NCBI RefSeq assembly: GCF_964194025.1
Contig: NC_134476.1
Span: 45,012,001-45,076,000, forward strand
Source: Convolutriloba macropyga
Taxonomy: Eukaryota
Length of the DNA: 64,000 nucleotides
Direction: 5' to 3'
Part shown: positions 1 through 64,000 of the stretch, piece by piece
How the letters are laid out: every line of letters starts with the position of its first letter
Position numbering within the stretch: position 1 is the stretch's first letter
Made by a program: the position numbers and the translations under genes
The notes under the pieces: model-generated
What the model was told of the DNA's origin: nothing
The model's input: the letters and a program-made list of their open reading frames with translations, nothing else
The model's database searches: none

Positions 1-1309
1 TTCCATTGCTCCTTACTTGTTGTTAGTTTTTGGAAGAAATTGATGCAAAAATTGTTGTGCGCTTCTCTTAGTCTCCTATTAACTAAGTTTCTTAAGCGCT
101 TAAGTTCTTCGTACGTCTCGCTGTCAGGAATTTTTTTCCATTTATCGAACACAAAGTGTTTTTGTGCAATCAATTGTTTCAACTCTTGTGTTAACCAGGG
201 CTTGGAATTTTTATAAGTTTCTCCCCTTTTTTAACGCTCTAAATTGGTGCTTGTTTTTCAACAATTTTCTCAAAAAAGTCGAGGAAAGAATCAAACATAT
301 TATTGCCATTCTCACATTGGTACATTCTACACCATTCGGCGAGGGCAAGATCTCGGTTAAATTTAGAGCTTGAGAAAAGTAGAAAATTTCTGATCGTTAT
401 TATTTTGTCACTCTCAGATTTCAATGAGAGGTTTGATTCGAAGATAACAAGAAAATGGTCGGAGTTAAAAGGGGTTGTTGTTACATTGTAGGCAATTATC
501 TGATCTTTTGAAACGAAACAGTGATCAATAAGTGTAAATGTTTTATCAGTACCTCTGGTTGAATCCCTTAGGTTAACAATTTCTAATCCTGAATTCGACG
601 AAAAAACGTCTAGTTTTTTTTCTGTCTGGTTCAGATAATTCAAGTTGTAATCTCCCAGCAAAATAACGTTATCTGTAACGCCATATGCTCCCGATAATTC
701 GGTACCTAACTGATCAAGAAAATACTCACCAAGACGTTTGTTTGGGCAATAAGAAACGTTAACAAGTAATTTTTCAGTCAGAGGGTCAGTTATTTCAACC
801 CAAATGAATTCCAAAAAAACTCCCATCAACCGTTTCAAGGCTTGATTTAATATCGGCGGTAAATTTTTTCGGGACAAAAATACCTACTCCTCCGCCCTCT
901 GAAGCCCCTGTTTTTTCTGATCTACATTTCCCAAAGAAAGTATGCGATGCTGGTAAAAAGTTATTTTCAATATTACAATCGGTGTCCAACCAGGTTTCAG
1001 TTACAGCGACAAACGTATTAATGGGAGCTGTTTGCAAAAAGTTTGCAAACTCTTCAAACTTGTTCTTCAAGCTCTGACACTTAATAAGGAAAAATAAAGG
1101 CGAGTGGCTTGTTCCTCTGTTTTTAAGTAACTTGAATACTTAATCAAATCTTCCAGATGAGGCCCTAGGTTCAATTCAATGTCCCCTGACAGCATGAGAC
1201 GTACAAGTGGACAAAAAACTAACAGCTTTAGGGAAAAAAACAAAAAAGTATCAATCAACTGTTTTAAAAAAATAACAAACATTAGGTTTGTTGGAATAAT
1301 ACTTTTCAA
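1..1309 (-). mobile_element. Degenerate non-LTR retrotransposon (CR1/L2-group LINE), ORF2 N-terminus: 2A-like peptide plus APE endonuclease, frameshifted, continuing off the left edge
   Basis: ORFs 1067-1309, 795-1070 and 239-877 join into one APE domain (AVTETWL, GGGVGIFV, ILLGDYN, TLIDHCF, SDHFLV). Bases 1-238 read as the linker toward RT. ORF1 remnants may extend to ~1800 but could not be read reliably. Confidence 0.9.
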
Positions 1310-2810
1310 ATGTGCGCTTATGAATTTCAGTATGATTTTCTCTTCTCATAAGTATACTGAAAATTAGAAATATCAAGAAAAGTCGCATTGTTCTATATTC
1401 CAATAAACCATCAGCCAAATTTATAATGAGTTGGAGGTAAAAATGCTTGTTTTGGATGGAAACCAAAAAAATTTTTTGCTGTTTTGCTGATGAAATAATG
1501 TGATATCACTGATCTGTCCGGATAGGTCGCTTTGATGTACACTATGTCAGCCATGGTCAAACTTGATTCGTTCGTGATGGAATGAGGCTGGGCTGATGTT
1601 TACCGTTGACATTGAGAGGTTAAGCATCTTGGTTTTTGGATTGTCGGTATGCAAACAAATCTTTGCAACCATTGTTCAACTTCTTGTTTGTGGTTTTCTG
1701 TCACTGGTTGATCGCATCTCAAATTTGATAATCTGCTGTAGAATGCAACTTTTTCGGTATTCTACAAGTTTCAACAGATCTATTGATGCTTCACTTTAAG
1801 AGAGAGCTAATATGAGAGCTTTACGTGAATTTAAAAACGCACCAATGTGTTTTTTGCGACACCTAAAATTAAAAAAAATCTAAACTCTCTGTCCATATTT
1901 TTCAGTGTGCCGTATTTTTGAAGGTATTTTGCAGAGTTTGAAAAAAATACTTTCTAGCAATTTGGCAGTTGGTAGGGTAGTAGTTCTAGAATATCCAATT
2001 AATACTTTTTAATATTTTTTAAATACTTTTTGTGAAGCAATAAGCACTTGAAAGTTGCAAAAGAGGCATTTTCGGTATTATGTCTCCTTTATTTGCATTT
2101 CACAGCAAATTAGTTTTGAGTTAACAAATATGTTGAATAGTGAAATGCTAAACAAGCGACACCTTCTCTGCAAGTATCATCACTGCGTCAGCTAATTTGC
2201 ACTGAACGCAGTCATCTGACATTGATGTTCAAATTTTGTTTGATGTCAACAAAGATTAAAAATGTCTCCGACGTATTTTTTTATTTTATTTACTTAATTC
2301 TTTTTTCCATTTGGCGCACAAGCTTTGTTTTAAAAACCATTAGTTACTGTTATGAAAAGCAGTTACCGTTGAATCTCCTTATTGGGCATGATTTTTCATA
2401 ACTCAAAAACTGCTCATGTTTTTAACTGCTCGCGCTTTGCTAGATTATTTGGACACAGCTTCACTGGAAATAGTTCTAACTAGTCCCACAGAACGTCAAA
2501 TCGAAAAAATGCCTTTCCAAAAATGGCCAAAACATGCATGTATGAATGTTTACGAGTTTTATTAAACTTCATCCTTAAATCCGCTCAATGTGTCTGATCT
2601 GGAAAAGGGAATTAAGGAGAGATCTGAACTGCTCCACTAATCAGGCCAGGTGCCATATAACACTCATATTGTGACGTGCTTAGCAGTTAATCTGTCAAAA
2701 ATATGGCCAATTATCCTCTAAGCCCACTCCAAATGTCATATTCTTCTTTTTTCTCATTGTCTTTTTCATGTTTGAGTGAGGGAGGGGGGAGTTTGGTATT
2801 TTAAGAAATT

Positions 2811-2815
<5 letters not shown>

Positions 2816-2858
<43 letters not shown>
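2816..2858. repeat. (CT)n microsatellite
   Basis: Near-perfect tctctc run. Confidence 0.95.
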
Positions 2859-2859
<1 letters not shown>

Positions 2860-3419
2860 AAAGTTATGGTTGACATCTTTGTCACTAAGCTAACATAAAT
2901 CTAAAGATGAGGACTCGCGCAAGTCGGTTCGAGGCACTGCAAGCTCCTACACTACGATTGTCCTCAGTGATGATCGGTTATATTTTCGAGAAACAGTTCA
3001 TCCAAAATAAATAATTCTTTTTCACTTAAACATTGAAAAAGTTATGCTTCTTGAGGTCAAATCTGCACAGCAATGAAGAAAACAAATTTTTTGAAATACC
3101 AACCAGCAACCAGAAACTAAAAAATATTTGATTAGAAAATTCAAGTGGTATAAAAGCCCTTAAAAATTCTGAGGCTCATTGGAAGAAGTTTCTAGAAGCA
3201 ACATACCAATTTGCAGCAAAGAATTACACAAAAAAAATATAAACAAAAAATTTTTAAGCTACAAAATTTGCCACCCAACAGTTTAGAGTACAGACAAGCG
3301 CAGCGAGCTGAGCATAAGACTTAAAACCAATAGAGAACTCAATGAAATGAAACAGTATGTTAAATTTCCATAAATGGATGCTTTAAAAAATGCGGGTGAT
3401 TAGTTTGAAAATAGATTTG

Positions 3420-4480
3420 ACAAGGAGGCTCGGTAATGTGCGTTCGCACATTAAGCTCCGACCCCGCTCATCTACATTTTTCACTTAATTGTCTACCAAA
3501 TGAGGGAGAGACAAAAAATTAACATATCAACATATCGTTCAACAAATAACTAAAAGAATAAAACAGTCTACTGTAGAGGGTCTATGAGACCTGTGGCTAC
3601 CATAATATGACTACCAGAAAAACGGCAATAGAAATCAAATAGTTACAAATATTAATTACGACCAAAATTCCTTGTCCATTTTTTGAAAACCACTAATAAC
3701 CAAATCAAAAGGGCATCAGATAAAATTTATACTAAGAAGATTAACCGGTACTTTATGGAACAAAATATGGGACTTTTCCAAAATGCAACTTGGCAACAAG
3801 TCGACTAGAAATGAGCAAAAGCGGCAAAAGTTTATTAAACATTGCTTTTTTTAAAAAAAAAAAATTAAATTCGAATTGATTAGAAACATTACGCATCAAA
3901 TGAAATCATTGAAAGAGTCTTTTATACCTCAATAGAGAGTGACTGAGGCCTTTCATTATCCAGGATAAGTCATACGACTACAAAAAGAACGACAAATACA
4001 GACAAAATTTGCACGAAAATTTATGCACGAAAACGATGTCCCCCCAATCAAATAAATATTAAGGTGATCACTAAAAACAATTAAAATCTTCGTTCTTCGT
4101 TTGCTTTTTTTGCAGGTGACATCATTTGTAAGTTAAATGACACCCATTATTGTGATACTGTGAAAAGAAAACAAAAACCTACAAAAAAGGGGCAAATTTC
4201 CAAAAATCACGAAAATTGGTTTCATTAAAACTGGTTGTTCCAAGAAAAGAGACCATTTGAGGAAAAAACCGTTATAAAGAACGAATTGTATTTTAGAAAA
4301 TAAATGATGTGAATTGGATAGAGAGATACCTAGCCACAATTTAACAAAAAAAGAAAATTGGCAGATCTCAAAAATCTATCTCTATTTTTTATTAAAAACA
4401 AATATTTTCAAAATTCATAGCCAACAAAAGCTTTCGACTAAAAGAGTAGACAGTTTGTCTTGCAACTACTCGAAAAACTA
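3420..4480 (-). mobile_element. Non-autonomous Helitron-like repeat, copy 1 (3' end at ~3421; right boundary uncertain)
   Basis: Palindrome taatgtgcg-tt-cgcacatta (3434-3453) lies 13 nt from a CTTG|T end on the minus strand. Several blocks match 20160-21207 in inverted orientation (attacgaccaaaa, gtcatacgactaca, caaaagctttc). Confidence 0.6.
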
Positions 4481-7400
4481 AGTGCAACTGTTATTAACGA
4501 GACTAAAACATAAGACTATAAAATAACTTCAAAAACAACTTTACGAAACCACAGTTTTGAAGCCATTAAATTTATTAGTTATTAACCGCGAGAAGATAAC
4601 ATTTTCATTTGCGTCTCCTTTGATCATCAAAACATCTTTTTGTAGAACGACTTTCACAAAATGACAACAAAAAGAACCACAAAAACTGAAAAGTATCGAA
4701 ACACAAAATTCTTCTGAAACAAATTGTCTAAGCCCCGAAGACATAATTTAAAAAGTTTAAACAAAACAAAAATTTTTGTTTGATTCCACAAAACATTAAA
4801 AAGAGCTATGAATAATGGGCGTAGTTTACGAAAATGATACATCATTGTAAAATACGAAAAAAGCGCAAACCAGAACAAAAAGTGATAAACTGAAGAATAC
4901 TATTACTCATTTTTTAGATATTTAATTCGAATGTCAAAACATCCATGAGTTATATACCGATATCAGTTAATTAAGTTCAATTTTTAATCTATATTTGGCC
5001 ACTGAGATCTTTTAGTAGACAATATTTGGCATAGGACAACAAAAATTAACAACAAATAAATGGCAAATATTAAAAACCTAATTTCTGCAAGAGAACGGTG
5101 TCACAGTCCTTCAAACCATGTTATAAAAACAAAAATTATGTTCAGTTTCAAATGTTGTAAACTTTTTTCAGTTAGATTGTTAATTAATGTGACAATTTAC
5201 AAAAGAAACAAAAGCAACAGCAAAAATGGGCAATTATGGGCAAAAGCAAAAATGGGCAAAATCAGAAAATTTTGTAAAAAAACTCGTAGTACCTAAAGCA
5301 AGAAAACCTTCTGTTAAATCAATCGGCACGAAATTACTTTTTATTCTATAAGGAGGAAAGGTTGACCTGTACTTACTGAGAATAACCAGTATGTTGACTA
5401 AATTATTATAAAAAATTCACAAGTTCAAAAAATCACAGAAATTTCCTTAAAACAAATACCTTTAATAGCATAAGAGACATTAGGTAAAAACCGAATGAAT
5501 AGAAAAGGTTCACTTGCACCTCTTGAGGAAAAAACTTAGATCTTTAAGTGGTCAAACCTAAAAATCAGACTGCCAAAAGAATAATAATTGAAGGTAAAAG
5601 ACAAGAGTTCAGTTAAATTTCACTAAAACTCTTCCTCAAAGCCATAAAGACCCTTTGGTTCTCTGAAAACAAACTGTATCTGCATTTGGCCTCAAGTTTA
5701 CGTAAAATGGAGCTGTCAATAACGTGAATAGAAAACATTGTCAGTAATTAACATTAAAACAACAAAAGAAAAATATTTTGAAAAAAAACAGCGTCAAAAT
5801 AAAAACCAAAAAGTCTCTGATTCTAAGAGTCCATGATATTATCGAACCTCTGATTTTGTTGAGCGCCCAGCAAACCGACCAAGTGTTCCAAGTATTTTTG
5901 AATTAGACCAACTGTTGAGTGAAATTCTTCAAATATTGAAAAAAAAGATGCAATTTGTTTAATTATCGAGATAAATCTGCAAAAAACGGCAAAGTTTTAA
6001 TTCCAGAAGACTTTCAAAAATAACTTCAATCAAACAATCCAGCAACGTTTTTCTATCTCTAACAGTAACAACAACACTCTGCCGTTAAAATATTCGACTT
6101 ATTTTGAATTATATTAGCGAAATTGTGCCAAATTCTAGCAAAAATTACTGAAAATGTGAACAAAAACAGTCGAATGTTCACAAAACTTTAAAACTCGACA
6201 ACTCCCTGTAAAACACGAAAATCGAAAAAAGCTTTTTAATTCCGTATTCTACGCTGGACGGGCTTTTTAATGATACCACGCACAATTCTCTACGGTGAAT
6301 ATGTCGGTCGGCCAAAATTGTCTGAACAAAAAAAACCCAGTTGAGTATATAGTTCCTCCCTCCCCACTAAAGTGGTGGTCGGAACCAAAAGTAAAAGAAA
6401 TTGAAAACGGGCACCTTTATTGAGCAATCAATTGAGAAAGTCAAGATTTTAAAAATTCCGTTCATCAAAAAGTGAAAATTAATTAGTTTTAAAAAAAAAT
6501 TGTGGAAATTACTTTAGAATATACCAAAGAGCAAATTAAACGAAAAAGTTTATTTTTTTTTAATTTTGAGTATTTGCATTTATTTATCAGCCTTATCATC
6601 ACCATAATTAATATTAAACAAACGCTAAAGCCACGGTACCTCAGAGGGTTCATAAAAAATCAAATCCCAAAAAAAAACGTTTAAAGATGGAAAAATTGCT
6701 GAATAATATTTTCTTTATGTGACAATCTCAAACCCATTCAGAAAAAAACATCAATAATTTTAAAGAAAGCAAGCAGAATAAATATTCAGTAAATTTTGTT
6801 TAAAACGAGGAGTTCCGTAAAGCCATTAGCTACAAAACAGCCTTGGAATGCATTTATGCTTTAGAATTGTCGTTCATTAGTTTGAAACTGGATTTGAAAA
6901 TTAAAACAAAACTAAAAGGGAAAATATTGAGCATTCTTTTGGGGAAGTGAATATTTTAAAAATTCGGTTAACCAAAAAAAGTTCAATAAGTTTCAAAAAC
7001 AATTAAGGAAATGGTGAAAAATACACAAATGAGTACCGGAAAGAAACAAAAAATATCTAAAAATTTGTCTACCTGCCGTTTTTATGATAATTATCATCAC
7101 CCTCATCCTTGTTAAACAAACTCTAAAGCGGAGGCACCCTATGCATGAATTGCAAAAAAAATAATTTCCATATGTGAAAGGAATCGACCTTAAAGGCCTT
7201 CAGATACGACACCAACAAAAGCAGAGAAGGCAAGCAATGAAAACTTTAATATATTTTGTTTAAAGCGATGGTTCCGATGTCCATAACGACATTATCTGCA
7301 AAATCGAGCCATGAAAAAGTAAGTTGATTTCAGCTATCAGAATTAGAGAAAAGGTAATCAGACGATGATAAAAAAAATAAAAATCTGAACCCATCGAAAA

Positions 7401-8036
7401 CAGACGGTCATACTCTGAACAAACCACTCGCAAAAGTTTTGAAATACAAAAAAAGCTCTTTATATTAAATTTTCAATGACAGCTCACTTTTTTTAATTGT
7501 CTGAGTAGAAATCATAAAACATTAAAAACAAAGTTAAACCATTTAAGAGATGCAATAATTGGAACAAAACTTTTGTGAATAAAATAAAAAAAAGTTGGGG
7601 TTTTCAACACCAGAGCCGAGTGATAAGATAACAGAGAAAAATTTTTGCCAAGGAATGGAAAAACTGTTGACCAGTTATTATTTTTGGTCAAAACTTTTAA
7701 AACTGTGATATATCAGCCGCAACACTTAAAGTTTCTGAACGTTGTTTCACAAGAAAACTAAAGAAAAACTTCATTTTTCAGACTAAGTTACACGACAGAA
7801 AGAAACGAAGGCTATTTTTTCTTCAAATCAGATGAGTTACTTCAATCAACACAAACAGTTGGTTGAGATCATTATTTAGAATAACATTTGCCTTATTAGG
7901 GATTAATGCAATCTATTGCTAATGAAAATAAGAAACGGTTTTATTTCAAACAATTCTGATTAAACTTCGAACTCAAAAGATTACCAAAATTCGTATATTT
8001 GTTCTCCAAGCTGACTGAAACTAATTTGAGGTACGG

Positions 8037-8193
8037 TGTTCCCAATGACCTTGGGAACTCAAGAAAAGCATGACATTTGCTGATCATTAAAACTACCGCC
8101 AAAAACCTGAGAGTTACTTTTTCCCAAAACATCTGACAAGAAGTCGCAACCAAATATGAGCAACCAAAAGTCTAGAATATTTGTTTCACTACA
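8037..8193 (+). repeat. 5' LTR (157 bp)
   Basis: TGTTCCCAATG...TTTCACTACA; 3 mismatches to 18275-18431 by manual alignment. Confidence 0.97.
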
Positions 8194-8322
8194 TAAAATG
8201 GAGACCTACCTCCGTGATTAAGAAACATAGTCCACCTTCTGAAACGGATTTTTTTTTTAAGCAAAGAGGGTAACATCACCCCCCCCCCCCCCCAACCAAC
8301 CAAAGACAAAGAAACCGTACCA

Positions 8323-8402
8323 AGTGTCCGAACAAAAGGGGCCGCCGAACAAAAGTGTCCGAACAAAAGGTGTCCGAACAAAAGGAGCCGAACAAAAGGG
8401 GC
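8323..8402 (+). repeat. Five copies of CCGAACAAAAG at 14-17 bp spacing
   Basis: Copies start at about 8328, 8345, 8359, 8374 and 8388. Confidence 0.9.
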
Positions 8403-8679
8403 CCTTCATCAACAATTAAGACAATCAGCATCAAGAGAAGCCCCCCCAAGACGATTTTTTGGTCTCAGACGTCACCAAAGACGAGGAGATTTTTTTTTTC
8501 AAGGGTTCCAGACGTCACCCAATCAAGAAGGCCTGACTTTTTTTTGGTTGCAGCCGTCGCCAAGAGATGATAGCCCGAGATCCCAGACGTCACCTCAGAA
8601 GTCCCTTTCCCGGTTAGACGTATCCAAAAAAAACTTGAATTTTTTTTGCAACAAAAATCTCAAAAACATGAAAATTGCC

Positions 8680-10520
8680 CCCCCAGCGAGCTTTTGTCGA
8701 TGCTTTATGAAAGAAATAGCCATGAAAAATCACATGTCAGCATTTAGCAGCAAAAAAAACACATAGATTGTACGAAAAAATGATATAGCTTTTTTTGGAT
8801 CAGAAAAATTCAAAAACATTTTTCTGAATTTGTCGCAAAAAATCTACATAACAGTAAAATTAGTAGTTGAATAGAACACCTCAGTTGGACCTTATATTGA
8901 CTTTTTTAAAATCTAGTTGTTTATGTAAAATTTTTGCACAAAAAACGAAAAAGTTGCTAAAGTGCTTTTTTGAGGGTCAAAAATCAAAAAACGTTATCCC
9001 AACATTTTAATGGAAAATTTTTAATAAATCCAAGAAAACCTATTGATTGGGCCCCCTCAGTTTGCTATAATACAAGTTTTAAAGTTAGTTTATGGACTTT
9101 GCTTTTTAGCAAAGAGACAACGAGAATTTGGCAAAAATTGCTTCTTTGACTTTAAAAATTCAGAAAACGTTTTCTTGACGTTATGATATAAACTATTAGT
9201 AGACCCAAGAAAACCTATTGATTGGGCCCCTCAGTTTGCCATAATACAAGTTTCAAAGTTAGTTTATGGACTTTGCTTTTTAGCAAAGCGACAACTAGAA
9301 TTTGGCAAAAATTGCATCTTTGACTTTAAAAATTCAAAAAACGTTTTCTTGACGTTATGATATAAACTATTAGTAGATCTAAGAAAACCTATTGATTGGG
9401 CTCCCTCAGTTTGTTATAATACAAGTTTTAAAGTTAGTTTATGGACTTTGCCTTTTAGCAAAGAGACAACGAGAATTTGGCAAAAATTGCTTTTTTGACC
9501 TTAAAAATTCAAAAAATGTTTTCTTGACGTTATGATATAAACTATTAGTAGATCCAAGAAAACCTATTGATTGGGCCCCCTCAGTTTGTTATTATACCAG
9601 TTTTAAAGTTAGTTTATGGGTTTTGCACTTTAACAAAGAGGCAACTAGAATTTGGCAAAAATTGCATCTTTGACTTAAAAAATTCAAAAAACGTTTTCTT
9701 TACGTTGTGATATAAACAATTAGTAGTTTCAAGAAAACCTATTGATTGGGCCCCCTCAGTTTGCTATATTACAAGTTTTAAAGTTGGTTAATGGACTTTG
9801 CTTTTTAGCAAAGAGACAACGAGAATTTGGCAAAAATTGCTTCTTTGACCTTAAAAATTCAAAAAATGTTTTCTTGACGTTATGATATAAACTATTAGTA
9901 GATCCAAGAAAATCTATTGATTGGGCCCCCTCAGTTTGCTATAATTTGAGATTTAAAGTTAGTTTGTCAATTTAACATTTTAGAAAAGAAGCAACTTGAA
10001 TTTAGCAAAATTTCATCTTTGACGTTAAAAAAGTCAAAAAAAAAAAACGTTTCCTTGAAATTTTGTTATAAACAATTAGTAGATCCAAGAAAACCTATTC
10101 ATTGAGCCCCCTCAGTTTGTTACAAAACAAGCTTCAAAGTTAGTTTATCCATTTTGCATTTCAATAAAGAGGCAACATAAAATTGTCAAATTTGCTTCTT
10201 AGACTCAAAAAACTCAAAAAAAAAACTTTTCTTGACGTTTTGATAGATACAATTAGTAGATCTAAGAAAACCTTTTCATTGAACCCCCTCAAATTATTAT
10301 AATACAAGCTTCAAAATTATTATTTCGATTTTACTCTTAGAAAAGAGGCAACATAAAATTGGCAAAATTGCTTCTTTCACTCAAAAAAAAAAATAAAAAC
10401 GTTTTCCCAAAGTTTTGGTTAAAACATTTATTAGTCCCAGAAAACCTGTTGATCGCACCCCCTCAGTTTATTTCAAAACAAACCGATAAATAAATTTTAT
10501 CACTTTTGCAAAACTTTATT
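8680..10520. repeat. Tandem array of ~175-bp units inside the retrotransposon leader (8 clear units plus degenerate edge units)
   Basis: Anchor (c/t)aagaaaacctattgattgggccccctcagtttg recurs at about 9031, 9206, 9380, 9555, 9730, 9905, 10086, 10263 and 10438. Decayed units lie to the left, from ~8680. Confidence 0.95.
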
Positions 10521-11513
10521 CTTAAGAAAATCCGACAATCACAGTTTTGCTTTCAATTTGTGCATACTACTAGCCGCGCGCTTAGTTAATGGGGTAGTAT
10601 GCACTGAAAACAACTTCAAGAAAAAAAAACAAAAAAGAGGAAAAATTAAGAACATTTTTCTCATTAGATCAAAAGCAAGAAAATCAAAAGCTCGAAATAT
10701 TTCCCCACTTAAATTTGCTCACACAAATACTTCCTTGAGGATAACTCAAACGTCTCTTCCTTTTTTGTCCGCGGTCTCAGAAGTTGCCGAAAGAAGTCCC
10801 TTTGCCCCTCTTTTTGGTCTCAGTAGTCACCAGATGGAAGGAGAGAGTATTTTTGGTGTCAGTAGTTACCATAGTAGATGATCTTCAAAACTTAGTGTCA
10901 GCAGTCACAAGGGCGGAAGGAATTCTCAAAAAAAGATTTCAAAAGTTTTGAAAAGAAAACAAGAAGCAAGCAGTTCAATTTAAGAGGAAAGAATTTCAAA
11001 CGAGCCCCCAAGTCGAGTTGTCTTGTCTGCTTGTCTGTAGCTCACGTTACCTATTCGCACCGCAATAAAAAAAAACTTTTAAACAATTTCAACACAGGTA
11101 CTAAGCAGTAGCAGCCTCTAAGCATTTTTTTGTTCCTTTTTCAAAAAAGGTTTTGTACTTGTAAAAGATTGTAACAAAAAACTATTCAAGAGCCATACAC
11201 TTATTATACTCATAAGGAAATCTTAATTTCCCCAAGTTTTAGCAATTATTTGGTCGTGTTTATTGAAATAACGAAACAAGCGCGCGCACACGTTTATTTT
11301 TTCTTTTTTTAGATAAAACTAGCTAGATTTAGCACAAAAAAAACAATAGGATTCTATTTTTCAGAAAAGTTGCGTCGTATTTTTAACAACAAAAACTGGG
11401 ACTGATTAGCCTCACAGTGTCATAAACATTGTTTTTCAATTTTGAAATTTGCGTCGCTCCGGTTTCGAAGCCGTTTTTTACCTGTTAGTACGAAAAAGAC
11501 CAACAAGAGCAAG

Positions 11514-14500
11514 ATGACAAAGAAGAACAGTCAAAGTTGTCAGTACGCTTTAAACAAATTCAAAATTGCAGAGCTGAGTTTGAAAAGCAAGCTGGACCTC
11601 TTACAGTCTGCAATTGATCAGCGAAAGAGTTTCAGATCACTCACCCTGCTCATCAATAAAGCAAAATCAAATGTTGACGAGCTGAAAACAACACTTGATG
11701 CCGTGTTAAATGAAAATCCGAACTCCAGCAGTACTTCATCTGTCATGGAACGATATTCAAACCTTCTGTCACGGCTAGAGAAATTTGAACACGAAATTGA
11801 CAGTTTAGATGACGATGGACTACTCAGCCAATCTTCAACTAGGATACGCGATGATGTCAGTGTAACAACTCATACGACTGCCAGATATCCAACCTCACGG
11901 AGATGCTCACCATCAATGAACGAGATTCCAGAAGCAAGCAACCCTGAACGTTCATCTTTCACCAACAAAACACCACCTCTCCCACCGAGACCGGAGAAAC
12001 CGTCCCTGTTTTTGTCTGAATGCCACAGGACCAAACCAATGTTGTCAAAGTTTTTAAATGGCAACAACGAGAATTCCCCTACTATTGCAATGAGTACAAC
12101 AAGTTTATTCAGACCAATTAACATCGATAACACAGTTGATTCCAAAACAGAAGTAAAACACTCGGATAAAAATTTTGCGAAACCTGAGACGACCGTCGCT
12201 AAAACTCCCGATCGTTTTGCTCTCAGTGATACAACATTATCTGCTGTTGATAATTTTACAGTCAACTAGCAGCAGTTTAAAGCAGACAATGATTCTATCC
12301 AGCCACTCAGTTTTGTAAGCGCGCAAAATAACTTTCAAAACAGTTTTCCACAGGAAAACCTTAATAATCAATTACAGTAAAAAAATATGTTATCTGAATT
12401 TTCTCGAGATATCGCCGAGGAACAGTTTCAGACGCAAACGTTTGAACCAAAGAGCATGGGTTGTTCCCAATTCCAAGGAACACATAATCCCCGCTTGATG
12501 AATCCCAGTTCTGTCAAATATTACAGTCAAGAAAAAGCACAGAATCTAGATTTTGATCCGCAACAGACAAAACAACCAATTGAACTGAGTAACACAATGA
12601 CAAACTTTAATCAGTTCTCCGAAATTTTCTGCCAAAACGCAAACAATTTTCAAACATCTAACATATTTTCTTTACCATTGCATAATAGACAGGAATCGAA
12701 AAACACAGAGAATAAAAATTTACCTGGAAACTTCACTCAATTCCAGCCACAGTCACAAGTCAATACCGTAGGCATTGAGCCTGTCAACCCATTCGGTGTT
12801 CAACAAACCGCCTGTTCAAAAACAATAACTGAAAGTGTTCCAATTGCTCCTTCAATCTCAACGTTTCCCCCACAAGCACTGCCTTCAGTAGAGAAAATCC
12901 CCAGCCACAATTACCACATTCACATCAATTTTCCAGCGTATTGAATCCAATATCAAATGAAAGGTTCAAAAACCCTTCATTTGAAATCAAATCTTTACCG
13001 TGGACCTCAAACACAGCTCCATATTGCCAGAATTCAACAAGTAAACACTCAATAAAGTTACCACCTCTTACAATTCAAAACTTTAATGGCAACCCATTGA
13101 AGTACCACGAATGGATAAATAACTTTTTTTTGCCTCGTACATAACAACACCAGTATCACCGACACACATCGTATCACCTATTTGCAAAATGCAGTTACTG
13201 GCAAAGCAAAAGATGTAATCCAAGCTTATTCGTGTGATCCTGCTCATTATAGCACAGCTTTAAACGAACTAATGTCATTTTTGGTGATCCTACAATAGTG
13301 GTGAACGCCTTCATAAATCAATTGGAAAACTGGAAATCAACTAATGACTATAACAAGCAAAATTTTGTGGCCTTTGCTTTGTTCTTGAAACGTTTAGTGC
13401 ACGCTTTCCAATACCTGGGATACACAGCGGACCTACAGAGCTCAACACTTATGAAGAAAGCTAAAGAAAAAGTCCCGCATAACATCCTCCTCAAATGGAC
13501 AGAGCACACCGTTACATCAATCCAAACACCAGCTACTTTGGTTGAATTTCAGAAATGGTTAGAAGTTCAAGCACATGTGTACGATAAGATAAACCGCGAA
13601 AACTTCCAGCAAAATAACCTTCGTAGAAACAACTTTAGTATCTCTGGAACTTTGAACAACAGCGTTAATCACTCAAGAAATTTAGGTACCCAAAATTTAG
13701 CTTTTCCAGTACAGCCGACTAGCCTAAATCAGTTAACAGCAATAAGCAGTAGCGGTAATGTGAAACCACCTAGCGCTCCACCATTTCCATCCCTAAACAA
13801 CTCAAATCAACCAAAGCGTTCTTGCGAAAAATGTCGAGGAAATCATATACTAGCGACCTGTCCCGATTACCAACAATGCAGCCCAAACCAGCGATTTGAC
13901 ATTGTAAGCAAGAGCAATCTTTGCTCGAACTGTTTGAGCAATAAACACAAGAAGCAAAACTGCCCATCAACAAAACGCTGCCAAACATGCAGCGGATACC
14001 ACCACACAACGCTGCATGACCCTGGTAAAATTATCAAGCGTCCACCAGCTGCTTTTGCCACCAGCGATTCCACAGGTACAAGTGTTACCAACCAAGCAAA
14101 TCAGCTTGTCAAACAGCAATGTGAACCAGGAAGTAACAACAACGCAAGCGCCTCATCCAAATCACAAAAGAGCCGCTACGGACAGTCTTTTGCAAACAAA
14201 AATCAGAATCAATTTCAGCGCGCTAATTTGAACAATGCCAACCAAAGTTTTAGCGTGAATCATCTACAGTCTACACCAAAAGAATGGTTCGAACAACTTC
14301 AACTTATCCCAGTATCTTTTCTAAACGGCAAAAAAGCTTTCGATACGTACGCTCTGATCGATCCAGGAAGCCAATTTACTTTCATACTTGACAAAATCAC
14401 AGAGTTCCTTGCTCTTCCATGCGACGATCAAGAAGCAACTACGCTTCAGTATCTTAACACGGAGCATGATATGCCACTTTCAAAAATTTCTGAACAAGTG

Positions 14501-17500
14501 ACAGTTGCATCCTACGAAAATTTGGATCAAAAGTTTCAAATTACAACCACTTATAGCACTCCTTGTTTAAATGTAGCACCAGCTAATACATTTGAACTCA
14601 ACCAACTTTGCGATGCATTCAAAGAACTGCGTCACATTCACTTCCCAGAAATAGCTGAAGGCAAAATCGGTGCCCTTTTGGGAATAAACACTTTTGCTTT
14701 CACACATCCAGTTGAAGTCATCCCGGCAACTAAAAACCAGCCTTTCGGCGTAAAGACGAGGCTTGGATGGACCCTAGCTGGAGAGTATGAAAGAGTGCAA
14801 AAGCAACCCAAACAACGATCTCACCAGCAGAAACAGTACGTGTACCACGTATCACGAAGAAGCTCCGACGATCAGCCTCTTGATGAATTGCTTGAGCAAT
14901 TCTGTAAAATTGAAGCTGAAGGAACTCAACCCGAGCCTGAATCTAAAAATCCCGTTGACAAGGACGCCCTTGATATATTGAACAAAACAATCAGCTACAA
15001 TGGTGAGAGGTACGAAATTGGACTGCCTTGGAAAAAACCATTGAGAATTGAAAATAATTATTTTGCAGCTCTCAGCCAGCTGAAAAGTCTTCAGAAGCAA
15101 CTCAGTAATGACCTCCAATTGAAAGAGTTGTATGAGCAAACTCTCACAACAGATCTTCAAAAATTTTATGTCAAGCCAGTTGAAATGCAGCAGCCAGAAC
15201 CCGAGAAAATTTGGTATTTGCCTCATCACCCAGTGGTTAATCCAAACAAGCCCGGAAAAGTGCGCAGAGTAGCAAATGCTGCGGCCAAGTTTAGAGGACA
15301 ATCTTTGAACTCCAATTTGATCACAGGACCAGATTTGCTGAACAACTTGGTAGGAATTCTTCTGAGATTTCGTGAAAACCCAGTTGCCATTCTCTCTGAT
15401 ATCGAAGGCATGTTCATGCAGATAGCAATAAGGCATGAGGACCAATCTGCATTACGCTTTCTCTGGCCCAATGAAGAGATGGTTAACCAATACCAGTTCA
15501 CCAGATTAATTTTTGGAGCAACCTGCTCCCCATTTTGTGCAATTTTCGTTCTGAACCGTTGCGCAGAAGATAATGCAATTGAATTTCCAAAAGCAGTTAA
15601 TGCAATAAAGAACCATTTTTATATGGACGACTATATCCATTCTTTGCCGTCTATAGAAGAAGCAATTGACACTATTAACCAGACTAAAGATAGCCTTCAT
15701 AAAGGTGGCTTTCGCTTGACAAAATTTGTGTCAAACAAACATGAAGCCCTAAGGTTCATTGAGCAAGAAGATCGAGATGAACTGAAAGAGATCAATAGAT
15801 TCCTCGGTCAGAAATGGAATACCAGAACTGATTGTTTTCTAATGAAGACATTAGAACATTTTGCCCGAAATGCAAGTGAGTATACACAAAGGAAAATGTT
15901 CAGCTTAGTATCAACAATTTTCGATCCCCTAGGAATTTTGTCCCCGCTCACAATTAGAATCAAAATGCTTTTACAACAAGTCTGGAAGCTAGGTAAGAAG
16001 TGGGATGAACCACTTCCCGCAGAACTTCATTCCAACCTACAAAAGGTGCTCGATAGTTACTTTGCAACGCCTGATATCGAAATCTCAGATGGTTGAACTC
16101 CTCAACGAATCAGGAAAATAATCACCAGCTCCATGTCTTTGTTGACGCCTCAACCGTTGCATTGTCAACAGTTGCTTACATTCGCACCCAAAAACAGGAT
16201 GAAATCTTTCAAACATATTTTCTGCTTGGAAAATGCAAAGTTGCACCAATAAAACAAATTAGTGTGCAAAAATTAGAACTCGAAGCAGCCGTTTTAGGTA
16301 CACGCCTCCGCACACTGATACAAACTGAAATGACATTAAAATTTGAAAAAGTCTACTTGTGGACTGATAGTCGTGTTGTCTTAGATTGGATCAGTTCAAC
16401 TAAGAAACAAAACGTTTTCGTCTCAAATCGACTCGAAAAAATTAAGAAAACAACTAAAACTGATGAGTGGAATCATGTCCCAACTAATTTTAATCCAGCC
16501 GACCATGGAACGCGTGGCCTTGAGCCATCAGAAATTCCCCCGAAATGGCTTACACCACCACAATTTTTGCAAAACACTGAAAGTTCTTGGAAAGATTTGA
16601 AAAAGATTTCAACCGTAGGTGCCGTAACCAGAAATACAAAAACACCAATCAAACTTGTTCTAGACCCAAACCGCTTTTCAACATGGAATAAGCTACTTTT
16701 AACCCTCGCAACTGTCTTCAATTTAATTTACAGAGCTAAGAAGAATCGTTCCGACAAAAGCCAATACACAAAAGATGATGTTTGTTTATCTCAAAATTTT
16801 CTGCTGAAGTTGTCTCAAAACAATGCTTTTTCCTCAACAATCAACGCAATAAAAAGAACACAAAAATTAGGCGCCAAGAGCAAATTGAGAAACTTAAATC
16901 CAATAATTGACCAAAACGGACTCCTACGATCTAGTGGCCGTCTCCTATTTGCTCCAACAGAATTGGAGATCGAAAAATGTCCAATAATCTTGGACGCAAA
17001 GGAAAAGATTGCTAGACTATACCTTGAGCATGCGCACAGAATTTGTGCTCATCAAGCAACAAAACCGGTCAAAGCATTCGTACAACAACGCTACTACGTC
17101 ATTGGACTTCGAAAAACACTACTTTCAATAAAATACCGATGTTTTCTGTGTCGCCGTTTTGACACTCAAAGTATACAACCAATAATGGCCCAGAAGAAAC
17201 CGAATTTCCGTTTGCCAACACAGGACTGGACTTTTTTGGCCCGTTTTATATTGAGGACAAACAAGGCAAAATCGAGAAACATTATGGACTTATTTTTACA
17301 TGCCTCGTTACGCGAGCAGTCCATTTAGAAACATGTCCAGATTTAATTACAGACGCCTTCCTCAATGCATATCGACGATTCACCTGCCGAAGATGCCAAC
17401 CTATTTTATTGTACAGCGATAACGGAAAAACATTTGTTGGCGCCTCCGAAGAGCTGAAGAAGTCGGTTAAGGCTTTAGACAAAGACAAGATTTATAAAGC

Positions 17501-18107
17501 CCTAGCTGCAGTCAAAACCACATGGAAATTTAACCCACCATACGGCCCTCATTTCGGTGGCGTGTGGGAGCGATTGATTCAGAGCGCCAAAAGGACACTC
17601 TTGATCATTCTAGGATCTAAGCGTCTCTCCTTCGACATCTTTGAGACAATAATGGTAGAAGTCGAAGCAATCCTGAATTCCAGACCCTTGACAAACGTTG
17701 CTGATCAGCCTGAAAACGAAGAACCACTCACTCCTGACCATTTCCTCATTCAACGCCCTTACGGTTCCTTGCCACCCGGAAACTTTGGAGACCAACAGCC
17801 AGCTAGTTTCAAGAACTGGAAGCACGTGCAGCAGTTGATGAACCACGTGTGGCGGCGTTTGATTAAGGAGTACCTGCCGACATTACTCAAGAGACGTAAA
17901 TGGACAGAAAACAACCAGCCTCCTCTGAAATTAGGAGATGTTGTGTGGGTACTCAAGGACTTGACGCCGAGAGGAATCTGGCCCCTTGGAAGAGTTGTGG
18001 AAACATCCCCTGGACGAGACGGTGAAGTACGAGTTGCCAAAGTAAAAACGGCTTACGGCTCGTTCGTGCGTCCTGTCGCCGGCCTCGCACGGGTTTTTTC
18101 TCCGTAG
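11514..18107 (+). pseudogene. BEL/Pao gag-pol polyprotein broken by a stop (12269) and several frameshifts
   Basis: Gag DUF1759-like KLPPLTIQNFNGNP; three Zn knuckles (CEKCRGNH..C, CSNCLSNKH..C, CQTCSGYHH..H); protease ALIDPGS; RT FGATCSP and YMDD; RNase H LHVFVDAS and PADHGTRG; integrase HHCC, YSDNGKTF, GGVWERL; C-terminal WPLGRV..PGRDG. Confidence 0.95.
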
Positions 18108-18274
18108 TTTTTTAATTCAAATTTTTTGCTTCGGTCTTAGGCAACATGAGCTACATCCACCCCCTTTGATGTTATTGCCCTTACAGTATTTTCATTCCAA
18201 TTATATAGGTTCAAGGATATCGGATCAAACGACAATCAAGATGATCTCCAACCCCTGCCCTCCTTCTTGGAGCA

Positions 18275-18431
18275 TGTTCCCAATGACCTTGGGAACTCAA
18301 GAAAAGCATGACATTTGCTGATGATTAAAACTACCGCCAAAAACCTGAGAGTTACTCTTTCCCAAAACATCTGACAAGAAGTCGCAACCAAATATGAGCA
18401 ACCAAAAGTCTAGAATATATGTTTCACTACA
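18275..18431 (+). repeat. 3' LTR (157 bp)
   Basis: Direct repeat of 8037-8193, followed by TSD TACGG. Confidence 0.97.
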
Positions 18432-18439
18432 TACGGTAT

Positions 18440-18860
18440 TAGGTTTCTGACGGCGTGGGAATCAAACTGGAGTGGCGTACTCTATGTGCGGTCTGACTGG
18501 TGAACTGAAAAGGTATTTCAAAATTAATATGTCTAGATGGACAAAGCTTCTTGCTATCAGTCCCATGGTTCTGTTGGCTCTGACTAATATCTCAGCAATG
18601 TGTTTGTCAAACATGAGATGGCTCTAAAAGCTTAAACCCGGTCTATCTCACTGTCCGCTTTTGATATTCTTGCTGTTGTCACATATACGATGCTCACGCA
18701 TTTCAAGTTTTCTGTTTCCAAGTGGTAACATCTTCGCCTTGTCTGGATGAAAGGGAAATGTACAAGTCCTACTCTAATCATTCATTTTGTACAAGTCTCG
18801 CTGCAGCAATTGGACGCCCTCATTGTCTTTGATAGCGAACCTAATATAATATTTTCTGTT
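18440..18860 (-). mobile_element. Degenerate CR1/L2-type LINE fragment (RT C-terminal region)
   Basis: Minus-strand translation gives LLQRDLYKM...FHPDKAKML and FDKHIAEILVRANRTMGLIARSF...VRPHIEYATPV, with internal stops. Confidence 0.8.
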
Positions 18861-19361
18861 AATACTAATGACGCCTAGTATTCTGAAAGGATTTCTCACT
18901 GAGTTTGAAAAATTAGCCAGTTCTGGGCACATTTCCTTCAAATTTTGGCTTAGTCGCAGTAAAGACAACTCGCATTTTCTTTCTAGTGTAATAAGAGTCA
19001 ACCTTTTTAGTGATTCTATGTTTCAAACAACCGTTTCATTGGGTTAATGCTACACCAACTTTTCAGAACAATTATAGATTTTTGTGAATTTTGCATACAA
19101 GATATTTTGGTGTTTTTTGTGGTCTTGTCACTTTATCACATAATATAAAAATTCCTGATAATAAATGAAATCAAAATTTAACACATATAAAAGTTTTGGC
19201 AAGTAGCTTTCGGTCTTAATGGTTTTATTCATTACCTTTTTGCAAAATTCAAAAGACTTTCTGAATGTTGATTTTATTTGTCGTTGTTTATACATGTAGG
19301 AAAAATTATGAATAGTGGCAGGTCTTAATGGATTCATGTGGAATCGTAAACAAAATTATAT

Positions 19362-19411
19362 AACGATAGCTAGTGGCCTTAAGGAAAACGATAGCTAGTG
19401 GCCTTAAGGAA
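19362..19411. repeat. 25-bp perfect tandem duplication
   Basis: aacgatagctagtggccttaaggaa x2. Confidence 0.9.
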
Positions 19412-20159
19412 TTTGAAATCAAATGCTTTCAAAATGCAAACACAACAGAACTCTGTCAAGTGAATTGCTTTGAAACACATAGCAAGCGGTTTGCTTTGTC
19501 GGTGGGTAGCTGCGGTTTAGAAGGGCTAGCTTTAGTTACAGTAAAGTGAAAGGGTCTCAGTTTGTGGATGGAGTGAAAGCGAGCGGAGGGGACGTTTCTG
19601 AGTTACGGCAGAATGACGTGGAGAAGGCGGGTTGATATTAAATTTTTTGGCAGCGTAGTCCAATGGAAGTTAAATCCGCAAAATGAAGTTTTGTCTTGTC
19701 GATAATTTTTGTGAATTGCATACGTAGAGACTAGTGAGCAGTGAGGCTCTGAGGGAACTTTATGTTATCCGGGTTTTATCTCTTGATCCTAATTGGAGTA
19801 CAAAAACTAAATTAGTTAAACGAATAATTACATACTGACAAAAAACGAGAATTCAAAACATTTTATAAAAAAACAGCAGGACCGAGAATCAGAACGCACT
19901 AGGAATGGCTTTTGCCTCATTGTTTTTTTTGTGATGTAAAAATTGCAACGATTCCAAGTCAAGGCCTATCATCTGAAGGACAGTATTTAGTTGCAACAGA
20001 GACCTAAAGAACAAAATCTTATACCTTCAGTGAAAATTTTATGTTTTTATGGCTTCAACACTGTGTATGCGTAAAAAGATTAGTGAAGTTTCTATTTCGG
20101 TATGTATTTGATGTTAATTTGGAGTCTTGATTAAGTCTCAATAATGATAAGTTTACTCG

Positions 20160-21207
20160 GCCTCCTAAGGAGTTACAAGCTATTATGTCCATGGTTTTCA
20201 GTTGAAAGCTTTTGTATGTTATGAAAGCAATCTTCACGACCATTTTTTTGGAAACTGGCACATTTCCTCTTGCTTGTCAAAATTGTTACATTAATAAATG
20301 ATTATATGTCATATGATTAATTTTTTAATAACGTCGACAGAAAGTGCAAGTTGACTTATCGTATGTTTTTGTAAATAGATTACGGTTTGAACAGCTTAGA
20401 AACTAGATATTGTTTTCTGGTAAACATTAATTGATTTTTTGGTTTTCCTGTATTTGTTTTTCTCTGTAGTCGTATGACAAAATCCAGTTAATAGCAGGTT
20501 TTAGTGGCATTCGAGAGAGGTATAAATGAACCTGTTTAATATTTTCAGTTGATAGCTAATGAACTTTATGATTTGTAATTTGTGTTTATCCAATTAATAG
20601 CAGGTTTTAGTGGCATTCTACAGAGGTATAAATGAACCTGTTTAATATTTTCAGTTTATAGCTATTGAACTTTATTTTTTAAATTTGTGTTTATTAAATT
20701 ACAAATCATAAAGTTACAGAAAACCTGCAAAAAACTTTCTTTACTTTTGCCCTTGTTGTTCTTTTTTGTCCAATTATTACCTGGTCTTATTAAAAAAATT
20801 TCCCAAATCTTCACCAGTGAAAATTATTTTTCAGGTTTGGTTCTATTCCGAATCTATATTGGCTTCTTTAAGAAAGACTTTGTTTGGAAAGTTTTTTTTA
20901 GAAATTAGACTTTGAGTTTTGGTCGTAATTAGTGTTTGTTGTTATTATTGGCTATTGTTTGTTGTTTGTGTAATTTTAAGGTCTAATCAATGACAGGTCT
21001 GGTCAGCCCTCTAACTTGGCATTAATTAATTCATCTGATGATTTGAAATTAAAACCACGTCTTAACTCATACACCAATTATTTTCGAAGACTCTGTGAAC
21101 TTTTGGAAGTATTCGTCTCGTCCTAATTTGACATACAATTATGTCAAAAATGTGGATCAGTGGGATTAGAGTATTATGTGCAAATGCGCTTTACCGAGCC
21201 TCCTTGT
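20160..21207 (+). mobile_element. Non-autonomous Helitron-like repeat, copy 2 (left boundary uncertain)
   Basis: Ends ...taccgagcctccttgt, the reverse complement of 3420 onward. Diverged homology to 3420-4480. Confidence 0.6.
20483..20695. repeat. ~106-bp tandem duplication
   Basis: ttaatagcaggttttagtggcatt... starts at 20488 and 20594. Confidence 0.9.
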
Positions 21208-22099
21208 TCTGTTTAAGAGCTGTTTTTGTTCTTAGGTCAGTCCTCATTTTCTTGTTAGTTTTTGCGATGAAGTTGAGCTGGAAAGGGCCCAACTTTAAAA
21301 GAAGGTTAAACGATTGCGATAGATCTCATGCTTCCGTCGTTAATACAAACATTTTATCAGCGAGTTAATATGAAAGTTAATGTGCTATTTATTCCTATAA
21401 TTGCATTTTTGGTTCAATCAGCAGTAATTGGTAAAATACATCACTACCTGGAGAACTTTTGTACGCATAAAACAGGACCGCTTGCTTATATCTTTTTTTC
21501 TAAATGCCCTGCACGTTTTATTCCCTAGGAGTACCCAAGCTGGTTTCTCACGTAACATATTAACAATTATATCTCAAAATGGTTCATTTAGCAAAATCAT
21601 TTTTGGTTTATTGAATGAATTAGACTGAATGGGTGACGACCGCTCGTAAACTTCGATGAAGACCTGTCAAAAAGGACGCTAGGTTTGGTGCTTCCTGCAA
21701 TTTCCCTGATCTTAAGTCGAAGACCTTTGCTCTATCTCCGTCATATACGTTGAAAAAAGTTGGTTTCTGAACCAAAACGTCGCAGCCAAAACAATATTGT
21801 TTTCACCTATATCTTCGTTATTGCAACCCCCGAACCTGGAATGGTTCAATTACCGAGCATATCTTAATCTTACCCTAATAAGTTCTTCCTGATCACGCTA
21901 TGACACCTAGTTTCCATAAGAAGTTGCTTACCACAATTTCGAAGTTTTAAGATCTGATCCGCAAGTTATCTCAGACACGTTTTAAAATTACACCAAACCA
22001 ATAAAATTAATGTTTTTGAGTGTTTTAATCACAGGTTTTTTGTGATAGATCCATATCTAGTCCCACGGGCTGCTGAGGCATGCATGCCCTTATCCACAA

Positions 22100-22970
22100 G
22101 ACCGAACAGAAACGACGTGCAAATTGTTCGGATTGTTTGGTTTTCCACGTAAGGGATCGTCGGTGTGTTCGGTATGTGCTGTTTCAAACTTAAGAAATCG
22201 TCGGTATGTTTGGTCTCTTAGATTTGGTATCTTCGGTTTCAAGCATAAAAAATATTGGTATGTTCGGTTTCAAACTTACAATAGACGCTGGTATGTTCGT
22301 ACTCTGCTTTGATGAAATGGATTTCAGATATCAGAAAAAAGAGGATTTCAATTGATTCACGAAACTCTCCCATGAAACCGAACTTGTTACGAACGTTCCT
22401 CTATATCTGAGGAGTCTAACAGGCCAACAAATTTTTGTTTAGCTCATCTAAAAAAGTTAGCTTTTCACTTGTTTGTAGTTGCTTATATTATATTATATAT
22501 TTTCTGCATTAATTTGCTTTTTGTTTGGAGTTTTTAGGCGGTTTTCACCATATTCCTGCACTCGAAACTCCTATAATTGTTTGTTTGTAACTCTGCCTTA
22601 GCCGTTGCCGAGTCCGGGTGAGCAATGAGAAGGGAACCGCCTCCAGAAAGTATTGGAAATTCTCAAAAATTGTTTTTTAATCAGCTTGAGAAACATATCC
22701 GACAACTATTTAAGCTATTTAATAATTGATTTAACTTCAATTCAAGTTTACTTCAAATTGTTTTTCCTTTCGGATGCCCTATTTCGCTCTTAACGAAGAT
22801 TTCGTTCGTTTAAAAGCGAACATACATAATCTAGGAAACCGAACTCTTTCTCTCGTTCAAAACTGGACATACCGATGATAACGAAGAAAAAACGTAAGGG
22901 CTTTGGTCGTTTTGCTCTACCTATGACAATAACCGAGCATACTGACGATTTTCTTAAAAAACGAAGATTT
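22100..22970. mobile_element. Degenerate foldback/MITE-like element
   Basis: Repeated gtcggtatgttcggt-like motifs on the left; inverted copies (accgagcatactgacgatt, cataccgat) on the right. Confidence 0.45.
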
Positions 22971-25731
22971 CTGCACTAGAGTGTCCCTGGCCCACAATGC
23001 TTGCCCAATTGAATAAAAATTCTTTTATACGATAGAATATGTTGATTGAAGGCTAATTGATTGCATAATATTGCAATTCTAAGGCAGTTTTTCAGTCAGT
23101 CAGATTCCTTTAAAAGACTGTCAAAAGGATCCACCGAAAATATTGCAAGAAATCAAAAAAATACATGCAACTACAATAATTGCCTCAAGGCCATTCGAGA
23201 GCCATTAATGACGATTTAATATGGTTTATTGAAATAGAGGAATCATTCCACTGCAATACAACAACACAACCTCGCTACAGAGCAACAAGTTGGTAATATT
23301 TTAATTCTGGCCTAAAGTTACCATCGAGTTTGGCAATCAATCGTTTTACTGCTCGATATATTAATCTATGCGGGTGATAGTACAAATAACCGACAGTGGT
23401 GTTAGCCGACAAGGAGACAAAAAGTAAATTAGGTGATTGCTTTAATTCTGATTTGCTGTCAAATCTCATTGGTCTAACTTGTATGTTCTAGCATAACAAT
23501 AGTACTGTTTCCTCAATGAAAAGGTCGATACTTCGAATTTGTATCGGTAAGGCAGTCATATTAACCTAGAGTATTAAATTTCTGCTTTAATATTATTCGG
23601 CTACTTGACTTGGGATAGAATTAATTAAAAAGAGAGTTAATTCAAACGACTAGACTACATTTGCTCAATTTTGATTGGCTAAAATTGTCCGATTTCTCAC
23701 GCTGATATATTTCGTAATTTTCCCTACTTTTCTTCACGCCGCTTATGTAAAATATTCTTATTTCCAATGCTTTCATGTTTCCTTTTTCAATTTAAAATAA
23801 TTGTTTTCTTTCTCGGTTCCGTACTTTAATTCCGGAGAAAAATTAACTCAAAGACTTTTTATGGACTTTAAAGCTCCCTTTTCTAGGATTGTAAAAATGT
23901 GTTTTTAGCTTTAATTTTGGCATTTTGAACTCCCACGGAACAATTTTTCAAGTTTTATTAAACGCTGTTCAAGATTTATAGCCATTTGAACTTTTCTTTT
24001 GATCGAACAGACAAGTCTATTTTAACCTCCCTTAAATCTAGATTAATATTCCTGTTATAGAGGGAAATTACTGGCGAAATATTACTTGTAGCTATGGGTT
24101 TGCTTTTATGGATTATTAATAATAACTTTCTGTTGAAGTTAGTTATATGTTCTCTTTTACTGGCCTTGTTAGCAACAGCCACGCTGGAAGGTAAATCAAA
24201 GTTCAAAGTTTAAGCCTTCAATTTAATTTTGATCAGTCTTAATCAGCAAAAAAGTTCTTATTTGAGACATGAGAAGTCGGCCAACTTCGTTTGTTTTCAG
24301 TTTTTGTAAAAAAAATTGCTTTGTTTCAGGCGAGGAGTTATTTGTGGAATGGGAAAACCCAGTACAGGTTAGACTATTCACTTTATTTATTTTTTGCTTT
24401 TAACTTTACATATATCTAATTCTGCTTCAATAAAAAAGCAATTGATAACACAGGGACAGAAGGCTGTGCAGAATCAAAACAGCAAGCTATAAAAGACAGC
24501 TGGACCTGTTCGCCAACTGTTGCCTATGTTTTGGGGTTTTGCAGCCAGTTGGCACGCCTGTCGAGACTAGAAGCCTATCTTGCAACATTTCTATCATTTT
24601 TCTTGCATAATAAGATAATAAAAATAATAAAAAATAATTTTTCTTGCATTTTTTTTGCGAGATAGGCTTCTGAGTGGTCGCGATCAGATTTACATCTGGC
24701 AGTATAAAACACAAAAACATAGGTAACGGTGGGCAAACAACTTCAACCACTTATAATTTTCGCTTAACAATATAACATAAACTCAACATAAACTTAACAT
24801 AGGTTGAAAAGTTTAATCTATTTTTGAACAGTTAAGTTGCAACAGTTAAGTTAAAGTTGTGCCGCAGTTTTGTAATATTTGTGATATTTCCCAAAGTGAA
24901 AGTTTCCAGTGTTATAATTAGTAGTAATTGATTGAAATTTTTGTTTCGTAAAAATAAAAAAACAAAATTTTTGTCTAGAGTGACAAAGCCTCGATAGTTT
25001 ATCATATGGGGTGGGACACCCTCGCAGACGTTAAATGCACAGTCTGCACGTTAGTTTTTGACCTGTTTTTTCGTGTCATTTTTCAGTACTTAGCACGAAG
25101 ACGGTATATCTAAGCATAGTATCGTACTTGGAGTTATAGTCAAGGTACTTCGTATCTCATATCGACTAAAAAAAGAATAAACCTTAACATGTTTCACTTT
25201 TTGTCTGATCATACAACTCCGCTTTGTCGCAGTTTTCGAATCATTTTTGCTAACTTTCATTTTTTTTACGATTTTTAGTCCAATAGAATGAATTCATCCA
25301 ACGCTTCAAGTGGAATTGCTTCCCACTAATTCCCACAGATTCTAATCAAGACATAATTTTTCTCCAGATGAAATCCGGTGTGAAAAGATTAGCACTGTAC
25401 CCCCAATGAACTACAAATTGGAGTAGTTGTTTACGCGAGTGAAAAAATATCAAGTTCAGATCATCACAGTTTGCACCGTTCCCCGAAGAAAAGTAGTCGC
25501 TAGCCTTTTTACTAATTTGAAATGGGGAAACCTATATGGAGGTAGTTTGAAATGTAAAATCAGATTTTTAAACTCATGTTGTTTGCTAAAAAGCTATACA
25601 CATGTAATCTTGATATAATCTGTAACATGATACACCCACTAGTGATGTGGTGTAGATTTGTGCAGGGTTACCTTTGCTAAATTATCTGCAATTATTCATA
25701 TCATGTAATTGGTGTCTTTAGCCCAATTCAG

Positions 25732-28700
25732 CTGCAGTGCAAATTTGCCCATCTGGTGGTGATTCACGTGATCAAGTAGCCACCACAGCTCCTATCCTTC
25801 TAGACAGCAGTGGAAATCTCATGTTAGTCATTGAAGCAACGCTCTTCTAGAATATTCTCAGCATGTACCATCCAATTAAGACCCTTGGAAAGTTTCCAGT
25901 TGCGGGTTGTTTTATCGAGCTTTTTTGGCATACATTGCATTCGAATCAATCCAAAGAATAACCTATTATAATGTCAAAGAGTTTATTGTTTTGTTTTCCC
26001 CAGTTTTAGACTCAGTTTCAATTCATAGGTTAATTGAAATTGCCACTATACTTTGACAATGTATGTGTGCCTGTCATTTGATCAATCGAAATGTTAAATC
26101 AATTGTTAAATCAAAAGTTATCAGTTAACATAGAGTAATTTAATCTGACTATTTGGTCAAAGTTGGACAAATAGACAGTGTGGGTTCAAAAAGGTTTGAT
26201 TACTTGGCAACTAGAGGCTGAATGTAGAAAGAGTACGGCTTGCTCGTCTTCAGCACAAAAAATGGATATGATAACATACTTTATTGTTAAAATGAACTTG
26301 ATTATAAGTAAATGACTTGAACAATTTTAGGCTTCAGTTTCATATCAGCACTAACGACCAATTTCCACCAATCAAATTCCGATACAAAGTGTACCCTCAT
26401 GATCAGGATTCATCTCTCAACTCACAACAGTCGTGCAACCCTAGTGGATCTGGGAACAACCCAATTTCGTATCAGTTCCAAGAAATAGACTGGTCAACTC
26501 AGCCTGAAAGTGGACCAAAAGCGGGACTCAATCTTGTTCTCATAAGTCTGCCTTGTGAATCCAACTTGTTTGTACTTGAAGCCACTATGCAGCCTTCCGT
26601 CCAGTCAAGTTGTGCCACTATTGATCAAGTCAAGTTCTCCCTCGCTGGAACTGTTTGCAAACCCAAAGTTGTAAGTCATCATTCCATTGCCAAAATTGTG
26701 TCCAGTATGGGCAAATAGTTTAATATATTCCCACGGAAATAAACCCCCACTTGACTTTTAACCAGCCGAGCATTTATCGCGTTTGGCCATGCCTCGCGAG
26801 CCATGGCTATGCGTTGGCGGCCCGTGGCACTTGATATGAAACTATCACAGCCGAACAAATTATCACAATCAAAGTTCATATTTATAATGGGGGTTCATTT
26901 GCGTGGGGGTTTTTTCCGTGGTTTTTTTCCTATCTATAATTATGTGGGGGTTTATTTCCTAGACCCAGTTTAAACCGGTCTTTTTCTGTTCAGTTCCCCA
27001 AGAGATTGACGTTCCTACCTCTGACATTCAGCGAAGGATTCCGTTCCGAAGAATGCATTCCAAATGCCCAAGTGGCTCAGCCTCGCAACTCATTTGATGT
27101 GGAACGAAAGCCATCTCCTAATTTCAAATACAAGTGCTTCCGCAAATTCTCTCTTCTGGGCTTCGAGTTTTATCCAGTTAAAGAACCAAGTCAGGGAACC
27201 GGGTCTGGGTCAAACCGTGGAGGTCGCGAATTGGAGCAGAACTATGGGGAATGCGTCTGTAGCGCTGGTTTTGAGAATTTCACAAATTTTGAAGGATCAT
27301 CTACATGCAGAGGTCAGTATTGCAGTACTTTCAACCAATAGTTTTTATGAAAACTTATTTTCGTTTTTGTTATAACGAGTTCTCATTCTAATTTGTTTAA
27401 GCTTGTGGACCAAACTCTTTCAAAGCATTCCCTGGATCCGCATCTTGTTCGTTTTGTCCTCCAAATTCAAGAGCCTCTGATGACAGAAAGAGCTGTGTTT
27501 GTGATCCTGGTTTCTTTCCTGAATCTTCCTCTGTGATGTCGTCGTCACGGGCGTCTGGAGGACTCGGACTGTCCTCGATGGTCATCAAGTCATGCGCCGC
27601 TGTTCCATCACCCGTTAGGTACACTTCATCGAAATCTTAAAACTGAAGGAAAAGTTTTGAGCTATAACGTCAAAACGGTGTTCAGTGCTGACTAAATGTG
27701 TTAGCAAAATTGTTTATAGTGAGGTTGTGTTTAGACAACTCAGCTCCTACGTATCAGGCAATGTTGTGTTCGTCTACTGGCGCCCTCCTGCAAACTTGAA
27801 TGAGTTGCAGACTAAGCAGACCACCTTTACCATATCAATTTTCAATTCCACCAACAATCGTCTCCTAGGCAACTATTCCACTCGGTTCCAATCGAAGCTA
27901 CTCACTGGTTTGGAAGCTAAAGAGACCTACTTGATTAAAGTGTATGCCAGTTATAGAGCTCAACTTAGTGTCCCCGAGCAAGTCACAGTTTCGACCTCAG
28001 AACCTTGTGAGTTCTACCAGTTTTCTAAGAAAATCGAGGATCTTTTCTGTTCGTGCCCCCCCCCCCCCCCCAGTACGTTATGCGCCCCCAGTTACAGAGC
28101 ACATGCAATTACACAGTAAATCCTTATGTTAAAATATGGCACGTGCTCCTGGGGGGTGCAAATAAAATGAACCCAATAAGCTGGGGGGCACAAACGGAAG
28201 AGGTCCAAAATCGACAATTCATTTTTATAGAATAATTGATGACGGTTTCTTCGGAATTTCGAATTTAAATTAATATAAGGGGATTTGAATTCAATGCTGT
28301 GAACAATTATGATTTCTGGTTATTTTTGTATCTATCTATTTGTAGAGAAGTGGTTAGTTTTATGTCGGCCTTTCTGAGGATTAAAGATGATGGAAATTTC
28401 CGTTTAGGGACGTTGAACTTCACGAAAGAGTCGGCTAAACAGAGTGGTTCAATTGTACTCAGGTGGAGTGACTACCCGGCCAGAAGTGTGAAGAACTTTG
28501 CCCACTACAACATACAAGTGCTGCCCAAACAGCTCTCCCATCCCAGCAGAAACAACCGATTCCTGCCTGTACTGGATGCAGAAGTCACCACCAATGTATT
28601 CACATTCAATGCCGACAACATCAAGCCCATTTATGGAAGTTACTGGGACGAGGAGCAAGGTACTGTTAGAGGATTGTACTTGTCAACTTGTTAGTTCTCA

Positions 28701-31700
28701 TTGTGACCATCCGAAAAGCAAATTAAACATTCTGAGCAGTAAAAACCATATAAATTCAGAGATAGCAACTGTGTTTGAGACAGTTGGTATCTTTAAAATG
28801 CCCAAAGTCTGCAGCGCTAAAAAGTTAGTTTAAATGCCAAAATTTCCTATATACATAGCCAGAAGTTGATATCCATCAATTTTCGGAATATAAAAACTTG
28901 CAAGTTGCGTTTTAAGCTGGGTCACGTGACTCTGCAGAAGTCTTTTCGAAACTCTCTAAGCATCTCGAACACCTCGATGGTTGTCAATAAAAGCCAGAAA
29001 TTATCTGTGACTTCACGCAGAGTCACGTAACATATGCACATGAGGCTTTATTACTATGGACCATGCTGATGTTTCTGTGAAGAATCAGAGGACTGCATTC
29101 ACGTATAAAATATACTTTTTGGGTGAAATACACTCCTATGATTCCCATATGATTCTTGTAGATGTTCTAACTAATTAATGCTGAAACTTGAGATAAGTGT
29201 TTGTTTTGATTATTTTTGGGAAGAGTGTGATTATGAGATAGTGGTTTTGAGTGATAATGGGTGTGGTAATAGTTACAATTGTTGTGATTGATTTATAGGG
29301 AAGTACGTGGAGTATGGTCCAATGTCAACAGAGTACTGTGTGAGAGTGGGGGTGGTCGAGACATTTTCCAGTCCATTCCATCCCCCCTCCTCTTCCAATG
29401 TGCTCTCTTCCTCATCTCTCTACACCCATTGGTCCAGCAAGTGCGAGCCAGTTCAGATTGGTTAGTCAATCTTGATCGCCATATTCGATTGCTCAAAATA
29501 GAGTCAAGAAGAAGAATTAATTTCTCTCGAGTTATATATTTACAGTGATACATATATCAGCTAGAACACAGAGAGAGGACAGATAACGGAGCACTGATGC
29601 TCACTAGATTCTGCCCCTGGAGTCAATTGTTCTAGTTAACATATAAGTTTCTAATCTGTTCATTTCGTAGAGCTGAAGCCACCTAAATAACTAAATCACG
29701 CTAATTAAAGGAGGACTTTTACTTTTTTCGGTCTCCATCTTAAAACCAGCTGTTATATTTCAAGCCAAGTCTGGGCAAGGTAAGCAATATTGCCGTATTG
29801 GGTACTTATGGAAGACTTGAGGGTTTGGGAACCTCTTCTTTGATTGAACTGCCGACAGAATTCAAAGTTAACTCATGTTTTGAATTGTATTTTCCAATAC
29901 TGCCTCCTGTTATTTATTATATATAACTGTAATTGTTGTTGTTGTGTTTGCAGGTGGGTTCGTGTTTGCCAAAGTGATCATCTGGGGGTGTGTGTTTGTG
30001 TTGTTCATTGTGGTCCTATTCCTGTGTCTGATAGTGGGGTGCTGTTTTGTCAAGTACAAGAGAAGACAGTTCGAGGCTCTCTACCCTCACAACAACTCAA
30101 ACACTGCAGCTCCTATTGACCCACGATGTAAGTCAACTTCTCTATATTCTTGTTCTTCTAAATCCTCTGCTTAATTTTCACTAAACTTCTTACAGCCTTT
30201 ATTAAACAAAAATGTTTTCAATACATAGCCATATTTCAGAAATTGATCATTCTAAATTGATCGTTTGTCTAAAATTCGTATCCGACAAAATTGAATTGTT
30301 TTTCCATTTTTACTATTCCTCAGAAACAGTAGAATGATGTAAACAAAACACCATTTTTGTCGACTTGTTACTAAAACTTAATATACCGAATGGAATCTAT
30401 AAATTGTTACAATTTAATTGTTAGTATTTGTAGAATTAAAAAATTAATTACAATTCGCTTTGTTACATTTAATCAAAGAAACTGCCAATATGTCAATAAT
30501 TTCAAATCTTTTCATTAGTTTGTGATAAACTCTTTGTGAATAAATTTCAAACGCTTTTCTATACCTCACAATTTATCGTTCATCAGAGGGATTTTGTCAG
30601 TTTTCCTCAATTTTTTCCTCTTTTTATTTTTTCGCCAGGGTGAAGTGAAGAAAGTATATGAAGTATCTTGTTCACGTACAAAGTCAACAGTGCTTTTTGT
30701 TAATCTTTATTTGCGCCTGTTTACATTTGTTTACGTCTGTTTATTCTTCAATTGACAATTTGTTTTCTCTTTAATTCCTAATGATTTTGCGGCGTCGCAA
30801 TTCTGGGCGCCTGGTAGCAATTGTTACAACACGTTTTTCCTTCTCAAGAGGATAATAATGTTCACAGCAGTATTTTTCAAGTGCTCCCATAACTCTTCAC
30901 AAATGGCTTGTTTGTCTAACTGAATGCTCAAATTAGGACTCTCTACCCAATTACAAGTCAATTTTGGGCCATTAGCAGGACAAGTGCCTGCTGTACTCTT
31001 TTGTTTGTCTTCCTATAGGCTGTTGATAATGTTTTCTTATGGTGTCATGTGATCACCATACCTTCTGTTGACGATGAAAGATAATTGCAAAAATGCTTCC
31101 TATAATTTTAACAGCCATTATTGAAATTGGAGGATATTAATTAACGTAATTCTTTGCCATCACAGCTAATTGCTTGCAATTAATATTAAACAGTTTTAAG
31201 ATGCTAAACTTTTAATTATCTCCAGTGTTAACTTGTGGTTTAGGGACACAGTGATGACAAAAAGGCTGTAGTTAACCAAAATTGGTTCGAAATAATGAGT
31301 TTGATTTGACAATGGTCAATGTGTCTGCTCTTCAACTTTAATTGCAATCTTTCATAAAATCAACTCAAATAAAAATCAGATCCAAGTCAAACAGAAGAAT
31401 TGTATGCTCCCCGTTAAGATCTTAATGGGAAAATGAGGCGGGATTAATTTGTTCACTGGGGGTGGTTTTGGGAAAATTTAGGAATAACCAGGGCTATAAA
31501 AGTCAAAATATTACAAGCTCTTTCCAATATTTACAACCTACTTTTTCAAACAATTCTAGTTGGGACAATATTGCACAATTGATTTCCAATTGAGAAAGGA
31601 AGACCAAGGAAGATCAGTTTATAGTTCAAAGGGAAAAGTTATTACAAGTTAACGACCTCTCTATTAACTGGTAGTTGATAAATTAAACATGTCATTTGCA

Positions 31701-34700
31701 TCTGTTCTCACTGATATAAATTTCAACTAACTTCTATTGATTTCTTAGGATCTTTCTCAATTAACTCACTTTGATAAAGGCAAACAACCGCTTTAATGCT
31801 TTTGAGAAAAATGGGAAAGATCTGATTTTGAATTCAATTGTTAATTAATATTCAGAAAGCCCTTGTTTATAGTACATTTTTCTGACGCTTTATGACGAAA
31901 AGCGCAATCGTGCCGTCAGCACTTGACAAAAAAGCAATTGAGTTAGGCAATAGTTGCCATTTTATTTGTTTTGGGTTGTTTGGATGTTTTTCGTCTCATG
32001 AAATTTTCTGTCTCATGAGACGTCGTCGGTAACTTTTCCATCATAGTGCTAAGAATTTTTTGGGAATTTTTTGTAGGTTACGCCTTCCCCTAGTCCTTAA
32101 TAGCCAAGACTTTTGCATTTGAGTTTTCTGAGCGCAACCGAAGTTTTAGTTAACTAATTTAAAAAAATGATAACCAGATTGAGGAAACTCTCCAAAAAGT
32201 GTTTCTGCGATTATGTCGTGCTTTGGAAATCTTTAAAACCTGTTGTTGGTTTTTACCCGCACTGAATGGAATGTGAAGAAAAAATGCACGCGAGCCCTTT
32301 AGAATTATGATGTTTTAATACTTGACGGTGGCGTTTTCATTATTGTTATAGAAAAGAAGTTGGACTAATCACTATTTTGGAGTTATGCTCACAATTTATT
32401 TGATGTCATCTAGCAACGTTTGCTTGAGACAGTCGCATTCATTTCAACTGCGAGCATTGCTAGTTAAGTGAAAGAGGAAAGAGAGCCAACTGATGAAGAG
32501 CATTTAATACAATATTTGACAAAGTGTTGTTTTCAAAAAAACAATTTGGCATATCGATGAAGCATCAATTTGTCTAACTTTCTTAAAAGTTGGGTTCTGA
32601 AACAACCCAAAAATTTTGGGTGAATTACTCGCAAACTGGCGAGCGGTTGTCTTCGACAGCAGCTAGCTTTGGTTACGGCTGGCTAGCGTAAGAGAAGGGG
32701 ACAAGGAGCAGAGAAAGGTGGTCATGAAGTGGCTTAATTGAGGGTGGGGTGGTTGGAGCGTTGGGGGTACTGCTCTAAACACCACCAGAAACCTATCCCT
32801 CCCAATATGATCATGTGTTATCAGCGCCTTCGGAGAATTGCACACTTAGAGACTAGCAAAGCTCTAAGAGAACTGCTCAGTGAACTAATGCCCTCCGGCA
32901 TTTACCTGTTTATTTTGTTTTTGAAAACAAAAATTTAAATGGTCAGGCGATATAAATCTATCAGACATAATGTCCGTAGCACAAAATGGGATAAAAAACC
33001 AGTTGAGTAATATAATTTTTACAGACTTCGTTTGTGATCAATTAATTAGTCATAAATTTTAATTTCAAACAAAACAAGTACTTTCTTGAGCATTTCTTAT
33101 TTTTGACGGGGAAAATCATCTGTTAGGAATCAAGGCTATTAGTTAAAAAAATGAAGTGAAAAATTTTACTCCGTCGTAATTGTGCACATATATAAGATTG
33201 ACTAAAAGTATGGGACTATTTATTTTGCCACAGTTTTCATATGGCGCGTAGGTTTTGTTTACTTTTCAGTGATTGTTATCTAAGTGTTGTGCTCTTTTTA
33301 GTTGCTTAGCAATTTTCAAATCATTTCATTTTGTCTGTGATGTTTGATTTTTGTCCCATATTTGACAAAAAATAGGAAGTATCGATCTTTTAAAAAATCA
33401 TTGATTAGGCAAGGGATGTTAGTGAGAATTGGATGGAAGTTGTGGATGTTCACATGATTGATAGGGTAAAGTATTGTGAATGGGCGATTAGAGATAGCAT
33501 TAGGATGTAGTCTCCCACAATATCGATTGTTGTGAAACAGAAGGAGATAGATACTATTGAACCAGCATAAAAGAACCCATGGTCCGCAAAATACGTATCC
33601 TCACCCTGTGACCACTCAAACACTGCTCATTTAGTTCAATTCCATTTAAACAGAAATTTTTAACAGCGAAAAAAAATATTTTATAAGATAAACCGAATAT
33701 ATTATAGTGAAATAAAGATTGCTTTATTCGATACTTCGTTTAAGTATTCAGAATAAGAATGCTAAGTAGAGAAATTTTTGGTTTGCTTATGAAATAGTTG
33801 TTTGTTCAACGACAGATTAATGGAAGGTGTTTTACTGAGCCAATGTTAGACCAGTTCTGGACCACAATAATTCTCTCAAGACTGCAATTTCAATTGCACT
33901 TTTAAATGGTTTTTTTTCGGACCAACTCCAATCGCGATGGCTTTTTCTCAAACATAACATGTGATACAGATGTTTTAAATGACATTTCGGTTATCTAAGC
34001 TGTCGGATTGCGTAGTGTGTTGTGTGTGGTGCAGTTGTCGTGGATTAAATGTGACTGGAGTGTCCGCAGATACACACTCCAGTCAGTGCCAGTCAACCTG
34101 AATGGCTTTTAACCCAATCCAGACCCACAATAGAGAGATAGAAGCCCATAGTGCAGTATAGTAGTATCCATAATACTAACTATTTTCACTCTATTGATTA
34201 AATACACAGGCTGCTACTGTCTTACAGATTAGAATGTGGGCAGGGTCCTTTAATAATATTATCTCTCCATTTTCCCATTCTTACCCTATCTCTCTCTCTC
34301 TCTCCATCCGTATATTTATCCTGACATACCTCGGTTCGCCCATATCATCAAATGCCTCTCCCACATTTCTCTGGAGCCCGGAGGGTTTTGTTCAAATTAA
34401 AGTTGAACTATAGCCTGAATTTGTTTTGAGGCAATGAATTGTAATCAAAATTGACACATAAATTGTTGAATAATGTTATCTTATTTTGTTGATCAATTGC
34501 ATTGGTGATTGCTCACCAATTTGAATCTATTAGAAGAAATCAAAAGATATTACTCACCAATCTAATCAACCAATCGCCTTTGGCGCACATTGAGTATGAA
34601 GCCATGTACAATATCCCTACTATCAGTTAGCAGTTAAGCTATCAGCAAAAGTAATCAGGATTCATTAATTGATCCGAATTGATTAGATCAAGATAATTGA

Positions 34701-35643
34701 TAAGCCCAAGGCTCACTTTGAATATTATACATGTTGGCCTTTTTTGTCTAGTATTGCTATACAAAAATAAATTTAATCGGAAATATGATTCTCAACGATT
34801 TTTTTTCTAGGAAGCTTTAATGAATGAAGACTTCCAGTTGCCTATTTTTTTCATGAAACGTTAAATAAAACGGGAATCACTCTTCTGCGAGAATAAACAC
34901 GTAGTTTGCCCTGTTGAGTTTTGGCGATGAAATCAGAAGCGAATTCCTTATTTAAATAATGTGTCTTTACAGATCCAGCATCTGAGTACATAGTAGCAGC
35001 TGGACACTACCCTCCCCAGTTACAATCATTCCCAACTGACAGCACCTACATTCCAGTCGGGTCTGGCACATCATACTGGAGTGCCTCCGCAGCCGGAGCA
35101 TCCCCGGACATCCTGTATCACCCGGCCACTGCCATTCTACCCGCCCGCACCCCTCTCGGAATAGACAATGACATGTACGAAGTGTTGAATCAACATAAGT
35201 ACAACATGAACATGGGACAGGGTGCTGGTGTCATCAAAGGTCAGCAGAATTTGACCCCTGACTACGTCGGAATACACCATCAGATGGAGTTGAACAATCC
35301 TAACATGAGTGATATTGATAATGACATCTACCAGATGCAGAAGGGATTTGACTGCACTGGAAACATTTTGGGAATGGTTAACTATCAGAGTGGCAAGTTG
35401 GGGTCAGAGGTCAACTTTGATGCTGATGAGAAGGAGTCAACAGTTGGGGGTGTGAACAAAGGTCAAGGCCACCAACAAAGTAAAGGTCAAAGACCTCCTT
35501 TGCCTTCCAGATGTCCTGCAACAGCAGCTGACAACATTCAAAGCGGGGGAGGAGGAAACTCTACTATTTCATCCACAAAATCCAACGGTCAGTACTCTCA
35601 TATTAATTACATCGGTACCTTATCTATGGTAACATTGAGCTGA
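25732..35643 (+). CDS. Multi-exon Eph-receptor-like type I membrane protein (divergent ligand-binding-like domain, Cys-rich region, 2 FN3, TM, Tyr-rich tail; no kinase seen). Exons: ~25732-25822, 26331-26670, 26994-27312, 27402-27618, 27735-28006, ~28351-28659, 29299-29460, 29954-30127, 34973-35643. The 5' exon(s) are unresolved.
   Basis: GT-AG introns join in phase (the 28351 acceptor is not the first AG, so it is less certain). Motifs: GECVCSAGFE...CRACGPNSFKAFPGSASCSFCPPNS...CVCDPGF (Eph Cys-rich); VYWRPP...LTGLEAKETYLIKVYA (FN3); VLRWS...YNIQV...TEYCVRV (FN3); hydrophobic helix followed by KYKRR. Confidence 0.8.
26729..26960. mobile_element. Intronic MITE-like inverted repeat
   Basis: ccacggaaataaacccccac on the left; complementary gtgggggttttttccgtgg (~26903) and gtgggggtttatttcc (~26944) on the right. 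Confidence 0.65.
28038..28206. mobile_element. 169-bp MITE with GG...CC termini and 8-bp TSD (Merlin-like or hAT-like)
   Basis: Imperfect TIR ggatcttttctgttcgtgcccccc / ggggggcacaaacggaagaggtcc; TSD aaaatcga at 28030-28037 and 28207-28214. Confidence 0.85.
28921..29031. repeat. Small intronic inverted repeat (~22-bp arms)
   Basis: gtcacgtgactctgcagaagtc versus gacttcacgcagagtcacgtaac. Confidence 0.7.
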
Positions 35644-36130
35644 CACTACTAATTTTTTGTATCTCAAGAAAAATGCTCCCACGAAGACCGAAAATTGAAA
35701 AAGTTAAAACTTAATAATTATTGGAATTATGAAACTTTGACAATCAATTGGAGTAGTCTTTCAGCAGTTCTACGAACTCAACGTTTCATAAAATTTTTTC
35801 AACTTCAAAAATTAAATGTTCTATTTATTTTAAAACGATTTTGGCGGACAATCAATTTTGATTGTTTTTATTATTGTTCCCACATTTCTTTGAAAATAAA
35901 AAGGGGAGAACTTCATGCCAGCCCCCTTTTTTTGTTCAGACACTTTTTTTGAGGGTATCCTAGATTAACAATGTGGTATCAAATTAAAGCTATCTGAGTG
36001 TCAAATATCACTACAAAGAGAAAAAATTAGATGTTTTAATACTAAAACTAAAGACAATTTACGGCTTTTTCGATGGCGTCCGAGAACAGCCGTTACGTTA
36101 AATTCCTAAATCTGTCTGATTCTCAAATTC

Positions 36131-36188
36131 AACAAGGAGGCTCGGTAATGTGCGTTTGCACATAAAGTTCCGACCCCGCTCATACACA
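36131..36188 (-). mobile_element. Helitron-like 3' end, copy 3 (truncated)
   Basis: acaaggaggctcggtaatgtgcgtttgcacat...ccgaccccgctcat closely matches 3420-3476. Confidence 0.65.
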
Positions 36189-39100
36189 TGAGAACAGATA
36201 GAAAACGCCCAAAATTTTACTTTATAGCTTCTGAAATGTGAGGTTAACTTGGACTGTGTTTTACTTTAGACGTCTGTGGGAATAAATTTCGAGATAACAG
36301 TTGTGTTAATGAGTTAATTTCGTACAAAGAGCTTCATATTCCTATGATTGTATGCATTCTAAACATTTTTTGATCTCACTTTTATACTAAGCTTGAAGCA
36401 AGACTTTTATGAAAAGACAGCTGTTATTACCTTTGAATTATTTGTAAAAAAGATTAAGAAAAGTTAGAAAATAATACTTGAATGAAAATGTATAAATAGT
36501 TGTGCGTCATTTGCAGTCCTCTTGAACAACTTTCTATCCTATCTTTCTCCCTTTTTCTTGTGTGTTTGCAGAGCAGAGTGTGTTTGAATGAACTTTTGTC
36601 TCCTTCTCAACAGTTGTGCCAATAGTGTCCATAATGTCCCTTTGTATCCAAATCCATTCATTTCACTCTATTCTCCGAGGAGAGAAAGGGAGAATGATAG
36701 GTTCACCAGCTCAACCTTAAGTCAACAATCCGTTGTCAATATTGATTGCTTTCTTTTAGAAACCTCAAACTAATTTTTCACATGTTTTCAGTTTCCATAT
36801 TTTGGCAATTGCGTATACTTTGTGACATAAAATATAATTCTGCTTTTAAATCATTGATCGGGGGGGGGGGGGGGGGATAGCTAGTATCTCTGGTTTCACG
36901 ATCTTACAAATTGAAAGGCTTGAAAACTGTTTTAGTTTTAAGTTTTTGCACTGGTTGATGAAATGTGTGGATTTTTGTGAAAGGAATAATTTGAATAGGC
37001 ATTGTAGTGTCTTAATATTAATGCTGAATATTTAATCCATGCATCCTCTCTTTTTCCTCTTTCTCTTAGATGTGTGAGTGTATTATAATCCTGTTTAGTA
37101 TTCCAGAGAAGTAGTCATAATGTGACGTCCTCCAGGGCGACTCTAGACCCATAAATGTCACCATAAAACTCAACTTATCCAACTCAAGGCTAGAAAAGTA
37201 AACGACGTCATAAATTTTAACCCCTCTCCAATAAAACATCAAACATCCCTACATTCCTTGCTGCAGCTCCCGCCCTCTCCGGATGTTTTTGGAGCGAAAG
37301 GGAGGAACTTTTTAACACAGTTTGCGGAAGTCACTTCAGCCGTTTATTCTAATCTATACTCATAAACTGCACGCTCATTTCGAACGTTTCAGCAAAACTC
37401 TTAAATAATTTTGTTCGCATTCGCATCTAGGACAAATATGATAATTGTTCTATCAGTCAGCTGAAGAAACTTCTCTATTCTCCGTCTCTTTCTCAATAAC
37501 CATTTCATAGCCTGTTTTTTAACGTAGTCATATTGAGAAAAAATTTTTCGCGCAAAAAATGGAGTTTGCGTTTAACAAAAAAATGGAATATTGTTTTTTT
37601 TTCATACCAAAAATGACCAACGTCAGCTGGGCTGTATTTCCCCTTAATTGCCAATTTTAATTCTACTTGACAAAACAGCAACAACAAAACAAATTTAATC
37701 GCATTTTCTGGAACATTTTGCGACAGTTTGCTCTTTTAAACGTTCAACTGTAAGTTTTGGCGCCTTGAAGAATGGCGGTTTTAGGGATTTATTCAGCGGG
37801 GAGCACACAATTTACTCAACCTGGAGGCTAGAAGTGCAGTTTACTTTGTCCTTTAGAACTCCCCAAAAAAGCCCGGCAGCCGCTGCTCATTGTGTTGTTT
37901 GCTGTGTCTTTTAATCCATACAATTTAGCAACAATAATTTGAGAGTAAAGATGGCTCCGTATTTACTAACGGATGTCGTGAAACACAAAAAATGAGCGCC
38001 GTAATTGAACAAAACCTATTCATATTTTATGAACAAATTTATATCTCTCCCTTTTCAACGAGTGCTAAGAAATCCCTCAAATTGCATTTGCAGCCCCAGT
38101 CCATAAATTATTGCAACTTTAATTGATAAAGATCTCCTCAGACTTGTATGCATTGAAAGTCTGTTGGCCAAACCCATAAACGCTTATGTTCGTTTTTGAT
38201 TCTGAGTGCCGATGTTTTGTTAGCCCACTCTCTGATAATTGATATAAATAGTAAAAAGTTGTGTTAAAAATGAGTTTGCAAAATTTGTCTTTCGTCGTAG
38301 ATTTAATGATTCAATTAGTTTAAATTTTACGACTACATCATAAAAAGTGTACACATGATGTGCATTTTTGCCCCCAAGATAGCTTGTTTTAATCTGATTT
38401 GGGTAATCTTTGAAAACGGCTATTAAGTTAACAACCCTTAATCCTAAAAATGCCTCTGTTGTTCTGAAAACCTTGCGGGGTTTTAGTCTCTAAATGTCCT
38501 TTTTCAACAAATACATTAGCTCATATTGTGGATTTTTTGGGGGATTTTGACCGAGCTGAAAAGTTTTTCATTTGATCGGGTTTTGCTGCGGTTGTTCACA
38601 TTGCAGCCTGTGTGAATCATTGGATGTGATCAGCTTAGTGTGAATTAATAATAAACCCACGTGAAGAAAAGGTGAAAAGTTAGTGAAAAGATTAGCATGG
38701 AGGGATTTGAGATCGGGTGGTTCTAATAAATATTGACAAAAGTTTAATTTAATCTTCATTCCAGCCACTTGTAAGATTGAATCGCCCCGTTATGAGCTCA
38801 AACCTAGAAGGGTGGTATTTATTATAGCCCCGACAAGTCTATTGTTTTGGTAGTGCTTTCCCCTTTCAAGATCTCTTTAACCGTTAAATATTTAGCAGAT
38901 TATCATAATCCTCCCTAATATAACACCATTACCTAAACTTCCACGGCTAGGCTCAAAAACCTTCACTTTACATGGACATACATATGGCCGATCCGTTTTC
39001 TCAATTTTGTCAAAATGTTGCCTGCCTTTTTAAAATCAAAAGGTCCTAACATTTAATCTGAGTTGAAGCATTTGAAATTTTGCATGGCTGTCTTTCACGG

Positions 39101-42100
39101 TTTTCTGATTTTGAACAATGTCACTGATTTTGAAAAGTTTCCCAAAGCGAGAAAAATGCGGAAATGCAATCAATTTTTCCTAAGAATAAAGGGAAAGGTA
39201 GTGGAGAGTAGAAGCGCGTGACTACTTTATAGGAGAGGAAAATGTAATTTGCTAATGAGAGGTTGAAAGGAGAATAAGTAGTGGAGTGGGAGTTGGAGTA
39301 TGTCCACACAAATTAAGGAGTGCTTTCCATAAAAACAAAAGAGATGGAATGTAAATGGAGTATGTGTTGTTTTAAAGTAATTGTCCCTCTTCTCTTTAAA
39401 CACACCCCTCTCTTCTCTATCTCTCAATCCAATCTAAACTTGTTGACTAATTGAACTCTAAAGCAATTTTAATAGCCACTCTCTTTCAAAATCCCTGCCC
39501 GCCGACTGTAATAATCCGACCACGAATTCCTCTATGCTTTCTTTCGTTTTTCCCCTCTCTGTGCCTTTAATGTTGTGCTGTGCGATTTTTATGATCATAA
39601 ATATACGTTAATATTTTCACTGGCTAGTCATAAAAATTCATCCGTATTCATAAATTATGGAATGGTTGTATAACAGTAACCATACCATGGCTAGAGTGTT
39701 CTTCTCAAATATGATCATGCCTCCTGTACTGTTTAGTCTTTCTCTTGTGAACATTTATTCATCGTAATAACCAAGTTTGGTAACCTATCTCAGCTAATGA
39801 TTTTTTAACTTTCGATAATTTAAATATTTTTTTTTACCGGGAAACGTTATAGAAACTGTACAATATTGTTAGGGAGGTGATTAAAGAAAAGTGGCGATTT
39901 TTGAGGGGAGGGAAAGAGTAATTTAGAAACAAAAGCGATCCACTCAAGAATTCTAATTGAGCAATTTTAGAAATCAGCTGCTTATTTTGAATTTTTTCTG
40001 AACTTTTTGTTTGCAAATAGTCGTTGAAACCTCTTCAAATTATTGAGTCTACCTCACATTACTTCTTTTCTCAACTGTTAAATGGAGCTCTATTCATTAT
40101 TTACTAATGTCTACTTTAAGTGCACAACAAAAAAGCTTAAAACTTAAAGCAGATCCAACCCGCATACAGTACAGTTAGAAAAAATTTGAAAAAGATGCAA
40201 TGCGCAAAAATTGTCTCGTAGTTTTTTCCGATCAATAAATGTTTCTCACAATTACAGTAGCATGATGGCTACGTAGACTGAGGGGCTATAAAAATCCCTA
40301 GATTGGACTATCCCTAAAGTTTCAAAATAAACGCCTCGAGAGTTTTAACCCGATGTGCATTGTTGTTGGAGTCACGTGGTCTATTATGATTTGTTGGTGT
40401 ATCCAAGAAATATCTGATTTTTGCTACCTTGTTTAGTCATCGTATCTATGGCCGCGACATCAGAGCGCCAGACTTTAAAACACTTTAGAAATGCTTCTCA
40501 CATCTGATGACACGTGTATACTTGATATACATTTGATACCATTTGAAAAATGAGCTTTTACTTGCTCTCAAACGAAATTGTTAGCAACTATATTAGTAAT
40601 GTGCTCGTTTTGATATAATCGTTTGCTTGATCTGTTCTGTCTGACGTTTTTAACTTTTTTCAAGTTTCGGTGAACACCTAAAGCTTTGAGGACATAAAGT
40701 CTCTCAGCAGCTCTCTTATTGTTGTACTAGTCCTTACTAGCTTTTACAGTTCACCGAATCAGCTGCTGATATGAGTAAATGGCGTGAAGGGCTGCGCTTT
40801 GGTTTTGGCGGCTCCTCCAATTTTACTCTGTAATGTAAGATAATTTGTGAAGAGAATTGTCGAATAGATATGTCACTATATGAGTTACCGTGAAGTCTAT
40901 CAGAGCGGTATGATTACTTGCTCTCAAAGAAGTTTGTTATTAGTCCTCTCGGTCTTCTTATATAGAATTGTTTGTATTTTTTTATTTATCATCGGACCGA
41001 AGAATTTTTGTGACGTTCATATTCTATAGTTATTAGTCTTCATTTATGTATTTCACCAAAATGGCGAAGCAGACTGTATGAAGGGCAATTATTTGGAGTT
41101 TTAGACCCCCAACACACCTAAAGACTTCCCCCTCCAACCACTCTGTCCTCTCGAATTCTGTCCTACCCAATTTTGTGTATGGGTAAATTTACGGGTAGGA
41201 GTCTTGATTTTATTAAGTTCTGTCGATTGTAGTTCAGAACTTGTCCTGCTGTGTGTTTCAATTTGTCTCCATCGATGATTCTTCATTTTCAGTGACTTCT
41301 ACCGCTCGGTAATTGGATTTTGGATGTTTACGTTACTTATTACTCTTTTGCGGCTATTTTAGAGGCCATGGAGATCTCTTGCGGCTATTTTAGGCAATCT
41401 ATCGACATTTTTAATATATTTTTTATTTTTTAGAATGCAATCAATTACCAGATAGCATTTGTCTAATCAAACAGCGCAGAAGGACTAATTAAAACCCGAT
41501 TTGAAATTGTAACACGCCACGTTGAAATTGTTACAATTTCAATCAGTTTCAAGACTTTAGTTGTTGGTTTATTAAAGGTTTGCAACCCCAGGCGAGATCA
41601 TATTTTTACTTTAAAAGGTCTAGCCAGTTTCTTGCGAAAAAATAATACTTTGAAAGATCTTGCAAGAAGAGGATATTTTTGCAGGAATATCGTAATCTTA
41701 CAATTCGAATGGTTATTTTGCAAGTTTCTTACGAGTTTGTTTCGGTCGAGCTCTGCTCTCATTGGTTTTTATTGACGCATCATTTCTTTTTTCTGCACAA
41801 ATTTCCCAAGAAATAGTTGCGGGTCTCGAGAGGTAAATTAAAACAGCAATAGATTGTATGTCTGAATTTTATTTATAAATAACTAATTCAGCTAGGGATT
41901 AAAAAATACAGTCAGTTGGGCGTAGACCATTACTTTTCACAATTTGACAATCATTTAAAATTTAAATTTTTTTTACTAAATTTACTCAATGACACTTTTC
42001 GTTTATTTTCTTAGAATTAATTCTCTTATGTGATAATAATATTTATGTCTCTTACATCTTTTTTTTTTACTTCATTTCAGTTTTTACACTTGTACTCTTA

Positions 42101-45100
42101 TTTCGTAAAAGAGATGCTAACCTGGCTTTTGGAACTGCTTTACAATCTTTTATTTCACCGGCTAATTATTTCGTATATTTAGGGTGATCAGTCACAGCCG
42201 GTCTCTGACCAAAATAAAACGGACACTTCGGGTTTTTGGAATTTGTTTATACATTTTTGTCAACCAATTCAAAAAATTTACCAAAAAATCTGTATCAAAT
42301 GAAGAACAAATACAAAATTTAAAGAATTGCTGGGCAAATACTGCTAGTAAAATATTTTTTACCAACACTGCAATAATGAAATTGAAATATACCTTGCACT
42401 CTCATTGGCTCCTTACCCTCAAGTGTAAACACCTGACCCTGTGTTTTATTTATCGATTATTGTTATTGTTTTCTTCTCTTTTCTATATATGCAGGCTCAA
42501 CAACTTTTTCTGACCTTCTGGCAAAGTTATTTTTCGTTCCCCGGATTGGAAAGAAATCAATTAAATAAATCTAGTTGCACTTGAGTTTATCCCTCCATTC
42601 CAAACTTTTCACCCTCTTTTCACTATATCCTTTATACACTGTTGGTTGGGTAGTTTCAATGTATATTCCACTACAATAGCCCAGTGCCCACTTTTTACAT
42701 TATAAGAAACTAGCGTGACAATTATTTCACTTCATTCTATTCATGCGTAGTAGTTGCCCCAGTCAATTTTGAGACTGAGCACCCCCGCCGTTCTTTTCTT
42801 GAAAGCGTTTGTTTAAAAGAGGCATTTGTGGGAGAATTGTGTGAGATAGTTATTGGGTGGGATATGTGTTCACCACAGTTACCCCAATGGGGGAGGAGAG
42901 GTGACACATTACCCAAATTTACATCTAGACACGGAATAATTGTTTTTAAATAACATGAAAATTTATAACAGTTTGAATATTTTTTTTTAATAAAAATCGG
43001 GGATGGGTTCTGACGTGTGTTTTGTAATCTGGCTGTTGTTATGTTTATGCAAGCATGTTGGTGATATATAAGGTCGCCGGATTTCTAAATTTCCTGCTTT
43101 CCTTGAAAAAATGCTCCAGAAAAGAGAAAAGCCGTCTGAATTTGTTGTGGTTGGACTCATTCTTATTGTCAAGGTATCAGCAATAGACCCAGTTTTGGTG
43201 ATTTTTGTTCCAACTTTGGGCTCAAAGTTTACAAGCACAAGCCTTCCTTATGGCAATAGAGGCAATCAATTAACATAATAGCGCAGCCAACTCTTCAAAA
43301 GCCCCCGGGAACACAAATAGCTGCTTCCCATTCTTGGCCCAATTGCTCAAGTACACAAAAAGTAGAGGAATGAATCTTTTAAGATGCTGCAAAATATTTT
43401 TATAGCGTCTCTTGCCCAATTTTGGAATGCGGCACTGGGGAAAAATTTTGGTTAGAATGGGCGCAGCAGGACTGTTACCCATGTGTGTATGTGAAATTAC
43501 AAGTCACAATAAAAGAGCTCTTTGTTTTGATTAAATTAAATCGGGCCGCTTTTAAAGTCTGATTCTGTAGAAGATACTTAGAGAGAGCCGCCGAAATCTG
43601 GGCTGTTCAAAATAGTTTTGCTTCCTGGCTAGTAGCCCAAAAGACTGCTTTGATTAACCCGCAAGTAATTTGGGGAATTGAGGCGCATCCTTTGAAAAGT
43701 GACTATTTATGTTGATCCTGTTAATATTACTTTTTATTAACAAATATTTACCTAAATTCTCCCCTTGAAAATTAGATTTCATTCCAATAAACGATGCTTC
43801 AATAAGCAGTGCTTATCAACATCGTATTCTCCTCGCCATATTAAAGTTTAAACAACATTTCCCATGACCTGTTCTTTCCATTTACTAATATTGGAACTCA
43901 GACCTAGAAAATTGGCCCAACTCAAAGCAAAATAAAATTAACAGCTAAAATTTGTTGAAAAAGGGAAAACAAACACGATTTTAAAATTGTTAAAGTGAAA
44001 GTCAAGTACCTTTCGAGTCGGGATTTTTAAAAACATTGTCCATTTTACGAATCCGTTGAGAGCTTTTGTCCTGGAAAATAAGTGCTCTTAAGTCAGGAAA
44101 AACATCCTAAAATGGCAGTTTTTAACTCTCGAGATCCTTTCAGGCTCAAAATATCAGCATGAAAGAAACGTATTTTAAGTTTGCAAGTGCATTTTAAAGC
44201 CTTTTGTCTGACAAATTTAATTTGTGAAGCTTTTTCAATTCAGACGAGAATTTCAAATTGGTTTTTGTGCGTTGTATTGTCTTTTTATAGTCCACTTTGT
44301 GTAAATAAGCTGAAATTTGGGATTAAAAGTGGGCAGTTTCAGACAATGTGACTTAATGGGCTCTTTTTTGCGTAACAAAATGATGCGGAAATTAATTAAA
44401 TTACGGCTGATTAAATTTAATTTAATTCCTTGGGTGATCATTGTAGGTTGGTAATGGTTATCAATGGGTAGTAATGGCAAGCAGAATAGTTAACGTTGTT
44501 AGTTATGCCTAACTTGTTGACAGTTTTGTCATTCTAGTTAATTCTATAAATTTCACTGATGTTTATAGTATCGTAAATTGAGGAAAAATTTGAGGAAATT
44601 TGGGAATTTTTCCCTGTAAAAGCCTTGTGGGTATCGTGTCACTCATAATCATTGGCAGTGACATGCTTGTAAGTCAGTAACTGACTCTCTCTCTCTCTGC
44701 TTTACTCAATACAACTAACTAACCCCAAATCATAATCGCTGCTTTTAAATACTCCACTGCTGTTCCCATTCACCCCTTCCCCTTCCCTTCGCTATTTGTA
44801 CCCCCACCATGCCATGCTAATAGTTCCCCATGAAACGAAAGAGAGGAGAATAGCAGTAACTGCACCCTTACTTCAACAGAACACTGCTAGGAGGCATTTA
44901 AGATTGATTCCGTTTGCTATATAGATTGCTGCCTCCTAATTAGGACAGCTTTTCTCTTCATATGAGGAGGAGGCATTTTAAACTGTTTTAGGTGGTGAAC
45001 ATGATATCTTCTCAAATAACGCAAAGCTTTTATTATCTAAGATTAAAGTTACATTGCCAAAAGCAGTTTCACTACATTTTTCACAATCAATTTGCATACT

Positions 45101-45867
45101 GAGTGAGAGAGAGCTATTAATCAGAGAGAGTTATTTGTCCAAAAAAGCTTCCGAATTTTGGAAATGGTCATATGATTTAGCATGCCTTTTGTCCGATTTA
45201 GGACGGTACAAATGTAATATTCCTTCAAATTATATCATAAAATGTTTGCATTTTTTCAAGGAAACCTTTAAGTTGCCTATGCACGTACTGTAGATAGAAT
45301 TATGATCACAATCATAGAAATGTTTGGAGATAAACAGTCATTTTACTGATGAAGAATACAATGATTGTAGTGACAACCTGGTACATGAGTATTGTCGTCG
45401 ATAAGTAAATTTACTTCTGATCACATATCAACTTGTCTTTTTTGGATCTCTTGGTTTTAATTGGTTTTAATCTCTTGGTCTTAATCAAAATTTTGGCAAG
45501 AAAATTTCCACTTCAGGCCGAGCAATTTTGGCAAATAAGAAATGGACATCCCAAAACACGATCGAACAAGAAAATGTTTTTATTCTCGAACGAATGTAAT
45601 CGCCAGTGTTGCCGATATAATTTTTTCTACCGCGTTGCAAACTACAACAATCCGATGTCAATGGCGCGTGATTTTCCCAACTATAATCCATATTCAGGTC
45701 CTCCTAAATTCAAAAGAGAACTCAAATAATATCTATTTGATTTAGCTAAGAAGAATTTTAATAACAAATCATGCCCATATGGATAGACAGTGTTTGAGGG
45801 AAATCAAATTCAAGCCCCGTTAGTGACTTGCTACGCTTGGTGAAACCAAGTTTGGTGAAATTCATCA

Positions 45868-45871
<4 letters not shown>

Positions 45872-45912
<41 letters not shown>
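45872..45912. repeat. (TTA)n microsatellite
   Basis: Perfect run. Confidence 0.95.
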
Positions 45913-45914
<2 letters not shown>

Positions 45915-48029
45915 AACAAATTTAAAAAATGTTAAAACATCATCTGCTTCAGCAATTTAAAATGTTTTGGTTGGAATGTTTCTTGCTATAATGTTGATAG
46001 CAAGAAGCGCAGAACTGTGAGCCAGCTGCAAGCAAAAAAGCCTCCTTAATGTCTCATGACCTTTGATTATGTGGGTTTCAGTATGCCAATTGCAAACCAA
46101 ATAGCGTGGGTTCCACTATCTTAGTTGAAAACCCGATTGTGTGGGTTTTACTATTCCAAATGAAAACACGATTGATTAAACTTAATTAATTATGAGTTTT
46201 TATTTTTACCTGACTAAAGTGGGGAGAATAGAAACAAATTTCATATCTAGAAAACTGAAATGAACTGCTGAAAATTGATTTATTAAACTTGTGATCTGCT
46301 GTTTTATAAACCTTCTCATGGTAACCAAGCTAATTGTTGTTCCAATTCCCAATTTGTGTAAAAAAATTTAAAATGTTACCATTGGAAAGAAACATTAGCT
46401 ACTTCAAAAGTAATTTTTATTTTTAGCAGAAAACAGAACCCTTAATTGTGATTTAAAATTTTGTTCGAGAGCACAAAATGTATATATTATACCTGACTTG
46501 TAATTTTTAACCGACTGGTTTTAAAGTAATTTACTTGTCAATTCGGAAAAAAAGAACATATAACAAAATTGTTACGTGTGACTTATTGAAGTGACGTTTA
46601 AAAAAAGACGTTTTAAGATTGAGGAAGTTTGATCAAATTTTTGTCAAATAGGTCTTTTCATGAAATAGTTGTATATCATTGACAAATTGGAACAAACATA
46701 TTGGCACATCAAGTTATTGACTGACTGCTTACTGATGGTCAGCTGTGAAGGCTTGTTCGGAAGTAACTATCACGGCTTAGAAACTAAACTGGTTAGAAAC
46801 TAAGTTATAACCAACTAGCTTGCTTTGAGTAGTACTAGAGACTTGTAGAGTGAGAGATGGGCATATAGTGCGATAGGGTGAGAGTGAATACGGACATAAT
46901 GATGAACAGCGGGATCTCCTGACCAATTAGTGTCACTACACTGTCTCTTAGTTAGTTAGTTAGATCTACCTGTTTAGTATGTGTGCTCGTCTCTCCTTAC
47001 TCAACTCTCTCCAGTCCGCAGGAGTGACATTTGAACAAGAAGAGCTAATTGTAATTGATAGCCTGACTACTGTTATCACTATTACCACCACTACTAACTA
47101 ACTATAATCTAGATATGATTTGTAACACTGATTGACGCTTCTTTTTGTGATCAATATCGCAAAAGGAGAGAACTTTGTTGCACTTGATTCCACTGCAGTC
47201 AAAGATACTTCACTGTAGTCAGAAGAAGATACAAATAATTAACTTAACTGTACTCAGTACCCATTCCCTCTCACATACACCAATGTAGACTGTGACTGTT
47301 TGTGATTGATTGATTAGTTTAGTAGCATAATCAAGTTAACCAGTACTAGTCATAATTCTATTCAAAAACTAATGTCATTCTTCTATTTCTGCCATGAAGC
47401 AAAGCATCTGAAACATTGTCTGCTATTTTTGAATCGTAGTAACATTTGTATTTCGCACATTAATCGCCCATTTCCTAATGTCATCTCTTTCTTAAGTTAT
47501 ATGATGCAGAGCTTAAATGCTGTAGTGACTGAATGATAGTGATTGGAATGTTAATAGTGTCTAAATTTGGCCAATCAGTCCACGGGTGACCCCTGCCCCT
47601 TTTCTCTCTCCCATTTTTCTCCTTCTAATGCCAATCGGAACAGGAGAACGGGAGTAGTGGGAAAAGCACCCCTCGCTTCCTCTTTTTCTCATCGCCCCCT
47701 TTATTTTTAACTCAGTGAGCTAGCTAACGTTGTCAACTGTAATTGAAATTCTAGCCCGTAGTTATCTTAACTTTTCAGCCTCATTAACTGCGTCAATCTT
47801 GTCAATCACTCGAAATTTAACTCCTATGTGAAAATTTGATCGAAGATTAGTTTTTCCAGAAATTTGATATTTTACTGAATTCCAGTCGTCACATCAATAA
47901 CATATATTAAAACCATTGCTTATAAGATGCAATTTTTCTAGTTAGTTAACATTTGGTATAAAATATATTTGTTGCAATGAAATCAAGCAATGTTTGTTTA
48001 AGGTTCGGGCGAAATTGAAAACCCCTACA

Positions 48030-48140
48030 AGCCGTCGAATCAGAGCGCAGAGCATTTTAGCCAATCACACGCCATAATCAATACAGCCAATCAGGGTGCA
48101 GTACCGCCTCCACGATCTGTGAAGACGCCGCCATCTTTAC
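48030..48140. promoter_or_regulatory. Candidate Pol II promoter: two CCAAT boxes and a YY1-type motif
   Basis: agccaatca at 48059 and 48085; gccgccatctt at 48127; locally GC/CpG-rich. Confidence 0.4.
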
Positions 48141-50159
48141 TTAGCAGAGCAGGCAACAAGCCTAACTTCTCCCCACACAAATCTCAGAGCATTTATGAAG
48201 ATTTGGAAACTTCTAAAAACTCTTCAATTTACATTTCAAACGATACTAGGTCCAAAATGTGCTAGAAATTAATGCGATGCATAGCTTAAGCTGTCAAAAC
48301 TTTTGGACCTAATTGGTTAGTGCTGCAGACACACTAACTTAATACTTGATAAAAGACTTGATACAACCATTCCGTCATTTATAGTATTTTTGCAGATGAA
48401 AATTAAGTACCAAGTTTTTAGATTTGTTGACAGCAGAATCGATACATTTTGTAGGCATTTGTTTTAATTTGAGATTTTGATTGCTGTACTATTGCAGATT
48501 TGAGTGAGCATGTGTTGAATAAAACAGCCTTTACAAACAAATTTCTTGTACAAGTGAACAAGACATCTCTGATACTCTGCAGGGAGCAGAAATTCGAACA
48601 CACCTGCTGATGCTGACGTAGAGCAAATGGGAGGAATGAGTATATTGTTTTTGAATTGAAACCACAAATAAAATAGATCATTACAAAAAGCAATAGATTG
48701 TTATCTGTCAAGCAGTCTGGTCAGGTTCTGTGAGTAGCACAGAAAGGTCTAACATTATTTTTGGTGGACGTAAAAGTCATCAGTATTTAAATATTGAAAC
48801 AAACAAGACTGCTCACGAAATTCTGTGCATAACTCCGAAATTTTCGGCATTGTCAACCTGTGCTCAAAACAAAGGAACTATAGAAGGGAAAATTCAGAAA
48901 CAAGTGAGCAACTGTCATTCATACAATCTCAATTCATGATATTGGAATTTTTGAGCAGAAATTTTAAATTCACTCTTCAAAATCTTGCTTTTGTGAAGAC
49001 GATGAAAAGTTCCGGAATCCAGATTTTGCTTTTAAAAACGGTCTGCTCAATATCATTGGGACAATAAATTTTTATATCAAAATTGAAACCCGAAAGTTGA
49101 AAATGTCTAAATACTATCATCTCCAGAAATTAATTTTCAAGATAGAGTAGATACAAGTATTGTAATAAATTTAAAACATGAAAAACCTAATAAACCTTGA
49201 TTTTTAAATCAGAAACTTTTATTTCAAGAAATAAAACGTCTTTTAATGTTGTTCTTTCGAAAATGAATACAAAAAAGTTTCACAAAAGGCAAAAGTGTTT
49301 CTGTATAGTTGAGAAAATTTGAAGCCATAAACATCCGTACTTTGTAAGCCCGTTTTTTGAAGGTCTCTAATCATCTACATCAAAAGCCAGAGAAGTAAGC
49401 AAAAGACTGTGAAATAAAAATTCCTGTATGAAAGTGTTAGCCAGAACGAATTAGCAAAAACTTGCCTTGACCTGGCGAGAATTAGCAAGAAGATTTTATT
49501 TCATCAAACATTTTTTCCTTGTTTTCTTTTTGTTCAAAAACCAGTCCAGTGCTATCAAAACAATAAAAATTAGTATTAATAATATTCGGAAGAATCAACC
49601 AGATCCACTTTTTTCTGTAAAATCAAAAGAACCGAAAACACAATTTGACCAAAATTGTTAAAAAAAATCAACTTACAATTCTTAAAACTAATAAAAAAAA
49701 TATGACTCATGTCAATAGCTAGCGTGTTATTACACAGCTAAACCAATGTTTGCTTTTCAGCTGATAACGATCCAACAAATCGACTTAGAAGTGGCCAGAA
49801 CAAATGAAAAATGATTACAGCTTTTGTTTTCCGAGAAACGTTATCTGTCCTTAGAGAAACTCTCTCTGTAGAAAAACAATTCTTAAACTAATAAGAACCA
49901 ATAAAAATTTTTCAGAAATTTTTATATAAGTAATTTGGAAACCATATTGCCAAAAACCAGGAAAAAAAACCGAATAAGCCAGCACCAATTTTTTTTTTCA
50001 ATTCTTCCTTTCCTTTTCTGAATAATTGACATGAGAATTTAGGTCTTCATCGCAGCAATAGAGCAAAAATTCTAAGTTTTTGTTTCTGCTGTAGTGTTTC
50101 GACTTGTGCTTGAAAGCAACTCTGAATTGTCTTCAATTGGAAGAATATGCCATACTTAA

Positions 50160-50628
50160 AGAATTTTTGTCGTATGAATTCTGACAAAAACCTTATCAAA
50201 AAGATGAGTCATAGCTTTCTGAATGTTTATCTTACAAGAACTTTTAAGATTTTATACGATAAATCTTTTTTATCAGGCAGAATTTTTATCGTGTGAGATC
50301 TGATATAAGAATTTTGATCGTACCAGTTCTGATAACAGAAGTCTTATAAAGTAAGATCTGGTTAAAGGAAATTTTTGTATCTGAAACCGTACCAAAAAGA
50401 GTTTTTAACCTGTAAGAATTGATAAGACGGATTAATTATCGTGTAAGATCTGATTAGAGAGAGTTTTTAACGTGTATGGTCATATAAGAGGAATATTTGG
50501 CGGTGTAAGATCTGGCAAACGTCTTATGAGATCTGATAAGCAGATGCATCCTCTTACAGGCTTCTATCAACATGGTTTTGTCAGACATTTGTCAGATCTT
50601 GCACGGTAAAAATTCTGTGAACACTGGG
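50160..50628. mobile_element. Degenerate MITE-like element with internal ~40-bp repeats
   Basis: Repeated aatttttatcgtgtaagatctgat-like units; an inverted copy at the right end terminates in ...gtgaacactggg. Confidence 0.5.
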
Positions 50629-53600
50629 GCAACCAAATATTTATTCATATCAAGTGAAGTAGAAAACTTATGACAAACTGTTCTGATCTTCTACTATTTT
50701 TAAAAACTCAACACAAAATTTATTAGGTTTCAGTTTGTGTGTATAAGTGAAAAGTTTATTGCTTGTGTTTCTAATGGAAGTTTCCGATGTTCAACAATTT
50801 TAAAAAAAGTAGAAAATTTATTTATTTTATTTATAACACGCACTTACTGCCACGTCAATTTCAGTATTGGCCAAGTCTAATTGCAAGACTAACTTCGTTT
50901 CAGATTCCGAGCTATGGTCATAACACATTTAACAATGGTTATCCTTGCGCAGGTTTTGGCCAAAGCGTGAAAGTGTGAATACATGTCTAGGCAATTATTT
51001 AAAAAGCAACCACAAAAGTCACTGAAAACGGAAAAAATAATGAAAGCAAAATGGAGCTAACAAACTGTCCAGAAGTTCCAGAAAGCAGAAAAATTGTCCA
51101 AAGTAGATAAAAAACAAGCGAAAAATGCTGAAAAATTGTCTTAAGTTGTTCGGGAAATCTACAGAAATTGGTCAAAAAATTCTTTAAAAAGGTACATTAA
51201 CTTAAAATTTTGACCTGTTTTGAGGGTTAAGTTTTGTTTTTGATTGAATTATTTTTGTACTGTCAGTTAGTGACCCAAAGAGGCACCATCAGAGCAGAAA
51301 TGGTTCAAGTTTTTAGAATCAAAAGTACTCGCCTCAAAGTTTAGATATTCGATTGATTTTCAATGAAAAAAGGTTTCAAAGCAAATTGGCGGTTAAAAAG
51401 TTTGGTGTGAATTTAAAAATTTAACATAAGAGATTTGAAACAGTCAGACCTAACCGCTGACCTATTTTTCGTAAAACAATAAAACTCGTCAAAAATGAAC
51501 AACAATTATCCCAAATTATAAAACCGAGAAAAATTTATATTCCACCACTGTTTGAGCTATTGAGCATTACTTTGGAGCTATTGGACAGAGAGTAAAAAAA
51601 TGAAAAAAAATGAATGAAAAAATATTGAGCAGAATTTAATGTTTTCAAAAAATCTATGCAATTCCTCATTATCAGTTGTAACATCAAAAATAGCACTTTT
51701 AAAAGTTCTTAATAAAAAAGAAACCATTAGATTGTTTTGTTTTGGCAAAAATATAATCTTTATGCAAACCAAGCGAAAACTGCACGAAAAATTTGTAAAC
51801 TATATGTTTATCTATTATAATAATATTCTATTATTATTTAACTTGTGAACAAAAACAAAATTTTTTTGTTTTATTATAATCTTCATTATTTCTCCAAAAA
51901 GGGGGAAATGTCAAACGGGCTAGATGTTAATACAAATATCGCTTACCGTATTTAGTTTAACTTCATAATTTCAAGGGCAGTAATGGCCTACTCAACTAGT
52001 CATTTGCGACGCGAATTCTTAAATCCAAAAGTAAATTCAGAATTTTACTTAATAAGCTTTCAATTGCGGCGCAATCGCCTATTCTAACTAAGTGAGAGTC
52101 AAACGCGACGCAATCGGATCAGTCTAATCTTCGGCCGTTCAACACCTTGAGCCCTTTTTTACAACTATATTTTTAATGATACAGGTATTTTGTTTTGAAG
52201 TAATTTTCTTTGCCCCTGATGCGTTTTTGTTTTTTAGATCACTGGTGACAACGATTTTGCTACGTGGCTATTGCTGTGTACACTATGTTCCCTGCTATGT
52301 AGCCTATTTAACATTGCTATACGTTTTAATAATTGAGTTTCCTTTAAATGAGACTGTAGTCTATCGTTTTCGCCTACTTGTTATGTTTAACTTTTTTCCT
52401 CAAAGGAGGTATCGACTTCAGTAAGCAGTGTAAGTTTACAGATGAGAACGTGTCTTTGCTAGTCGATGAAGTTCTTGGGGTCGGCACTTATTTTGCAAAC
52501 GCTTTCAGGAAAATCTTAACCGGTAGAGATCGATTACTTAAATAAAAGAAGGCTCATTTTCTCCAGTAATGGCAATTAGCTCCACTTTCCTATTTATCCT
52601 AAACTAGCAACTGTTTATCCTAAACCAGGACGGACTTGCATTAGTCGAATGTCATTGTGCTGACCTAAATTTTGAAGTTTAAGCGTAGTTATGAATGCTG
52701 CTTTCTGATCAAATATTTGTTCGGAAATAGACGTTTCAACGCTGATCCATCAAAAACCTAATGCTTGCTTGCATCTATTCTTTCGAAAAATTCTGCAATT
52801 CCGAGGAGGAGCCAGCGTGACTTGGCTAAAAACTGTGTAACCGTTTCTCAAGAGATCTCTCAGTTTGATCTTATTCATTGCAACAGACTAAAGGCTTCTG
52901 TTCCTCGTACCCTGGAAAAATTCTCCGAAACTGTGCTTAAAACTTTCTCTAAGTTCTTCGACCTAGAATGCACTAGAAGCTTTATTCTTTTGTGTTAAAC
53001 TATCACGTGGTATTTTCGATCCCCTCCTTCACACGTGATTTCCCGAGTTCAAGCGCTAATCATCCGTTAAAAAATAGATATTGAGATCTTCATTGAATAA
53101 TTACAAGGCAATATTTGGTTACCTCGATGTAGCACCGTGACCCATATTCTGTTTTCTTCTATTGAAAGCAACCGGATAAAAACATGATTACTGTACACGT
53201 AACAACCTGTTGTTTGTACATAAATTGCTTCAAAGTACAAAGTTTTCAACATTTTTAAGAAGATAAACCTAATATAGACCTGTATATTTGGTTAATAAAG
53301 TACAGAAGAAGTAAAGTATATGTATATAAAAAGTAATTACACTGTTAAATCGAGTGTCAGTATTCGTTTGTATATGTACTTAAAAAACACCAAGAAATGT
53401 GCAAATCGGAAGTGTACCGGTTGAGAGATCGACAAATAATTACAAAATAAATTTAGGCCGAGGTAAAGATCTACCTAAGACCGGACCACCACAATAACGG
53501 AAAACCACCCCAAGAGATCAGCTGATAAAACTCTCTCTTAAAACTTGATAATTTCTTTCTTCGGAAATAACATTGTGACTCAATAATAAGTCTGATTAAA

Positions 53601-53847
53601 TTTCTAGAAAACTTGGTTCTGTCTAGGTTTAGATTGATTGAATGTCTCATCAATTGAAACCCCTTTTTCTAAAAAATAGTACCCATAAAACGGATAGCGC
53701 TCATCCAAAATTGCTCCAAATAGGCCGACTGTCAATTGCAATGCTTAGAACTGCATTGTATAACAACTAAATTGCTGAAAGGTAGTTGCCTTAACTGTGT
53801 CTTAAAACAACTAAGTGTGCAACCACATTGACACTCTAAAACTAGTG

Positions 53848-53943
53848 CACGAAATGAGCAGTTAGCAAACAGTCGCTTTCTTTTACACTGCATTACACGA
53901 AATGAGCAGTTAGCAAACAGTCGCTTTCTTTTACACTGCATTA
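53848..53943. repeat. 48-bp perfect tandem duplication in the LINE 5' UTR
   Basis: Unit cacgaaatgagcagttagc...acactgcatta at 53848 and 53896. Confidence 0.95.
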
Positions 53944-53973
53944 CGTAATAAAATTTCAACTGCATTCTTAACT

Positions 53974-54888
53974 ATGGCGCTGTATGAGAAACTAAACTCA
54001 ATTGATCTTAACGATACAAATTCAATGCGTTCATTATTTCTGGATTTCATTAAAGAAATTAATTATCAAAAAGAAGAAATCAACCAACTGCGTAGAGGAT
54101 GTGATCAACTAAGGACCGAAAAGGAGGAGCTTTCAAAGAGAGTTACTAAATTGGAACGTTATTCATCTTTTATGTGTTTGACTTTTCATGGGGTAGAGAA
54201 CGGTGGTGAGTACCCGGTACACAAAATTGTGGAGTTAATCAGGTCAGTACAAATTCCAATTGAAACTCATGATATTGCGGCCTGCCACTACCTACCTGGG
54301 AAAGGTAAAAGAAAATCCATAATTGTTAAATTTCTTTATAATCATCAGCGCGATTCGGTATGGTTTAATAGCAATTCTTTTTTTGATCCGGTTTCTGGGG
54401 CTAAAATTCACATAAACGAGCGTCTAGCGGAAAATGATAGAGACTTGTACAACTATTGCAGAAAAGAAAAAAATCTTCTTACAACCACGAACAAAAACCA
54501 AGTACGCGTTAAGTTCTCAGAAAACGATACAACTTGGTATCCAGTTGACAGTCGGCATCAAGTTGATTACCTTGTGGGAACTAATGGTAATACTGAAAAC
54601 GAGTGGGGTATGGAAACAGTAGAGATGTTGGCACAAGAACCTTATGTAAATAAGAAAACACCATTGAAAAGAAGTCGGCAGGTGGCTTTTCAATCACCTC
54701 AAGGAAATTTTCAAAAGCATTGTGGCACTAAACAATTTGACAAGCTGGACAGGTTATGCTGTTTGACTGAAAAAGTATTCAATTTATTGGTTGAAAAAGA
54801 GTCTCCGCCGTCCAAAAAAAGTACAAACTTGAATGATGAATGCAATAACTTCTCGAGTAATCAGAGCAGTGAAGAGAATCCGATTTAG
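53974..54888 (+). CDS. LINE ORF1 (coiled coil plus L1-type RRM/CTD-like nucleic-acid chaperone)
   Basis: Heptad region ending LERYS, then LTFHGVE, DIAACHYL, IIVKF, IHINERL, a pattern typical of this ORF1 class. Confidence 0.8.
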   Translation: MALYEKLNSIDLNDTNSMRSLFLDFIKEINYQKEEINQLRRGCDQLRTEKEELSKRVTKLERYSSFMCLTFHGVENGGEYPVHKIVELIRSVQIPIETHDIAACHYLPGKGKRKSIIVKFLYNHQRDSVWFNSNSFFDPVSGAKIHINERLAENDRDLYNYCRKEKNLLTTTNKNQVRVKFSENDTTWYPVDSRHQVDYLVGTNGNTENEWGMETVEMLAQEPYVNKKTPLKRSRQVAFQSPQGNFQKHCGTKQFDKLDRLCCLTEKVFNLLVEKESPPSKKSTNLNDECNNFSSNQSSEENPI

Positions 54889-57730
54889 TCTTCATACATC
54901 ATTGATTGTCATACTAAAAACAAAAGCCGAACTTTTTTGGGTTTAAACATTCAGTCTTTGAGATTCCATCATGCTGAACTAGTAGTTTTCCTTGATACAT
55001 TAGATCAAAAACCTGATGTTATTGCTTTAACTGAGACATGGTTAAAAGATAGTGACCAGCCTGACGACTATGATCTACCAGGTTATCAGACAATAGTGTC
55101 GAAACCAAGAAACAACGCTAAGAGACGATCTGGTGGAGTAGTCTTTTACATTAGAGATAATCTTCAATATACAATACAGGATACTAACACAGAAATTGAA
55201 TGCTTAATTTTACAAGTGAAATACGACGAGAAATGTTTGCATAATTTTTGCGTGATTTATAGACCTCCGTCTTTGAAGTTAACTGATTTTCAACCAAAGC
55301 TGGAAACCATTTTACATTGTTTGAAGTTTTCAAAAGAGGAAAGTTTAATCTTTGGTGATTTTAACATAGATATTTTAAAGAGAGAAAAAAGTACAAAAAA
55401 TTATGAGAATCTTTTAAGATCATTTGATTTTCAAGTACAAAACTCAATGCCCACAAGGGTAACCAAAAATTCAAAGAGCTGTATTGATCATATAATCACA
55501 GAAACAAACATAAAAACTGAAACGCTAGGAACGACAATAAGCGATCATTTTATATTAACTGCTGAATTTTTTGTATCAAGCTTAAATATTAAAAGCATTC
55601 AGTCATCGGTACTCATGCGAAATTTGAAATCAATCAAAACAGACAAAGCGCTGAATTTTCTTTTCGTCTTAGACCAGAATATCAAAAAAATTCCTGAGAA
55701 TTTGAATGCTAATGATTACATGAGTACAATGATCAAGAAAATTATTGAAAGTTTAAACAAATTTGCGCCTGAAAAGGTGTTCGAAACATCTGATTCTCCT
55801 AAATCTGCAAGCTGGATTACAAATGAAATCAAAAATGCCATTGTAAAGAGAGACAAAATGTTTCAAAAATGGATAGCAGAGCCTACTATTGAAAACCAAA
55901 CTAGATATAAACAAATACGGAACAAGGTAACTAACTTGATAAGAAATGGAAAAAGAGACGATAACTTCAAAAAACTAGGCAAAAATCCAAGCCCAAAAAT
56001 TATTTATAGGACACTAAAAACTTGTAAAAGAAAGGACAATACCATCGATTTACCAAATCTTGATGACTTGAACGATTACTTTGTTTCAATTGGACCAAAA
56101 TTATCTGCAAAATTTAATAGCGAAAAAAGCAGTTGCAATATACGCAATAATGAAAAAACGATGGTACTTCATCAAACAAATGAATCAGAGGTTACAAAAA
56201 TCTTGAGGAAATTGAAAAACAAGAAAAGTACTGGTCATGATGGAATCTCAAACGAAATTTTGAAGTGTTGTTCTCCCATTATTGAATGTCATCTTGCAAG
56301 AGCCATTAATTATTGTTTGCTAGAGCGTATTTTCCCAGATTCATTAAAAATAGCCAAAGTAATACCCTTATATAAAAAAGGAAACAAGACTGACCCTGGT
56401 AATTACAGACCTATCAGTTTACTGAGTACAATAAGCAAAATTCTGGAGAAGATCTTACTTAAGAGGATGATGAAATTTTGCGTAAAAAATAATTTGCTAG
56501 CGAACAATCAGTTTGGCTTTAGATCTAAAATGTCATGTGTGCATGCAGTTGCCACCATAACGGAGTATATTCGAAATGTTATTGCCAACAAATCAACTGG
56601 GCAAGCTAGTTTTATTGACTTAAGCAAAGCTTTTGATACAATAGATCATGAAATTTTGTTACTAAAAATAGAAAGATATGGATTCAGAGGTCCAATTTTG
56701 GAGCTATTAAAAAATTATTTAACTGGGCGCACCCAGTTTGTAAGTGCAGGATGCAAAAAAAACGACAGAAAAGCAAATAGTTTGTGGCGTACCTCAGGGC
56801 TCTGTTCTGGGCCCTTTTTTGTTCATTTTGTATATCAATGATCTCCCCGCAGTTTGTAATGAAAGCACTTTAGTAATGTTCGCAGATGATACTACTGTTG
56901 TTAATGCCAGTAAAGACAATAATTCGCCTCTACAAATGGATGTTGAAAGAGTTTCCAACTGGTTTAATACTAACAAATTAACAATTAATTATGTCAAAAG
57001 TGAAGCTATAAATTTCGGTAAACCCACAAAAGAAAAAGTAAAACTCAAGGATAATGCTCTAGATTACAACACATCTTGTAAGTATTTAGGAATCTACATT
57101 GATAAGAACTTAACATTCCGTGATCATGTTGATTTTGTTGTTAAAAAACTTAACAAGTTTTGCGGACTAATGTATCGGGTACGACATTTTTATCCAAGAA
57201 GGTGTCTTCTAATGTTTTATGACTCTTTTGCCAAATCGGTCATAACTTATGGTCTATTAGTCTATGGGAACACAAGCAAACAGAATTTAGAAAAAATTGA
57301 TAGGGTACAGCGAAAAATCATTCGAGCAATTTTTTTCAGGAAAAAATATGAATCCTTAGGTCTTACACTAATTGACAACAAGATATATACTGTATATGAA
57401 CTTTACGTGATTGAACTTGTCAAAGAACTTTTTAAACAAATAAGGTCCGAATCTCCGCTACAATACATAATTCCGCAAAGTCTAGCAGTCATTAAAAAAC
57501 AAACGAGATGGAGTTTAAGAGGCCTATTTCCCCCGCCATTTTCGAAAACTACAAAAAACAAAAAGTCATTAGCTAACTTGTTGAAGAAAACATATAATTG
57601 GCTAAAACAACTGAATTTATTACCCGAAAACTTTCAAAACTTTAGTTTTCAGCAAGTGAAAGCACATATATCAAAAATAAGTGAGCTTTACATTAAAGAT
57701 AATAGGGATGTTTTTGCCCTCTATTACTAA
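54889..57730 (+). CDS. LINE ORF2 (APE endonuclease plus reverse transcriptase) with one frameshift in an A8 run at 56755-56762
   Basis: LNIQSL, ALTETWL, GGVVFYI, FGDFNID, SCIDHI, SDH; NYRPISLL, QFGFR, DLSKAFDT, GVPQGSVLGP, FADD, YLG. Confidence 0.93.
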
Positions 57731-57793
57731 CTTTTAATACGCTTCAGCAAGATGACATCAATTTATTTGGGTTATTAATTTTTTTGCGTATAT

Positions 57794-57890
57794 GGGCACA
57801 GACTTGAAGAGCAATTATGCTCATTTTGTGTCCTAATTGGATTGTAATTGGATGTGATGATTGAAATGTTGTCCAATACTATCCAATTGA
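57794..57890 (+). other. LINE 3' UTR stem-loops
   Basis: gggcaca...tgtgtcc encloses gagca-atta-tgctc; a second stem is aattggat...atccaatt. Confidence 0.6.
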
Positions 57891-58605
57891 ATTAACTATT
57901 CTATTCTAGTGCGTAACATAATGTCTTGATAACCAAGACAAATGTGATTCATTGGTGTTCCCAATTGGATAGCAATCTCATCACCAGAAAATTAAAACCT
58001 TTAAGTTTATTAGAGGTTATTTTAGGGTTATTAAAACCTTTAGGTTTATTATTATATATAGGGCTAAGTGAAAAAATAAGATCTGATATTGACGACATTA
58101 TTTTACAGTTTATGGTTGAAAATGAAAATCCGATACAAAAAAATAAGCAGGGAAAAGAAATAGAGACTACATGATGTTAAGAGATGGAAATTGAGCGATT
58201 TGTTTTTAGTAAATCGGTAGTGGAGGAAGGAAATAAAAAGCGCCCATTTTAACCCCCCCCCCCCTCTGCGCATAGTGGTCAGATAACGTATAACTCTAAT
58301 CATGGTAATTAATTAATAATGGGGGCTAAATTTTAGTGGGGACTATAATGGGAAAGATTTTGGCAAGATTAACCATGGCTTGGTATGTTTCTTATCAAGG
58401 CTATCAAGATTCGTTCATTGTGTTGCTGACATAAGTGTCCTCCTGAACATTTACAATTGATATAGTTTCGGCGAGAGCCCAATTATGTTGCGACCATCAT
58501 GTTCATAAGCTGTATTATTACTACTTATTATTTCATTTTCAATGGATGACCAATATTTTACAGTACAAATTAACTAATTTTTGTCTGTTGCTTGCTCTCT
58601 CCTTT

Positions 58606-61600
58606 TTAACCTTCATGCCCGCGGTCAGATTCCCACTCTGCTACAGTCTTCTCAAAGGCTGAGATGGTAGAATCAATCTGACTCTCGGAGTCTCGCAGGT
58701 TTTCGTCAACAATTGCTTGGAATTTATGCTTAAGGTGTTGAATGGACGCTTTCTGCTTTTTGAGCGCCTCGAGCATGTCTTCGCTGTAAGTCTTGAGCTC
58801 TTTCAGTGTTTTAATATCAGAGGAGGTTTCTTGAGTTTCGGCTAACTTGTTGACTTCGTTCATTAAGCCGATAACATCTGCATTTGCTTCCACAAATTGT
58901 GATGAAACCTGGAGGAAAAGCTGTTGGTGGTTTTTGATCTCAGGTGTCTTTGAATTGACGACCCTCTCTACGATCTTTTCGAAGGGAACAACTTCGTGTT
59001 CGTTTTTGTCAATGTGGTTCGCTTTCCAGCAGTCCTGGCAGATCTGGACAGAACACTTCAAGCTGCGACAGAAGAGGACTTTGTCGTTGTTGTGCATCGG
59101 ACATGATTCGGCTTGATGAGAGTGTCGCTCAAAGAGATCTTTGCGAGACTCAATCGTCTGAAACAATCATTACAGTCTTTTTCAACCATATTCGTACGTA
59201 CCATTTTATAAATTGCAACCAACGCAAAAAAAATACAAACAATTCTTCTCTTTCAAAGTTTCCCTTCTACTGAAATTTAACCAAAAGCAATTTAAGTCAC
59301 AATTCAGAGTCCGTTTTATGTATTAACATTAAGATGTCAAGTGCAAGAAAGAAGTCGTGTTTGGCAATTAAAGAAATCGGAAAATAGCTTGAATTACTGC
59401 AGATAATTAAAAATTAAACTTTTGAACGTTCACATAAAACATTTCCATGTAGAAAAAAGTGCGCACGTATAAAAACATGCAACATATAGCGTGTCCCATA
59501 AAATTGAAATAAGCGAACGTTTCAAAAACCACAGGTTAGAGTTCAAAGGTCAAAGTTCAAATTTAAAACATGCAGAAAAATTGATGAATGAAAACTTAAT
59601 GGAGAAAACGTTGTCATTCAAATGAGCACATTGATGCTCAATTGCACGTTTTTGGCGTTTTTCGAACATTCGCTTATTTCAACTTTATGGGACAGACTAT
59701 AATATGTCTGCAGAATCTAAATTGTACATTAAAAGATAGGCCTTAACCAGTAATGAATCTGCTGCGACACTAACAGAAAATAGCAGAGAAAAGCAGCACA
59801 AACCAAATGTTTTCATCTCTTTGAGTGCCTAGTACATGAGCAGCGATCATCGTAGACATAGAAGAAAAAATCATAATTAAAGTATTTCAATGATTTCATC
59901 AGCTCAAAAACATGTTGCGCGCAAACTGTTTGTCTCAAGCAAAACTGCACAATAATTGAAATGCAGAAATGCGATTGGTCGATGATGAAGTGTGGTGTTT
60001 GAACATTTTGAAAATTTGATGGATAAATGAGTAAAGTTGGCATTTTTGACCTACAATTTTGATCGTGTTTTTGTCATTTTGATTGTCTTTTTTGTCATTT
60101 TGATTGTCTTTTTGTCATTTTGATTGTCTTTTTGTCATTTTGATTGTCTTTTTTTGCCGCTTTAACAAAAACCAATTGGAAGAAGGCTACAAACCGTGAA
60201 AACTCTCACATGCTTTAAAATTAAAACCAAGAAAAAACTCAGAAAAAAGTGTAAAAACACCTCTTTTCACGAAACTTACTGATTGCGTCATGTGCCAACT
60301 ATGGCCTTGCCTGACAGATTAAGGCAAAATATGGAACACATAAAAATGTTAACTTCACAACAACAATTTCACTCTAAAAATCAAATTAAAGAAGTTCAAG
60401 CAACTGGAGAAAATAAGTATTAAACCCTATTGGTATGTTAATTAATTTATACAAAATTGTTTCAACCTTTTTTTTTCAAAATAGCGAAACACGTCAGGCT
60501 GGCCTTTTCACAGTCAAAAAACTTCAATTTCTGTTTAGGCATTGTAAAGAAAAAAAAAGCGAAATAAAATTTTATGGCAATTAGAGGACCTTTCTAACTT
60601 GTCTTTAGAAATCGCACACATTGTTGTAAAAACGGTTGGATTTGTCAAAAGCTGCAGATTTGGGAAGCTAGCGTTAGTTTAATTGAAAGGGGGCGTGGGA
60701 TGAGACTGGGGGTGCTGAGCTTGAAAACCATTTTTTCTGAACACTTTCTCAAATGGTCTTCTTCACCACCGTATCTAATTCTGATTCTGATTTTTCAGTT
60801 AAATAGGTTCTCGATTTCATCAAAAGATATTGTTTGAGACAAAAAAACACCAATTTGCGAAAAAAAATATTCTGAAGATAATTATATTTTTCCTTTTTGC
60901 GTTGAAATGACCGGTCAAATACTTGACATAACAACTACGTTACCTTTTACATAATTTCGTTATTTTCATTTGTCGAATACCATAATCAAATGAACGAATG
61001 ACAAATCTTTCAAGTAAAAAAAGTTTTCGATGGAACGTGGAAGAGTGAACAAATTTTGAAGTTTGACCTATGATTGCGTTTTGCTATCGTCAAAAAATTG
61101 AAAAAGTGTCTCTAATTAGAATGCTGTCCCGTTTAAGATCATAAGTTTTGGAAACAGACTAAAATAATCTTACTAGAATAATTGAGAGCAAAGTTTGAAT
61201 CTCTGTGAGCAGTTAGCTTGAGCTGTTATTTCTCATACCAACGTTCAGTATTAAGCTGACGAAAAATTGACTGATTTGACCACTTATGAAATTTTTGAAA
61301 ACAAAATAGAAAATAAAATTTCTCGAGATAAAAAGCAAAAGTTTTCGTTGTTTTTCTACTCCATGTTTCTTTTGTCGATTGTTTTTGATACTAGAGGAAA
61401 CATTCAATTTTAGGCGTTACTTTGAACTGTGATTTGTTAGTGAATTTAGTTATTCAATTAAATTTAGCAGTCACCTGGAAATTTCAAAAAATAGCAACAG
61501 ACGTAGGTAAAACAAAAGTTGTAAAATGTAGAATAACATCTATTTCCAAAACGTACATATTCAACCTGAGATTTATAATGATTTCAATGCTCGTGTCCTT

Positions 61601-63009
61601 CAGTTGTTCAAATTTGTTAGTTGTTTTATTTAATAGAAAAAACATTACAGTTTCTAAAATGTTACTTTTTATAATGCTAATTATTTCTATAATGTTTTTC
61701 CTATAAGATTAATTATTTCTCCGAATTTCTGAAAGAATTTTGAGCTAATCCAGACCTCCCGATATTTAAGGGTTCATTTAAAACATGCTGGAACAACCAA
61801 ACATGGAATTTCCGTCAAAAAACCACTGAAAAAAATTTTTTTTCCTGAAGACCTTTGAAAAAGACCTTTTTGACTCTGTTATGTTTTTTGATCCTTAATT
61901 GAGCTAACTTTATTACCCGTTTTGCCCATAAAAAAACTGAGTTAACGCCTCAAATAACAGACCAGCATGAAAAACATGATATTCAAAGAGAACAAAATTT
62001 TGTTTTTTAATATTATAGTATGTTCAGTCCACTAAGAAACACAAATATCAGACAAAGTTAACCAAATATATGACGTTTGAACATGAACGACAAAGATAAA
62101 AAACAAAAATTTTGTCTTCAAAAATGTTTAATGATATTTGGTTTTTAATCTTTTTTTATTTCATTGATTTTTTAAATTTTTTTCCAATTCTTCATCTGCA
62201 CTTTTATGAATTTCAATATGGGAGCCCTTCTATCAAGAATAAGAAAAACTTTGCTATTACAACTGACAAAAAACAACAGTCAGCAACATTTGGCTAATCT
62301 AATACTTTTTAAAAAAAGTTTAACAATAATTCAATGTATGTAATAGATATTTATTTAGATTTTTTCATCAATTTTATTGAATCAGCTCATTTCATCAGTT
62401 ATATTGAATTATTTTTTGGTTAACCCCTACATATTTATTTTTGAACGGGCTGTCTGTTTTTAATTCGCCGAAATAAGTTTGTTGGTTCAGTTATGGGACT
62501 GAAACCTTGATACTCAGGGATTCTGCTTAAAGGAAAACACCCTATGCAATTTTGCCATTAGTATAACTTTATGGTTTTGCTTATTCATAATGTGATACTG
62601 CAAAGCAACGTCAAGTAAAAGCCACAGTTTAGTACGAAGCATATTTCCTTCTATATGACACAAAAGTTGTCTTCCTAATAAGAGTTTGAACGGCAATAAT
62701 CACTCCAGAGTACAGAATTTGCTTAGCATCGATAGCCGAGGAGAACAAGATTGAATTGCATTGCATCTTCTAAGAATACACACCTCGATAGCTGATGCGA
62801 GTGCGTAGTTGAAGGTGTATCTCTTCTCATCAGTGATGTTTCCAGATATGTGTTCCCTACACACGGCACACTTCCTGGGGTGTCTCAACAGCAGGTTCTT
62901 CAGACAGGGTTTCGGATAGGAACAGTAGGAGTGGCCACATGGCAACAGGCGCGGATTCTTGAAAGTGTCCAGACACAACACACACTTGAATGGGTTATCG
63001 AAGTCGTAA
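58606..63009 (-). CDS. TRIM-like E3 ligase (RING, B-box, coiled coil). Exons 63009-62784 and 59157-58606; start exon not located.
   Basis: RING CVLC...CGHSYC...C...CAVC...NYAL; phase-0 GT-AG intron; B-box CPMH..LFC..C..ICQDC..H..H followed by a helical heptad region. Confidence 0.88.
59487..59699. mobile_element. 213-bp Tc1/mariner-type MITE in the TRIM intron
   Basis: ~40-bp TIRs (tagcgtgtcccataaaattgaaataagcgaa / ttcgcttatttcaactttatgggacagacta) flanked by TA on both sides. Confidence 0.85.
60058..60155. repeat. 20-21 bp minisatellite, 4 copies plus a partial one
   Basis: Unit tttgtcattttgattgtctt. Confidence 0.9.
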
Positions 63010-64000
63010 CTGAAATACAAGGAAACAGTTGCAACAACTAAGCGTAAACTGTAATCATGTACCATAAATGTAAATGGGCAGTTATGTGCAACATTTTTAT
63101 GTAGTATATAAAACTTGCACAAGAGGACAACAATTTTTAAAAACTCTGTTTATATTGATCTCTCTCAAAAACCTCTTTAGTGACAAGGAATTTGATTCAA
63201 ACGTAGGTTCTACCGTCCTAAAATGACACTGACGAAGACAGGTCATGAGAGCGAGCTGAAGTCTGATCCTAAATTCCTTAAGCTTCAATTTCAAAAACCA
63301 AAAATGACAATATACAGCTTGAGCCAGCCAAAATCTAATCACAAGCAAACTGAAGAAAATCTTGAGAACACAAGTTTTGAATGACGTTCTGTGTTGTTAA
63401 ACACAATATTACAAACCAAAAAATTGTTTTGCCTCCACCGCGAAGCAGCATGAACAAAAAAGAGATGAAATTTTTGATAAAACAAAATTCTATACACATT
63501 GGGGCTAAATTAGAGATATGAACGGGCATGCTTTACAAACAAGTTTTACAAATTACTCATTAGCGTTTCTTTCATTGGTTAAGATATTTAGAACTAAAAG
63601 TAAGTAAGAACATACTGTAAAGATTTTTTTTTGATATAAGAGGTTTTTTCGCAAATTATGTCACCCAATCAGCATCTGAAAATAAAGAAGATAAGAATTG
63701 TCATTGGGCGTCGCAGACTTTTTGCCATCAAAATCTGTGGATCCCTACATCCATGGGAAGCGTGGATTGAGTCTTATCATCTTGTCATGACGGATAGACC
63801 ATATTAATGATCCAACATTTTTTATAAAATGGGGGAAAATATATGGGAGACTGGCTTTTTTCTTCAGTCAGACACCATTTTGCAGCCTCAGGATCTAGTT
63901 TCCATTTTTATAAAAAAAATTATCAAAAATCTGAAAAACGGGAAACTCTAGAATTTTCGAAGGAAATAACAAGAAGAAAAAAGGACGATCGCTCGGGGGG

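What the first reader, a model, noticed from the sequence alone, without database searches (positions are those of the whole stretch)
8680..10520. ~175-bp tandem array in the leader of an RT-encoding LTR element
Seen: about 10 units lie between the 5' LTR and gag, so they would be part of the genomic RNA. Most core units carry ATTGATTGGGC (reverse CCAAT), TGACGT and TATAA-like motifs, and the CCCCTCAG core persists in decayed units. Known: mouse L1 uses ~200-bp tandem monomers as its promoter, and LTR-element UTRs can seed satellites. Inference: the array may be a multimerised promoter/enhancer compensating for the tiny LTR, a source of repeated non-coding RNA units, or a nascent nucleosome-length satellite carried by the element.
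Basis: partly seen in the sequence, partly recalled or inferred. Interest (0 to 1): 0.72.

Follow-up and report, generated by a model that had tools for sequence, protein, structure and literature searches.

The report
Conserved repeat array in retrotransposon leader
A family of jumping genes carries a conserved block of 175-base repeats in front of its genes, and related families carry unrelated repeats in the same slot; the block likely helps control when the element is switched on, a kind of arrangement already known from fruit-fly retrotransposons.

Summary
The array is real: 8 full 175-bp units, a partial ninth and one decayed unit, in the 3.3-kb leader of a BEL/Pao LTR retrotransposon (8037-18431). 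It is a family trait. All 40 copies picked by ORF1 similarity carry units; 39 carry 5-19 (median 9). The middle units expand and contract, the 3' units are position-specific, and two copies reach about 40 and 57 units. No free satellite was seen. A sister family keeps the 175-bp unit at 72-78% identity, against 34-41% at fourfold sites, which points to selection. No 10-bp periodicity or conserved RNA fold was found. Seven other BEL/Pao families in this genome have leader arrays; six use unrelated units. Best reading: a cis-regulatory DNA platform acting on the LTR promoter, like the tandem 5' UTRs of Drosophila rover, ZAM, Tirant and gypsy. It is unlikely to be an L1-type promoter for the genomic RNA. 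Function is untested; no RNA run was listed. Known kind, new member.

The parts
8032..8036 (+). 5' target-site duplication TACGG
   Evidence: same 5 bp at 18432-18436
8037..8193 (+). 5' LTR, 157 bp, TG...CA; ATTAAA at 8086; no canonical TATA seen
   Evidence: direct repeat, 98% identical to the 3' LTR; 3 substitutions in 155 bp; sequence
8199..8206 (+). primer-binding-site-like TGGAGACC (sister family TGGCGACC)
   Evidence: host tRNA-Arg(TCG) genes end in GGTCG; only 8-9 nt match
8328..8403 (+). short 14-bp repeats, not seen in the sister copy aligned
8461..8593 (+). four copies of a small hairpin-like motif GRT-NN-CAG-NN-GT-YRC; best conserved non-coding block (86% to sister family)
8671..8845 (+). 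conserved spacer, not significantly unit-like
   Evidence: 8671-9020 is 81% identical to the sister family
8846..9020 (+). decayed 5' unit
   Evidence: alignment score 67 vs shuffle maximum 44
9021..9894 (+). five homogeneous 174-175-bp units (87-95% alike)
9895..10507 (+). three diverged 3' units and a partial ninth; the last ones are position-specific across copies
10560..10605 (+). hairpin with an 11-bp perfect outer stem right after the array; duplicated in the sister family
   Evidence: z -3.39
10773..10869 (+). three more copies of the small hairpin-like motif
11514..18107 (+). gag-pol region of BEL/Pao type, broken into several frames by stops and frameshifts in this copy
   Evidence: ORF list; RVT_1, Peptidase_A17, DUF5641
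18275..18431 (+). 3' LTR
18432..18436 (+). 3' target-site duplication TACGG

Best explanation
The array is an inherited, conserved part of the leader of a BEL/Pao LTR retrotransposon family and likely works as a multimerised DNA-binding platform (enhancer, insulator or chromatin boundary) for the promoter in the 5' LTR. Shown: it lies downstream of the primer site, so every new insertion receives it; its middle units are gained and lost in blocks while the 3' edge units stay fixed; some copies expand after insertion. Inferred: selection keeps the unit sequence and the 175-bp spacing; host proteins would bind the conserved A/T-rich dyad (AAAGA.GCAA-N17-TTGCTTCTTT), the AACGTT palindromes and the ATTGA/C-run core; unit number would tune expression; and related lineages have refilled the same slot with unrelated units.
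For: 40 of 40 ORF1-selected copies carry units, 39 carry 5-19. 417 of 481 spacings are 173-177 bp. Against the sister family (RT 70% aa identity) the unit is 72-78% identical with almost no gaps, fourfold sites are 34-41%, the LTR is 50% (shuffle 40%), and other leader stretches fall to 45-49 matches per 100 columns, so a recent swap of the whole leader does not explain it. The best kept positions over 12 diverged units are AAAACGTTTT (0.92), CAAC (0.92), TTTGACT and ATTGA (0.85); the mean is 0.74. The inverted repeats show 1 compensated pair of 18 and an unfavourable covariation term, which fits sequence-level rather than structure-level constraint. Leader arrays lie between the 5' LTR and the ORF in 14 LTR-resolved copies of 7 other families. 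Precedent: 19 of 49 Drosophila LTR elements have tandem 5' UTRs, and ZAM's acts as insulator and HP1 site (PMC8872304); rover's 151-bp 5' UTR repeat has 1, 3 or 4 copies in variants whose LTR plus 5' UTR reporters differ in tissue (PMC12992720).
Against: No direct evidence of binding, enhancer activity or transcription. The selection test rests on one sister-family copy (L084) and on AT-rich sequence with a 40% shuffle baseline. Unit exchange between families could raise identity: two older sister-lineage copies hold the exact window-type 26-mer in their first unit, though they were picked by that pattern. One related family (3 copies, 1 LTR-resolved) and the distant clade lack such arrays, so they are dispensable for BEL/Pao in general. 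A narrow unit count in young copies is only suggestive: identical-LTR copies have 7-10 units and others 5-40 (permutation P 0.004 on a range chosen afterwards, Fligner 0.03, Levene 0.13), but LTR differences fit one Poisson age and private-mutation load gives rho 0.30, P 0.06. In rover, the 3-copy LTR-315 variant was silent and the repeat was not tested apart from the LTR.
Confidence: 0.5

Rival explanations
1. The array acts in the RNA: as a spacer or scaffold between two clusters of conserved hairpins that would serve packaging or dimerisation, or as part of a leader that is spliced out or bypassed for translation.
For: It sits between two clusters of a hairpin-like motif (7 of 8 window hits, chance 0.05; covariation 0.347 vs 0.172, 2 of 500 shuffles) and just before a strong hairpin (z -3.39). 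The leader has 25 upstream ATGs. Each unit has a 10-bp inverted repeat. The sister unit folds at z -2.75.
Against: The window unit folds no better than shuffles (z -0.44). 1 of 18 predicted pairs is compensated. No Rfam family reached its threshold; one chance-level hit at E 0.52. No GT-type donor consensus in the leader; the one strong acceptor-like site at 11297 lacks its AG at the aligned place in the sister copy.
Confidence: 0.2
2. The array is a tolerated by-product of slippage, template switching and unequal exchange, with no function.
For: Unit counts vary 5-19 in close copies and reach about 40 and 57. Block duplications are evident: four consecutive identical unit pairs at lag 5 in L026, many identical pairs in the C4 copy. 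Unrelated units fill the slot in other families. Ogre 3' UTR arrays were hypothesised to arise this way (PMC7004042, passages).
Against: Unit identity between families is far above fourfold sites (rough distances 0.27-0.38 vs 1.25-1.8 with assumed saturation levels). The period is exact in both families. No copy joining leader to gag without units was found among 40; derivatives that lack the array also lack gag.
Confidence: 0.15
3. Each unit is a core promoter (CCAAT, CRE half-site, TATA-like), as in mouse L1, driving a shorter gag-pol message from inside the leader.
For: ATTGATTGGGC in 314, TGACGT in 299 and TATAA in 426 of 474 family units. The exact core is also present in a third lineage and in the first unit of two older sister-lineage copies. 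An internal start would bypass upstream ATGs.
Against: The young sister copies have ATTGATTAG and TAACGT instead (0 ATTGATTGG, 0 TGACGT in three copies). Canonical TATAWAW is in 9 of 474 units. ATTGG, TGACGT and TATAA are barely more conserved than the unit average (0.77-0.78 vs 0.74). An internal start cannot give a replicable RNA (established knowledge).
Confidence: 0.1
4. The unit is a nucleosome-length satellite, captured from or feeding a host satellite, possibly linked to centromeres.
For: 175 bp fits a nucleosome repeat (recalled). Two copies expanded to about 40 and about 57 units, the latter with a 474-bp higher-order period.
Against: Only 239 exact hits of the 26-bp core in 1.18 Gb. 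All 29 clusters among the first 100 listed hits adjoin family sequence; 139 hits were not listed. No 9.5-11.8-bp periodicity (15 tests, lowest P 0.07). Other families use 20-127-bp units.
Confidence: 0.05

Closest known systems
Drosophila rover 151-bp 5' UTR tandem repeat (PMC12992720; passages and section 13 part 1 read)
   Same: Unit of similar size in the 5' UTR of an LTR element; copy number varies between variants; LTR plus 5' UTR set the expression pattern in reporters.
   Different: rover is an insect endogenous retrovirus with 1-4 units; here a BEL/Pao family has 5-19 (up to about 57) units with fixed diverged 3' edges. No reporter data here.
Tandem 5' UTRs of Drosophila ZAM, Tirant, accord, gypsy (PMC8872304; parts 1-2 of 5 read)
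   Same: Tandem arrays downstream of the 5' LTR; 19 of 49 families have them; insulator, enhancer and HP1 or RpL22 binding reported.
   Different: Different superfamily, no shared sequence tested, larger arrays here. The list of the 19 families was not seen and may include BEL/Pao members.
Ogre/Tat 3' UTR tandem arrays that seed satellites in Lathyrus (PMC7004042; passages read); maize CRM1TR/CRM4TR (PMC3648361; abstract read)
   Same: Hypervariable arrays inside an LTR element, units differing between lineages, occasional local expansion.
   Different: Plant Ty3/gypsy elements; Ogre arrays are in the 3' UTR and gave large satellites. Here the array is 5' and no free satellite was found.
Mouse L1 5' UTR monomers (PMC9022269, abstract; PMC3600994, passages)
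   Same: Tandem units ahead of ORF1, variable number, repeated replacement of the 5' region between lineages.
   Different: L1 monomers are the internal promoter at the very 5' end of a non-LTR element. This array lies behind an LTR and primer site and cannot start the genomic RNA.

Membership tests
BEL/Pao LTR retrotransposons (Belpaoviridae, PMC8742986) | gag-pol flanked by LTRs, with target-site duplication | tested here: met
   157-bp LTRs, TACGG duplication; matching 5-bp duplications in 35 of 37 copies with both full LTRs, of 42 examined. LTRs are shorter than the 0.2-1.2 kb given in the profile.
BEL/Pao LTR retrotransposons (Belpaoviridae, PMC8742986) | BEL/Pao-type pol: RT followed by RNase H and integrase | tested here: met
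   RVT_1, Peptidase_A17 (Pao) and DUF5641 in this order; the integrase core was read by eye from the last ORF, with no Pfam hit of its own.
BEL/Pao LTR retrotransposons (Belpaoviridae, PMC8742986) | 18-nt primer site for tRNA-Arg or tRNA-Gly | tested here: inconclusive
   Only 8-9 nt match host tRNA-type ends; tRNA-Arg(TCG) genes end in GGTCG, fitting the sister family's TGGCGACC better than the window's TGGAGACC.
Tandem 5' UTR arrays of LTR elements (rover/ZAM/Tirant type) | tandem units between primer site and gag, inherited in family copies | tested here: met
Tandem 5' UTR arrays of LTR elements (rover/ZAM/Tirant type) | enhancer, insulator or protein-binding activity | not testable with these tools
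   needs reporter and binding assays
Mouse L1-type monomer promoter | monomers form the 5' end of the element and start the replicated RNA | tested here: not met
   the array begins about 830 bp downstream of the 5' LTR and primer site
Mouse L1-type monomer promoter | promoter activity that depends on monomer number | not testable with these tools
   no RNA or reporter data
Satellite DNA derived from a retrotransposon | long arrays free of the parent element | tested here: not met
   239 exact core hits genome-wide; 29 of 29 inspected clusters adjoin element sequence; longest arrays 7-9 kb inside elements. Collapsed or unassembled arrays cannot be excluded.
Structured non-coding RNA repeat (e.g. 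retrozyme-type) | stable, covarying fold of the monomer or a known RNA family | tested here: not met
   z -0.44; 1 of 18 pairs compensated; no Rfam hit at threshold

The most novel reading that the evidence does not exclude
A whole clade of BEL/Pao elements in this animal has a swappable multi-kilobase regulatory slot in its leader. Each lineage fills it with its own multimerised binding unit (175; 101; 30 plus 32/53; 112 plus 43; 112 plus 21; 90 plus 127; 20 bp), sets its dose by unit number, and so occupies a separate expression niche or escapes host silencing, as mouse L1 does by replacing promoters.
Probability: 0.3. Interest if true: 0.65.

Novelty: new member of a known kind. Interest (0 to 1): 0.42.

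Why it matters
Tandem 5' UTRs of LTR elements are known mostly from Drosophila and plants. Here one genome holds eight related BEL/Pao families with such arrays and dozens of dated copies with natural unit counts from 5 to about 57. That makes two open questions testable: whether unit number tunes element expression, and how an array inside an element starts to grow into a satellite. My paper searches listed no title on such arrays in BEL/Pao; this is a limited library and not proof of absence.

Tried and rejected
No RNA holder listed; this says nothing on expression. The four listed runs, laid on 10520-12300, are contigs of unknown kind that behaved like genomic DNA; none of the 15 joints shown (19 not shown) had GT..AG ends, which is no evidence on splicing. 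A 350-bp dimer repeat suggested by the window does not hold across copies: lag-1 and lag-2 distances are alike. 10-bp A-tract periodicity: not found. Rfam: nothing. Sigma-70 scan and phage search: irrelevant to an animal element, not used. 'Young copies hold 7-10 units': kept only as a hint. The careful RT tree did not finish; the quick tree was used, and only for grouping families. L053 has a rearranged ORF1 region and its private-mutation value (11%) is an artefact left in the 39-row correlation; L057 and L058 were left out of it. Five of 42 copies lacked a full LTR pair and two had unmatched duplications; they were dropped from the dating.

Full report
What is there. The window holds an LTR retrotransposon at 8037-18431 with 157-bp LTRs (3 substitutions in 155 bp) and a TACGG target-site duplication. 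Its coding region is broken into several frames and matches RVT_1, Peptidase_A17 and DUF5641, so it is a BEL/Pao element. The leader from the LTR to the ORF1 ATG at 11514 is 3321 bp. TRF finds a 175-bp array at 9021-10469. There are eight full units, a partial ninth to about 10507 and a decayed unit at 8846-9020; the stretch before that is not significantly unit-like.

It is a family trait. In the 1.18-Gb own genome the first look gave 297 candidates for the unit, 388 for the LTR and 224 for ORF1; 40 were scored each time. All 40 copies selected by ORF1 similarity carry units. 39 carry 5-19 (median 9; 27 have 7-10) and one is 5'-truncated with a single unit. These are the copies closest to the window, not a random sample. 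Among 11 further LTR-selected sites, three showed a leader with array, four were internal deletions or LTR fragments lacking both array and gag, and four showed only the 3' end. Of 42 copies examined, 37 had both full LTRs and 35 of these had matching 5-bp duplications, with 0-5 LTR differences.

How the array changes. The first five window units are 87-95% alike; the last ones are 74-82% alike to the first five. Across copies the second-to-last unit is 95% identical between copies but 76% identical to the first unit of its own copy; 33 of 45 copies share the window's 3' end and 12 do not, most of them carrying a second fixed type. So the 3' edge is position-specific and the middle behaves like an accordion. 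Multi-unit block duplications are visible: L026 has four consecutive identical unit pairs at lag 5 despite 4 LTR differences. A copy on C4 has about 40 units with many identical pairs and an exact 2885-bp internal duplication. An older lineage on C3 has about 57 units, shortened to about 150-158 bp, with a 474-bp higher period. These point to expansion after insertion, but assembly errors were not excluded. Whether unit number also changes during reverse transcription could not be resolved. Copies with identical LTRs have 7-10 units and the others 5-40, but LTR differences fit a single Poisson age and the better age proxy gives only rho 0.30, P 0.06.

No free satellite. The exact 26-bp core has 239 hits genome-wide. 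The first 100 listed hits form 29 clusters, and all 29 adjoin family leader or ORF1 sequence. The other 139 were not listed.

Evidence for selection. A sister family (RT 70% aa identity) has a homologous 175-bp array. Against one sister copy, fourfold-degenerate sites are 34-41% identical and the LTR 50% (shuffle 40%). The units are 72-78% identical, the 350 bp before them 81% and the hairpin block 86%. Other leader stretches drop to 45-49 matches per 100 columns, so the leader was not swapped as one block. Exchange of single units remains possible.

Which motifs persist. The three young sister copies have ATTGATTAG and TAACGT; they hold no ATTGATTGG and no TGACGT. Over 12 diverged units the best kept parts are AAAACGTTTT, CAAC, TTTGACT, ATTGA, GCAAAAATTGC and CCCCTCAG (0.84-0.92), while ATTGG, TGACGT and TATAA score 0.77-0.78 against a mean of 0.74. 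Against this, two older sister-lineage copies keep the exact window-type core in their first unit, and the C3 lineage has ATTGATTGG in 17 units; these sites were found with that core as the pattern. The unit has a 10-bp inverted repeat with a 17-bp spacer and a shorter one around AACGTT, without compensatory support. It shows no helical periodicity and no unusual fold on the sense strand.

A clade-wide slot. Peptidase_A17 has 8554 candidates in this genome; I fetched 40 of the 150 scored, chosen mostly for long open frames. A quick RT tree separates a distant clade (15 rows, three families) from a clade of 26 rows in nine families that includes the window. Eight of the nine carry leader arrays: 175 (two families), 101, 30 plus 32/53, 112 plus 43, 112 plus 21, 90 plus 127, and a short 20-bp array. 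I tested 20 of the 40 for LTR pairs; 17 were used, and in 14 copies from seven families the array lies between the 5' LTR and the ORF. Units of different families show no similarity apart from 14-16-bp matches between two of them. The distant clade shows no comparable array, but LTRs were resolved for only 2 of its 15 rows and L100 has a 10-bp-period repeat upstream of unknown status. LTR length does not separate families with and without arrays.

Flanking hairpins. A motif GRT-NN-CAG-NN-GT-YRC occurs eight times in the window (chance 0.05), seven of them on the + strand in two clusters on either side of the array. On a hairpin structure that I drew from these same sequences, the covariation score is 0.347 against 0.172 (2 of 500 shuffles), and one stem position shows UA, AU, CG and GC. 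A stronger hairpin follows the array (z -3.39). These are better candidates for RNA signals than the units. Three upstream copies contain GACG, and GACG tetraloops take part in packaging in alpha- and gammaretroviruses (PMC516450, passages), but the predicted loop here is AGNN, so this is only a lead.

Mechanism. Established knowledge: the genomic RNA of an LTR element starts in the 5' LTR, so the array cannot be its promoter, but anything behind the primer site is copied into each new insertion. Shown: inheritance, accordion behaviour and conservation above neutral. Inferred: a multimerised DNA-binding platform acting on the LTR promoter (0.5). Rivals: RNA-level scaffold or bypassed leader (0.2), neutral by-product (0.15), internal core promoter (0.1), satellite (0.05).

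Comparison with print. 19 of 49 Drosophila LTR elements have tandem 5' UTRs, with insulator and protein-binding activity shown for some (PMC8872304, parts 1-2 of 5). rover has a 151-bp 5' UTR repeat in 1-4 copies (PMC12992720, passages and section 13 part 1). Ogre 3' UTR arrays seed satellites (PMC7004042, passages). Mouse L1 monomers and promoter replacement: PMC9022269 abstract, PMC3600994 passages. The ICTV profile (whole text) does not mention such arrays, and in a BEL/Pao survey (PMC3118150, passages) 'untranslated' has no hit and 'tandem' occurs only in a reference title. No supplements were read; the list of the 19 Drosophila families may include BEL/Pao members.

Verdict. Real, inherited and probably functional, but of a known kind. 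Interest 0.42; the clade-wide swappable slot would deserve 0.65 if shown to set expression.

Noticed in passing
window 8461-8593 and 10773-10869: Seven copies of a small hairpin-like motif flank the array in two clusters; the upstream block is the best conserved non-coding part between families and the stems show some covariation. Candidate packaging or binding signals.
   Followed up: partly
window 10560-10605: Strong hairpin with GCGCGC in its inner part directly after the array, duplicated in the sister family, where the inner part reads CGCGAG or CGCGCA; candidate dimerisation site (analogy to HIV-1 recalled, from no call).
   Followed up: partly
L060, L038, L044 (3' breakpoints near window 17562-17566); L061, L065, L011: Internal-deletion derivatives; three share almost the same 3' breakpoint in the integrase region. 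In L060 the junction looks like short-homology joining to the primer-site TGG.
   Followed up: partly
L171-L173 (G000 C3 about 23.99-24.01 Mb): Older third lineage with about 57 units over 9 kb, many shortened to 150-158 bp by loss of the CCAAT-bearing part, with a 474-bp higher-order period: a local satellite forming inside an element.
   Followed up: partly
L080 4318-4560, L093 3802-3980, L097 2630-2800 (element orientation): Second arrays of three related families are rich in AAAGGTCA and TGACC, which resemble nuclear-receptor half-sites (recalled, from no call).
   Followed up: no
L086 3660-5504 (element orientation): The 101-bp unit of another family folds strongly on the sense strand (z -4.5), unlike the 175-bp unit.
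   Followed up: no
window 53914-57730 (+) and 239-883 (-): Broken LINE-type elements with endonuclease and RT domains.
   Followed up: no
window 3420-3694 and 20890-21207: Diverged inverted repeat pair (74-76%) enclosing the LTR element; it may mark an older element into which it inserted.
   Followed up: no
L188-L195 (G000 C1 about 20.08-20.14 Mb): Tandem cluster of tRNA-Arg(TCG) genes at roughly 410-bp spacing.
   Followed up: no

What the first reader, a model, noticed from the sequence alone, without database searches (positions are those of the whole stretch)
25732..35643. Apparently kinase-less, divergent Eph-like receptor
Seen: the exon chain gives an Eph-type ectodomain order (ligand-binding-like domain, Cys-rich region, two FN3), a TM helix, a juxtamembrane PIDPRY reminiscent of Eph YIDPxxY, then about 220 aa of low-complexity tail to a stop. 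No GxGxxG, HRD, DFG or SAM-like sequence appears in any later plus-strand ORF of the track. Known: canonical Ephs have kinase and SAM domains, and even catalytically dead EphB6/EphA10 keep the kinase fold. Inference: a decoy, co-receptor or adaptor-type Eph derivative with a replaced cytoplasmic domain.
Basis: partly seen in the sequence, partly recalled or inferred. Interest (0 to 1): 0.7.

Follow-up and report, generated by a model that had tools for sequence, protein, structure and literature searches.

The report
Kinase-less Eph-like receptor of acoel worms
This acoel worm gene encodes a membrane receptor whose outer part is built like an Eph cell-contact receptor, but whose inner part is a conserved, tyrosine-rich tail instead of the usual kinase enzyme; a second acoel genus has the same gene, so it is real.

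Summary
The exon chain is real. It is the RefSeq gene LOC142345799 of Convolutriloba macropyga (XP_075254277.1, 949 aa, "uncharacterized"), with 12 coding exons at window 24094-48265. An ortholog exists in Symsagittifera roscoffensis (XP_063711966.1, 981 aa, 51% identical) with the same layout.

Two 5' exons lie upstream. The exon at 34973 does not end at the stop at 35641-43. It splices at 35587 into a last exon at 48003-48265.

Layout: signal peptide, a ~150-aa beta-rich N-terminal domain, a Cys-rich region, two FN3-like domains, a transmembrane helix and a 317-aa tail.

The Cys-rich/EGF-like part matches Eph receptors specifically (PDB profile search: the top 11 hits are all Ephs, EphB2 E 3.9e-8). 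The N-terminal domain has no detectable sequence similarity to the Eph ligand-binding domain. Low-confidence models show only a generic beta-sandwich.

No kinase or SAM domain appears in either ortholog, the introns or the flanks. The tail keeps 13 of 16 tyrosines, three YxxΦ motifs (one of ITIM type, SIYEDL) and a PxxPxR motif. The TM/juxtamembrane segment is the best-conserved part (87%).

Verdict: a lineage-restricted, kinase-less, Eph-ectodomain-like receptor. It is probably a non-catalytic docking or co-receptor. It is not a bona fide Eph by the usual definition. The scan had earlier noted a kinase-dead Eph family elsewhere in this genome.

The parts
24094..24190 (+). Coding exon 1: start codon and signal peptide (aa 1-32), donor phase 1
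   Evidence: Predicted independently as the best signal-peptide exon. Matches P0005 aa 1-32 exactly.
24330..24367 (+). Coding exon 2, 38 nt (aa 33-45, GEELFVEWENPVQ)
   Evidence: Exact match to P0005 with AG/GT sites. The W-E core is conserved in the ortholog.
25722..25822 (+). Coding exon 3 (aa 46-79): start of the N-terminal beta-rich domain
   Evidence: 45-48% identical to the S. roscoffensis exon.
26331..26670 (+).
   Evidence: The only relative among 1.84 billion representatives is the S. roscoffensis exon P0002 (E 3.6e-17). No Ephrin_lbd hit. Predicted all-beta.
26994..27312 (+). Coding exon 5 (aa 193-299): Cys-rich region (sushi-like part and start of the EGF-like module)
   Evidence: Its C-terminal GECVCSAGFE...TCR aligns to EphB2 233-253 in the profile search.
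27402..27618 (+). Coding exon 6 (aa 299-371): Eph-type EGF-like module and linker
   Evidence: PDB hits are almost only Ephs (EphB2/EphA4 E 0.003 for the single sequence, 1e-4 for the 2-sequence profile). Pfam Ephrin_rec_like scores 18.5 bits, below the 23.1 cut-off.
27735..28006 (+). Coding exon 7 (aa 371-462): FN3 domain 1
28408..28659 (+). Coding exon 8 (aa 462-546): first part of the FN3-like domain 2
   Evidence: 59% identical to the ortholog, where the homologous sequence is split by an extra intron. No Pfam hit, so the FN3 assignment rests on position and pattern only.
29299..29460 (+). Coding exon 9 (aa 546-600): end of FN3-like domain 2 and stalk
   Evidence: 64% identical to the ortholog.
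29954..30127 (+). Coding exon 10 (aa 600-658): transmembrane helix, juxtamembrane CC and KYKRRQFEALYPH
   Evidence: About 26-32 hydrophobic residues followed by a basic stop-transfer sequence (direct reading). It is the most conserved part: 87% aa and 81% nt identity.
34973..35587 (+). Coding exon 11 (aa 658-863): cytoplasmic tail part 1 (SEYIVA, TYIPVG, LYHPA, DNDMYEVLNQHKYNM, DIYQM, NYQSGK, RPPLPSRCP)
   Evidence: The donor G|GTCAGT at 35587 is conserved in phase with S. roscoffensis G|GTTAGT. No Pfam family matches.
48003..48265 (+). Coding exon 12 (aa 863-949): cytoplasmic tail part 2 with the conserved SIYEDL(E/D)TSK, and the stop TAG at 48263-65
   Evidence: The orthologous last exon lies 10.9 kb after exon 11 in S. 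roscoffensis.
38718..38944 (.). Conserved non-coding block inside the last intron. It is the only intronic sequence alignable between the two genera and contains an AATAAA.
   Evidence: 68% identity over 241 nt (E 2e-10), with a 42-nt core at 90% identity. It lies 3.1 kb (here) and 3.5 kb (S. roscoffensis) after the exon 11 donor. It has stops in all frames and no Rfam family match.

Best explanation
This is a real, expressed-type gene (RefSeq LOC142345799) for a type I single-pass membrane protein found so far only in convolutid acoels (Convolutriloba and Symsagittifera).

Shown:
- The ectodomain follows the Eph ground plan: a beta-sandwich N-terminal domain, an Eph-type Cys-rich/EGF-like module, then two FN3-type domains.
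- The cytoplasmic part has no kinase, SAM or PDZ-binding end.
- In their place is a 317-aa, hydrophobic-poor, indel-rich tail. It carries conserved islands: 13 conserved tyrosines, three YxxΦ motifs (YIPV, YEVL, YEDL; the last in an ITIM-type SIYEDL context) and one class II SH3 motif, PPLPxR.

Inferred:
- It descends from an Eph-like ancestor and works as a non-catalytic cell-contact receptor or co-receptor.
- Ectodomain engagement or clustering exposes the tail to cytoplasmic or partner-receptor tyrosine kinases.
- The phosphorylated YxxΦ/ITIM-type sites and the PxxPxR site then recruit SH2/SH3 proteins. Unphosphorylated, they may recruit AP-2 for endocytosis.
- The unusually conserved TM/juxtamembrane segment (87% identity, with a conserved CC pair that could be palmitoylated) mediates lateral association with a partner.
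For: Gene reality and structure:
- All 12 exons match XP_075254277.1 exactly, with canonical splice sites.
- The ortholog XP_063711966.1 is 51% identical and has the same exon order.
- Exons are depleted of haplotype differences: 4 observed against 22 expected, p 3e-5.

Eph-type module:
- The full-length 2-sequence profile search against PDB returns Ephs as all of its top 11 hits (EphB2 3.9e-8, EphA4 2e-6, EphA2, EphB6), with all 8 Cys aligned.
- The single exon alone already gives Ephs.
- Foldseek's top 17 hits are Eph ectodomains, aligned along the whole model (E 2e-9 to 1e-4). The first non-Eph hit is at 1.5e-4.
- Pfam fn3 scores above its cut-off in the ortholog.

No kinase:
- No catalytic motifs in the six frames.
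- No Pkinase or SAM hit in either full-length protein at E<=1.
- No kinase chain among the PDB hits.
- No conserved coding block in the big introns or in 10 kb downstream of the ortholog.
- The 10 longest intronic/downstream ORFs have no family above cut-off.

Tail:
- 20% hydrophobic residues and 60 gap columns, but 13 of 16 tyrosines and the motifs are conserved.
- The TM/juxtamembrane segment is 87% identical, against 44-66% for the other regions.
Against: - There are no RNA data. The four public runs that hold the locus are DNA, so exon use rests on RefSeq models plus conservation.
- The N-terminal domain is not demonstrably an Eph LBD.
- Pfam Ephrin_rec_like stays below its gathering score (18.5 and 20.9 against 23.1 bits).
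- Within the species, exon 11 shows near-neutral variation (4 differences, 2 of them amino-acid changes), so constraint on the tail is patchy.
- The tail motifs are short and would occur fairly often by chance. Their function is entirely inferred, and no ligand or partner is known.
- Only two species are known. The homology searches were limited by caps and by fragment representatives, so 'lineage-restricted' is provisional.
Confidence: 0.6

Rival explanations
1. Pure decoy or dominant-negative. The protein only sequesters ligand or mixes into clusters of the worm's other Eph-like receptors and damps them, as the kinase-less splice form EphA7-T1 does. On this view the tail has no signalling role.
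For: There is no catalytic domain. EphA7-T1 is a known precedent: it lacks the kinase, binds full-length EphA7 and lowers its phosphorylation (PMC7717530). The tail shows near-neutral polymorphism within the species.
Against: EphA7-T1 has only an 11-aa unique end. Here, 317 aa of tail with 13 conserved tyrosines, conserved YxxΦ and PxxPxR motifs and a conserved separate last exon are kept across two genera. That is hard to explain for a functionless tail.
Confidence: 0.15
2. Not an Eph derivative. It is an acoel orphan receptor that combines a generic jelly-roll domain, an Ephrin_rec_like/EGF-type Cys module (also found in non-Eph proteins such as ELAPOR1) and FN3 domains by domain shuffling or convergence.
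For: There is no Ephrin_lbd signal by any sequence method. The N-domain fold matches GOLD and CBM domains as well as it matches the Eph LBD. Ephrin_rec_like is below threshold. The TM/juxtamembrane segment has no EphA2_TM hit, and the YIDPxxY-like motif is not conserved.
Against: The sequence match of the Cys module goes to Ephs only. ELAPOR1 chains are in PDB but are absent from the sequence hits and are 5-6 orders of magnitude weaker in Foldseek. The order jelly-roll, Cys-rich, FN3, FN3, TM is exactly the Eph order (PMC10084454). Eph LBDs give the longest N-domain alignments (116-122 residues, 12-16% identity), against 93-95 residues at 2-9% identity for GOLD.
Confidence: 0.2
3. A full Eph receptor whose kinase exons were missed. 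They would be alternative 3' exons far away, or too degenerate to see.
For: An earlier scan note (s1-247104) says the kinase domains of this worm's Eph-like genes have lost all catalytic motifs, so motif searches alone are weak. No RNA data were available.
Against: Two independent RefSeq models end in the same conserved non-kinase exon with a stop. Profile searches (Pfam, PDB) do not depend on catalytic motifs, and they find no kinase fold in the tail or in intronic ORFs. Nothing else in the introns or in 10 kb downstream is conserved as coding sequence. A minus-strand TRIM-like gene and a LINE follow downstream.
Confidence: 0.04

Closest known systems
Eph receptor tyrosine kinases (EphA/EphB; invertebrate Eph, VAB-1)
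   Same: Type I single-pass receptor with the same ectodomain order: N-terminal beta-sandwich, Cys-rich region with an EGF-like module, then two FN3 domains. The EGF-like module aligns significantly and specifically to EphB2, EphA4, EphA2 and EphB6, with all cysteines in register.
   Different: No kinase domain, SAM domain, PDZ-binding end or conserved juxtamembrane YxxPxxY. The N-terminal domain is about 150 aa (against about 175) and has no detectable Ephrin_lbd sequence signal. The tail is new. By the working definition of Krishnan et al. 2019 (LBD plus kinase required; PMC6485061) it is not a bona fide Eph.
Kinase-dead Ephs (EphA10, mammalian EphB6)
   Same: Eph-type ectodomain without catalytic activity. 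These are thought to signal through partners that phosphorylate them in trans (PMC6993872).
   Different: EphA10 and EphB6 keep the whole pseudokinase fold and the SAM domain. Here the fold is absent altogether. Arcas et al. trace kinase-dead Ephs only to jawed vertebrates.
Kinase-less Eph splice isoforms (e.g. EphA7-T1)
   Same: Eph ectodomain plus TM helix without a kinase (PMC7717530).
   Different: Those are alternative transcripts of a kinase-bearing gene and have a very short unique end (11 aa). This is a separate gene with a long, conserved, motif-bearing tail and no kinase exons at the locus.
Non-catalytic tyrosine-phosphorylated receptors (ITIM/ITAM-type receptors; ephrin-B cytoplasmic tail)
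   Same: Single-pass receptors whose disordered tails carry conserved tyrosines in YxxΦ or (S/I/V/L)xYxx(I/V/L) contexts and rely on kinases acting in trans. Here SIYEDL, YEVL/YEAL and YIPV/YMPV are conserved.
   Different: The resemblance is functional only, with no sequence homology. Those ectodomains are Ig or cupredoxin-like, not Eph-like. Phosphorylation of this tail is untested.

Membership tests
Eph receptor family | [quoted passage not shown] | tested here: inconclusive
Eph receptor family | Cys-rich region with an Eph-type EGF-like module directly before the FN3 domains | tested here: met
   PDB profile search: the top 11 hits are all Ephs (EphB2 E 3.9e-8), and the aligned stretch has 8 Cys in register. 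The exon alone gives E 1e-4 to 3e-3. Pfam Ephrin_rec_like scores 18.5 and 20.9 bits, below the 23.1 cut-off. The sushi-like part has no match of its own.
Eph receptor family | Two fibronectin type III domains | tested here: inconclusive
Eph receptor family | Single transmembrane helix (type I) | tested here: met
   Direct reading shows a signal peptide and one hydrophobic stretch (aa ~602-632) followed by KYKRRQ. Conserved N-glycosylation sequons lie only on the N-terminal side. There is no Pfam EphA2_TM hit.
Eph receptor family | Cytoplasmic protein tyrosine kinase (or pseudokinase) domain | tested here: not met
   No Pkinase or PK_Tyr hit at E<=1 in either ortholog. No kinase chain in the PDB search. 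No motifs in six frames. No conserved coding blocks or kinase-like ORFs in the introns or flanks.
Eph receptor family | Juxtamembrane YxxPxxY, SAM domain and C-terminal PDZ-binding motif | tested here: not met
   PIDPRY is not conserved (the ortholog has HQASAY). There is no SAM hit. The C-termini are ...SKMC and ...SQDT, differ between the species and are not PDZ class I/II motifs.
ITIM-type / non-catalytic phosphotyrosine docking receptors (functional class, not a homology family) | Conserved (S/I/V/L)xYxx(I/V/L) or YxxΦ motifs in a disordered tail that are phosphorylated in trans | tested here: inconclusive
   The motifs are present and conserved at the same alignment columns: SIYEDL, YEVL/YEAL, YIPV/YMPV, plus PPLPxR. 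Phosphorylation and binding cannot be tested with these tools.

The most novel reading that the evidence does not exclude
Acoels may have turned part of the Eph system into a non-catalytic system. On this reading the gene is a true Eph descendant that swapped its kinase and SAM domains for a phosphotyrosine/SH3 docking tail, an 'immune-receptor-style' Eph. Together with the kinase-dead Eph-like genes noted elsewhere in this genome, it would mean that Eph-type contact signalling in these worms runs without any catalytically active Eph receptor.
Probability: 0.2. Interest if true: 0.75.

Novelty: new variant of a known kind. Interest (0 to 1): 0.5.

Why it matters
Published surveys report that Eph receptors keep an active kinase from sponges to humans. 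They place kinase-dead Ephs only in jawed vertebrates and kinase-less forms only as splice variants (PMC6993872).

A separate gene that is conserved across genera, keeps an Eph-type ectodomain and replaces the whole catalytic part with a conserved tyrosine-motif tail would be a natural experiment. It would show which Eph functions need the kinase at all, and how receptor ectodomains are re-used with new signalling tails. It would also bear on how cell-contact signalling is wired in Xenacoelomorpha, an early-branching and little-studied bilaterian group.

The practical value is modest until the N-terminal domain and its ligand are identified.

Tried and rejected
- Exhaustive phmmer search of the 'LBD' exon: one relative only, an exon-sized ORF of S. 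roscoffensis, plus two low-complexity hits I dismissed.
- Word-based homology searches with the tail, the LBD-exon profile and the EGF-exon profile found nothing new. They are limited by the length window and by exon-sized queries.
- RNA evidence: no RNA run holds the locus. The four runs laid are DNA contigs with no splice joints.
- AF2 of the LBD exon alone and of aa 33-461, each with a 2-sequence alignment, gave pLDDT 41-42. I used the fold searches only as weak evidence.
- A 42-nt candidate micro-exon (29224-29265, FN3 F-strand-like): rejected. It needs a 33-nt intron, is absent from RefSeq and is not conserved.
- A Grb2-type YxN motif at KYNM: rejected by regex, because the N is at +1.
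- The lysine near the TM helix as a DAP12-type pairing residue: rejected. It lies at the outer boundary of the helix, not inside it.
- The conserved block at 38.7 kb read as a coding exon: rejected (stops, indels that are not multiples of 3).
The full-length searches used the stored RefSeq proteins P0005 and P0009 returned. Coordinates were checked exon by exon.
Full report
**What is there.** The window is AT-rich eukaryotic DNA with introns. Earlier notes of this scan name the genome as the acoel Convolutriloba macropyga, and RefSeq names later confirmed that. No RNA evidence could be obtained. The only public runs that hold the locus are DNA, with continuous contigs across the introns and no splice joints.

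**Finding the annotated gene and its ortholog.**
- A search with the tail exon found one exon-sized ORF on a second haplotype (P0001).
- An exhaustive phmmer search with the 'LBD-like' exon found a single relative, P0002 (46% identity, E 3.6e-17).
- The contig holding P0002 carries the whole exon series in the same order.
- Looking up the 90% clusters of these fragments returned two full-length RefSeq models. P0005 is XP_075254277.1, 949 aa, 'uncharacterized protein LOC142345799 [Convolutriloba macropyga]'. P0009 is XP_063711966.1, 981 aa, LOC134840182 of Symsagittifera roscoffensis.
- P0005 maps exactly onto the window as 12 exons: 24094-24190, 24330-24367, 25722-25822, 26331-26670, 26994-27312, 27402-27618, 27735-28006, 28408-28659, 29299-29460, 29954-30127, 34973-35587 and 48003-48265.
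- All 12 exons have AG/GT sites and sum to 2850 nt, which is (949+1) x 3. I checked this exon by exon without joining them.
- I did not build or search a self-joined spliced model. Full-length searches used the stored proteins.

**Corrections to the observation.**
- The long tail exon is not terminal. Protein similarity between the two species stops exactly at a GT in the same phase: G|GTCAGT at 35587 here and G|GTTAGT in S. roscoffensis.
- Both RefSeq models splice from there into a conserved last exon, 12.4 kb downstream here and 10.9 kb in S. roscoffensis.
- PIDPR|Y exists, but the ortholog reads ...HQASA|Y. Only the tyrosine is conserved, so the likeness to the Eph YIDPxxY motif is coincidental.

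**Is it a functional gene?**
- The two orthologs are 51% identical over 12 exons, with open reading frames and conserved splice sites. S. roscoffensis has one extra intron.
- No intronic DNA aligns between the species apart from one block described below.
- A second C. macropyga haplotype (99.1% identical) has 4 substitutions in 2452 exonic bp, against 88 in 9903 non-coding bp (22 expected; Fisher p 3e-5, Poisson 4e-6).
- All four exonic differences lie in tail exon 11, and two of them change amino acids. The ectodomain and TM helix are therefore under strong constraint, and the tail under patchier constraint.

**Ectodomain.**
- Canonical Ephs are built as LBD, sushi, EGF, FN3, FN3, TM, kinase, SAM and a PDZ-binding motif (PMC10084454).
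- The EGF-like exon alone hits EphB2 and EphA4 in PDB at E about 0.003. A 2-sequence profile of it gives 10 Ephs among 11 hits.
- The full-length profile gives Ephs as all of its top 11 hits (EphB2 3.9e-8, EphA4 2e-6, EphA2 4e-6 to 1e-4, EphB6 0.009). A 63-73-residue stretch aligns with every cysteine in register.
- ELAPOR1, another Ephrin_rec_like protein present in PDB, is not hit by sequence.
- Pfam sees Ephrin_rec_like just below its cut-off (18.5 and 20.9 against 23.1 bits). It sees fn3 above its cut-off in the ortholog (27.6-29.5 bits).
- The N-terminal ~150 residues have no sequence match to any Eph LBD by any method.
- AF2 with only two sequences gave poor models (pLDDT 41.7 and 40.5).
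- Taken with that caveat, Foldseek ranks Eph ectodomains as the top 17 hits (E 2e-9 to 1e-4, aligned along the whole model). The first non-Eph hit, RPTPmu MAM-Ig-FN3, is at 1.5e-4.
- The fold is therefore a beta-sandwich compatible with an Eph LBD, but it is not diagnostic of one.

**Cytoplasmic part.**
- There is no kinase, pseudokinase or SAM signal in either ortholog (Pfam at E<=1; PDB).
- No catalytic motifs occur in any frame of the 64 kb.
- No conserved coding blocks occur in the 4.8-kb and 12.4-kb introns, or in 10 kb beyond exon 11 of the ortholog.
- The ten longest plus-strand ORFs of the last intron and flank show nothing.
- The tail is 317 aa with 20% hydrophobic residues. Its alignment has 60 gap columns, but with conserved islands.
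- 13 of 16 tyrosines are conserved. So are YIPV/YMPV, DND(M/I)YE(V/A)L, SIYEDL (ITIM-type context) and PPLPxR (class II SH3 motif).
- The TM/juxtamembrane segment is the best-conserved part of the protein (39 of 45 residues, 87%, against 44-66% elsewhere). It includes a juxtamembrane CC pair.

**Interpretation.**
- Shown: a conserved, selected, kinase-less type I receptor with an Eph-type Cys-rich/FN3 ectodomain plan.
- Inferred: descent from an Eph-like ancestor, and a non-catalytic docking or co-receptor mode. In that mode the tail tyrosines are phosphorylated in trans and recruit SH2/SH3 proteins (or AP-2), and the TM segment binds a partner.
- Rivals: a pure decoy like EphA7-T1 (PMC7717530), an unrelated orphan assembled from similar modules, or missed kinase exons. 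Each is weighed in its own section.
- By the working definition that requires both an LBD and a kinase (PMC6485061), this is not a bona fide Eph.
- The literature places kinase-dead Ephs only in jawed vertebrates and kinase-less forms only as splice variants (PMC6993872). I found no paper on Ephs in acoels.
I could not test that note or compare sequences with it.

**Limits.**
- Only two species are known.
- The homology searches were capped. The clustered databases hide full-length proteins behind fragment representatives, so the absence of further relatives is weak evidence.
- Transcript structure rests on Gnomon models plus conservation.

Noticed in passing
window 38718-38944 (S. roscoffensis: L003 14284-14502, L007 16334-16552): This is the only non-coding sequence alignable between the two acoel genera at this locus. 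It is a ~230-nt block (68% identity, with a 42-nt core at 90%) inside the last intron, 3.1-3.5 kb after the exon 11 donor. It contains an AATAAA and has no Rfam match. It could be an intronic enhancer. It could also be a conserved intronic poly(A) site giving a short isoform that lacks the SIYEDL exon; read-through of the donor meets a stop at once in S. roscoffensis and after 17 codons here.
   Followed up: partly
window 11400-18100 (+), with the array at 8680-10520: A Pao/BEL-type LTR retrotransposon with long gag-pol ORFs (Pfam Peptidase_A17, RVT_1).
   Followed up: partly
window 53914-57727 (+) and 242-1139 (-): A LINE with an apurinic-endonuclease domain plus reverse transcriptase (Exo_endo_phos, RVT_1), largely open. 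A second, fragmentary copy lies on the minus strand at the window start.
   Followed up: partly
window 58609-59166 (-) and 62703-63149 (-): A TRIM-like gene on the minus strand downstream of the receptor: a RING finger exon (zf-C3HC4, E 4e-8) and a weak B-box/coiled-coil exon. It bounds the receptor gene on its 3' side.
   Followed up: partly
L002 1-4219 (S. roscoffensis contig ctg21988l, upstream of the ortholog): Two long ORFs (870 and 602 aa). The first has a precomputed Pfam hit to Monjiviricetes_fusion, so it looks like an endogenous negative-strand RNA virus glycoprotein-like insertion.
   Followed up: no
window 29224-29265 (+): A 42-nt in-frame piece (CDYEIVVLSDNGC) resembles an FN3 F-strand and has AG/GT borders. 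It would need a 33-nt intron, is not in the RefSeq model and is not conserved. It is probably a relic or chance.
   Followed up: yes
window 29954-30127 (+): The transmembrane/juxtamembrane exon is far more conserved (87% aa, 81% nt) than any extracellular domain of the same protein. That is unusual for a single-pass receptor and points to a partner within the membrane.
   Followed up: partly
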